A stretch of DNA of 64,000 bases from contig NC_058368.1 in the NCBI RefSeq assembly GCF_018350175.1, positions 27,716,001 through 27,780,000 on the forward strand, in the 5' to 3' direction. Position 1 is the first letter of the stretch. Each line of letters begins with the position of its first letter. Both the position numbers and the translations under genes were made by a program. The DNA is from Felis catus. Taxonomy: Eukaryota. This document shows, in pieces, positions 1 to 64,000 of this stretch. Below the pieces are notes generated by a model, which did not search any database, was not told the DNA's origin, and saw only the letters and a list, made by a program, of their open reading frames with translations.

Positions 1-1028
1 AAGTATGAGTTGAGCAATGTGGAATCCTATTCCCCTGTGCACTGATATCAGATAGTTTACATAGCACAAAGAGAAGGCAAAAAACGAGTTAATTTGGATT
101 TTATCATCCATCAGATGATTAGTTTTTTAAAACGACTATTGCTCACTCCATGATGGCTTGGATAATTGCTACAAAGTTCATCCCTTGGAACTTAAGTAGG
201 AAGACAGTGAAATACTCTGCCTTCTTCCCCGTAATAAAATTCACTGAACTACCTAAGGCAAAGAAATACAGCTGAGGCGTGGTTTCAGGACCGTATTTCT
301 AATCTGATAGGAGATTTTAAAACCAAAGAAATAAGCCTCCAGGAAGTCACACGGGGATAAGCCAAACAAAAATGCATTTTCAGTTTTTCGCTTCAACACG
401 TATTTTCAGTTGACTGACTGCCAGTAGCTGGAAAGCTGGTTCTGGCCTATGTCAAAGGCAGTGAAGTAAGTGCCCTTCATGGAGGCGTCCACCCCCGGAA
501 AATGGGAATCTACATCATGTAGGCTCGTCCAATGGTCACCCAGAGCGGCTTCCGCTGTTCAGGTGCCAGCTAGAGATAATCCCATGAAAGAAAAGCTGGC
601 GCCCGTACGCACACGTTATTTTCTGGAGCCAATGTACATTTTGTGCTTTTGTCTCTCGGAGCCAGAACAGCATAAACAATGCCAAACCCGGTTTTCTGAT
701 CATTTTCAGGCTGATTGAATCTGGCACATGACATGGTTTTATCTAATTAACCCACATGTGGTACAAAACAAAACAAATTTGAAACGGAAAGCTTTCTGCT
801 TTTATTGAAAGACGGAGGTGAATATGCAATTATTTTGTCCTTGTCTCTCAGCCAGATTTACAGTTGAGAGAGGAGGTCTTTTTCTACCAGATAGCAAAGC
901 AAGTTCTTTGTATTACCTGACTATTATAATTAGAATTTATGATGTTCGACATGTTCCCGAATCTGGCCCTTCCTTTTTCTCTCTCTGTTCCAAAAGGAGA
1001 AGAAATGTGTGGAAGACGTGTTCCTAAT

Positions 1029-1690
1029 TGTGGTATAAGAAGAAATATAGTTGGTCTTTGCCCCTGGTTCCTGTCACAGATCTCCTAAAACCCTCGGAAT
1101 TGCTTCAGCAATACCGAGGAGCATCTCTTGTTATCCAAACTAAATTGCTTTGGAGCAGTCTGAGTTTATGCTAATGAGTGGCTTAGGGTGGGGTCCCTGG
1201 ATAGCCTCAGGATAAGGGGGTCACAAAAACCAAGTAATTAGAAGGTTGCAAATTTCAGCCCCACCCACCAACCTCTGCGAAGGAGGAAGGGGCTGGAGGC
1301 TGCACCTTAGGCTGTTAAAAAGTGCTGAACTACGAGATTTGATGAGTTTCCAGGTCGGTGAACTCAGGAGCATCCTGCACCCCAGTTCTAAGGGGATAGA
1401 AACTCCTGTGCTTGGCACTCTTCTGGACTTTATCCTATGCACCTCTTTATCTGGCTGCTCATCTGTATCCTCTACAGCATCCTTCAGAGGAAACTGGTTA
1501 ACAAAAGTAAATGTTTCTCTGAGTTCTGTGACTTACTCTAGTAAATTAATCAAACCCAAGGAGGCAGTCTTAGGAACCTCCAAATTCTAGTCAGTCTATC
1601 AGAAGCACAGGTAACAACCTGGACTTGTATTTGGCATCTGAAGTGAGACTGAGGTTGCAATTTTGTGGGTCTGAGCCCTTGGCCTATGAG
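1029..1690 (+). mobile_element. MER21-like solo LTR
   Basis: Starts TGTGGTATAA and contains ggttcctgtcacagatctcctaaaaccc and ctgagtttatgctaatgag, which I recall from MER21. A related copy sits in reverse at 26475-27135. Right end approximate. Confidence 0.65.
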
Positions 1691-1785
1691 AGGTACAGAT
1701 ACGAAAAAGGGAAGATCAGAAAACCCCTGTGGTATTCAATCAGAATCAGTGTAAATTCCGTTTTATATTTATCTCATAGTCTATC

Positions 1786-2600
1786 TGTATAAGTTTCTAT
1801 TGCTACTATAAAATTACCACAAATTCAGTGACTTAAAACAACACTCATTTATTAATTGGCTCTTGGTTCTGTAGGTCAGAAATCCAAGGGAGTTCAGTTG
1901 GGTTCTATGTTCAAGGTCTCACAAGACTAACATCAAGGTGTCCGTCAGGCTAGGCTTTTATCTGGAGGCTCTGGGAAAGAATCTGTTTTGGTCAGGTTGT
2001 TGACAGAATTTAGTTCCTTGTGGTTGTAGGACTGAGGTCCCTGTTTCTTTCTGGCTGTCAGGGCCATTTTCGGCCACTGGAGGCCACCTGCATTCTTCAA
2101 CATATTGTCCCTTCATCTTTACCTTTAAGCCAGCAACATGTCAAACCTTCTTGTGCTTCACATCTTTGACTTCTCTTCTGCTTCCAGCTGAAGAAAACTC
2201 TCTACTTTTAAAGAACTCACCTGGGGCGCCTGGGTGGCGCAGTCGGTTAAGCGTCCGACTTCAGCCAGGTCACGATCTCGCAGTCCGTGAGTTCGAGCCC
2301 CACGTCAGGCTCTGGGCTGATGGCTCAGAGCCTGGAGCCTGTTTCCGATTCTGTGTCTCCCTCTCTCTCTGCCCCTCCCCCGTTCATGCTCTGTCTCTCT
2401 CTGTCCCAAAAATAAATAAACATTGAAAAAAAAAAATTAAAGAACTCACCTGAATAGGCAAGACTTACCTACCTGAAGCATCTGATTTGGGGCTTGAATG
2501 ATATCTGCAAAACCACTTAAGAGCAATACCTACATTAATGTTTGATTGAATAAATGAGAGACAAGAATCTTAGGGAAGCTATCTTTAGAATTCTTTTTTT
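1786..2600 (-). mobile_element. MLT1 (MaLR) LTR interrupted by a SINE
   Basis: Typical MLT1 antisense text (attgct...aaattaccacaaattcagtgacttaaaacaacac...ttctgtaggtcagaaatcc). Ends approximate. Confidence 0.65.
2223..2437 (+). mobile_element. Young felid Can-SINE (SINEC_Fc type)
   Basis: tRNA-derived head, CT-rich segment and A tail. 14-bp TSD taaagaactcacct (2209-2222 / 2438-2451). Confidence 0.95.
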
Positions 2601-2670
2601 TCCCATATTGTTATGGGAATCATGGGAATTAATCCCAATGGATTAAAATATCTGTATGGATGGATATGGA

Positions 2671-2673
<3 letters not shown>

Positions 2674-2709
<36 letters not shown>
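2674..2709. repeat. (TG)n microsatellite; others at ~5040-5111, 8327-8368, 13076-13109, 19281-19318, 35497-35536, 50499-50543 and 58373-58413; (TA)n at 7201-7240 and 11953-11990
   Basis: Directly visible; ends accurate to a few bases. Confidence 0.95.
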
Positions 2710-2711
<2 letters not shown>

Positions 2712-2719
2712 TTCCTATG

Positions 2720-3835
2720 CATGTCTTTGGAAAGAGCTTAGAAACAATGATACCCCAGTAAAAATATATACACCTTGCACTCAAATGGTTTCTAAATATC
2801 ATTCCTCACTAAATGGAGAGAGGGTTTCTTGGATAATTGTATGGTTGAAGCAGGAAAAGTACAAGATAAGCCTGGAACATCTTGTAACAGAAAGTAAGGA
2901 AGTACTCAAAAAATGATGGGGACAGGTCAAAAGTATCAGGAGCCAGCATGAAGGGATTTCTCATTGGCCAAATGTGGCAATCTAAATAAATAATGATAAT
3001 AATGGATTATAACCCATTGAATAAAATAGATACCCATGAGTCCTTATTTGTATAAATGGATATATAAGGGAAAAGAGAAAACTCTTCCTTAAAGCAGAAT
3101 GTCACCTAATAAGTGTTGAAGAGATGACGGAGCCAGAATTAATTTTGCAATCACAAATGATTCAGGAAAAAAATATCAGTGGATGTTAAAACCAGTGTGT
3201 AAAAGTCTGATGAGGAAAGGGATATTTACATAGTCTCAGAGTATCTTCCCACAGATGACAGACCAGTTGCTTATTAATTATTCATTAAGTATACAATGGA
3301 GAAATTGAACATGTACTATTTTCAGCAAATGATAATAGCATGACCAATATTGGAATAAACTGCCATAATACATTTCCCAATCTGATGTACTGAGGAAAAA
3401 AGACAACCTCTGTTGTATTTCTGCCAAAATGCATAGCTTTATTGGAATCTTGAGGAACCATCAGACAAACCTTTGCAAAGAACACTGCAGAATTACTGGC
3501 CTGTACTCTTCAAAAAATGTCAAGGTCACTAGCAACAAGGAAAAATCGGGAACAGGTCTAGCTTGAAAGAGATAAGAGTCACGACAGCTAGATTCTTCTA
3601 GACTGGATCTTTGATCACAAAGAAAGGGGGAATGGGGGAAAACGTTTGCTCTTTGTTTGCTTAGTTATGAAGGATTTTTTGAGGCAAGTGGTAAAATTTA
3701 AGTGGCATATGTGGCCTAGATGGTAGTATGGTATCGATGTTAATTTCATGATTTTTATGTGTATACTATGGTTATGTCGAAAAGTGTCTCCATTTTTAGG
3801 AAATGCATGCTCAAGTATTTACGTGTAATGGGGCT
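2720..3835 (+). mobile_element. Old L1M (L1MC-like) 3' region
   Basis: Degenerate A-rich sequence with motifs typical of old L1 3' UTRs. Subfamily and ends uncertain. Confidence 0.5.
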
Positions 3836-3837
3836 GT

Positions 3838-4296
3838 GTGTTGCTGAAGGTTGAATTGCGATCCCCCGAAGAGATAATGTTGAAGATCTAACCCTATCCC
3901 TGTGAATGTGTCCTCATTTGGAAATGGGATCTTTGCAGATATAATCAAGGTAAACTTGAAGGCATACTGGTTAGGGTGGGCCCTAAATACAATGACTGGT
4001 GTCCTTATAAGGAGAGAGAGATTTAGAGGCACATGGACACACAAGGAAGGCCATGTGATGGCAGAGGCAGAGATAGGAGTGATACAGCTACAAGTTAAGG
4101 ATTTCCAACAAATACCAGAAGCTAGAAGGCAAACACAGAACACATTGTCCCTCAGAGTATCCAGAAGGAACCAACCCTGTCAACACCTTGATTCCAAGCT
4201 TCCAGCCTCCAGAAATGTAAGAGAATACATTTCTGCTGCTTCAAGCCACCCAGTTTATGGTACTTTTGTTACAACAGCCCTAGGAAACTAAGATAA
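3838..4296 (+). mobile_element. MLT1B/C-like MaLR LTR
   Basis: gaatgtg...atttggaaat.gg.tctttgcagat, ggccatgtga.ggcagaggcagagat and aagccacccagtttatggtac...acagccctaggaaactaa hallmarks. Confidence 0.8.
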
Positions 4297-4488
4297 ATCA
4301 AATCACTTGCTTGCTATTAACAGCAGCATCTTATGTATATGATTTTCTGAACTTGAGTATTTAAGAGGAACTGAAAGAGCTATACAATAATGTATTTCCA
4401 TGTACATATAAAAATATTTGTTCTTTCTCTATGCACATATCTTTTATCCACATACCAATGGAAGTCTTGCAAGTGATGTCACTGTGTC

Positions 4489-4823
4489 TGCTGTGGTCAG
4501 AATATGTGTGTTAGGGTTGAAATCCTAACCCCCAAAGGTGATGGCATTAGTGGGTAGGCCTTTAGAAAGGCAGCTAGGTCATGTAGGTAGAACCCTCATG
4601 AAGGGGCTTAGTGCTTTTATAACAGAGATTGACAGAGCTTTCTCCGCTCCTTTTGCTATGTGAAGATACAAAACAAGAAGTCTTACCCAGAAGGCCCCCA
4701 CCTGACCATGCTGGCACTTTGATCTCGGACTTCCAGGCTCTGGAACTGTAAGCAGTACATTTCTGTCTATAAGCCACCCAGTCTGCGGTATTTTGTTCTA
4801 GTAGGCCCAAACGGACTATGTCA
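4489..4823 (+). mobile_element. MLT1A-like MaLR LTR
   Basis: ccatgctggcac.ttgatct.ggacttcc.g and tataagccacccagtct..ggtattttgtt hallmarks. Confidence 0.75.
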
Positions 4824-5130
4824 GTATCTTTTAATTTTTATTTTCTTACTGGATAGTATCTCCTTTAAAATGCCCAATACGATGAAGCAGAGTAAGATAG
4901 TGCAGAGGGTAGTAGAGAATTAGAGGAATTCGATTTGAAGCCTACTTTGGGAACTGACATAACACAGGTAAAAATGCCTAACCATGTCTGACACACAGCA
5001 GTATGTACCCAGTAAATGTATATGTAAATATGTGCACGCACACACACACACACACACGTGTGTGTGTGTGTGTTGTGTGTGTGTGTGTTGTGTGTGTGTG
5101 TGTGTGTGTGTAAGAATTCTTATGCAATAC

Positions 5131-5321
5131 GGGGCGCCTGGGTGGCGCAGCCGGTTAAGCGTCCGACTTCAGCCAGGTCACGATCTCGCGGTCCGTGGGT
5201 TCGAGCCCCGCGTCGGGCTCTGGGCTGATGGCTCGGAGCCTGGAGCCTGTTTCCGATTCTGTGTCTCCCTCTCTCTCTGCCCCTCCCCCGTTCATGCTCT
5301 GTCTCTCTCTGTCCCAAAAAA

Positions 5322-5360
<39 letters not shown>

Positions 5361-5372
5361 ACAAACGTTGAA
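5131..5372 (+). mobile_element. Young SINEC_Fc-type SINE with (AAAT)n tail
   Basis: CpG-intact body. 18-bp TSD aagaattcttatgcaata (5112-5129 / 5373-5390). Confidence 0.95.
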
Positions 5373-6008
5373 AAGAATTCTTATGCAATAGTTCTGAATT
5401 GCTTGCTTGAAATTAAAGATCAAGAAACTAACATTCTTCACAGGTTGTGTCAGGGTAAATAATGAGATAATAAATGGAAAATTTCTTTTTAACCTTGAAC
5501 CTCTCCTGCAGAGAACATTTACATTATCTGTAAAAATGCTACCATCACACTACTGCATGCTTACGATACTATTTATAGATCCAGATTATTGGGTATGCCA
5601 TTGTTAACTTGTTAAGTAATAAGTATAAAAAACAAAAACCTTTATGATTTCCAGTGTGGAAGGATCACATTTGGCCCTGAAGTCATGTAAAAGCAAATGG
5701 GGAAGAGTGGTTGTACACAGAGGGAAACAGGTTCAGAGAGTCGCATAATTCGCTCAAGGTCATGCCGCTTTTAAGAAGAGACAACATGGGGAACTTTTCT
5801 TGTTTAAAATTCCTAAAGTGCCCGTGTCACTCATCTCTTTGGAACACATCCTAGCCAGAAGTAAACACTGGTTTGAAGCAGAGATTGTTGATGGTACCAG
5901 AGAACGAATCCACCTATTACTATCATAACAGAATACTTTTGTTTGCTTCATTTATTTTCCCAGCGGGTTGAACATTCCTCTTGGCATATTCCGTAACTCA
6001 GGAGCATG

Positions 6009-6325
6009 TTTTTTTTTTTAATTTTTTTAATGTTTTTTAATTTACTTTTGAGACAGAGAGAGACAGAGCATGAGCAGGGGAGGGGCAGAGAGAGAGGGAG
6101 ACACAGAATCTGAAGCAGGCTCCAGGCTCTGAGCCGTCAGCACAGAGCCCAACGCGGGGCTAGAACTCATGAACTGCGAGATCATGATCTGAGCCGAAGT
6201 CGATCGCTTAACCGACTGAGCCACTCAGGCGCCCCTTTTTAATTTTGTTTTAATGTTTTTTTTTTTATTTATTTTTGAGACAGAGACAGACAGAGCATGA
6301 GCAGGGGAGGGGCAGAGAGAGAGAG
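6009..6325 (-). mobile_element. Compound Can-SINE: full-length element (to 6235) plus a 5'-truncated element (6236-6325); left anchor of the duplication
   Basis: Both parts lie within one TSD, aggagcatgtttttttt (6000-6016 / 6326-6342). Confidence 0.9.
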
Positions 6326-7197
6326 AGGAGCATGTTTTTTTTCTTGGATTAAATACACCCCCTAAAAGGGAATAACAGCATGATGATGCAAGGCCATTTG
6401 CGTCTGAAAAGCATTGCTGACAAACACAACTAGGAAATACAAAACACTGGTTTTTTTGTTAGGGTCCCGACTTCGTGTCTTGTGGCAGCCTCTGTGTGAA
6501 TATGTGAGGTTTTGAGACCAAATCTACTGGGTTGTTTTAATCTACCTTGAGCAGTAAAGAACCCCTATCTAGTACTGACAGAGTACAAACTGTGCCACTT
6601 CCCGCACATTTTTCTTGTTCTTCCTACTTTACAGCCGTGATAAGTTACTGAATGCACAAGGGAGTATGGCTGATGTGGGCTTGCTCTTCAAAATACTTTT
6701 ATTTCTATAACACTGTGCCACAAAACTCACGTCATCAAGCTGACGTCCCCATATTCCAGCCACAAGAACAGTGTGAGCTTCTCAGGGTCAGCTGCACGGG
6801 GGGGCCAAGCAGAACCCACAGAATCTCTGACAAACAGATTTCCCAGATGTGTGTTCAGAAGGAGTTTTGAAAGCACTGCCGGACCAGAAATTTCTTACGT
6901 CGGTAAACAATGTTTATATCCTTACCTTTTCCACAGTCTCCTAAAAAGTGTCAGGTATTCCATTCATGGAACAGCCTGTGTTTTAGTACACTCTGTGTGC
7001 ATATTTTGTTGTCCTTTGTTCACAGGCCAGCCAATGAGTCTGCTCTATGTGGTACAACACCTACTCTATCACAAACCTCAAAAAAAAAAAAAAAAAACCC
7101 CGAATTGTTGTTCTGCGAGCAGCCAGCACTTAGTCTAGGCCTAATGTTCTGAGAAATGACCTACGGGAAGCAATACAAAATATAAGTTCAAGACTCT

Positions 7198-7257
<60 letters not shown>

Positions 7258-7392
7258 CAGTCTTCTAAGCTCTTGTTTTGTTACAGTTTAGTAACCTCTC
7301 TGTAATGTCCTTCTGGACAAAAAGCAAGCCAAGAGCTGCTCCTAAAGGAGCTGATAAGGATACCTTATGAACTGTAGTGTTGTTTTTCATCC

Positions 7393-7572
7393 ACAGTGCT
7401 GATTCTCAACCTTGGCTGTACATGGGAATCCCTGGCAAGTATGTAAAACCCCCAGTGTCCATGCCATACCCCAGACCAATGAAATTGGAAATCTGGGGTG
7501 GGACCCAAGCCTCAGTGATTCTAAAGCTCTCCAAGTGATTCCAAAGTATAGCCAACATTGAGAACCACTGAG
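7393..7572. mobile_element. MER5-type hAT DNA transposon remnant (second copy ~12142-12321)
   Basis: Terminal inverted repeats cagtg...ttctcaa / ttgagaaccactg, with the internal aagctctccaagtgattc motif. Confidence 0.75.
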
Positions 7573-7909
7573 CTAGAATATAAAGAGTTGGTTCACCAAC
7601 TGCAGTGTTGGTCAACAGCTTTTCCACCTTGTCTGTGATTGTGTTCCTGATCGGACTTGAGTTTCGGAGGTTCGGGTATGTCTGTTTGTTCTTACACTCT
7701 CAGTGTTCACCCCACACCACCAAAACATTGGCCTGACTCGCTAATGCCCACTCCTGGATACCTATACATTCTTACTAACTCATGGGCTTAGATCTGGAGT
7801 AAGCAGGGAGAGAATTCTAGTTCTCCTTCGATATTGATGTTTCTCTTCCATAGTGATAAAATTCCTTCTATAATTTAAAACTAGGGAAAAGGACACCCAA
7901 ATTCTCTTT

Positions 7910-8323
7910 TCTGTTTAAACTCACTTTCTAGGTAGTCTCATCCAACCACTTGACTTTAAAAACATTTCATAAGCTAATGAGTTCCGAACTTGTATCTTTA
8001 GTCTGGACATCTTCCTTGAAACCACACTTGAACTTCAACAGCTTACTCTACTTGGATGTCTAATAGGCTCTTAAAACTCGACATGTCCAAACGTGAGCTC
8101 ATGACAATACCCTTCCTCACCACCAATACCAGAAACACCCGTCTCACAGCCTTCCCTAACTTCATTGATGGTAACTCTATCTTCTAAGGCTGAAAACCTA
8201 CATATCATCCTTGACTCTTTTTCTACAAGTCAAATCCAATCTGTTTCTGTTCATCCTACACTTAAAATCCTGTTCATTATACTTTTAAAATATATCAAGA
8301 ATCTAGGCATTTCTCACCACCTC

Positions 8324-8371
<48 letters not shown>

Positions 8372-8750
8372 ACGTGTGCACATGTGTACATGCCAACATC
8401 ATTTCTTATCTGGATTATTGCAGCTGCCTCTCAACTTGCCTCCCTGTTTCTACTCTTGCTTTCCTTCCTATCTATTCTCAAAATATCGGTGAGAGTGACC
8501 TTGTTAAGACATGCTATATCATGTTACTCCCCTGCACCAAATCCTCCAAATGCTTCCCATTTCATGCAGAGTAAAAGCCAAAAGCTTTACTATGACTTAA
8601 AGGACCCTACATGGTCTGGCCCCATATTAGGCTTTTATCCTCATTTCCTAGTACTCTCTCCTTCTGCTCACATCAAACTTTTTGTTGTTTATCAAAGACA
8701 GACATTCTCTCACTTCAGGATATTTGACTATATTCCATTTGCTCAAGGCT
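7910..8750 (+). mobile_element. L2 LINE remnant containing a (TG)n (second copy ~12660-13490)
   Basis: Degenerate L2 3' text (tctcatcca...ctttaaa...gctaatga, cttggatgtctaatagg, ctggattattgcagc.gcctc). Ends approximate. Confidence 0.7.
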
Positions 8751-9020
8751 GAAATTCAGCTGGGTTTCAACATGGGGCCCTAGGGAATGTTTTTGAACTG
8801 TATTAGCTTTTATTGGGTGGGACACATGCTGTGATTGGTCAGTACCTGTGTCATATTGGTTGTTTAATGTTTTGAGTATCAACACGCTCTTCCTGTACCC
8901 TTGCATCCATGAGATCCCTACTGAGAGGTCACAAGAAGATATTCCCTGGCCACCCTATCTAAAATTTCATACAGATTTTACTTCCCATTCAATTTCCACT
9001 TTAATTTTTCTCCTTGTACT

Positions 9021-10680
9021 TGTATTCGTTGTCCATTGCTGCATCATGTATTACCCCCAACATATAGTGGCTTAAAAAAAACATTCAGTATGTGTTTCCC
9101 CCAACAGTTTCTGGAAGGCAGAAATTCAGGAGCAGCTTGGCTGTGTGGTTCGTGTTCACGTTGCACCAAGATGTCAGCTAGAGTTAGGGTCATCGTGATA
9201 GGGGCTGGAGGTTACACCAGATGGTCGCCTTCAAAGTTGGAGGAAACTACTTAAGGGCAAGAATAGCAGAACACAAGAATCATTAGAGGCCACCTTGGAG
9301 ACCAGCTACCACAATACGACCACTGGTCCCCACAGGTTCACATGCAAGTTATCCTCATCTCCTCCCAAGACCCCCTCCCCCCAAGTCTCATGCCATTACA
9401 GCATCAGCTCAAAATCTAGACTCTTGTTATCTAAAGCAAGTCTGGTGCAGGTGAGACTCCACACATGTAGTTCTTGCGTATAGCTCATCCAGTATGGTTT
9501 CTCTTGACCTGAGACCTGTGAAGTAAAGGGTCAAGTTATCTGCTTCCAACGTATCCCACATAAAGTGGTAGGATGTGCATAGGATAACCAGTATAGGTGT
9601 TTATTCAAAGGGGGAAAATGGGAGGAAGTTGGTGCCATTGGGCTATAGCGATTTTAAAATCCAGCAAGATAGGGGTTGGTACTTCCTTGATTAGGACTCA
9701 AGGCATGAGAATAATTGTTTGTGGCATTTGGCTACACATTGTGGGCTTTAAGTTCTGCCCTTTGAGTTATGTTTCCTTTTCCATGAAAAACAACCCATGT
9801 ATGTGGTTGCTGGTGTTCCCCGCCTGATCTCTGTCATAATGAGACTTTTCATTTCATCATGAATCTGTCCCTTTCAGTCCAAACTGGTGGTATTTCTGAA
9901 AATACAATTGTCCTAAAAAGTCTGAGGGGTTTTTTATAAATCTTACTTGGGCTTATCCCATTGGACAAAAACCATATCTTGTCTTCTGTCTTCTTTGGTC
10001 TTCTGCCAGACTGTTAAAGGACAACATTTTTAAGCTTCTGAAAGTTTTATTCTTTGACTGAATGGTTCCTTGAGATATTTATTTCCTTGGATCGTTCTGA
10101 TGTCTTCTTAACGAAGGAATTAATAGCCACTCTCGCATTTTCCACTTTAAATCAGGCTTTCATGATGGTTCTCTGATTTGATCTCTTCCTGGAGCCAATT
10201 CTTAACCTTAGCATAGTTTGCCATTTACAGAGGTTGAGAACTACCAAAATCAGCAATTCCTAGCTCCTTTTTGGGCAATAACCTTTCATTTAGGTTATCT
10301 CTATCTTCCCACATCTTACTATAAGCAGCAAGAATGAATCAGGCAGGACCTTCCACATTCTGCCTGGCTATCTCCTTACCCAGCTCACTTAGGTCATTAG
10401 GTACCTTTGCTTCCCACGTCACCACAGGTAACGGTGCTGCTATCTAACACCAAATAACAGGGACCCCTTCTATAATGTTCCTAAACTTGTGCCAGCATTG
10501 TCCTCAAAGACTTTCCAGCTCCTGCCCTCAGACCAGTTCTGAAGCCAAGCCCATGTTTTCATTTTAGACTGCACCACACTTCCAGGTGCTATAATCTATA
10601 AGTTGTTTCCTGCTGCATTACAATTTATCCCAAATTTGGGGTAGGAAGCGAGAATCACTGGAGGCTGGCTTGAAATCTGA
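9021..10680. mobile_element. Old MaLR (MLT1 LTR fragments plus probable internal sequence; second copy ~13762-15420)
   Basis: MLT1-like ends (attgctgc...attacccc.aac.tagtggcttaaaa) bracket internal-like sequence. Subfamily unsure. Confidence 0.5.
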
Positions 10681-10774
10681 TTACCTCAGTATTTAACAGT
10701 ATCTAACACATTACATATTTTACTTACTTGCTTTGTGAGTTGCCCATCTAGAATGAAAGAATGTGGCAGAGGGA

Positions 10775-10987
10775 TTTTTTTTTTAATGTTTATCTATTTT
10801 AGAGACAGAGAGAGACAGAGCATGAGCAGGGGAGGGGCAGAGAGAGAGGGAGACACAGAATCTGAAGCAGGCTCCAGGCTCTGAGCCGTCAGCACAGAGC
10901 CCAACGCGGGGCTAGAACTCATGAACTGCGAGATCATGATCTGAGCCGAAGTCGATCGCTTAACCGACTGAGCCACTCAGGCGCCCC
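10775..10987 (-). mobile_element. Chimeric Can-SINE at the duplication junction
   Basis: Its left part and flank equal the SINE at 15515; its right part and flank equal the SINE at 6009. The TSDs on its two sides do not match each other. Confidence 0.93.
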
Positions 10988-11949
10988 TTTTTAATTTTGT
11001 TTTAATGTTTTTTTTTTTATTTATTTTTGAGACAGAGACAGACAGAGCATGAGCAGGGGAGGGGCAGAGAGAGAGAGAGGAGCATGTTTTTTTTCTTGGA
11101 TTAAATACACCCCCTAAAAGGGAATAACAGCATGATGATGCAAGGCCATTTGCGTCTGAAAAGCATTGCTGACAAACACAACTAGGAAATACAAAACACT
11201 GGTTTTTTTGTTAGGGTCCCGACTTCGTGTCTTGTGGCAGCCTCTGTGTGAATATGTGAGGTTTTGAGACCAAATCTACTGGGTTGTTTTAATCTACCTT
11301 GAGCAGTAAAGAACCCCTATCTAGTACTGACAGAGTACAAACTGTGCCACTTCCCGCACATTTTTCTTGTTCTTCCTACTTTACAGCCGTGATAAGTTAC
11401 TGAATGCACAAGGGAGTATGGCTGATGTGGGCTTGCTCTTCAAAATACTTTTATTTCTATAACACTGTGCCACAAAACTCACGTCATCAAGCTGACGTCC
11501 CCATATTCCAGCCACAAGAACAGTGTGAGCTTCTCAGGGTCAGCTGCACGGGGGGGCCAAGCAGAACCCACAGAATCTCTGACAAACAGATTTCCCAGAT
11601 GTGTGTTCAGAAGGAGTTTTGAAAGCACTGCCGGACCAGAAATTTCTTACGTCGGTAAACAATGTTTATATCCTTACCTTTTCCACAGTCTCCTAAAAAG
11701 TGTCAGGTATTCCATTCATGGAACAGCCTGTGTTTTAGTACACTCTGTGTGCATATTTTGTTGTCCTTTGTTCACAGGCCAGCCAATGAGTCTGCTCTAT
11801 GTGGTACAACACCTACTCTATCACAAACCTCAAAAAAAAAAAAAAAAAACCCCGAATTGTTGTTCTGCGAGCAGCCAGCACTTAGTCTAGGCCTAATGTT
11901 CTGAGAAATGACCTACGGGAAGCAATACAAAATATAAGTTCAAGACTCT

Positions 11950-12006
<57 letters not shown>

Positions 12007-13072
12007 CAGTCTTCTAAGCTCTTGTTTTGTTACAGTTTAGTAACCTCTCTGTAATGTCCTTCTGGACAAAAAGCAAGCCAAGAGCTGCTCCTAAAGGAGC
12101 TGATAAGGATACCTTATGAACTGTAGTGTTGTTTTTCATCCACAGTGCTGATTCTCAACCTTGGCTGTACATGGGAATCCCTGGCAAGTATGTAAAACCC
12201 CCAGTGTCCATGCCATACCCCAGACCAATGAAATTGGAAATCTGGGGTGGGACCCAAGCCTCAGTGATTCTAAAGCTCTCCAAGTGATTCCAAAGTATAG
12301 CCAACATTGAGAACCACTGAGCTAGAATATAAAGAGTTGGTTCACCAACTGCAGTGTTGGTCAACAGCTTTTCCACCTTGTCTGTGATTGTGTTCCTGAT
12401 CGGACTTGAGTTTCGGAGGTTCGGGTATGTCTGTTTGTTCTTACACTCTCAGTGTTCACCCCACACCACCAAAACATTGGCCTGACTCGCTAATGCCCAC
12501 TCCTGGATACCTATACATTCTTACTAACTCATGGGCTTAGATCTGGAGTAAGCAGGGAGAGAATTCTAGTTCTCCTTCGATATTGATGTTTCTCTTCCAT
12601 AGTGATAAAATTCCTTCTATAATTTAAAACTAGGGAAAAGGACACCCAAATTCTCTTTTCTGTTTAAACTCACTTTCTAGGTAGTCTCATCCAACCACTT
12701 GACTTTAAAAACATTTCATAAGCTAATGAGTTCCGAACTTGTATCTTTAGTCTGGACATCTTCCTTGAAACCACACTTGAACTTCAACAGCTTACTCTAC
12801 TTGGATGTCTAATAGGCTCTTAAAACTCGACATGTCCAAACGTGAGCTCATGACAATACCCTTCCTCACCACCAATACCAGAAACACCCGTCTCACAGCC
12901 TTCCCTAACTTCATTGATGGTAACTCTATCTTCTAAGGCTGAAAACCTACATATCATCCTTGACTCTTTTTCTACAAGTCAAATCCAATCTGTTTCTGTT
13001 CATCCTACACTTAAAATCCTGTTCATTATACTTTTAAAATATATCAAGAATCTAGGCATTTCTCACCACCTC

Positions 13073-13112
<40 letters not shown>

Positions 13113-15541
13113 ACGTGTGCACATGTGTACATGCCAACATCATTTCTTATCTGGATTATTGCAGCTGCCTCTCAACTTGCCTCCCTGTTTCTACTCTTGC
13201 TTTCCTTCCTATCTATTCTCAAAATATCGGTGAGAGTGACCTTGTTAAGACATGCTATATCATGTTACTCCCCTGCACCAAATCCTCCAAATGCTTCCCA
13301 TTTCATGCAGAGTAAAAGCCAAAAGCTTTACTATGACTTAAAGGACCCTACATGGTCTGGCCCCATATTAGGCTTTTATCCTCATTTCCTAGTACTCTCT
13401 CCTTCTGCTCACATCAAACTTTTTGTTGTTTATCAAAGACAGACATTCTCTCACTTCAGGATATTTGACTATATTCCATTTGCTCAAGGCTGAAATTCAG
13501 CTGGGTTTCAACATGGGGCCCTAGGGAATGTTTTTGAACTGTATTAGCTTTTATTGGGTGGGACACATGCTGTGATTGGTCAGTACCTGTGTCATATTGG
13601 TTGTTTAATGTTTTGAGTATCAACACGCTCTTCCTGTACCCTTGCATCCATGAGATCCCTACTGAGAGGTCACAAGAAGATATTCCCTGGCCACCCTATC
13701 TAAAATTTCATACAGATTTTACTTCCCATTCAATTTCCACTTTAATTTTTCTCCTTGTACTTGTATTCGTTGTCCATTGCTGCATCATGTATTACCCCCA
13801 ACATATAGTGGCTTAAAAAAAACATTCAGTATGTGTTTCCCCCAACAGTTTCTGGAAGGCAGAAATTCAGGAGCAGCTTGGCTGTGTGGTTCGTGTTCAC
13901 GTTGCACCAAGATGTCAGCTAGAGTTAGGGTCATCGTGATAGGGGCTGGAGGTTACACCAGATGGTCGCCTTCAAAGTTGGAGGAAACTACTTAAGGGCA
14001 AGAATAGCAGAACACAAGAATCATTAGAGGCCACCTTGGAGACCAGCTACCACAATACGACCACTGGTCCCCACAGGTTCACATGCAAGTTATCCTCATC
14101 TCCTCCCAAGACCCCCTCCCCCCAAGTCTCATGCCATTACAGCATCAGCTCAAAATCTAGACTCTTGTTATCTAAAGCAAGTCTGGTGCAGGTGAGACTC
14201 CACACATGTAGTTCTTGCGTATAGCTCATCCAGTATGGTTTCTCTTGACCTGAGACCTGTGAAGTAAAGGGTCAAGTTATCTGCTTCCAACGTATCCCAC
14301 ATAAAGTGGTAGGATGTGCATAGGATAACCAGTATAGGTGTTTATTCAAAGGGGGAAAATGGGAGGAAGTTGGTGCCATTGGGCTATAGCGATTTTAAAA
14401 TCCAGCAAGATAGGGGTTGGTACTTCCTTGATTAGGACTCAAGGCATGAGAATAATTGTTTGTGGCATTTGGCTACACATTGTGGGCTTTAAGTTCTGCC
14501 CTTTGAGTTATGTTTCCTTTTCCATGAAAAACAACCCATGTATGTGGTTGCTGGTGTTCCCCGCCTGATCTCTGTCATAATGAGACTTTTCATTTCATCA
14601 TGAATCTGTCCCTTTCAGTCCAAACTGGTGGTATTTCTGAAAATACAATTGTCCTAAAAAGTCTGAGGGGTTTTTTATAAATCTTACTTGGGCTTATCCC
14701 ATTGGACAAAAACCATATCTTGTCTTCTGTCTTCTTTGGTCTTCTGCCAGACTGTTAAAGGACAACATTTTTAAGCTTCTGAAAGTTTTATTCTTTGACT
14801 GAATGGTTCCTTGAGATATTTATTTCCTTGGATCGTTCTGATGTCTTCTTAACGAAGGAATTAATAGCCACTCTCGCATTTTCCACTTTAAATCAGGCTT
14901 TCATGATGGTTCTCTGATTTGATCTCTTCCTGGAGCCAATTCTTAACCTTAGCATAGTTTGCCATTTACAGAGGTTGAGAACTACCAAAATCAGCAATTC
15001 CTAGCTCCTTTTTGGGCAATAACCTTTCATTTAGGTTATCTCTATCTTCCCACATCTTACTATAAGCAGCAAGAATGAATCAGGCAGGACCTTCCACATT
15101 CTGCCTGGCTATCTCCTTACCCAGCTCACTTAGGTCATTAGGTACCTTTGCTTCCCACGTCACCACAGGTAACGGTGCTGCTATCTAACACCAAATAACA
15201 GGGACCCCTTCTATAATGTTCCTAAACTTGTGCCAGCATTGTCCTCAAAGACTTTCCAGCTCCTGCCCTCAGACCAGTTCTGAAGCCAAGCCCATGTTTT
15301 CATTTTAGACTGCACCACACTTCCAGGTGCTATAATCTATAAGTTGTTTCCTGCTGCATTACAATTTATCCCAAATTTGGGGTAGGAAGCGAGAATCACT
15401 GGAGGCTGGCTTGAAATCTGATTACCTCAGTATTTAACAGTATCTAACACATTACATATTTTACTTACTTGCTTTGTGAGTTGCCCATCTAGAATGAAAG
15501 AATGTGGCAGAGGGATTTTTTTTTAATGTTTATCTATTTTA
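10802..15541 (+). repeat. Tandem segmental duplication, copy 2 (4740 bp)
   Basis: The only differences I saw from copy 1 are length changes in (TA)n/poly-T (3 bp), (TG)n (8 bp) and a poly-T run (1 bp). Confidence 0.97.
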
Positions 15542-15726
15542 GAGACAGAGAGAGACAGAGCATGAGCAGGGGAGGGGCAGAGAGAGAGGGAGACACAGAA
15601 TCGGAAGCAGGCTCCAGGCTCTGAGCTGTCAGCACAGAGCCCGATGCGGGGCCAGAACTCACAAACTGCGAGATCATGACATGAACCAAAGTTGGACACC
15701 TAACCAACTGAGCCACGCAGGTGCCC
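15515..15726 (-). mobile_element. Can-SINE, right anchor of the duplication, inserted in an L2 3' end
   Basis: TSD gagggattttt (15510-15520 / 15728-15738). Confidence 0.93.
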
Positions 15727-16774
15727 TGAGGGATTTTTGTTGGGTTTATCCACTACTGTAGCCTCAGTGTCTGGTTTATACTAGATACTCAAGAAATGTG
15801 TGTTAGGTGACTAAAGTAAGACTACACTTCCTGGCCTTTCTTGTAACTAGGTGTAGCTGTGCAGCTAAATTTGACCAGTGAAGTGTGAGCAAAAGTGATG
15901 AGTACAATCTCTGGGTTGTACACCTAGAGGTAAACTCGCCCTGCAGTTTCCCTTTCTCCCTCCTCACTGGCTGGATTATTTATGCATTTGATGTAGATAA
16001 GGGAAGCACCCGAGAGAAGACAGAGCAACACAATAGAAGCCTGGACCCTTGACACCATAGTAAGTAACACCATCACTGTGCCAGCCCTGGCCTGCGTGTG
16101 CTGAGACGAGCACCTAAGAGACAATTTCTAAGCTGCTAAATCACAGTTATTTTGAGTCTCGACCATTGCGGCTGAACCTGTAGTTTAATCTAGGTGACAT
16201 GAGTGAGAGGGGCTGGATAGAAACACCATCATGCCTGAAAAGAGCTTGAGGAAGTTAGAGAAATGGCCAACTAGCCCTTTAGGACGACGACTATAGAACT
16301 TCTCATATGTAGTATTACACTGTAGGAATATACCACCATTTATTTGTCGGTTATCTTGTCTTTGCCTTATTTCGCGTAGTTTTCTGGTTTAGTTAAGATA
16401 TAATTGATATCCGTCGCTGTATAAGTTCAAAGTATACAGCAGGATGGTTTGATTTACAATCCATCTACTATTGATAGGTATGTAAATAGTTTGTGTTTTA
16501 AACTCTGATGAATCATGCTTGTACTGGACTTGGTGAGCACATGAACAGTGGAATGTCTAGGTATGAAAATACTCGGCCTCAGAAGGTTCTGCCAATTTTC
16601 CAAAAAGGCACTAATTTACCAGTCCTCTAGTGGAGCACCAGAATTTCAGTTTCCCATCCTGACGCATGGTAGCTTTTTTTTTTTCATTTTAGTAATTCTG
16701 TTGAGTGTATAGAGGTATCTCATTGTAATTTCAGTTTGCATATCCATATATTTACTAGCCATTTGGCTGTCTTC

Positions 16775-16975
16775 TTTTTTTTTTTTTGAAGTTTATTTAC
16801 TTATTTTGAGGAGGCGGGAGGGGCAGAGAGAGAAAGAGAGAGAGAGAATTCCAAGTAGGCTCTGTGCTGTCAGCGCGGAGCCCAACGTGGGGCTTGAACC
16901 CACGAACCCAGAGATCATGACCTGAACCCAAACCAAGAGTTGGAGGCTTAACTGACTGAGCCACCCAGGTGCTCC
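16775..16975 (-). mobile_element. Can-SINE
   Basis: Poly-T, GA-rich segment and reverse-complement tRNA head. Confidence 0.88.
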
Positions 16976-19276
16976 TGCAAATTTAAATAGTATTGATCAC
17001 TGTATTTATTGAGGATACCATGTTGGATACACGGTACTGAGCACTTTATGCTTACCTAACATGTATGACAACTATCTTCAGTAGGTTTAGAACTCATTCC
17101 ATTCTATAGTTGAAAAAACTGAAGCCCTGAGATGTTCAGTGGTTCACCCAAAGTCTCTCGTGTTATAAGTAGTGGAGACAAGATCTAAACACAGGTCGAT
17201 CTGACAAAGCCCGAAGCGTGCATGCTGAACCCTTGTTGAATAACACGGGATTCACTCCCTTTCTTCAGACTGCATGAAACTTCATTATTGTAACCATTTT
17301 CATCACCCTCCCTTTGTCAGAGATTGTTTTACTGGAGCTCCAAAAGAGAAGCCATATAGTTGGGAGGCTGCTGAGGACTACTCAGGAGAGTCTTGAACTC
17401 TAGCCGCTGTGGTATGCCTGCAGGGAATTCCTACCCCACATCGCGCTCTTGGAAGCCTGCAAGGCCAAGGGAATTTCTAACATGACTCCTTTCTACAAGT
17501 AAAGCAAAATAGGAGGATCCTAAGTTTTACCCATAGAAATGGAACTCTTGTTGGCTGCCAGAAGATATTAGGGATGGAATACTGCCCCAGAATGTCTACA
17601 GAGTGCTCAGGGCCTTCCAGTTATGCCAACAGAATTCCAGCTTCACTGGGGACTGTACTCCTGTGACAGGCGTTTATCTAGTGGTAGGTAAAACTATATA
17701 CTGCTTTATTTCTATTCTGAAAGGGATTTCAAGATAAAACACACTGAGGATATAGCTCTATGAGGTTTTAGCAATTGAAAGCTGGGAGCTGGTAGAACCA
17801 AAGTTAAGGACTCTTTGAGGACAAATTTAAGTATTATTGGAAAACATATATAAAGTGCTTGCATGGACAGCTCAAAAAAAGCCACAACACGATCTTCCAT
17901 TTATATGGCATCAAGGTGCAATTGGCGAACCACTTCCACAAATGTTATCTCATTTGGCCTTCACAAAGCCCCGAAGGTAGATTGGACAGCTGGTCTTATT
18001 ATGATTAATATTTCATCTTACAAATGAAGCAACCAAAGCTCAGAGAGTTTCAGAGTTTGCCTGAGGTCACAGAATTCTTAAATGGCTCTGCCGGGTCTCA
18101 AGTTCAGGTCTTTCTGCCCTTTGCCCCTATGCCATACTCTCTGTTACATACCTGGCTATACTTACAAAGGATGTGAATACCCACAGGAGTTGGCTAGGAG
18201 TTAAGACATCAGGACAGTCAGAAGTTCCCTAAGAGAGGGCATTTTTGGAAAAGGCATAGTGGTGGGGTTTAAAATGGGTAGTGCTATGGAAAGTTTCTGT
18301 TTGGTTCATTTATCATGGCTAAAGAAACTCTTCAGGGGAATTTCTCTCCCATGCCACTGACAGAGTCTTCAGAACTTTCCCCAGTGAAGGGAAATTTCTT
18401 TCATCCCTGTAGCCAGCAGAGGTCTGGTGACAGCTACCATACAGTGTGACAACTCAGAGATGGAAGCCATTACGCTTTCCTCAGATATGAATTTATAAAC
18501 AAAGAAATGCAGCCACCTTCCGGAAGATCGCAAATATTATTAAAAGCACATTTCTCCTCATTTCCCCAAGTGACAGTATTCATTGTCATCAGAAAAACAG
18601 AGCGAACAAATGTACATCTTTCCGTTTCTACACTATGAAGCTCACTATTTTAACACAGTTAAAGAAGAGGAATTCTAACCCAAATTTAGCATGTTTTCTA
18701 TTCACAAAAATTTGACATGTTGTACAAAGCACTGTCTATTGTAAAGATTATTTGACCACATAATTATAGGGATGAATGTTGGAGTGCAACGGTTTTTATT
18801 AATGTTGATTCTAATAGGTTTACAGACTTTGCCATAACCGTTCTGGGAAATAATACAAAGCTGCTCATGGGGAAATTATAACAAATGAAAAGCATTCCAA
18901 ATTCTGGATTTTGTCAAAAGATATATATTGTCACAATCATCTTCCAAAATGTAGAAAGCTCTATGTGGACTCAGAAGACCTAAATTCGGTTCTGCCACAA
19001 AGTTGTCACACAATCCTGGAAGTCACTTGACTTCTCTAAGTCTCTGTTTCCTTCTGTCTAAAATGAGGTGATCTTAATCAAGGGGTTAGCATAAGAAGGT
19101 TCTTTCTGTTCCCCACTGTAGCTGCTGGGTCTGATGGAGTGAATGGTCTGTGCTTATTATTAATAAATATTTATTGCCTGAACTTAAGGTGACTTATAAT
19201 TGTAGCATTCCATGATTTATGGCATACATTTAAAGAATTTCTAAAGAATGTGATATTGCCACAAATATGCTCTTAT

Positions 19277-19325
<49 letters not shown>

Positions 19326-19488
19326 GGAGTGCCTAGTAAAGTAGTCACTGATTCACGTAGATCCTTTGTTGGAAGAGAGAAATCAAATCTTTAACTGCTG
19401 TCCTCACCCTACTGGATTAATCTAACATTTCACTGCAGAATCAAATTTAAGGAAGCATGACTTTTTGGAATTTTCAGAAATTAAGATT

Positions 19489-19524
19489 CTTTCCTTCCTT
19501 CCTCCCTCCCTCCCTCCCTCCCTC

Positions 19525-19604
<80 letters not shown>

Positions 19605-19709
19605 TCTTTCAGTAGGCTTCATGCCCAACACAGAGCCCAGTGTAGAGCTTGAACTCAGGACCTTGAAATCAAGACCTGAGCTGAGATCAAGAGTCCACCC
19701 AGGTACCCC
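19489..19709 (-). mobile_element. Older, internally deleted Can-SINE whose tail became (TTTC)n/(CCCT)n
   Basis: SINE core at 19610-19709. Degenerate TSD agaaattaagatt / agaaactaagatt. Confidence 0.75.
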
Positions 19710-21145
19710 TAGAAACTAAGATTTTCACTGAGACATTTTATGACAAGAAACAGCTGAGAATCTATGTCTGTATTTATTCACACTAATGAGAGAGTAATCG
19801 AAGGCAACTAATTTAAAAACCAGATATGTATCTTCATTTAGATCCTTGGAAGATAAAAGACATACTTGGATATGTTAGCATAAGCCCAAATTGGTGAAGT
19901 TTCTTTTTGATTTCATCTTATCTTTAATCTTATCCCAGCACGCTGGGCTAAAACTGCTCATTGTAGCCTTGAATTGCCATTTCCTATCAATGTCTCATTT
20001 TACAACGTTTTCCTTTGTGTATCCTTTTGAATCCTCTTTTTCTTTCCACTTTAGCTTCCCTCTTCCCCAACCAAAATATCTTTTGCTTAGATTAAACTCC
20101 TTTACCTAAGGAATGAATAAATGATTATTTTCCGGATGCAGTTACGTTTTAAAAGAAAGCCATTTCCTAAGGGAATCTTTAATTGGCCAAATTTCAGGCC
20201 ATTTAACAATCTCCCTAGATTTCAGGTAATCCCCCTTGTCCCTTAAAATATACAGGTAATTGTCTAGTACAATGATTCCTTGAACTTTCAAAGCCATGGA
20301 GCTCTTACTCAAACAAAATCAGGTAGCAATCCAGTAAATAGAAGAGATAAGGGCTGAGGCAGGGGTGGGGATCCAGAATCTTCTCCACTCTCCCTATTTC
20401 TCTCCACTAGCCATTGCTGCAGAGGCACACATCTCTGAGCAACCCTAGTAAAAGGCCAGCCCATATCTTCACACAAATACACAGACACATAAGGTGAAAA
20501 AATATGTGATATGCAAATAGATAACCCACTCTCAAGTATCTTAAAGGAGCCTCTAATGTCTACTGCAATAGTAAACCACATTCACATTTTTTAACACTTT
20601 AGGAATGTAGCAAAATGACAAATGAACAGAATAAGCAATCTAGATTTTGCCTATTATCCTCTATTTCTATTTCATGTTTGCAACTTGGGTGTGCTACGCG
20701 GTTGGGTTTTAAAATAAATACGGTCAACCGAGTGTATTCCTTGAAGTCAGCGTTACTCGTACTAGTTCCTTTAGAAGAACTGATTTTCCTTTATTCAAAC
20801 TTTGAATTGAATCCAATCACCAAAACAACTTCTTTCTTATCCTCTGAAATAAAAGTTCCAGTGGTATTTTCCCAGCAGTTGGCAATTTGAAGAAAATTGC
20901 CTCCAGGAAGATCACCCAGATCCACTTTTGGGGGGACTCTGGAACTGCTTTTCTCACCCTACAGGCACCTACAACCTGGAAGTTCCCCAATCAAAGTCTT
21001 TCACCCTTGCCAGAAACCTGTCCCTCCTCTTGGTTACTGATGAATGGTTCCGCTTTCCTCCTATACACAAAGCTAAAACCTTACAGTTACCATCAAACAG
21101 CAACCATTAAGTTACTGGGACTCTAAGCTAGGCATATTACCTAGA

Positions 21146-21367
21146 TCAGGATTTTCCAACCTCAGCACTATTGACTTTTTGGGCAGGATGATTCTCTGTT
21201 CTGGGAGGCTGCCCAGTCCATTACAGTATATTTAGCAGCATCCCTGGCCTCTACCCACTAGATGCCAGTAGACATACCCCTCTCCCCCTTCTAGGCTTCA
21301 CAAAAAATGTCTCCAGGCATCGTCAAATGTCTGCTGGAGGCAAAATCAACTGCATTTGAGAAGTGTT
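21146..21367. mobile_element. MER20 DNA transposon remnant
   Basis: caacctcagcactattgac.tttt.ggc and tttagcagcatccctggcctctacccactagatgccagtag are MER20 hallmarks. Confidence 0.85.
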
Positions 21368-22718
21368 GATGTGGATTGTCTCTTTATTCCTCACAGTATC
21401 CCACAAGGTACATATTGTAACTTCATTCCACATAATGCAGATCAGGAAACTGGGCCTCTAGGGAATTGAGTGACTTGTCCTTGGTCATGGGGCCGGTATG
21501 TGGCAGAGCTGGGTTTCAGAGTACTGTACAAACTGTCTCCCCATCTGTCCCATTTGCTACCTCTGGAGCTCAGGTCCCTTCTGCATCTAATTTTTTTTTT
21601 TTTTTTTTTTAATCCAACTATGTTAACCTTTCATTTGGAACGTCACGGGTTTTGTCCCCTCCTTCCTACTTCCCATGCTGTTGCCTTAGCTCAGATTTCC
21701 CACCTAGATTATAATAACTAGGCTTTTAGTTTCTCTCTCAGATTTCAGCCTCTTCGTTTTTCAATCTGTCTTTCACATTGCTGATAGAACTTTCTCAAAC
21801 ATATTATTACACAACTGCCCTAGGGAAAAACCTTCTGTGCCTCCCACGTTGCCCACAGCAGGGTTCTCGAAAGGTGGTCCCAAACCAGCCCCATGGGTAT
21901 CTCTAGGAAACTTGTTAGAAATGCAAATTCTTGGGCAAGCTGAGGGCTAGGCAGCAATGATTCTCCAGGCAGCCTTGCTCAGTAATTGATCAAACATTCA
22001 AGAAGTATTAGTTTCATACCCGGTCTGTGCAAGACATTGGGCAATGGTTCGACTATGGAATGGAGATTTTTTTCCTTCCAAATTTGGACTTGCAAGACTC
22101 TGTATCTGTAGGTCTGGGGGGTGAGTCTCAGCATCCATATTTTTAGAAAGCTCCCAGACGATTCTGATGTGTAGTGGGTTGATCGTGACTGTCCTAATGC
22201 TGGCTATACAAAAATGAGAGAGATCTCTTTCCTCCCATAACCTATGTGGTAGGAGACACGTAAGCAAACGCTAATGCCGCCATCATAAATAACAAGAGCT
22301 TGCTTCCCCTCTTTTGGGCTTTCTTTGGCTTTTGATTTCACTTTTGGCTTTTGATTCCACTTCACATTTCCTTTAACTTGAATGTATGTGCACAACAACG
22401 TAAGGCAAAATTTTGTTCAGATGATTTTATTTATTCACCTAATCTCTGGCGTTCCAAGGTTAATCTATTGTTCAGGGTCTCAAATTTCCAGCAGTAACCT
22501 CAAATTAGGGGTTACCTATTACACAGCCCTAAAGTACCTTTGAGGGTTCTAGTCCCCTTGCGGCTACCACAGGTCTCTTCATTATCCTCTAAGGTGTCTT
22601 GGAGACCTTGAACCAGCACGGGTAGGGGCGGAGCAGGCTCACTTCTCCCCGCCAGGGCGGCGCAGCGAGAGCCTTCACCCGCGCTGAGGTCAGAGGGCGC
22701 CCGAGTGGAGCCCGAATG

Positions 22719-22728
22719 GGGAAGTCCC
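22719..22728 (-). promoter_or_regulatory. NF-kB site (GGGACTTCCC on the minus strand)
   Basis: Fits GGGRNWYYCC; 30 bp upstream of the ISRE with a GC box between them. Confidence 0.6.
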
Positions 22729-22758
22729 CCGGGGGCGGGCGCACCTGCCGCCGCTGGC

Positions 22759-22772
22759 GGGAAATCGAAACT
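22759..22772 (+). promoter_or_regulatory. ISRE (GGGAAATCGAAACT), ISGF3/IRF site
   Basis: Matches the ISRE consensus GAAANNGAAACT and lies ~115 bp upstream of the ATG of a known interferon-stimulated gene. Confidence 0.8.
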
Positions 22773-22885
22773 CAAGCTGTTGAAACCGCTGCCCCTGCCC
22801 TTTCGAATCTCATCTCGAGACTCCCGAGGCGCCCCAGCCCGCGTCCCCGCCGCAGCGGCGGCCGGGCACCCGCGGACTCAGAGCT

Positions 22886-23064
22886 ATGTTCACCCGCACT
22901 CGGGTGGTGGGCTCCGGGCTCGGCGCCCCCCCCGCCCCCCGCCCGGCCCGGGAGCCCCCCGGGCGGCCTCGGGAGCCGGGCCAGCTGCAAGGTCCCAGAC
23001 CGGGTTCGCAGGCGACCCCCCAGAGCCCTTCGCAGGAGAGCCCACGGCTCGCCGGCCAGCGGTG
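22886..23064 (+). CDS. EPSTI1: EPSTI1 coding exon 1 (MFTRTRVVGSGLGAPPAPRPAREP...PSQESPRLAGQR, ends phase 2)
   Basis: ATG at 22886 (G at -3) inside a CpG island. The translation resembles the human EPSTI1 N-terminus as I recall it (MNTRNRVVNSGLGASP...AGQRR). Consensus donor TG|GTAAGT at 23064/23065; the frame continues into exon 2. Confidence 0.93.
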
Positions 23065-24914
23065 GTAAGTACTTAACAACCCGGCTTGGGGGCGGGAGCC
23101 CAGACCTCAGACAGACTCGGCGAGCACTTTCTTGATCATCGGAGTTTGAAACCACGGGGGCCCAGTAGCGGGGTTTCTGAGAGAGTGCAGGCTCGTTTGC
23201 CTACCCAAAAGCTTTCAGGAATTATTACCTTATAAATTGAGTGTGCCAGTCTGCGGTTCTTTGCTAAATAACAGCTCTCGTTCCTTTCAAGAACATTGCG
23301 ATTCTCGTGGCTGGCTACAGGATTGAAAAGACGTGTGGAGAACTCGCCTGAGCGTCCTACGAACTTTACAGGTGTCTCCAGAACTCCTACTCTTTAGCAT
23401 GAATTATTGTTTTCCTTCCTGGTTTAAACCATCGATGCCCTTAAGTGGTGTCTCCGCGTCAGCTGCCGGGGCAAGGGCGGAGAGGGAATGTGTTATGGGG
23501 TAGATGCTCCAAATGCTGGCTCTGGGAGCACGCTTGCATCTCAACCAAGTTCCCAGATAAATGACCTCTTAGGACCAGAGGAGTGGGACCGGGTGAGGTC
23601 GAGAGTGGCCGCAGGGTTTCCTGTCATATAGGTAACCTTGACCTTGGTCTTTGGTTCAGAGTCTACAGTTGGTACCCTGAAAACGTTTGTTACCCCGCGT
23701 CAGTAATCCTCGCTTTCCTCCCAATGGAAGGAGCTTCTTTAACAGGATAGTATGGCTACACAGGGCTCCGGAAGTGCTGCTTCTGTGCATTGGAATCCTC
23801 TGAATAGTTTCATTTTCAGTTCCCCCCTTTCCATCAACTTGTCGCACAAAAGACCTGCTGGTTGCCAAGGAACAGTATATCACCATATGACCCGTAAACA
23901 GTAACTTTTCTTTTATCCCTTAACTTTGAAAGAAGTCATGAGTACTGGGCTTTTGATATTATTCCACTTAGGGTTGCCCTTAGATGGGGTGGGTGACCCG
24001 GGTGGTTGCAGTCAGAGATTGCCGCATTTGTCACCTTTGCGGAATGAGAGGTGTCTTACTACGATAGAGGTTCATTAAATTCAAGTAATCTCAGTAAGCT
24101 GTAGCATTTAATGTAGCAGAGGTCATGGGCATACAGTCTCAGGTTGATGATGAACACCCTTTACGTGCCTTTTTGTTGTTAAAGTTAGCATCTAGTTAGA
24201 TACAATCATTTATTTGCAAGCTCATATCATCTCATAAATATTAGCATTTGCATCTATCTGTTTTTTCTTTTTCTTTTTTCTTTCTTTTTTTTTTTTTTTT
24301 TTTTTTTTGGCTGTCAACATCCCCAGAATCTTGCTGGACCAAATTGCTCGGAAAGGGGCGGTTTTCTAATTCATTGTCCAGGCCTCAATACCTGAAGACC
24401 TCACTGCATACTATTTTGTGATTTTTAAGATTTGCCGATAGACCATTAGAGAGTACATGGGAGAGTTGGCTTTCACAGAGCTCTTTTATTTTTAAAAAAT
24501 GCGAACCGGTTGCAGTAAGTAGAACGTTATAAGAGTCATTCCCTTTTAGGTGTTCAGTAGAGGAGATCCTGTTTGGACCACTCCGAATTCTTACATCTCC
24601 ATTAGTCACTTCTATTGTTTATTCTCACTTGTATCCTTTAATGGAACTGGAAAACCAAGGAAAATGGTTGAATGGTAAATAATATCTTAGTAAAATGCAC
24701 ACACAAACCCTAAAAGAGGGCTTTATTCTTTTTTTTTTTTTTTTTTTTTGGAGCGGAATTATAGCATTTTCTGGTGGGAAGTAGAGAAAAAGGAAGAAGT
24801 GCTTAATAAGCTTCATTTGTTCATTCTCAATATGCGCTTATTTACATGACAAAGGATTGGGATTTCGCCTTGTATTGTGCACATCTTTCCATTAATTCCT
24901 TAGGGAAGTGCCAG

Positions 24915-25140
24915 TGAGGGCACAGGAGCATGGGCTTTGATGCCGGACTCCGTGTTCTCATTCTGCCATTACTTGCTCTCTGAACTTCAGCAAGGTGCTC
25001 AAGGACTTTATGCCTCAGTTTCCTCATTACTTAAAATGAGATAATACCAACCTCTGAGGGCTTCTTTATTTGTGTGTAGGTGTATGCGTAAAACAGAACT
25101 TCATGCCTGGCAGGAAGGAAATGTCCAGTAAATGTGGGAT
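24915..25140 (+). mobile_element. MIR
   Basis: Core ctgccattacttgct...gcctcagtttcctcat...aaaatgagataata. Confidence 0.7.
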
Positions 25141-25534
25141 GCTGACAACCTTAAATTCATTTAACAGGTGTTAATTGATCAAGTACTGTGCCGTCACCCT
25201 GAAGCGGAGTATTTGTACATTGTAAAAACACACTGGTTTAAAACACCTACTTCCATGTGGAGATGTTAAGGCAATCTCTTAATATCTTAAATGACTCCTG
25301 AGAACCTCCAAATAGACTCTAAGGCAAGGCTGTGTTCTTGACTATGTTTGGATTTAAATAATTATAAGTGCTAATTCATGTTGGCTTTCCCAATTATTTT
25401 TAGTTGGTGATTTTTATCTTGTCCCTAGGTATCATAAGCAATTTACACAGATTTAAAGAGAAGAAAGGCTTATATATACTTCGAATCCAAAGTAACAATT
25501 TACCTTCACTGTCCCTTTCAATATTTTGCTTTTG

Positions 25535-25599
25535 TAAAAAAAAATTTTTAAATGTTTGTTTATTTTTGAGAGAGAGTGAGAGAGCACTAGCAGGGGAGG

Positions 25600-25641
<42 letters not shown>

Positions 25642-25774
25642 CACAGAATCCAAAGCAGTCTCCAGGCTCTGAGTGTCGGCCCAGAGCCTGACATGGGGCT
25701 CGAACCCACAGACTACAAGATCATGACCGGGGCTAAAGTTGGATGCTTAACCAACTGAGCCACCCAGGCGCCCC
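25535..25774 (-). mobile_element. Can-SINE (intron 1)
   Basis: Expanded (GA)n. TSD aatattttgctttt on both sides. Confidence 0.92.
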
Positions 25775-26474
25775 AATATTTTGCTTTTTTGTAAATATCT
25801 CCCACTCACTTATATAATTTCTAGATAAGTATATGATTAAAGCATGGTTTTAATCTTATATATGAAGAAGGAGATTTTTCACCTGACTTTACCCAATTCT
25901 GGGCAATAGACTCTTGCTTGTGAAAGCAACACAGGGTTCCCTCAGTTCAGGTACTTGTCTATAATCATACCCGGAAATAGTCCTTTAGCTTGATGCCATT
26001 TAAAGTAAATAAAAAGATATTCTGAAAATGAACCTATAACGTGGAATTTTGCTATACAATTTACTTTAACATCAGGTGAACTGAATTTGTATATAAATTA
26101 ACATATTTGTGGCCTACTTTATGCTGAGAACTGAAGAGAGTTAAAGATAAGCAATAAAATAACATATGTAACAGTTAACATGTGAAAGTGTGTTATGTAT
26201 ATGAACTCAGTCCTCACAACAATCCTGTAGGAAGAGAGGATCTCTAGCTCTGGATATTTAATTACGAATTCAGGGACAAATAACTACTCAACAAGAGATA
26301 AGCCCTTATATGGCTTATAGTCTAATTGATGGGGCACACAGTTATTAGATAATTATAGGAATAACACGATATGCACTATAAAGGAAAGCCAGGGTCTGAG
26401 TTCGTCTTGGGAGCAGGAGAAGCATTACCAAGAAGTGATGTTTGCGCCGCAGTCTACAGGCTGGTTAGGAGGCG

Positions 26475-27135
26475 TGTGGTTTTTTTTCTGACATCAAACA
26501 CATTATTCCAGCACCAACCAGCTTCAGTTCAATTCAGTTCTGACACTACCTGGGTAGTGCAGACCCCACAGGTTAGAGCTCAGTTTCACAAAACTGCCCC
26601 CGTTTCAGACACCAGCCACAAATGGGGTCCCCAAACTACCCACACTTCTGCCTGGCTGACTACAGATGTGGGGGTTTCCGTGACCTCTCTTCCCCTAGTT
26701 TTCTAGAACGAATCAGAGAAATCATGGAAACTGTTGTGCTTGCAATTACAGTTTTATTATTAAGGATACAATTCAGGAACAACCAAATGGGACAGATGCA
26801 AGGGTAAGGTAGGAGGGTGGGGCATTGCACAGAACTTCCAGGCCTTGTTTAGGTGGGCCACCCTCTCCACACTTGGATGTGTTCACCATTCTGGGAGCTC
26901 CTCAGTCCTTATTCAAGAATTTTTATTTAGCTCCATTACACAGGCATAGTCGATTAAATCATCCTCTAATCTCATGGTTGGTTTTCCTGGCAAATCACTC
27001 CTATCCTGAAGCATTCTGGGGTCCTCTCGTTAGCATATAATCAACACTCTTATCACGTGGAATCCCAAGGATTTTTGGAGATCTGTGCCGGGAACCAGGG
27101 TTAAGGTCTAAGTATTTATCTTTTATTATACCACA
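26475..27135 (-). mobile_element. MER21-like solo LTR (intron 1)
   Basis: Ends ttataccaca, the reverse complement of the start of the element at 1029; ggagatctgtgccgggaaccaggg mirrors that element's 5' part. Confidence 0.65.
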
Positions 27136-27202
27136 GGAGTTTATGTGGCCCCTATGACAGCCAGGGAAACTTTGTGTTCAGATGTCCTTCAAAAGAACTT
27201 AC

Positions 27203-27616
27203 TGTGGGGAGCATAGTCAACTGGTAGCCCCAGCTGCCACCGTCCATTATGCCCTTTGTTCTGAGAGCACTCTTATTCTGCACCCTTCCAGCCAGTGTCC
27301 GAACTTTCCAGGGTACTCATGGAAGCGTGTTCCTGGCCTATGTGGGACTTCTCTATTGGGCAGCTTTTGCCAGAAGACTCCCCACTGAACTCTCCGAGAT
27401 TTTCTCAGAACTATACAGCAGTCTGAGGCTCTTCCCGCTCAATCCCCGCCTCCCCTCTCTCCTTTCATAGGTATCAGACCTGCTCATGTTCTTGAGGCTT
27501 TCACTGCCTACCCACGCGCATCCCACTTTGGTCCTTCCTAAGCGTTTTCCCCCAAAACATCTTGCATGTCTAACCCTGTCCTGATGTCTCCGAATTGGAG
27601 GACCCAGGCTGACACA
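27203..27616 (+). mobile_element. Probable old ERVL-type LTR
   Basis: TG...CA ends and a 3' end cttgcatgtctaa.cc.gtc...ggaggaccca.gctgacaca. Family uncertain. Confidence 0.4.
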
Positions 27617-29469
27617 GCCTCTCAGATACACCACAGCCCTGATTACTAACTGCTTAGACTCGATGCTGTTGAAGTGCTATATAAGTATACTAGGGAAACC
27701 CCCTCCTTTTTCTTATTTCCTCCCTTTGCAGTTCTAGTTCCCTCATTTCCCTACTCAAACCTTCAATACTTTTCCCAGTTTGCTGTGCTCCAGGGAAGGA
27801 AATAAACCTGGTAGCTCATACCCTTTGTCCTTTTCCCTTTGTCCTCAAAGTCTCAAGGAACAGTGAAGGGAAATAAAGGATGGCTTGATAAGACCACTTA
27901 TTAATGGCCACTTCCCAATTTTTCTCTCTTTTCTCCTTAAAGAGCACTGTCAAACATTAGTATTAAGCATTTTATAGATATAGGATGGGGTATAAAGTGG
28001 AACATATAGCCATTAAGTTATAGCGTTCAATTTTTATGAGCATCACTATTGGAATAATTGTTGAGTATATTCTGAATCCTGAAATATAATGTCTTAGGTC
28101 TAAGACAGATCATCAAAAACTTATGTTCTTGACTCACCTCACTTGATTCTGAACTGGCTACATAAAATAGTCTTAAATTAAGTACAAGTTTTTACAAACT
28201 TATAAGAACTGCTTTCACTATTTCTTCTTCACCGCAATGCCCCAAATTTCTCTTCTGAATCCTCATATGACTCTGAGAAAGTAAGCTTTTGTTTATAGAT
28301 GTTAAATGGCATGAAAGCATCAGGTTATTATTCCTCCCTGGGGATGGAGAGCTCCAGGCCCTTTTAGTGCTATGAAATAATAGTACATGGGAAGAGAAAA
28401 ATCTATGATTGATTCCGATGAGTAATCTTCTTGACGGCTCAATATAGATGGCTATTCATTAGAGGACTATAACTCAATCTTCAGGCAAGGCTCATAAGCA
28501 TTCAGAAAGTTTGTAAAACAACAGTGTTTAACTCTTAATGATAATTATATGGCTCAATGAGTTTGTTAGGTGTCTCAATGATTACTATATTCTACTAGCA
28601 AACTAATCAGTAGAACTCTGCCTATCTGACTTATTTTTGAAATGAGCTGTATGGCAAAGCATTCCAATACTGTGGTAGCTTAAAGTAAATTACTTGTGAC
28701 CTAGAATAGTCAAAGTGGGCACCCCGAGAGAATAAAACCGAAATAACAATCAATAGCTTGAACTCTTATGTCTTGAACTCTTAACCATGTGCTAGACCTC
28801 GTACTATGCATGTCCTATAATTGCTTTTTCTTGATACAGTAAACACTTTGCCACTTTACAGTTGAGGAAACTGAGTCTTTGATGATTAAATGATGTCCCG
28901 GAGTCTCATGGCTTCTTTTTTTTAGTAAAAGAAGCAGCACTCAAACCTGAGTCTATCTACCTAAGTCTAGATCCCGAACATGATACAGAGCGGAAGGAGT
29001 GGGAGTGCAGCTAGCTAAGCTTCCATCAATTGTCATATTTTCACATCAAGAAAATGGAAATTCTGCAGGCTAAAGGGAGTGGCATTGTACAAACAGTAAT
29101 GTGACCTTTATGTACAGCTTTAAAATTATTTGGACAAAGAAGTCGTTTGCAAGAATGAAGTTTCTGTGGGGGTTCTCTTGTCTCTGCAGCTTTTCTTAAA
29201 TGACAGCTTGGTGGGCTTGCATTAAAATAATTCTCTTACTGTTTCTGTTTATGAGCAACCTCAACAGCATCCTGCCTTCCGGTGATCTTTCAGACTTCTG
29301 ACCAAAGGCTAGTGTATGCAATGCATCTGACGTTCATGATCTGGTACAGGTGTGGGTAGGTAGGAGTTTATATATAACTGAAAAAGTCTTCACAAAACAA
29401 CTCTCACCTTTCTTCTATGTGATGAACACTGACCTTTTCTACACTCATTTGTTAAAAATAAGCCCGTTA

Positions 29470-29700
29470 GGGGCGCCTGGGTGGCACAGTCGGTTAAGCG
29501 TCCGACTTCAGCCAGGTCACGATCTCGTGGTCCGTGAGTTCGAGCCCCGCGTCAGGCTCTGGGCTGATGGCTCGGAGCCTGGAGCCTGTTTCCAATTCTG
29601 TGTCTCCCTCTCTCTCTGCCCCTCCCCTGTTCATGCTCTGTCTCTCTCTGTCCCAAAAATAAAATAAAACGTTGAAGAAAAAAAATTAAAAAAAAAAAAT
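29470..29700 (+). mobile_element. Young SINEC_Fc-type SINE (intron 1, sense)
   Basis: TSD aaaaataagcccgtta on both sides. Confidence 0.95.
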
Positions 29701-30729
29701 AAAAATAAGCCCGTTAAATTGGTTTCATGAACCATTAGTGGGTTACCTGTGTAGTGTGAAAAGCATGGTTCTGTGCGTGGCAGAAGAGATTGCTGGAGTG
29801 GATGGAAAGGAGAGACAGTCTGGTTTGCTTAGATCCACTTTCTCTTCCTGTTTAGACAGGAGGATCGAAATTATGGTTGTGTTTAGAAGGAATTTCCAAC
29901 TTTTCTGCACTGGATTTCACCCCTCGGTATGGAATACATTTGGCAGTCCGCCGAGTCTTGGGGCGCAGTCACTTTTGCTCAAATACAATATCAAAAATGA
30001 GTGGGCATTTCTCAAAGAGTCTTTGACAGCTAAAACAGTGAAACAATAAATCAACAGGATGATGAAAGCCTGAAAATACATAATACCTGCAATGATCAGT
30101 AGACGCATAGCAGAAATGAGAAAAAAGAAACTTAGTTCAATTACACAGTAAGGTTACTTAACTCAAAGTCAGTAGAATGCTGTAAGGTTATACATATTGT
30201 TAAGGTTAATTGCGTCTATTCAGAATCTATTTGAATCTGAAACAAAAGCTTAACAGGAAAAAAAAAATCATCAAAGATGAAGACTGCTTTTGAAGGGTCT
30301 GTTCTGTATCAGAGAATCAGCTAATGACGATCTTCCTTTGTTCTGTAATGTTCATAATTCCCCCCCCCCCCAAATATGAAACTTAAAAGGCAGTCTGTTA
30401 AAATCCGATAGAAAACCTAAAGACGTTTATCATCATTAACACTCAAGGGCTAGTATTGCCCAGTGTATATTTTACTGGTGTACCAGAGAGTGGAAATCCT
30501 ATGCGACCTAATCTTGTAAGCAAATCTGAGCCCCTGCTTGAAGTCTTAATTTTAAATATTTCCTCATTAAAAAATTCTTTTTTTTGGAATGTTTCCCCTG
30601 ATTGTAAAAATAAAGTTACATCTGCTTATTATAAGAACTCAAACATTACAAAAATAATGTACAAAGTGAAAGTTCCCTGCAATTCTAATCCTTAGAAATA
30701 AACACTTCAAATGGTTTGATATGATGACA

Positions 30730-30947
30730 TTTTAATTAATTAATTAATTAATTTTAATGTTTATTTTTGAGAGAGAGAGAGCACATGAGTGGGGGAGGAA
30801 CAGAGAGAGGAGACACAGAATCTGAAGCAGGCTCCAGGCTCTGAGCTGTCAGCACAGAGCCTGGTGCGGGGCTTGAACCCATGGACTGTGAGATCATGAC
30901 CTGAGCCGAAGTCAGATGCTTAACCAATTGAGCCACCCAGGTGCCCC
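30730..30947 (-). mobile_element. Can-SINE (intron 1)
   Basis: (TAAT)n tail, full body and reverse-complement head. Confidence 0.92.
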
Positions 30948-31323
30948 AAGACATATTTATTTTTAAAGTGTAGGCTGTGCTTTTTGACTCTTTAGGCCAA
31001 GTAGAAAGTCTTAGAGCCATTATGCCTTCTGATTTCTATTGCCAATAGAAAGTGACAGGCAGGAGAAGATATGTTCTCTTTCTAATCTTTATTTTAAAAT
31101 GTGATTGCCCGCTAACTTACAGGCAGATTCTATTCTCACATTGATTTATTATTTAGTTGTGCAAGGAAACAGCCCTTGTTCTAACAATGGAATCTTGGAT
31201 AATATCTTTTATGTAGTACTCTTCCCCCACGTTTCACCTGACTATGTAATCATGAGGAAGTCATCAATGTTTCACATTCAGATTGTGAGGCATTCTATAA
31301 ATTCTATTAGACAGTTTATCTGG

Positions 31324-31950
31324 TGTATTAGGGTTCTCTAGAGAAACAGAACTAATAGATTACATATATGTACTATATATTATATAGATTATCATTATAA
31401 ATATATAATATTTATTACATATATAATATGTATTATATATGTAATATGCTTATATATTGTATATGTTTGTATTAAGAGATTATTATTTCATATATATAAA
31501 GAAATTTATTATAAGGTTATAAGGTATTGGCTTACATAATTATGAAGGCTGAGAGGTCCCACGATCTGTCATCTGCAAGTTGGAGACCCAGGAAAGCCAC
31601 TGTGTAGTTGGAAGTTCTAAAACCAAGAGAGCCATGGTGTACATTCCCCTCTAAGTGTGAAGGCCTGGGAACCAGGAGTATCAAGGGCAGGAGATCAATG
31701 TCTCAGCTCAGCAGTCAGGTTGAGATTGGTTTCCACCTTCCTCTGCCTTCCTTGTTCTGTTGAGGCCCTCAAGGGACTGGATGATGCCCCCCCCCCCCCA
31801 AGAGGAAGGGTCATCTGCTTTACTCAGACGATGGATTCAGATGCTTACATTTTTCAGAAACACCCTCATGGACAACCCAGAAATAACGTTTAGCCAGACA
31901 CGGGGTATCCTGTTGCCAGGTCAAGTTGACACACAAAGTTAACCATCACA
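31324..31950 (-). mobile_element. MLT2 (ERVL) solo LTR with AT-rich insert, embedded in old L1-like sequence
   Basis: Ends tgtattagggttctct.gagaaacagaac and gtcaagttgacaca.aaa.ttaaccatcaca. 5-bp TSD-like flanks tctgg/cctgg. Confidence 0.85.
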
Positions 31951-33280
31951 CCTGGACTCTTCAGAATTGTTAGTCATGAAAGGAAGAAAAAAGTCAAGGA
32001 AACAGTCCAGGATTATAGGAGTCTACAGAGACTTGTCAAAAAACAGGCATGTGTAACCCATGATTGGATCCAGGGTGTGGTGGGGGTAGGGAAGAATACT
32101 TAAAAAATTGGAACAGTTTAGAAATTTGTACAGAGACTACATAGTAATATTAATTTCCTTGGGTGTGATAGTTTTTAATGTGTAAGTAGGGGAATGTCTT
32201 TGTTCTTGAGAGACACAGGTTAAAGTATTCAGGGTTATGCACTAATGACTCTGCAGCTTGCTTTTTTATGGTTCAGAAAAAATGAACATGAAAGGGGTGA
32301 AAGAAATATGGCCAAACGTGAGCAATCGGTAAATATAGGTAAATAGTATATGGGTTTTCATTTTACTAATGTTTTAATTTTGCTTATAGGCTTAAAATTT
32401 AAGATACAAAAATAATTTCAGGTGATATTCTAAAGTTTTTTATGCCTCTCTCTTTTTTCCTTTATTCTTTTGGAATCTGGATAAATTAAAAGGAAGTTTG
32501 TCATGGAGCTGTATACTTAAGATTTGTGCAGTTTGCCTAAAAATATTATATCTCAATAAATAATTTAGCAAAAAACCTGGGCTCAGAACCATGCTGTCTT
32601 CTACAGAAGACTATATACTAATCTTTAACGAGAGATTTATCAACACTACTTTGTTTCATGTAGTGGTTCTTATGACTCCTAAGACATGGATGAAAGGAAA
32701 GAATCAGAAACTAGGATATAGATGTGAGTGGCAAATGCCAGAACCAGGAGGTAAAAAGACAGAAAAACTAACTCACATACATTGTTGAAGAAGATGGGGC
32801 AAAGAAATGGAATCGCAGCATATGATTCAGGACTAGGTTTTATTACATATGGTAAAGGAGGTGTCATATTACACATAGGTTATATGTAATTATTATATTA
32901 CAATTATGTATAATACAATATCTCCAATTAGGTGTCTTGAGCAGAGATGGCTTTGTCTATTTGTTTCTCGCCTATGAGAGAGGTCTGAAGGTAGCTAGCC
33001 TACGGGTGATGTAGTAAAAATAACAGGAAGCCATAATAGAACATATATTTTCTAGCATTGTCCTAAGTACTTTATGTCTGTACTCTAAGAAGTAGGTAGT
33101 GGTTAGCCCCATCTCACAGGTGAAAAAAATAGAAAAACTTAGTAATTTGCCCAAAGTTGTAGGTAGAACGTAACGGAATTAGGGTTTCAAGCCAGGCAGT
33201 TTGGCAATAGATTACCACTAATGTGGAGGTTTTATAGTCCCAGAGCACCAGATTGCTTTTGTCTTTCTGTTCTGCCATTT

Positions 33281-33710
33281 TTAAAAATGTTTATCTATTT
33301 TGAGAGAGAGAGAGAGAGAGAGCGCGAGAGCGAGCACGCGCATGCACACGTGGGGGAAGGGCAGAAAGCGAGGGAGAGAATCTCAAACAGGTCTGCACTG
33401 TCCGTGCAGAGCCCGACACTGGGCTGGAACTCCCAAACTGTGAAATCATGACCTGAGCCAAAATCAAGAGTTGGATGCTTAATTGACTGAGCCACTCAGG
33501 TGCCCCTCAGTTCTACCATTTCTTTTCTTTTTTTCATTTATTTTGATAGAGATAATAGAGAGAGAGTGGGGGAGGGGCAGAGAGTGAGGGAGACAGAATC
33601 CCAAACGGGCTCTGTGCTGATGTGGGGCTCAAACTCAGGAACCGTGAGATCATGTCCGGAGCTGAAGTCAAGAGTCAGATGCTTAACTAGTTGAGCCACC
33701 CAGGCGCCCC
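33281..33710 (-). mobile_element. Two tandem Can-SINEs (33281-33506, 33522-33710)
   Basis: Two complete heads; the target motif ttctgccattt appears three times. Confidence 0.92.
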
Positions 33711-34387
33711 ATTTCTGCCATTTCTGATGCATACCTTCCATATTCAAGTTGCCTTGTTGACCAAGATACCTGTCTGAGCACCAGCTACCACGTCAGCCTT
33801 CCAGGTAGGAGAAAGCAACAAAAAAAGGTTTTCCTGCCTGTTTCCATTTAAAGGAACTTTCCTAGAAACCTTTCTCAATGCTTCCCCTTACATTTCAGGT
33901 TTCCCAAACTTAATAGCATGGTCACACCTAGCTATAAAAAAGGTTGTGGACTGTAGTCTTTTAATTGGGTACTTTGTGAAGCTGAATAATACAAAGGTGC
34001 CATTTAATAAGAAGGAGGTGCAAAATCAATGGTTGGGTAGGGCCAGCATCTCTCCTAGTTTAAGAATTGAGGAGAGTCAGGCACCAGAACAGAAATTAAT
34101 CATTTGATCATACTGTTTCTGGGATTTTGGAAATGCAAATGAGATAGCTAAGGAAGAAAAATTTAAATGTCCACATTCCTGTTCAAAGTATTGATTTTTG
34201 AGGACTATTGTTTATTTATTGTTTTAGAGTTTTGTTCTGGTTAATATTCTGTGCAAAGCTGTATTTTTATGCTTTGTACACGGTGCAGTATTGTTTAAAA
34301 CTGTGAACAGTTGAAACACCTGACATAGTTGAGTGGCTACATTATGACGCATCCATGTTGTGAAATACTATGTAGCCATCTAATATT

Positions 34388-34609
34388 TTTTAAAAAAATT
34401 TTTTTTCAACGTTTATTTATTTTTGGGACAGAGGGAGACAGAGCATGTACGGGGGAGGGGCAGAGAGAGAGGGAGACTCAGAATCAGAAACAGGCTCCAG
34501 GCTCTGAGCCATCAGCTCAGAGCCTGACGCGGGGCTCGAACTCACGGACCGCGAGATCGTGACCTGGCTGAAGTCGGACGCTTAACCGACTGCGCCACCC
34601 AGGCGCCCC
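34388..34609 (-). mobile_element. Young SINEC_Fc-type SINE
   Basis: 17-bp TSD tgtagccatctaatatt (34371-34387 / 34610-34626). Confidence 0.95.
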
Positions 34610-35495
34610 TGTAGCCATCTAATATTAAGCTTGTTACATGAATAGTTGGGAAAGCACCTACAAGTGAAAGTAAGACATAAAATTGGACTTAAGATATGTT
34701 TGCAACGGTGTAATAATATGTACAGAATATAGATTGGACTGAAATTCAGTCAAATGAAACTAATTGTGATCCCTGAGGCGTCGGATTATGAGTGCCTTTT
34801 AAATACTTAAAAATATATTTTGTGATTTTCTTCTATAAGCATATGTCTTTCAAAATCAGAAATAAAAGATGAATTTTGTTTTTAAATGTTTTATGCAGAG
34901 ATTTAGATAAAAATCCCTCATGCCTTGCATTTATCTCTGACCCAGGAGTCTCGTGGCTTTTGCCAGTATCTATGAAACAGTAACATGGCTAAGGTTAGCT
35001 TGTTAGGTTAAGCAAGTAGTTTGCACGTAGGCTCAAATCAAGTCCCAGATCCAACATCTCTATGTTCTGAAAATATGAATTCAATTTCATACATTTTGCA
35101 AGTATACCTAACAGTTGGTCCCCATCTCCACTCCCATCATTAGTTTTTGGCCTCTTAAAGATGGTGAGTCTCAATAATACTATGTTTCATATATATTCTT
35201 TGTATCTTTAGAGTGAATCCTTCTTGCTTTTCTCAAAGCCCTTATCATTTATGTCTGTATATGTGTTTTAAGTGATGAAACGTGACATCTTTCAGGTCTA
35301 CCCTGTATGGTTGTGCAGGTTGGTAACTACACAAACTTGTCTGGCTAAGGTAGTAATTTGGAGCTGAAATACATACCAAACCATGCACCCTAGTGTAGGG
35401 TTACCTCTACCTGAAAGGAGCACTTTTTTCTCATTTGCATAAATTTTCCATCTCCCACTAAACCACGAGCCTACATAGGAATGCTGGGATGGAGG

Positions 35496-35538
<43 letters not shown>

Positions 35539-37975
35539 CCTTTTCGACTTTCCATAAAGTTATTCTATGCACAAAGGTGCTGATGACCTGTGATCTCTTG
35601 CGGATCTTTTCCCTCTGGGTGTCTGTTCTGCCCTCTGGGTATCTATTCAATTGTCCACCAGAAGCTGTGGGTTCAAGAACTAACTTGCTTCACATCAGCT
35701 TCTTGGATGTGTAGACAGTGTTTTGGGCTCTGCAGATTTTGAGGTCAAAGAATTCATGAGCCCTTCCTCACTGGAGTTGTGGAGTGCTGGATCAGGGTTG
35801 GTGTAACAGGTGTAGTGGTTAAGTATGATTTACTCAGCCGGATCTTGTTATTTTTTGTTTTTCTTGGGAATATGGTCTGTTTATCAAACTTTTGGAAACC
35901 TGAATGCTTCAAGTTTTGACACATGTTGGCTAAAAACAGTAAGCTTTGGATGCCTATATTGAAGGTCATATAACAAAAACCAATATGGAAAGCCATAGCA
36001 AGAAAATCCAGTGCCTTTGATTAACCAAAAATCTTTTTTTTCAAGTTCATGCAAGGTTAAGGTTTTCTTGAACTCAGAAAACCTCAAACTAGTTTTTTGA
36101 AGAATGGTAGACTTTACATGTCTCCTATACTGCTTGAAAAGATCTGTTTGTTACTTAATCTTCTGTTTCTGAATTTTTGCTCCTATGTTTCTTTTTCAGT
36201 CAAACCAGTGTTGTTCCTAATTAGAAATTTAAATTACATCTGCTGCAGTTTGTACACACCAGGGGATATATTTATGTAATACTTTTAGCCAGCCAAGATA
36301 TTTTTCATAACTTCAGCATAACATTTTCATAGGGTGTTTATTGATGAGATGTTATAAAAATTGTGCAAGAATGGACACGAGAGAAGCAATCGTGTAGCTC
36401 GGGAGAGACCTTGCAAGAAGAACATTTCTTAAATATATTTTTCTTCTCTCTATTTTTTTTTGTATGGTGCAGGAACACATTTTCTCTTTGTCTTCTGCTC
36501 TTCTTTATATGTTCTCCCTCAGTATGTCTCCTGGATGTGTGCCGTTGGAAAGTGAAAATAATCTTACAAATTGCGAGATTTCATTAAATTTCAATGAGGT
36601 AATTAAGGAAACTCATTTTCAAAGATATACATTTACTTCAGTGGCTTGAATGTTGCTTAATCGGGAAATGCCCAGAATACAAAATATAGGCAGGTTGGGC
36701 TTGTCTGGATCAGCATCTTTGAGAGTCAGGCTGTTGAAAGGGAAGACGTGCAGGTTAAAACAGCAGAGGCCCTTGCTGTGGGTGGAAATTAATTGGCTGA
36801 AAACATGAATAAGTTATACTTGTTATTCATGTCAAGAAAAAGGGAGGAGAGAAGGGACGGATATTTGTATCTATCAAGGCATTACTCTCTGCCACATGAT
36901 AATAAAAAAACCTAAAAAGCAGATCCTTAGAAGTAGGCTCCTCTTTCCATAGCAAGTCAGAGGACTAGAAGCCCAAATACTTGCCATGCTTTCTTCTGAA
37001 TATTATGTTTCAGATTTGGCAATTTCAGCCCAGAAAATGTTACTAAGAAGGTTACTAAGGAATTCTCTAACATGAAACATTTATTACTGGGACCTCTCCT
37101 TGAGCCTGGGGTTATGTTAAAAGGCTTTCAAGTTAAAAGGCTTTGAATTTAGGGTTGGATAATTCTTTCCCTCTTTTCATGGCCCCACACTATGTCTGGG
37201 TACGTGTAGGCTACACAAATTGCAATAGATTGACCGCAGTTCTATTCCTAAAACTAAAGATGCTACTGTGATGTTATCAGACTTGAACATATTCAGATTA
37301 GATATTGTGGAATAAGATCTTTTACCTATAGAATGATTTTTCTTCCCAGATCTTTAACGAAATTTAAATTTTGGGCATAAGGGAGGCCCATGGGACTTGG
37401 AAAATTCTCTGTGAAGCTGCTCTTGGTAAAACCCTAGCAAAGGAACCCTTCTTTGGCCATTTCAGACCCTGTCTTTTAAACCTCAGCTGGCTATACTTCT
37501 CATTTCTATCCCTCTGTGACTGTCTCCCACCTTGAATTTCTACTTAATGTCCTCTTACTTTGACACTTGTTTGGATATTCTTGTGGTATGCTCCAGAGGC
37601 TTCAGAAATTGTTCCTAACTAAAATATAAGCTCCATTAAAGTGGTTGGTCTGCTTTTTCACATCTCCCTTCATTCTTCACAAACCCCTTAATGTGAGTCC
37701 ATAAATAGGTGCTCAGTAAAGTAGGTTACTTTGGAAGTCTATCAAGAGGCTGGAAATGAGTGACGATCGTATCTTCTACTCTCTGTGTCAAGCTGAAGGG
37801 TTAGCTTCAAACACCCACCTAATCTAAAACAAAAGTCCTGCATTTGAGTCTGAGTACCATTGCTTAATTAACCTCGTGACCTTCGGTGTGTATCTGTATC
37901 TATATCTTTATCAATGATTTAATCCCTGAATTCCCATCAGTCTAAATGTTCAAATATAACTTCATTGATCTACAG

Positions 37976-38370
37976 CAGTGGTTCTCATAGTGTGGTGCCT
38001 AGATCAAGAACATCAACATTGGGGCGCCTGGGTGGCTCAGTCGGTTAAGCGTCCGACTTCGGCCCAGGTCATGATCTCGCGGTCCGTGAGTTCGAGCCCC
38101 GCGTCGGGCTCTGTGCTGACAGCTCAGAGCCTGGAGCCTGCTTCAGATTCTGTGTCTCCCTCTCTCTATGACCGTCCCCCGTTCGTGCTCTGTCTCTCTC
38201 TGTCTCAAAAATAAATGGATGTTAAAAAAAAAAATCAACATTACCTGGGAACTATTAAAAATGCCAGTTCTCACCCCTTGCCCCCGCCCCCAGACCTACT
38301 GAATCAGGAACTCTGCGCTTTAACTGACCCTCCAGGTGATTCCGATGCGTGCTAAAGTTTGAGAACTGCT
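37976..38370. mobile_element. MER5A remnant split by a sense Can-SINE (38021-38230)
   Basis: MER5A ends cagtggttctca / tttgagaactgctg with internal cccagacctactgaatcag.aactctg. SINE TSD aacatcaacatt / aaaatcaacatt. Confidence 0.88.
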
Positions 38371-39946
38371 GATCAATGTAGAGTCAAATCCCTGGGATGG
38401 CGAGAAGCTCTGTGCCACGATGTTGCTAGACTTGAAGGATTGTGCAATCATGTCACGGCGAGCATTTAAATCCAGTACCTTGCGTTTCATCTTTAAGGCT
38501 CTGTACAATGGCTCACCATTGCATCATATTCAAGTGTGTAGCCATTACCCACAGAATTGCAGCTCCCAAGCTCCTGTGAATTGAGGAGTGAAAAATCTTT
38601 CTTAGGGTGAACAAAGAATATGCAATGGACAAGGGATTAATTTTCAGTAGCAGCCTCCTCATTTTGTATTCATAACGTTGTATGCATGTGAGGCTACAAA
38701 TGCAATGTCTGCTGATATATGTTAGGTAATTGGGCATCTTGCAGCCCCATTTGCATGCAAAGGTGATTGTACACTTCCCATTTACAAGTCTAAAATTAAA
38801 GCCCAGTTTGAAGCAGGCTGAAGTCTCACTGCTAGGAAAATAACAAGATAAGGAAGAAATGACTTCTGTTAATCAGCACTTTTGGCCTCTACTGTTCAAT
38901 CTTTGCTAATTTGTCCTTTGAAATTGTACATTCTGTGTTGAAGAGAGAGAATTCTAAGAGTATCTGGGGTTTTAAAAAAAAACAACCTTCACTTACAAGC
39001 TGATTGTGTTTATTCATAGCATTCCCCCTAAAATTGTACCCACACATATGCTGCAGTCTGTTGCTCTGTGAGGTATTGGTGCTCTTGTGGGGCCACATCC
39101 ATCATCTCAAAGAAGAGCCTCTCTCCCCCTGCCAAACAGATTTACAGACTCGGTCTGTGGCATCATTTCAGTTCAGCCCACAGTCCTCAAGCAGGTACCC
39201 TGTGCCAGGCATTGTGCCAGAGGCTGGGTGGGTACAGATCAGTCAAGTTCCAGCCCTCAAAAGCTCACAGTATTTTAACAGCCTCCTGGAATCTCAGTGC
39301 TGTGTATATTTGGTTAAATGCCATCTTCCCAGATCCGCACCCCATGAATTAAAATGCTTCAAGGATGCTTCTCTGAGCTCCTGATTATGTTCTATCTGTG
39401 TCCCCAGGAGAAGAGGAGACCTAGTAGATCCATGCCTAGGAGAGTCAGAGCCTGGAAGCACAAGATGTGGCCACATGGCCACTCAGATGGGTCATGAAGA
39501 GAAGGTGGCTGTGTTGCAAGTGGCATGGATTTCCAGTTTGTAGGACCAAAGAATGCATGAATGTTTTCTGTACTCCCAACGTGGGTCATGATGGAAGAGA
39601 ATGCCTGGCTAACGCCATCTCAAAGGGACTTGCCCCTGAGTGCCACCTGGAGGAACGGTGGATCCCTACAAAGACAGTTTACTAGAGCGAACTGGGACGC
39701 AGTCACTTGTCGGTCTTGATCAGTTGCTTTATATTTCCATATTTGGCCATGTGTACTCGTTTTACTTGACAACTAGATTGTAACCTCCCAGAGAACAGAG
39801 CCGGGTCTTAAGAAGATTATCTTCCACAGTACCTATTTGATGGTGATGATCATAAATACAGTATATTAGCAGCAAGAGTGTCTGGAAGTTATATGTATTC
39901 GTTTCTCATGATAATTTCCTGATGATTTTTTTCCTCTTTATTCCAG

Positions 39947-40005
39947 CACAGGCGCATATACCTTGATAACACCAAATGAAAACCGAAGAAATCAGATACA
40001 AAGGA
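39947..40005 (+). CDS. EPSTI1: EPSTI1 coding exon 2 (59 bp; (C)TGAYTLITPNENRRNQIQR)
   Basis: Polypyrimidine tract plus ttccag| acceptor and A|gtatgt donor. Phases 2 in and 1 out match the neighbouring exons. Resembles recalled human TSAYTLIAPNINRRNEIQR. Confidence 0.93.
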
Positions 40006-40769
40006 GTATGTATATTTATTCATTTAACATTCAGAATGCTTCTCATCTTAGAGAGTAGGATTGATTTACTTTGGTGTATAGTTTTATTTTCTGGTACGAA
40101 TAGACTCACCACATCTTACAGAGTTTTTTCTTTTTTTAACTTTAGCAGCTTTAATTATAGCTTTTAAAATTATTCTATTGTTAATCCTTCTAAATTAGTT
40201 TCTCTATGTTAATAGCAGAACTCATAGCACAATGGCAAATCTCAGATTTCTGTTGGACTTAAACAATTTCACATCTATTGCCAATAAATTATCTAGTTCC
40301 CATGAAATTGGGTTGACTGCAGATATTTTTACAGGACTATGAATACTTGCAGAGCAGATGAGTTATATATGAAACAGATCATGACATAATCTGTCCCCTT
40401 CTTGATCTGTCCTGTCCCATCCCTTCTTAATGGAATTTTTCTTTAACCTCTGTGCTCCCATAATTTTGCAAGTATCAGAGTCTGCCCTCAGCTGTTTTTA
40501 TTTGAGAGCGTCCATTTCCTTGTTCTAGATTACAACCTCTTTGAGGGCAGGGACTACACTTTACTCATTTTTGCCCTCCTTGTACCTAGTGGGTGCAGAG
40601 CCTGTTTGAAGTTGTACCGTAAAATAAATGCTGCCATTTAAATTACAGCATTATAACTTAGAGGTAGATGGAGAACTCAAGTTCAACCAGTTCACAAAGA
40701 AGTTATGAGGCCTGTTCAATTCAAGCTGTGGGGCTAGCGCTGACATTCTGTGCTCTCGTGTATTAGATC

Positions 40770-40819
40770 TTTTTTTTTTTAATTAAAAAAAAATTTTTTA
40801 ATGTTTATTTTTGAGAGAG

Positions 40820-40863
<44 letters not shown>

Positions 40864-41025
40864 TAGTGTAGGGACAGAAAGAGAAGGAGACACAGAATCT
40901 GAAGCAGGATCCAGGCTCTGAGCAGTCAGCACAAGAGGCCAACACGGGGCGCAAACCCACAGGCTGTGAGATGGTGACCTGAGCCGAAGTCAGATGCTTA
41001 ACTGACTGAGCCATCCAGGCGTCCC
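40770..41025 (-). mobile_element. Can-SINE with internal (GT)n (intron 2)
   Basis: TSD tgtattagatctt. Confidence 0.92.
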
Positions 41026-41442
41026 TCTCCTGTATTAGATCTTGATAGGAAATTTAATATTGTGACTAAGAATGGACATACAGGCACAACAGGGAAGCAG
41101 GTGTCTAAATTAGAGACTTGAGTCTCCACCAGACATGTTGCACCCTGGATGGTACACCTGCATCAATGCAGAGTATGACGGTCACAGCTATGCAGAGACT
41201 GTGGGTATTGCCAGCAACTGAACCAGCGACCCAACTGAGTCCCAAAGGTTCTGGCATTTTACGAGCTTGTGATTTAAATACTTTCCAGGAATTTATGCCT
41301 TAGTGTGGTCTGGATTTGGGGTATGTTTCAGAAGTTTCCCGCCCCCCCCCAATTAAAAATACTACATATGGACGTTTGAAACAATGGGGTCTAAGGTGGG
41401 GGAGATCTGGATGCGCACTGAAGAACAGAATTAGCATCTCGG

Positions 41443-41458
41443 GCGCCCCCTGCTGTCA
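41443..41458 (-). promoter_or_regulatory. Candidate CTCF site (TGACAGCAGGGGGCGC) in intron 2
   Basis: Close match to the CTCF core CCAGCAGGGGGCGC with the CpG retained. Motif only. Confidence 0.5.
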
Positions 41459-41999
41459 TGCAGAGTGTGTTATTTGGGCAGTGAGCACTGCTCCACCTAG
41501 AGGAGGCTTTCCTGCCTGGTGGAATGGAGTGCAAGGGGCTGGAGCCCTCACTCCTAGTTGCGGTAAGCTTGGGGGACGTTTGAAACACAGTGCCGTGGGC
41601 ATCAGAATTCTCTGGGGCTTTGTTTACTGTGTGCAAAGAGTTCTTACTGACATACGAATATTCTAGTTTTGTACACACTCTCTATAGAAAATTCAAAAAG
41701 CTAATTGGATCTAGGGTTTTAAAAATGCCAGAATGAGAGGAAAAACAAAACTCCTTTATTTTAGTAAGAGGTCAGGATTTTCCAAATTTGGACTTTCAGT
41801 TCATACTCTTGGAGAGAGAGAGAGAGCGCCTCAGGGGTGGGCGCAGCGTCGCCCCAAAGGGTGCCTTCCTTTCCTGGCTATTTTGTGCACTCATGCTTGC
41901 AGGGAGTTAATTGCCCTCTGGTGCTTGTTTCTTGTGCTATCAACGGAACTGTTTTCACACTCTAATCATCGATGATTTGACATTTCTCACCTGGCTTAG

Positions 42000-42083
42000 T
42001 TGCTGAGAAAGAGCTGGAAAATCTTGAGAAGTGGAGAGAACAACAGCGAGCAAAGCCCGTTACCCTGGCCCCAAGGCGCTTAG
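42000..42083 (+). CDS. EPSTI1: EPSTI1 coding exon 3 (84 bp; (I)AEKELENLEKWREQQRAKPVTLAPRRL)
   Basis: cttag| acceptor and G|gtaagc donor, in frame. Resembles recalled human IAEQELANLEKWKEQNRAKPVHLVPRRL. Confidence 0.94.
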   Translation: MLRKSWKILRSGENNSEQSPLPWPQGA

Positions 42084-42799
42084 GTAAGCCAGTAAACCAG
42101 GTGCCTGGATCGGGGGAGACAGGGCCACCCAGGGATCCTGTTAGCGCCTTGCCTGCATCTGTCTTTGAACGTGCGTTATTGGTTTGGGGGTCATTGTGCT
42201 GCTTGGAATACAATGCATTTAAACTTGAAACTCTTAGGGATGCAGGTATGTTGTTTTGGATCTTCTGCGAGAAGCAAATGTATGATGCCCCAGTTATGTG
42301 GGAATAAAGTGATGGCTTAATTGCTGAATAATTTAGAGTCTCTTAGAGGATCACTTCTGAAGAAAGTACCTGGGACGCTGCATATGCCTTGTCATAGCAC
42401 TCGACAGGACGGGAGTAAAAGCTATCACAAGCATATTAATCCTGGCAGTATTGAATGCTAATGGAGGGGGAAAAAAAACAGACGGAGATTCAATTCTAAA
42501 ACGAAGATGAGAGTGACTGGATACATGGTTCCCACAGATTTCATTAACAACAAATGCATTAGAGTCAGGGGTTACTTACTGTCACGATAGTTTTAGGAAA
42601 GTATTTTTTCCAGGACAAAGGTAAAAATAAGCTAATTCGGAAATGATTTAATGGGTGAATGTAATGGGATTATCACTATCATTCCATTGTATTTCACAAG
42701 CGTCTAGGAGGTAAAAAAGAAAATCCTAGAATACATGAAACTTTGAGATGAGTTTGGAACAAAGCCTTCACATTCTTAGACATCTGACTTTCATTATTT

Positions 42800-43014
42800 C
42801 TTTTTTTAAATGTTTTTATTTATTTTTGAGAGAGAGACAGAGCGAGCACATGCATGAGAGCATGAGTGGGGGAGGGGCAGAGAGGTGGGGGCAGAGAATC
42901 TGAAGCAGGCTTTGTGCTAACAGCAGCAAGCCCCACGTGGGGCTTGAACTCACAAACTGTGAGATCCTGACCTGAGCTGAAGTCTGGATCTCAACTGAGC
43001 CACCTAAGAGCCCC
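42800..43014 (-). mobile_element. Can-SINE (intron 3)
   Basis: Poly-T tail, body and degenerate head. Confidence 0.88.
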
Positions 43015-44098
43015 TTTCTTTATTTGTTTTAACTCTCCACTCCTCCCCTATTCATCTACCCTTTAAAATACTGGAATAGTTCCAGGAGATACTGACAGTG
43101 GCTGTAACATTAGATAATAGCTTCCATATTCCTCACTGTTTCTTTCCCTTTCCCCCGTTCCCCACAACAGAGACCGAAGGGCCACAACCAACTAGGCCTT
43201 ATATATCTTTTGGGACTCAGAATAAATGTCTCCGTGGTGTGTTTATCAGTTCAATTACAAAAACTACAGTGAATGCAAATTGTTTTAATGCATCTTCTGT
43301 GCGAATGAATCTTTCAGAGAACTGACACTTTTAGTGACCAAAGCACCAGAGAATCATTTCAAAGGAATCTTTATAATACACATACCAAGCTTGCATAAAC
43401 ACCAAGAAATCCCTAAACAGCAATTCTTAGATGATTGGCAAGCTGCAAGGATTTCTGTCCCCGAATTATTTTAGGTTTAAGAGAGAATAGGCAAATAATC
43501 TCACTTCCATATTTTTCCCTTGAATGCCTCAAGAAAGAAAACTAAGGGGTATGGATTGACAGTCACTAACTAAAATATTAGTAGTTTTAAAAACCTGGTT
43601 ATAAAGACTATGTAATTTTCCGGTGGCAAGACCCCTGAGGATTTCCGACACTATGCTACTAAAGAATGAGGCAGTAGGGTCAGGAGAAGACAAGACAAGC
43701 AAAGCAAAGCATCATCAGCCTGAGTAGGCTAAGGAACGGCCATCCTCAAGTAGGAGGAATGTTCTAGAGTATTTAAGAACGGCACTATTTAGCATGTACC
43801 TTCAGGTGTAAATTCAGTCTAAGTGAAGACGTGACTACCCACATGACTGAAAACCTTTGTAGGATTCTCCTCTCCTTTTAGGCATATGGTACCATGCTCT
43901 GTCCAGAGCATGTTTCTCTTTTAAGAAATTCCCATTCTCTAATGTCTTGTTAAGAAAACTGTTTATATCCTCATTTCCAGGGGCATGAAAATGTTAAAGA
44001 AACTCCTGGCGTAGACTTATCATGTATTAATTAGTCTCTGATGGCTGACATTTCAGCTTAATATTCATGTTTCACCTTTGTGACTTTTTTCCCTGTAG

Positions 44099-44172
44099 GT
44101 GGAAGCCAATCGGAAGCCGAAGTCAGGCAGAAACAACAACTCCAACTGATGCAATCGAAATACCAACAAAAG
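44099..44172 (+). CDS. EPSTI1: EPSTI1 coding exon 4 (74 bp; (G)GSQSEAEVRQKQQLQLMQSKYQQK)
   Basis: ttttttccctgtag| acceptor and AAG|gtcagg donor, in frame. Nearly identical to recalled human GGSQSETEVRQKQQLQLMQSKYKQK. Confidence 0.95.
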
Positions 44173-44814
44173 GTCAGGATCCGTCTCTTTTAGTTCAGTT
44201 TTGGCAAGGAATTTGAGTACTGGCACTTTCAGTCGCCATGAAATAATACATTTACCAAAAGCATAAAACCTTGAAACCAATTACAAAAGGAAACTCTCAA
44301 AATCAAAGAAGTCAGGAAGTAAGAAATGAAGAGACGACTCTCTAGACTTCTTATCCAAGCCGTACATCAGTCAGCAGGACCCTTCACAAAGGGATTTATT
44401 TTTTATAGTTCAACCCCTGCCACATTTTGAAGGTTTTGCACCAAGAACATGGGTTTGCACAAAAGTAGTACAGAAAAGATTGAAGATGCCAGTGACTTTT
44501 TAAAAATAATGAGGCATATGAGTTTTATAATAAGGAAATATCATCTGCTGTCTCTCCTCCCCAACCTGGGTGGGTGGGGTGGGAGGACAGAGAGACAGAG
44601 ACCAAGGAAGAACCATGAGAGAAATGTCACGGACAGGAGATGCAGCCTGACAATTCTCTGTGATTTTAGTAGTGGGAAATGCCAGCCTATCATCATGGCG
44701 AGGTAGAACACAAACAATACTGTAATTTGTCTCTCATCATAATTTCGTGTTCCAGAGGTTCAGACTGAAAGATAGTAACTGTTTTTTGTCCTCTGTAATT
44801 TCAATACAATTTAG

Positions 44815-44898
44815 CTAAAACGAGAAGAATCTGTAAGAATCAAGAAGCAAGTGGAAGAGGCCAGAATACAACAGATGAAGGCAGTTCAGAGACAGAAG
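44815..44898 (+). CDS. EPSTI1: EPSTI1 coding exon 5 (84 bp; LKREESVRIKKQVEEARIQQMKAVQRQK)
   Basis: tttag| acceptor and AAG|gtaaga donor, phase 0/0. Charged, coiled-coil-like segment matching recalled human LKREESVRIKKEAEEAELQKMKAIQREK. Confidence 0.95.
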
Positions 44899-45150
44899 GT
44901 AAGATAGTGGCAAGGATGGTGAGCTACCACTGACCGAAGGCTCCCTGTGTATGCCAGGCTGTCTTCTGCACACCGCCCATATGCAAATTCGTTCAATTCT
45001 CAAAACAGCCTTACTAGTATAGATTATTCTTATTACTTGCATTTACAAATGAGGAAACCGACACAGAGAGGGTAGGTAACTTGCCCAAGGGCTCACGGCC
45101 AGTAGATAGGAGAAGTAGGATTCAAATACAGGCAGACTGGCCTCAGCACT

Positions 45151-45374
45151 AGGTTTTTGGTTTTTTTGTTTTTCCTGTGTTTGTTTAGTTCTTTTGAGAG
45201 AGAAGGAGAGAGGGAGACAGAGGGAGAGGGAGATGGTGAATCCCAAGCAGGCTCTGTGCTCTCGGTGCAGAGCCCGACGCACAAGCACAGCTCAAACGCA
45301 GGGAACTGTGACATCGTGACTTGAGCCGAAATCACGAGTTACATGCTTAACCGACTGAGACGCCCAGGTGCCCC
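45151..45374 (-). mobile_element. Can-SINE inserted at the end of a MIR (~44940-45150), intron 5
   Basis: SINE body; MIR core tttacaaatgaggaaac.ga..cagagagg...taacttgcccaagg upstream. Confidence 0.85.
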
Positions 45375-46751
45375 TCAGAGCTGGAGTTCTTAGTGACCAC
45401 ACAATCTCACCTCCCAGGCAAGTGATCAAGTAGTGGTTGTGTATTTGACCAGAAGGCAAAGCGGTTAGTAACACCAGCAATTCACGGTGCACTGCCTTTT
45501 CCAGGATGAGTGTTAGATAGGTGAACATGCCTCTCTTACCGGTGCAAGAAAAAGTGTGCATTTGCATTTCAGTATCAGTGACGTGATAAAGCTCACAGTG
45601 ATGTGTTTAGTTTTGATAACTCTTTCTGGAGCTTGGAAAAAAATCTCTCTTAAAACATGCTTTTCTGCTACAGAAGAAGGAAGAATGTAGTGTTGTTCTA
45701 CCCCCACCCTTCTTCCTCCTCCCATTCCCACAAGGTCCTAAGCTGTAGTAGGTTTTAAGTATTGGAGGTATGGGGGCGAGGGGTTGGCTCATGATACTGA
45801 CCACCAAGTATGGCACCTGCTCAAGTATAAGTCATGGAAACACACTTCCTATTCTTGCTGTCCTCCTGCCTGTCTGTCTGTGCAGCTCTTTCTCCCTCCC
45901 TCCTTCCCTCTCGTTTTTTCTTTTCAAGATTGAGGGTTGGTCAAAATTTAAGCCTGGTTACCAAGCAATGGATATTTTTACCAGTCACAGTTAATGAAGC
46001 CGAAAGGTGATGGCCTGTAAAACACATGAGAGTATATGAGCCTTACCTGCTGTTTACCTGGCTGGTGAGCAGACTGTCTTTCTTTATAAGGTGTCTTGTT
46101 GTATGATCTCGGGCAGCTCTCTGCCATGCCTCTACACTAAGCCCCACCTCCTCTTCTTCCCTCACGGCTCCGGGAACATCTGTCAAGTGCAGAGATGTGG
46201 GCTCTAGGGTAGAGATAAGACTGGACTTCTGCATGCGGAACTGTAATGAAATGCTGGAGGTGTAAGACAAAAGAATATAGGAACTTTGCTCGCAAAATTT
46301 GATTTGGCAGTCTGTTTCCAATTGATCAGCTATTACACCTTCACTGAAAAGATGTTTGTGACACTAATTTGTTTTTAATCTTCAAAAACATGATTTCGTC
46401 TTTCTACCTCTCTGTTCCCCATTCTTTTTCATCCAACTGCCCCCTCCCAATTTTTCTTTAAAGGGAAGTTCACACTTTGGTCTTGTGATTGTAGAGGAGA
46501 CGGCCCCTTTACATAGTCCTTCTGCATTTCAGTTGGAACTAAGAAAATCATCAGATCATCACCAGGAATTGAATTAAGAGTCTTGTAGATCCTGAAGAAC
46601 TACTGTGTTGCAACTTCTTATTCTAAAAGCCATTTATTAGTTGTCATTTAATACCCATAATTAGCTGACTTGTGGGTTATTTATAGCTCATTTCTTCATG
46701 GGATCAAATAATGTATACTATTCAGAAATGTTAGTGGCCGAAATGGTCTTC

Positions 46752-47061
46752 ATTTTTTTTTTTAAGCTTGTTTATTTATTTATTTTGAGGGGGGGCGTGG
46801 GGGAGAGAAAGGGGGCAGAGACAGGGAGAGACAGAATCCTAAGCAGGCTCCACACTGTCAGCACAGAGCCCAACGAGAGGCCTGAACTCAGGAGCTGGGA
46901 ATTCATGACCTGAGCTGAGATCAAGAGTTAGATAGATGCTTGGGTGGCTCAGTTGGTTAAGCGTCAGACTTTGGCTCAGGTCATGATGAGTTCAAGCCCA
47001 GCATCAGGCTCTCTGCTGTCAGACTTATGTCCCCAACTCTCGCTCTGCCCCTCCCCTGCTG

Positions 47062-47108
<47 letters not shown>

Positions 47109-47168
47109 ACATAAATAAACTTAAAAAAAGAATCAGAGTCTTACCCAACTGAGCCACCCAAGTGCCCC
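46752..47168. mobile_element. Minus-strand Can-SINE interrupted by a plus-strand Can-SINE (46934-~47127)
   Basis: Outer TSD gaaatggtctt (46740-46750 / 47170-47180). The outer head resumes at ~47138. Confidence 0.88.
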
Positions 47169-48623
47169 TGAAATGGTCTTATTCAACACTGAGTAAAAGC
47201 AGCATTTTCCTCTTTCCAAGTTGTACTATAACACTAGGTGTATAACAGTCACTAACTACAGAAATCTTAATTGGATTTGCTTTTCTACTGTGATAATTGT
47301 AATGATTATTGGTATAATTTTGTCCAAAAGTGAGAGATGGGGAGAGAAAGTTGATATGTTGATCCTTCCCATTCAAAAGATGTTCCTTGAACCAGCCCCA
47401 TGGGCATCACTTGTTAGAAATGCAGAATCTTGAGATCCCCAAACCTTTGAACCAGAACCTGCATTTTAATAAGCTTCCCAGTTTATTCTTGTGCATATAA
47501 AATCGAGGAGCAGTAATGTAATCTACATAACAAGATAAGGAGCAGCCTCCCCTGGTCCTTCTACGGACCTGATTTCTTTGGTTAATTGCCCTGCGCTGCC
47601 ACCGTGACCTAGCTGTTCTTATTGTACATAAATCTGTGGCTTTTCGTAGTAAATGTGAGCCTATTTAGTAGCATGTGTCAGATAAAAGAAAAAGGGACAT
47701 TAGCCATCTAGAAATGGCATACTTCACGTTGCCAGTGTGAAAATGGCCAAGGGAAGCAATAATGGCTGTGCTTATGGAGCATTTATTCTTTAAAATGCAC
47801 GGCAAACACACATATGGACACCGGCCTGCAAAATACCGCCCTCCTCCCCAGGCGAATGGCTACTGTCCAGGAACTCCGAGTCAAGTAGAAGCTGAGCAGC
47901 CTGTTGCCACCCGAGAACCCCTAGCTTGGCCTCTTGTCTTAACCCTGTTGCCCTTCAGTTTTCCCCTCTCCCAAGAGGGGTCACCTCCCCCCCAACCCTG
48001 GGCCTCTAATTGCTTACTACCTGTGTGCGAGTGAGGGTCAAGTAGACTATTCTCTGCTAGCACATGGGGGTGTTCTTTGATCTTTAATAAGCAGAAGGTT
48101 GTGAAAGGCAGCCAGCCCTTTAGTATCCGGTCTTGTCAATGGGTTCAGGAAGAGTTAGCCGTATAGGTGAGGGGGAAATTTGGAAAGGGCACTAGGATAC
48201 GTTAGTCAAACTTTTATTCCCGGTCCTAGACTAGGTTGATGTTATGTATTCTTCCCCTGGTGTACGAGAGCCTCCTGAAATCCACCTGTGAGAGTGGATT
48301 GTTACGTTTTCAGGATTTTTGTAAACTAGTTGACTTCACTGTGGTAGCTTGAAACCCTCCCTGTTGGGAGTCTTTTCACCACGGAAATCAGTAAACGCTG
48401 CAAATCAACCTCCCCCTCCTCCTCTTTGCTAGAGGAGGTTGCTGAGTTTATCAGTATACCCCTGCTTGGCCCTAAGCGAGAGAGGGCCTCGCCTCGCTCA
48501 CCTCCCCCCACCACACACATTCCAAAGCCAAGTGCCTGGGGGCTAAGGAGGGCAACAGTTTCGTGAAGTATCTGGCATATTATATGTCTGATACTTACTG
48601 ACTTAAAACTAGATTATAGCCCA

Positions 48624-49105
48624 TGTGGTAGGCAGAGTAATGACCCCTCCCCTGCCCCTCCGTTCTAATCCCTGGAACCTAGGACTATGTTACGTTACGT
48701 GGCAAAGTGGAGGGATTACATTTGCAGGTGGAATTAAGGTTGCTAATCAACTTACCTTCAGGTGGAGCTCTGCACTCTCCAGGTGGGTCCAGTGTAATCA
48801 CAAGGGTCCTTAACTTGGACGAGGGGGGCAGGAGATTGAGAACGTGAAGAGATGTTAGCAGGGGGAGATTTGGCCTGCTGCTGCTGGCTTTGAGATAGAG
48901 GGAAGGGACCACGAGCCAAGGAATGTAGATGGCCTCAAGAACCTAGAAGAGGCAAGGACAGAGATTCTCCCCTGGAGCCTCCAGAAGGAAAGCAGTCCCG
49001 CTGACGCCTTGATTTTAACCCAGTGAGACCACCTTGGACTTCTGACCTCCAGAGCTGTAAGATTATTAGTAAACTCGTGTTTTTTGAAGCCACTAAGTTT
49101 TGGCA
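48624..49105 (+). mobile_element. MLT1D/E-like MaLR LTR
   Basis: tgtggtaggcaga.taatg start, gaattaaggttgctaatca, and ggacttctgacctccaga.ctgtaagat...aagccactaagttt. Confidence 0.85.
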
Positions 49106-50494
49106 AATGCGGCTTCATAATGATGTATTCATTTCTCTTTCTGGAATTCCATGAAACAGAGAGAATACCTGGAAAATCAGAACGTCAGAGTGAAAGGAAG
49201 TCGTTACATAAAAGCAGTGTACGAGTACTTTGTACATACGACTGCACATACAGGGGTACGGGTACTTTCTTTGCCACTGGATCCTGCAACATAAGTAGAC
49301 AGATTTTCATAATCCTCCCAGAAAGCCTTTTACCTACAATTCTGCACTGTGGGAGCAGACCTCCACTGCGGTTTCCCCCCATAATCCTATTGATGAATTA
49401 GGTAATACTTCGATTCCTCCTCCAACCCCTTCCACTCCCCCCTTTCATAATACCCACAAACTTGCAAAATGAAAACCTTCCGGTTCCGTGTTAAAGAACC
49501 TCCCTACCTCCCAGATGACTCTGATTCTGCCTTTGTTCTACTTCTGTTTGAAATAATATTACACAGTGGCATCTAGTTTGTAAATACTTTCACTTAATAC
49601 ACAGAGCCTCCTGGGGTATCATCACGTCAGAAAGGGCAGAAGCCAGCCCGAGATCTGAGTGGCACCTGATGACTCTCCTTGTTTTTTTCCGCTAAACCAA
49701 AAGTCATAAAGCTGATCGTTATTTGGAGCACCGGGAGTCACTGGGTTTTATGCCGGCCCTGAGAAGCCTTGTTAGTTAATTTTCATGCTGTAAACTGAAG
49801 TGGGAACCAACGAATAGAAAATAAGTAGATGCAGAGATGCATACTTATACATATTTTTAAGGAATCACATGTCACTATTTCTAGCAAGCGTGTAATAGCA
49901 AGGGCTAACAGTTTAAGACAGATTGCAGGGTAAAGCCACACTGAGGAACCACTTTCAATATTGTCTTTATAAATTAGGAAAAATGTCCATTTCTGACATC
50001 TCAAGGAACACTGGTATTTCCCAGAAATATGGTTCCTATGTTTTGCGTTTCATGGTGGATGAATTAGTGTGGGCAGTTAGCGCCTATTGTTAAAATCTAG
50101 TAGGATCCCCTTAATCCCCTAACGTTGGGATGTCTGTCTTTGAAATATAGAGGTAGTACTAAGAAGGTAAGCTGTTAGCTTCTCTATGCCTCACTTCCCT
50201 TATCTGCAAAATGGGTACAGTAATAATACAATGGACCAGAAGGCTTAGAGGATACAGTATGTGCAAAGCCCTTAGTACAACGCCTAGTACGTAGTAATCA
50301 CCGACTAGGGGTTCCCTAACCTAATTCATTGTAAAGGAAAAGAAGTGCTTTAACACTATCTCGTTTGACTCTGTTGTATCAAGCTGTTTTGTGGAAGGCC
50401 AAGAATTATTCTTGTGTTACATATGAATTGGTTCCATTTTTTCATTTTTACTAAACCTACACGAACGAGGTTGCTGGCGAGAAACAAACACACA

Positions 50495-50545
<51 letters not shown>

Positions 50546-53500
50546 GTAATTTTGCCCCACCAGATTTGTGGGCTTCCCGCTCAGCTGGCTCTCTAACAAT
50601 ACCTACTCTGCATTCCTGGCCCACCCCTGAGTACCAAGATCTTCCTCTCCTCATGTTCTTCTTACTGTCTTCTTTCATTTTCAGCTCACGATCTCCCCTC
50701 TCACTTGCTAGGCAAAAAAGTCCATCAGGCATAAGCACCTTTATCTTCCTGTTTCCTTTACTCTTCCTTCGCTGTTTTTACTCCTGTCCCATCTCAGGAG
50801 AAATAAGAAAGCGTTTTCTTCATTGCTACCATAGATGCTTCCACCTGTGTTTGTTTTCTCCTCTTTCATCTCCTCAGGAACCTTGCTGCCCGATCGGTTA
50901 AGCCTCCTTCTGTCCTGTTTTGTCCCTGTCCCACCCCCACTCCCTCAGTCTCTTCGTGTAAAATCCTGCTCAGATCTCTTCTTTTAAAAACAAAGGATCT
51001 CTCCCTGTTCTGGCTTCCTTTCAACTCCTCTGTGCCACACATCATCGTGGTTCAGCTGCTTGAAGGCCTTTCTACCACATTTGGTTCCCAAGTGCCAGTC
51101 TGTGGACTGACTTCTAGCAATCACCTGAACCAAAGAATCTCTTGTTTAAAAAAAAAATGTCCCTTAGGTGATGCTGAGCGCAGCTGGCCTAGGAACCTGC
51201 TGTCTTTGTGTTCTCCCCTCTAATTGTTCCTTCGTGGACTGAGTTTGACTTCTGTCTCTAGTACTCCACAGTACTGATCTAGCTAAGAACACCAGAGGTG
51301 CTCTTAATTGAAAAAACCACCACCACCACCAACAGTGGAGACTCTTTAATTCCTGCCTTACTTAAACTCTTCGTAATATCATAGCTGTTAAATACTCTGT
51401 CCTTCGAATTCCACCCCTCTGGATTTCCAGATCCGTTTCCCTCATGTTTTTCTGCTACTGATGTTCTATCCAGGTGCCACCTGTGGGGTCGTCTCTCATC
51501 CCTGTGCCTGTGCCACCATAGTCTTAGGTGAAAGTCCTCACATTTAAGGATTAGTTATTGCTTGTGCTGGTGATTTTTGAAATCCGTATCTCTAGCCCAT
51601 ATTCCTGAGTCCCAGAACCATGTATTATACCGTATGCTCGATAGTTCTTTCCAGATGTTCCCCAAGTAGAGCTCAAATCCAGTAAGTTCAAAATGAAACT
51701 TCTGTTCATTCTGATGCTCTTAATGGCCACCCTGTACCATCCCCCCTTGCCTCGTCCATTCTCTATGGATGTAGTCCTCCTCCTCTTATTTTCCCCCTGT
51801 CCTATTATATCTGGCCCCTGAATGTTTCTGGAATTTGCCCGTCCTTCTCTGTCCCTGTTGCCGTAATTTGGGACTCCTAATTTATGGGCCGATTACCGTG
51901 AGAACCGCTCCATTGGTTTTTATGTTTGTGGTGCTTTCTGCAGCTCACTGTCTACACTGCTTCCAGAGTGAGCTGCTTACTGTCCTGCTTAAAATAACAT
52001 AATGGCTCATCATTGCCTTTACTGAAGCCCAAACTCCTTCACTTGGCATATAAATTCTTTTGTAACTACCCCTTCCCTTTTCCTCAACCTTCTCGTCCAC
52101 CGTGTCACTACGAACACCTTTTAATTTACCCATGAGCTGCTCCAGGCTTCCTTAAATTGGCTAATTCTCTCATGCCTTTGTGTATTGAAAAAATTGTAAG
52201 TTATGGGAATATCCCTTCCCTCTCCAGGGCCACCACTAGCCCATCATTGCCTTTGTGCAAATTACAAGCAGATTCTTCATCCAGGTGGTCAGTTCTGTGG
52301 GTGCTCAGGTTGGTGATTGATAGTACTTTTGTGGAACATAGAAAAAGATACTTGTGCTGCGCTGAAGCACCCTGTGCTGGGATCTAGGGTTTGGTGAGCT
52401 GAATGCCAGCCCTCCTTTAGCCTCCTCAATCCCTTTGCCGGCCCCATGGGTAGTGAGCAACCTGTACAATGGAGTTAAGTTAAGCCCTGTTCCCATCACC
52501 TCTTCCTCCTCCTGGAAAACTTGCTTAGATTTGTCTAGAATTTCTACCTCTCGTTAGACCATGGTTCGTATCCTTTAATTTGGTCATTAACCCCTTGGTG
52601 AATCTGAACAAAGCTATGGATGAGCCCACTCTCTGTAGAAATGAGCATACTCTTAACAGAGTTCATCATGAACCCAGGGGTTAGAAACTACATTCTGAAT
52701 GTCACTCAACTTGGCTCCTGTGCCCAGGGTGGGGTCTGCCACTTAGTAGACGCTGAATGAATGTTCATGGAACTGTTGAAAGAGTACCTACTTCCGTGCT
52801 TTTTCTCTGTTCATATTATTTGCAAACCTCTAATCCCCCAACGTATTTTACAGACTGTCATCATTGGTTCCTTGTCTGTGTTCCCAGCTAGCCTCTGAAA
52901 TTTTCCAGAGGAGGCACTACTCTGCTCATATGTATTCTCAGCATCTAACATAGGACCAAGCATATAATAGGCATTCGATAAATGTTTGAGCAAATGAGAT
53001 TTGGTAATATTAAATGATTTGTTTAAGGTCACTCGGTGAGGATGGGTCTAGAGCTGGTTACAAATTTTTTTCTTTTAGACCCCATGCTTCTAGACATTTT
53101 ATACTTGTGTATATATGTATAAGTATGGTTGGATGACTTCTTACCTCTGTGCAAAATGAAAAGACCTAAACAGTGTGACTAAACTTAAGGATTTGGATTA
53201 TTATACTAAAACAGCTCCTACGTTGTTAGGTATTGACTATAATTTTTTTTTGCAGATACTCTGGTATTTTGCAGTACTTCTCCATCAACCTCTGAGAGAT
53301 AAACAGACCTTTGTTGGACAGAATTTAGCTACTGAATAACTCATGAGTTAAAAGTTATCAGTTATTCATGAGTTGAATTCAATGCTAATCTATTAGTGAC
53401 AAGATTAAAACTGGGTTTCCATTTTGTGACCTTGCTAAAGGAGCCCCGGTCTCCAGATCCTTGTGTGGTTTTCTTGCCATTTTTGAAGTAGCATTTCTAA

Positions 53501-54670
53501 CAGTAGGCTAATGAGTACCTACTGCGTGCTTACTGTCTTTTACCGCCCCCCACTTTTTTCCAGAGATGTGGGGGCTCCTCACAGTCCACCCTTTGGGTCT
53601 CATGAGTCAGGATTGAGATCCTGTTGGTTGAGGATCCTGTTGATCCTGTTGATTTATTTTCACAATTCTCTATTTGTTTGCTTCCTAGAACTTGTTTAAT
53701 TAATAACCCAATTGCTTTGTATTCTAATTGGTTCCTTTGGCAGTAAATTTCCTTTATGTTTTTTTTTTCCTGAAACTGAAATCCTCTGTTTCACCTTTCA
53801 AAATGGGACCAGTAAATGGTTCTGTGTGAATGAAGACTTTCATGGAAATGAACAATATGAACTGTTTTCCCCCCTCTTTGAAAGATGGGAGCCAAGCTAA
53901 TGTCAGGGTTTAGAAATGATGAGTTCCATTATTCCCTTTTCACAGGTCTTCCTGCCAGGAAAATCCAATTCCTTTTATTAAAGCAAACCCAGCTGCTTGC
54001 TGTCTCCCTTGGATTCATTTAAAACTTCAAGTCTCTCCTGTGTTGTAGAATTTGTTTCAACTCCCCATTAAGCTTGTTTTCTAAGAACTTTACTTGTTTT
54101 TCATAGGCAAGTTTTAAAAAACAAAAACACAACAGTTTATGTCATAGTGAACAAAAAGCTCCAGGATTATTTAAATTGGATTAAAATATGCCAGAGCCTT
54201 GGTGACTGTAATCTCAAATATGAAGTCCTTTGTTTCTAGATTCTCCAAACAACTAATTAAAAAAAAAGAACTCTTTTCCATTCCATTTTTTATGACATTT
54301 GCTGTTCAGTCTCTCAACAGCTTTAAGTATATGATTCTGAGTCAGAAGGGACTTGAGTTGGCTTACTGAAAATCTTTTTCCGAATGCTTTAGTGGGATGT
54401 GGGTTTATATGTATAAATTTTTTATGAACTACTTAACCATTGCTTATAATTTTCATTTAACATACTTGGTGTGGAAATTTCATGTTTCCCTTAAAACATC
54501 TTGAAAACACTTCTTAAAATATAAATGTTGCTATCATTTGAAGTAAAGAATAAAAATGTGAATACTGATTCTGCGATTATACCGATCAAGTTGGGAGAGG
54601 GGAACCACGGAAGGAACTTGGGACTCCTCACTTTCAGTAAATAGTGACCGTGGGTTGAAAGAGCACATCT

Positions 54671-54855
54671 GGGAGCAAACCATAAGAGACTCTTAAAAAC
54701 AGAATAAACTGAGGGTTGATGGGGGAAGAGGGGTGGGAGGGAGGGGAAAGTAGGTGATAGGTGTGGAGGAGGGCACCTGTGGGGATGAGCACTGGGTGCT
54801 GTATGGAAACCAATTTGACAATAAATTTCGTATTAAAAAAAAAGAAAAAGAAAAA
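54671..54855 (+). mobile_element. Heavily 5'-truncated felid L1 (3' UTR end plus A tail)
   Basis: Homologous to ~55700-55860. AATAAA at 54820. TSD gaaagagcacatct / gaaagggcacatct (54657-54670 / 54856-54869). Confidence 0.9.
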
Positions 54856-55005
54856 GAAAGGGCACATCTTGGAAGCCCTGGTAGGTACCAAATTGAATAA
54901 CTGAGGCCACTTGAACCTAAGGATTTGGGACCTTGGGTAACTTTAATACCACGATTCTGCCTCAAGTTTCCCTAATAGATTGCATTTTGATACTTGCAAT
55001 TTCAG

Positions 55006-55079
55006 AGCAATAAACTAGAGGAGAAAAAAAGACTTCAAGAAAACCTCAGAAGAGAAGCATTTAGAGAGCACCAGCAGTA
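55006..55079 (+). CDS. EPSTI1: EPSTI1 coding exon 6 (74 bp; SNKLEEKKRLQENLRREAFREHQQ, ends phase 2); later exons lie beyond the window
   Basis: tttcag| acceptor and TA|gtaagt donor. Matches recalled human SNKLEEKKRLQENLRREAFREHQQY. I found no convincing next exon in 55080-64000. Confidence 0.95.
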
Positions 55080-55403
55080 GTAAGTTTGTATCTTCAGAAC
55101 TTTGTACCTTTAAGACATTGTTTATTCTGCTTTTGAATTCTAGGCAACTTTCCAAGACCTCTGGTATTGGATTATGGGCTGTTATATTAATTATGTAATT
55201 GAACTCTGTCATTCTGTAAGGTTTGAGGTTGGATACCTCTGTACTCACCAGAGTATTCTTCATCGATTTGAAATAATACTGCTAAATTTGAGAAATCCTT
55301 GATTCTAAATAACTTGGGAGGGCTGATTCTTTGGCAATCCAAGGTACTTCTGATTATGTTGACTTTCAAAACACTGATATAAGGAAGATAATATTTGAAA
55401 AGA

Positions 55404-55895
55404 AGCACTCTCAACAATAGCCAAATTGTGGGAAAAGCCTAAATGTCCATCAACTGATGAATGGATAAAGAAATTGTGGTTTATATACACAACGGAGTAC
55501 TACGTGGCAATGAGAAAGAATGAAATATGGCCCTTTGTAGCAACGTGGTTGGAACTGGAGAGTGTGATGCTAAGTGAAATAAGCCATACAGAGAAAGACC
55601 AATACCATATGTTTTCACTCTTATGTGGATCCTGAGAAACTTAACAGAAACCCATGGGGGAGGGGAAGGAAAAAAAAAAAAGGTTAGAGTGGGAGAGAGC
55701 CAAAGCATAAGAGACTCTTAAAAACTGAGAACAAACTGAGGGTCGATGGGGGGTATGAGGGAGGGGAGGGTAGGTGATGGGCATTGAAGAGGGCATCTTT
55801 TGGGATGAGCACTGGGTGTTGTATGGAAACCAATTTGACAATAAATTTCATATATTAAAAATAAATAAATAAAAAATAAATAAAATAAAAAAAAT
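55404..55895 (+). mobile_element. 5'-truncated felid L1: ORF2 C-terminus (stop 55633-55635), 3' UTR and A tail
   Basis: Translation WEKPKCPSTDEWIKKLWFIYTTEYY...MLSEISH...YHMFSL is the L1 ORF2p C-terminus. AATAAA at 55840. Confidence 0.93.
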
Positions 55896-56937
55896 AGGGA
55901 TGCCAGTATCTCTCCCATAAGCCATTTGTAAGGATGAAATAAAATAGTTTACGTAAATGGCTTAAAAGTACCTGAATTCTATGGAGACAGAAATGAAACT
56001 TACAGGAGTCCTTGTTGAATGGATCAGACAACTTATATTTTGTAGAGACTGGGTAGTGATTCTGGTCCCACCCAGAATTAGCAATTGGCTTCCACTTTCA
56101 GATGGATTATCATCTGACTCCCTCCTGTTCTCTCTTCCCATTATTGTACCTCATTTTCAGAATTTCAGATCATTCTAATGTGGGTGTGAGCATATGTGAC
56201 GCCCTAATGCGTGTTGCTCTTCTAAGTACAGGGTCCTCTGTTTTTCTCCTTCCGCCACAATTATCCTGCCTCTATCCTAAGCAGCTCCTCCTTGCTTTGA
56301 GTCTCAGAGAGAGGAGTGGGAAGAAGTTTCTCAGTGCTTTACTTTGCTTCTTGGCAAATTAGGTTACTTGGCCTCTGCTACCCAGGCCACAAAATGGGAG
56401 ATGGGGTGGGTTGGGTACAAGTGCCAATGAGTAACGTCATCTTTTTAAAGTTAAAATAGGCATTGCCCTCATCTGAGTCATTGATTCCATAGCGTGTCTT
56501 TCCCCGCTGTTCTTCTAAGATAGGCATGGGGGTGAGGGAGCTGGTGGGAAGCTAAACACCAGGAAAGATGAACTGTCTTAGAGCTGGCAGGAGGGAGGCA
56601 ATAGATTAAGGGTATATTATTGCCTTTCCCTTCATTGCTTAGAGGATGGATGAGTGTATTTCTAGGCCAACCAGAGGAGTTGAAGGAAATAAGGGTACAG
56701 TTGTAGCCTAGAGACACAATAAGAACAAATGTATTTATCCCCATGTCATTCTAGTTTTAGGCTGGAGAAGGGAAGGCCTGCTTGCCAACGAGGGGTCTTA
56801 AGTACAGGACAAGGAAGTTGAACAAACCCATTCTCTGGAGAGTTTTAAACATGGTAAAGTGGAGAATAAGAGGTTCTCAGAGTCTGAAAGGACATGGGAG
56901 GTTGTGATACTCAGTCACCTTTCTTTCATAGTCCAGC

Positions 56938-57449
56938 TTTTTTTATTTTTTTTATTTTTTTATTTTTTTAATTTTTTTTTAAATTTTTTTTCAACGTTTT
57001 TATTTATTTTTGGGACAGAGAGAGACAGAGCATGAACGGGGGAGGGGCAGAGAGAGAGGGAGACACAGAATCTGAAGCAGGCTCCAGGCTCCCAGCCATC
57101 AGCCCAGAGCCTGACGCAGGGCTCGAACTCACGGACCGCGAGATCGTGACCTGGCTGAAGTCGGACGCTTAACCGACTGCGCCACCCAGGCGCCCCTATT
57201 TTTTATTTTTGAGAGACAGAGAGGTGGAAAGAGGGAGAGGGGAAGGGGGAGAGAGAGAGAGAGAGAGAACCCCCCCTCCCCCCCACCTCATGTGTGCACA
57301 GGGGAGGGGCAGAGAGAGGGAGACAAAGGATCCAAAGCAGGTTCTGCTCTGGCAGCAGCGATACCCGTGCGGGGCTCAAACTCACGAACTGTGAGATCAT
57401 GACCCGAGCTGAAGTCGGACGCTTAACTGATTGAGCCACCCAGACGCCC
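56938..57449 (-). mobile_element. Young SINEC_Fc-type SINE (56938-57196) inserted in the tail of an older Can-SINE (57197-57449)
   Basis: Two heads; tccagctt flanks the pair. Confidence 0.9.
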
Positions 57450-57919
57450 TGTCTTCCAGCTTCTTGAGGTGTGTTTTACTAAACACTGGAGATCAATCAC
57501 CCTTTTTCTCTGAAGAAAAAAGTTTTACCCTTAGCCGCCTCCTGTACCATCAGTGGAGCTGAATTCAATTACACGCACATTTCACTCTTGCTCTTTCTTC
57601 TGCTTATCATGAAAGTCCCAGTTAACCAGGAAAAAGGAGTTGAGTAAAAATGAGAAGTATCTCAAATTGATTTTTAAAGCGTATTGAGAAACATAAAAAA
57701 TATATGTGAGGGGTTTTTTTTTTGAAGAGTATTTTGTTTTGAACTACTTTTGAAATTAAAAGACTAATAGCTCATGAAATGAATGATCATTATATAGCTA
57801 GAAATATGAAAGGGACTCCTTGGAAAACATGGACCCTCTGTATAACAAGCCTTTATCATACCTTCTTATAATCAATTTTTTATGGTACAAAAATTGCCTA
57901 GGAGAACTGTTAGGATTGT

Positions 57920-58141
57920 TTTTAAAATTTTTTTTTACATTTATTATTTATTTTTGAGAAACAGAGTGAGACAGAGCGTGAGCGGGGGAGGGGCAGAAAG
58001 AGGGAGACACAGAATCTGAAGCAGGCTCCAGGCTCTGAGCTGTCAGCACAGAGCCTGAGGTGGGGCTCAAACCCACGAACTGTGAGATCATGACTTGAGC
58101 CGAAGTTGAACGCTCAGCCGTCTGAGCCACGCAGGCGCCCC
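57920..58141 (-). mobile_element. Can-SINE (intron 6)
   Basis: Full body; aactgttag on both flanks. Confidence 0.9.
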
Positions 58142-58370
58142 AAACTGTTAGAGTTTTAATAGCACAAAGATTTCACCAGACCAACCAGGCTACTCTCCGT
58201 TCCCCAATGCGCCCTTCCCCCACCAAAAAATTTACATTATCCTGAAGCTGTCAAACCAAGGAACACAAAATAGAACACAGCTAAAATTCTTTGAAACCCG
58301 TCAATACCTCATGTCCTTGCTAGTTTCAGCATGCTGTGATATGTGGTTCAAATAGCAGACCAGGAATGGT

Positions 58371-58414
<44 letters not shown>

Positions 58415-59603
58415 GGAGAGGAGTGCATCCATGGACTTGAGCAGACTATAAATCTAAGCTGCGGGAGAAAAAGCTCACGATAGTATCCTGGGGCACCACC
58501 ATGAGAATCTTAATGTGCTCTTTCTTAACACCTTATTCCTGACTTCGTTCATTTGCTTCTGATTATTTTTAGTGTTGTCAATTATTTAGCTAACAGGCAG
58601 AAAACTAGGCTTTTATTGACATCCAAAGGGACTCTCCTGAGTGTAATAATGAAGGCAGTTTATTGAATGCCTGTGAGGTTGCTTTCTAATTGTACGCATT
58701 AATCTGCCCATGCAAGCTGGCTGGAAATACACAAGCAGATTGCGTGTGCAGATGGAGCACACAGGATGGCTTTTGTGAAAAGACCTCTGGAATGTACTTC
58801 TGCAGTACTGTCTTTTCCTTAAAAATCGAAGGACTGTGACTATTTCAATTGGCAGCTGAGAGCAGACCAGATTAATGGTGCATTAAGTCTGCTACTCTGG
58901 CTGGGGACAGATTCATTTCACAATTTAGAATTAGTTCTAGGATTCTTGAGCATGAAAAGCAAAGGGCAAAAATAGGCCTCTAACCTTGGTGTAGTTTCCC
59001 CCATTATTTTTACTCTCTGTAACTACCTATAAAAAGCCAAATGTGGTACTTTTCAGGAAGGCCTTTTCTATTAATCATTATTACTGGTGGATTTGAGGGT
59101 TTGAGGTGATAGTTAATAAACTTTTGATTGTGCTTTTTAAAAAATATCAAAGGGAGGATGTTGGGATATAGGTGATTTAAAACACAGAGTAAATACATCT
59201 CCACATTTAAAAAGTTGAATGGAGCTGATTTGGGGGGTTCTAGTCGTTTTTCTAATTATGTTTTTTACATAGATATAGAGACAAGTTTGAATTTTGAGCC
59301 TATTTAACCAGTGGCAGGGGCTCACATAGGGTGGGAGCAATGGGATACATTTTGTGTGTGGGTCTTAGGAAAAAACAAGGTTCTCTTAAGGATATGCTGG
59401 AGAGCTAACAATTGGGTATCTTCCAAACATTTGAAATGTTAATTCATATCTAATAACCATTTAATGTAATAGATTATACATTTGCACAGTTTTTTTTTTA
59501 AATACAAAATGCTTGGCTCTTTGAAATAAGCAAAATAATAATAAAAGCTGCTGTATTGCTGAGAGCCTCTGGCGTATCAGGAGTATTAGGTATATTATAT
59601 GCA

Positions 59604-59841
59604 TTTTTTATTTTTTATTTATTTTTTAATTTTTTTTTAACGTTTATTTATTTTTGAGACAGAGAGAGACAGAGCATGAATGGGGGAGGGGCAGAGAGAG
59701 GGGGAGACACAGAATCGGAAACAGGCTCCAGGCTCTGAGCAGTCAGCCCAGAGCCCGACGCGGGGCTCGAACTCACGGACCGCGAGATTGTGACCTGAGC
59801 CGAAGTTGGACGCTTAACCGACTGAGCCACCCAGGCACCCC
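59604..59841 (-). mobile_element. Can-SINE (intron 6)
   Basis: TSD tattatatgcatttttt. Confidence 0.94.
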
Positions 59842-61959
59842 TATTATATGCATTTTTTAATCTGACTTTCAGATCAGCCCTATGAGGGGTATATCCTCCT
59901 CATTTTACAGATGGAGGGTTGAGTAAATTACCTGAAGTCCCTAAGACCATAAGTGATGCAGCCAAATCTTGGTCTTGAGATTTGGGGGTCCAGGGGGGCT
60001 GGGGAAAATAGGTCATTGAGAGGCATGATCTAGTTGGAAGGTCAGGAATATCTGGCTAGGGTGGGGGGTGATAAGCCCTGGAGTTAAGGGGGGGGGGGTA
60101 AAGTTCAGTTCAGAGAGCAAGATTTGGCCAGTGTTGACTTCTGTTTCCTTCTTCCAAGATGTACATTTTGCCTAGGGTAGGTGAAAGAAAAACTGAGGAA
60201 GTAAGTTGACTTCCTCTGATTTTCATCGTAGATGAATGCTATCCTTTGCCAGTCCCAACACTGGGTTAGTACCACACTTAAACTTACTGTAGGGTATGTG
60301 GGTTTTTGTGATCTTTCCAGGCAGTGCTCTGCTCCTACGTACTGTTTCCAATATTTCTAGGGGATGGGGCGGGGGGGGGGGGGGAGGGAGGATGCTTAGT
60401 TCTTTAAAAAACTAGTTGAAAAAGCTCTTGGAACCAAGCTCATTCCAAAACAGGACCTTCCTATTCCTCAACTGCCAAGCACTACCTTGAGCTCAGCCTG
60501 TCGATTGAAATGTTGGGAAGTTTACTTCATTTCCACCATCGGAACCATGCATCTCTTTTATTTCCATTTGAATAATAGTGTGATTAAGTCCTAAGAGGCA
60601 CATCTTCATCTGTTTTAGTTTTCTAAGAATGGAGGATCTAGGCAGGTCTGCTGAATATGCACACTTAGGCCCCAAGTTTGCCTTCTAATGTGCTCACAAA
60701 ACTTCTAATGCCCTTCATGGGAGCTTGCAAAAGACACTTAAGGGCTAAATCGATCCCTTATCCATATGGTAGGCTTAAATCCAACTTCACATTTTATAAT
60801 CCAAGTAAGGTGAATTGAAAGTCATCCTATTCATAACTTTCTATCTTATGCTAATGAAGCGAACTTATAGATACAAAAATCCCCTATCTATTTTGTTCAG
60901 AATAAGACTGAATATTTTATGGGAAATCTGATCTGAGAGAATCCTTGCCTACTGAATGTTAAATCATGCTGATGGTTAAGACTGTATCAATATTTCTATC
61001 ACTGTCCGTTCTTCCTGTGGATGTCCCAGCACACATTAACTTTTTCATTCCCACTGCCACCACCTTCCGATGGGTATTCCTCACATTCCACTTGCCTTAT
61101 GGCTTCTGTCTCCTTGTCATCCCCTGGCATACTCGAATGGCTTCATTGCTGTCTTCATCAACTGTCTTTTTCTGTCAGTTATCTTACATGTTTTGTTGGA
61201 TTTCATTTTCTAAAGCACAGCTTTCATCATGTCACTACCCTATTCTAAAAGGGTATTATTTCCCATTGCTTATAAAATGAATTCTAAACTTCTTAGCTGC
61301 ATCTTGGGGGAACTGTGGGCCACCTTGGTAAGAAGATGTCAGAACATGCTAAGATTTGGGCCTGTGTCAGGTGACTGCAGGAGACTTTGCGGAAACGGGT
61401 CTTCATTCTGGGTTGAACGTTATCAGGAGGCAGGGGTGATTGTGATTAGGTATCTTTATTTTATTTAAAAGGAGGGAAGACCTGAGTGGTTAATTGCAAT
61501 TGTAATGTAATTGATAAAGAAGCACTGTCACACAAATCAGGTAGGAATTTGGGGGTGTCTGGTCACTTTGGTGGTTTAGACAGGTTCGTGTATCTTTTTT
61601 TGCTCAGACATGTTAATGAGGGGGTCTTATTTTTGTCAATATCCATCACAGCCCCAGGGTGACTCTTTTGATGTTGATACTGTGTGAATTGCCTTCACCA
61701 GGAGAACACCAAGGCCTAGCCCTGAGTGCTAGACTAGCTCCTGGATGTCAGGGACAGCTTCTAGCTTTCGCAATATGTAATTAATAATTAGTAAAAGGTG
61801 AGAGTTGACTAATGTCTTTTTTATAAACTAGTTTCCCTTAGTTATCTCATCACTGTGACCTGGTATACCTGGGGGGATATGTGTGCACCTCCCCTCCACC
61901 CTTCAGAAAAGCTGGCTGCAGAGCCAACTTTATCACTTCTGTGTGAGTTCTAAGATCCT

Positions 61960-64000
61960 TACTGGAAGAAAAAAATTAACACCAAATGAACTCCGACCAA
62001 ACAAAGAATGAATCCAAGAAAAAGGAAGGGAGTAGGTATTAGAACAGTTGTGAACAAAGAATATAGTGACATGTATAGTCAGGTATGTGATAGACTTTTC
62101 TCTTTTCTAAAAATTAAGAATAAGCACGATCAAATTAATATAGAGGATTTTAGTGCTAGAAGAGGCACAAGGAAGAGGAGATAGGAAGTAACGTTGAGTG
62201 TTTTTTTCTTTGTACGAGTGAAGGCTTGTGAATTCCGCATATTGATAGAAGACTAATTTGTGTTTTATGTGTTTCATTATAGGGGATATAGGAAATATAA
62301 CATAAGAACAGGTGAAAAAATACAGTGAAATTCAATGAATACAACGAAAATTTGATCATTGTAACATAAGGCAGAAAAGAGGAAGAACTATGAACAAGTC
62401 AGCAATCACAGAAAAGGTATACACGCCAAATCTCCTTATTAAAAGAAATACTCTTGGGTGGCATAAAAAGATGAAATTCTAGCTATCTGCTACTTTAAGA
62501 GATGCCATAAAACAAAAGAGATGAAAATAAAGGAATGGAAAGTATAACCATAAATGCTAACAATAGAAGGCAGATTAATTAATATCACTGTTAATAGGAG
62601 ACAAAATTAAATTCAAGGTGAAAAGCATTCAACAGGATGAAGAGTATTTTATAGAGATAAAATATGTCAGCCAAAAGATAATGTGAATAATGGGTCTTTA
62701 TCAATTTGAAACCTATAAAACAAACTGCTAAAGTCTGTAATATAGATAATGGATTTGTCACCTTCTCTCTTTTTTTTTAAGTTTATTTTTGAGAGTGAGC
62801 AAACATAAGTGGGGGAGGGGCAGAGAGAGAGGAGACAGAGAATCCCAAGCAGGCTCTGTGCTGAGCCCACAGAGCCCGATGCAGGGCCTGAACTCATGAA
62901 CCGCAAAATCATGACCTGAGCTGAAATCAAGAGTTGGACGCTTAACTGACTGAGCCACCGAAGCGCCTCAAATTTTCCTTTTTATTTAACTAATTCTCCA
63001 TTGAAATTAGCAGATCATGTGAACCAAAAAATGATATAAGGAATAGAAGATTTGAATAACAATCAGTATGATTATATAGACAGTTATAAAGTATTGTACC
63101 TAGTTTATGAAAATACAAAATCTTTACAAATATTGACGTAACTACAATTGGCCTTCACTAAGGTTTCAGAGTTTCTCAGAAAATCCCCCCAGTACTCCCA
63201 AATCCTAGAGAACCACCATTCCTAAGGAAAATGTAATAAAATCATAAATTAAGCAATAAGAAATGTTAATGTCAGGGGCGTCTGGCTGGCTCAGCTGGAG
63301 GAACATGTGACTCTTGATCTCGGGGTCAGGAGTTTGAGACCCATATTGGGTATAGGGATTACTCAAATAAGCAAAAAAAAAAGAAATTTCATGTCTATTC
63401 ACATAAATGTTTTTCTAATCACTTTTCTGAATGACTGTTAGGGTACAAATTGAAACCAAAACTGAAATTACAAATTACTTGGGGATAAAAGAATACAAGT
63501 TTTAAAGTATCCCATATTATATAAATTTATAGAATGTGGCTATAAAATTATTTAGAAAATAGTTATAAAAGCATTTAGTAAAAATAGAAACAAACTAAAC
63601 ATCGTATTCAGATAGTAATAGAACAATAAAATAAGTACAAATAGGTAGAAGGAAGGATAATACAGGAAAAAAAGTTTTAAAATGTTTATTTATTTTGAGA
63701 GAGAGCACATGTGCAAGTAGGGAAGGGGCAGAAAGAAAGGGAAAGGGAATCCCAAGCAGGTTCCGTGCTGTCAGCACAGAACCCTACGCGGGGCTCAGTC
63801 TCAGGAACCATGAGATCATGACCCGAGCTGAAATCAAGAGTCAGATGCTTAACTGAGTGAGCCACCGAGGCACCCCCACCCCCCAAATTTGTTTAAATGA
63901 TGTAGAAAATGAATTTATCATCTGTAAATTAACCCCAAAACTAGTTTTTTGCTTTTTAAAAAAAATTCTTATAAAATTTCAGGCCGATTTTGAACTTGTC
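61960..64000 (+). mobile_element. Ancient degraded L1, carrying Can-SINEs at 62770-62968 (-), 63275-63383 (+) and 63675-63876 (-)
   Basis: A-rich sequence with remnants resembling the ORF2 endonuclease region (ctatctgct....aagaga, aaataaaggaatggaaa, gacaaaat.aa.ttcaagg). The SINE bodies are clear. Confidence 0.6.

Follow-up and report, generated by a model that had tools for sequence, protein, structure and literature searches.

A probable recent tandem duplication between same-orientation CanSINEs upstream of EPSTI1 in the cat genome assembly

In the cat assembly, the intergenic region between DNAJC15 and EPSTI1 carries a noncoding unit of about 4.75 kb twice in tandem, the two copies meeting at a hybrid SINE. 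Judging from the sequence, this arrangement is probably a real and evolutionarily very young tandem duplication that arose by homologous recombination between two CanSINEs lying in the same orientation. The 64-kb stretch of DNA analyzed here (the window) shows directly how the junction is built, how alike the copies are, and which genes lie alongside.

The original prediction described a near-perfect tandem duplication of ~4.75 kb and proposed self-alignment as a check. Self-comparison of the window recovered one long direct repeat, which pairs 6022–10986 with 10778–15726 at 99.2% identity over 4,965 columns and is the sole pair of at least 300 bp with at least 93% identity across the 64 kb. 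Counted from the start of a block shared by the bounding SINEs, and delimited by self-comparison and alignment, copy A of the unit spans 6050–10801 (4,752 bp) and copy B spans 10802–15541 (4,740 bp), both on the plus strand. Base-by-base alignment of 6050–10862 with 10802–15602 gave no substitutions over ~4,800 aligned positions, which bears out the predicted duplication and agrees with its description as very recent; all of the substitutions in the longer repeat pair are confined to its SINE ends. The copies differ solely in length, by 12 bases spread over three alignment gaps, of 3 bp (7239–7241) in an (AT)n/T run, 8 bp (8327–8334) in a (TG)n run, and 1 bp (10775) in a poly-T tail. In copy A, (AT)21 leads into 17 consecutive T's (7200–7257), and the other microsatellite is (TG)21 (8327–8368); the counterparts in copy B are (AT)20 with 16 T's (11952–12006) and (TG)17 (13076–13109). 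A 701-base probe from the unit found two full-length matches in the whole 2.43-Gb assembly, both at this locus, and nine other matches of at most 77 bases each; the unit is present in just these two places. A 47-base pattern from the flank to the left of the two rightward SINEs had no matches in metagenome contigs, a result without bearing either way.

With gene conversion ignored, an upper bound of about 36,000 generations on its age would make the event recent, and it presumably took place in the germ line. Homogenization of the copies by conversion or exchange would make the missing substitutions understate that age, and the duplication might then be old and perhaps fixed, its identity having been kept by gene conversion or by repeated unequal exchange. 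Gene conversion acts readily on tandem copies that share kilobases of identity, and the microsatellites of the two copies are up to four repeat units apart, a divergence that needs some time or a multistep slip. Against such a history, conversion would need to have spanned all 4.8 kb together with both halves of the hybrid SINE and to have left zero differences behind, and we regard an old duplication as very unlikely.

The copies of the probably young duplication are bounded by three SINEs (L, M, and R from left to right) which, as predicted, share one orientation: in a three-SINE alignment all lie on the minus strand, with heads to the right and tails to the left. The left parental CanSINE, L (6010–6235), is full length by alignment and sequence, with an A/T-rich tail at 6010–6049, then an AG/CT-rich region, and a head end at 6235. 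It appears to be nested in the tail of an older, 5′-truncated SINE fragment, also on the minus strand (6236–6328; tail plus AG-rich part), of which 6236–6327 matches 6015–6100 at 89% in the self-comparison; GGAGCATG plus the T run after it (6001–6016) is repeated at 6329–6344 and resembles an outer target-site duplication. The target-site duplication of L itself, which sits inside this older tail, is A/T-rich and less clear. The right parental CanSINE, R (15515–15727), is older and more decayed than L, shares 87.8% identity with it over 213 columns, and is flanked by an 11-bp target-site duplication, GAGGGATTTTT, at 15510–15520 and 15728–15738.

The duplication junction is the hybrid SINE M (10775–10987), which is of R type at 10775–10801 and of L type at 10863–10987, with a block common to all three elements between them. 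Its left flank comes from R and its right flank from L, and the sequence gagggattttt...atctatttta was found to the left of both M and R, as had been claimed; because the flanks have these different sources, M lacks matching target-site duplications. An independent SINE insertion at this position was considered and excluded, since the flanks of M copy the left flank of R and the right flank of L. The common block, which had been put forward as the interval of the switch, is 61 bp long and identical in L (6050–6110), M (10802–10862), and R (15542–15602); no other perfect match between L and R is as long, the runner-up being 23 bp. Immediately to its left, L has T where M and R have A, and immediately to its right, L and M have T where R has G. 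To the left of the block M equals R at every informative base, and to the right it equals L at 20 of 20 informative SINE sites; four bases named earlier as diagnostic of L (6111 T, 6135 C, 6151 A, and 6161 T) are present, and M equals L at each. The hybrid therefore contains a single switch, in register and with no mosaic patches. A 31-letter word unique to the junction is impossible because the shared block is 61 bp long.

Taken together, the in-register hybrid SINE, its switch point in the longest tract of identity, and its lack of matching target-site duplications make up the signature of unequal homologous recombination that the original prediction had recognized here. We suggest that two direct CanSINEs, 4.75 kb apart and with ~88% identity, paired out of register, either on sister chromatids or on homologues, and that the exchange was resolved within their longest stretch of perfect identity. 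One product would have been L, unit, hybrid M, unit, R, which is the allele in the assembly, and the reciprocal product would lack the unit. A real duplication could also have been produced by a replicative template switch (of the FoSTeS/MMBIR type) or by other homology-guided repair between the SINEs, and a simple tandem duplication ends with the same sequence by either route. Error-prone break-induced replication often leaves inserted bases or nearby point changes. Here there are no inserted bases, the sole difference close to the junction is a single T of a poly-T run, and the junction identity is the longest tract available, all of which speak against a template switch and lead us to consider it quite unlikely, even though the human literature keeps both routes open and reports many Alu junctions with too little homology (median, 15 bp) for classical nonallelic homologous recombination (NAHR) (PMC9675761).

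Assignment of L, M, and R to the CanSINEs rests on their layout and on primer matches. CanSINEs are described as ~250 bp long, with a head derived from an RNA gene, a region of dinucleotide repeats, and a tail of poly A or A/T (PMC4084570), and the three elements fit this layout, being 213 to 226 bp long and reading on the plus strand as T-rich tail, (AG)n, and body. L matches a published feliform CanSINE primer, TCCGACTTCGGCTCAGGTC, at 6186–6204 on the minus strand with three mismatches (chance expectation, 0), and M also matches it with three mismatches; eight more sites in the window match with one to three mismatches (0 expected by chance), and R has no match at three or fewer. The 12-kb stretch 10802–22800 has 19,328 candidate matches genome-wide and, among the scored matches listed, nearly all lie on its SINE parts. 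ARAGORN found no tRNA genes in 5900–16000, and Rfam gave no tRNA match there at E values up to 1, with subthreshold matches only, on the (TG)n run. Missing tRNA matches are unsurprising for decayed SINE heads and were not counted against CanSINE membership.

The same structure could be a false duplication, a single unit between L and R having been laid down twice by the assembler, by gap closing, or by polishing, either through traverse of a graph loop via the 61-bp word common to L and R or through stacking of contig ends or haplotypes. Zero substitutions separate the copies, and all of their differences fall in homopolymers and microsatellites, which are where long-read consensus errors fall, so that these differences do not prove two separate pieces of DNA. 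The junction lies within a 61-bp word that is exact in both SINEs, and a graph assembler walking the loop twice would give the same sequence; published long-read vertebrate assemblies retain 0.3 to 2.3% false duplication, mostly on the same scaffold (PMC9516828). Four marks of false duplication have been published (PMC9516828), of which two were examined here, namely, a gap between the copies and haplotype-type substitutions, and both are absent, which counts against an artifact. The 64-kb window and the 40 kb to its left contain no N, and this lack of an assembly gap within 46 kb likewise argues against a false duplication. The assembly comprises 71 records for 2.43 Gb, which points to long reads, and such reads would cover the 9.7-kb structure from end to end; the overlaps accepted by assemblers of long reads should be far longer than a 61-bp word or than 213 bp at 88% identity, and exact SINE register is not expected of stacked contig ends. 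The locus resembles the "homotype" class of false duplications in having near-identical adjacent copies on one scaffold with no substitutions, but unlike false duplications the cat copies have no gap between them and their junction joins two different SINEs in exact homologous register (PMC9516828). Overall, we consider an assembly artifact unlikely and continue to favor a real duplication by recombination between CanSINEs.

Gene order on cat chromosome A1 is ENOX1, DNAJC15, EPSTI1, FAM216B (PMC10969784), and the available sections of that paper describe no variant at the DNAJC15-EPSTI1 locus. The downstream neighbor of the duplication is EPSTI1, on the plus strand, with the coding part of exon 1 at 22886–23062 (59 of 59 residues agree with those of proteins named EPSTI1 from Felis catus and Prionailurus bengalensis) and later exons at approximately 39948–40055, 41999–42085, 44080–44178, 44815–44898, and 55006–55077. 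From 15602 to the EPSTI1 start codon (22886) is 7,284 bases, in line with the predicted distance of ~7.3 kb. EPSTI1 is interferon induced, and an ISRE-like motif on the plus strand, GAAATCGAAACT at 22761–22772, 114 to 125 bases upstream of the start codon, fits with that induction; the motif falls outside the duplication, and the whole window has three matches to it versus 0.67 expected, a count reached in 5 of 100 shuffles.

Within the unit itself there is nothing that ties it to interferon control. It holds no strict ISRE and no NF-kB motifs, and its counts of relaxed ISRE (1 versus 0.34 expected), GAS (TTCYNRGAA; 1 versus 0.36 expected), and TTCNNNGAA (4 versus 1.42 expected) do not amount to an enrichment worth claiming. 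A Pfam scan of 9 of the 12 stop-to-stop frames of at least 70 aa in the unit returned no families, and the CpG observed/expected ratio is low, at 0.22. The unit is noncoding DNA and carries no gene, nothing found points to a biological effect of the duplication, and we infer that it is a duplication without known function. Tandem copies with 4.7 kb of perfect identity should make further unequal exchange, to one or three copies, far easier than the initial event was. A stronger proposal would be that the locus is a multiallelic copy number variant of one, two, three, or more units with unequal exchange ongoing, and that it alters interferon-induced EPSTI1 expression among cats through the spacing or dose of an unrecognized regulatory element lying between the divergent promoters of DNAJC15 and EPSTI1; we find this extremely unlikely.

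Duplications of this kind are common in cats and humans, and the present one is an unremarkable instance of a familiar class. As in human Alu/Alu- and other transposable element (TE)-mediated rearrangements, both breakpoints lie in direct SINEs of the same family, with an in-register hybrid SINE and a switch located in perfectly identical sequence; the cat duplication also has a size within the human TE-mediated range of 93 to 25,425 bp (PMC9675761). Of the deletions and duplications in that human TE-mediated set, 91% have direct-orientation elements at their junctions (PMC9675761). The cat case differs in that its elements are tRNA-derived carnivore SINEs whereas human Alus are 7SL derived, in that its 61 bp of junction identity far exceed the median of 15 bp for human Alus, and in being a duplication, the rarer outcome in three human genomes, where duplications account for 33 of 493 TE-mediated rearrangements (PMC9675761). 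In 54 cats, 9,022 duplications were called, with a mean of 7,497 bp and ~2-fold enrichment within 5 kb of genes (PMC7581003), and the present duplication is like those in that catalogue of structural variants in being of kilobase scale and near a gene. Neither EPSTI1 nor DNAJC15 occurs by name in files 1 to 12 of the 16 supplementary files of that study (PMC7581003), an absence of little weight, since an intergenic call would not appear there under a gene name. The dog tandem-duplication papers that we checked do not describe a SINE-mediated junction.

Short reads mapped to this assembly would align to multiple places over 9.5 kb, and a false deletion may be called in animals that have one unit. 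If the duplication is real, it would be a neat case of repeat-mediated duplication in a carnivore, with unusually long junction identity, and a possible genotyping marker, and it would mark a site prone to more copy number change beside an interferon-induced gene.

Comparison of the window with itself revealed a direct repeat (6022-10986 against 10778-15726; 99.2% identity over 4,965 columns), which is the only self-match of at least 300 bp at 93% identity or more in the whole 64 kb. In a base-by-base alignment, all substitutions of this pair lie in its SINE ends, and there are none between the first copy (6050-10862) and the second (10802-15602). Three alignment gaps separate the copies, one of 3 bp (7239-7241), one of 8 bp (8327-8334), and one of a single base (10775). 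In sequence they read as four slippage-type length differences: (AT)21 versus (AT)20, an adjoining T run of 17 versus 16, (TG)21 versus (TG)17, and a SINE poly-T of 10 versus 9. Beyond the SINEs, the flanks of the two copies show no relation to each other. Apart from nine matches of at most 77 bases, a 701-base probe from the duplicated unit of about 4.75 kb matched only the two window copies in the 2.43-Gb assembly. The duplication observed in the original prediction is confirmed, as is every coordinate and diagnostic base cited for it.

The copies are bounded by three CanSINEs in the same orientation, placed on the minus strand by a three-SINE alignment at 6010-6235 (L, the left parental element), 10775-10987 (M, the hybrid at the junction), and 15515-15727 (R, the right parental element). 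A 61-base block is identical in all three (6050-6110, 10802-10862, and 15542-15602); it is the longest perfect tract shared by L and R, followed by tracts of 23, 16, and 15 bp. Directly left of the block, M matches R and differs from L at all informative bases, M and R alike differ from L by 13 bp in tail length, and M bears the unique left flank of R. Right of the block the pattern reverses: at all 20 informative SINE sites, M has the base of L and not that of R, and it then runs on into the right flank of L. Two copies of an 11-bp target-site duplication, GAGGGATTTTT, flank R (15510-15520 and 15728-15738); of these, M has just the left one and therefore no matching target-site pair. This anatomy supports the SINE-SINE recombination first proposed from the sequence alone: R on one chromatid would mispair with L on the other, and exchange inside the 61-bp tract would yield exactly L, unit, M, unit, and R. 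Because the switch in M is single and clean, with no inserted bases or nearby point changes, high-fidelity homologous recombination fits better than error-prone replicative repair. The human survey in PMC9675761 leaves both routes open; given the clean junction, replicative repair or another homology-guided route is improbable here, and a real duplication made by crossing-over is the probable origin.

According to PMC4084570, a CanSINE is about 250 bp long and combines an RNA-gene-derived part, in which the Pol III boxes lie, with a stretch of dinucleotide repeats and a tail of poly A or A/T, the whole being flanked by target-site duplications. This layout is present in L, M, and R. The CanSINE primer given there matches L and M with three mismatches each and eight further window sites with one to three mismatches (0 expected by chance); it has no match in R, which is too decayed. 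The heads of L, M, and R are not recognized by tRNA finders, which does not count against CanSINE membership. For the 12-kb stretch 10802-22800, the assembly yields 19,328 candidate matches; among those listed, nearly all scored ones sit on SINE parts. L itself lies within the A/T-rich tail of a 5′-truncated, older SINE (6236-6328). The composite is framed by 'GGAGCATG' plus a T run at 6001-6016 and again at 6329-6344, resembling an outer target-site duplication; the composite at 6001-6344 thus appears to be a nested insertion of L into the older element.

A false duplication of a single unit during assembly would account for two copies whose only differences sit where consensus errors fall, and an assembly graph loop walked twice would also put the junction in the shared 61-bp word; such errors persist at 0.3 to 2.3% in long-read vertebrate assemblies according to PMC9516828. 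Among the four marks of false duplication listed in that source (gap, haplotype-type differences, depth, and discordant read pairs), a gap is absent, since neither the window nor the adjacent 40 kb on its left contains an N, and haplotype-type differences are absent, with no substitutions. The assembly comprises 71 records for 2.43 Gb, which suggests long reads able to span the 9.7-kb structure. Moreover, a junction in exact register within two different SINEs is a trace of recombination, which stacked contig ends would not give. Metagenome contigs scanned for the M/R flank gave no match, which has no bearing on either reading. An artefact is unlikely, and the indirect evidence makes a real duplication, by all routes together, very probable.

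Gene conversion would lower the apparent age of the copies, and an old duplication with homogenized copies takes a small share of the probability. The absence of substitutions over 4,801 aligned bases supports the very recent origin originally suggested; at the cat mutation rate of 0.86e-8 per base per generation, with parents aged 3.8 years on average (10.1101/2021.04.06.438608), and with gene conversion ignored, the 95% upper bound is about 36,000 generations, which corresponds to about 138,000 years.

Downstream, a 60-aa frame (22886-23065) is 100% identical, across 98% of its length, to database proteins named EPSTI1 from Felis catus and Prionailurus bengalensis and 92 to 98% identical to proteins of other felids. 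With tblastn, 59 of 59 residues of the first exon of EPSTI1 were placed at 22886-23062, and additional plus-strand exons follow it; these matches mark the genome as that of a felid. From 15602 to the start codon is a distance of 7,284 bases, in agreement with the predicted 7.3 kb. Outside the window, about 6.5 to 7.5 kb to the left of its first base, a CpG-island-like stretch (2501-3500 of the adjoining sequence, L012) is overlapped by a minus-strand frame starting MAAGGGVAPAGEGLRYAEY (L012 2761-3063), which we take to resemble the N terminus, or exon 1, of DNAJC15. The gene order DNAJC15, EPSTI1 appears in a table of PMC10969784. The two would then be divergent neighbors about 30 kb apart, and the duplication would therefore lie within their intergenic region. 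Separately, 18206-19074 (about 870 bases) has 94% identity to a site on a different assembly record (C27), and the 124 bases next to it (19059-19182) align at 90%; 18206-19182 is presumably a fairly young interspersed repeat.

Strict ISRE-like motifs (GAAANNGAAAST) number three in the window versus 0.67 expected: at 22761-22772, which is 114 to 125 bases before the EPSTI1 start codon; at 15945-15956, about 220 bases right of R and just outside the duplication; and at 23806-23817. The unit contains no strict ISRE, and its relaxed ISRE, GAS, and NF-kB motifs are at about chance level. Its CpG observed/expected ratio is 0.22, none of the 9 stop-to-stop frames scanned, out of its 12 of at least 70 aa, matched a Pfam family, and no RNA family reached threshold. 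Rfam matches of the (TG)n runs at 8328-8398 and 13075-13139 to mir-297 (42.8 and 33.5 bits versus a gathering score of 90) are a low-complexity effect and no gene. The unit bears no mark of function.

By its tested features, the event belongs to the transposable-element-mediated rearrangements. In three human genomes, PMC9675761 reports 493 such events, 33 of them duplications, with sizes of 93 to 25,425 bp, same-orientation elements at the junctions of 91% of deletions and duplications, and a median Alu junction homology of 15 bp; the cat case is set apart only by its family of SINE and by a tract of junction identity that is rather long. Among 54 cats, PMC7581003 reports 9,022 duplications averaging 7,497 bp, about twofold enriched within 5 kb of genes. 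We found no such variant under the names EPSTI1 or DNAJC15 in 12 of the 16 supplement files of that paper and no report of this duplication among the papers covered on EPSTI1 copy number in the cat. The duplication is an ordinary example of an already known class, and a variant so young would likely still segregate in cats.
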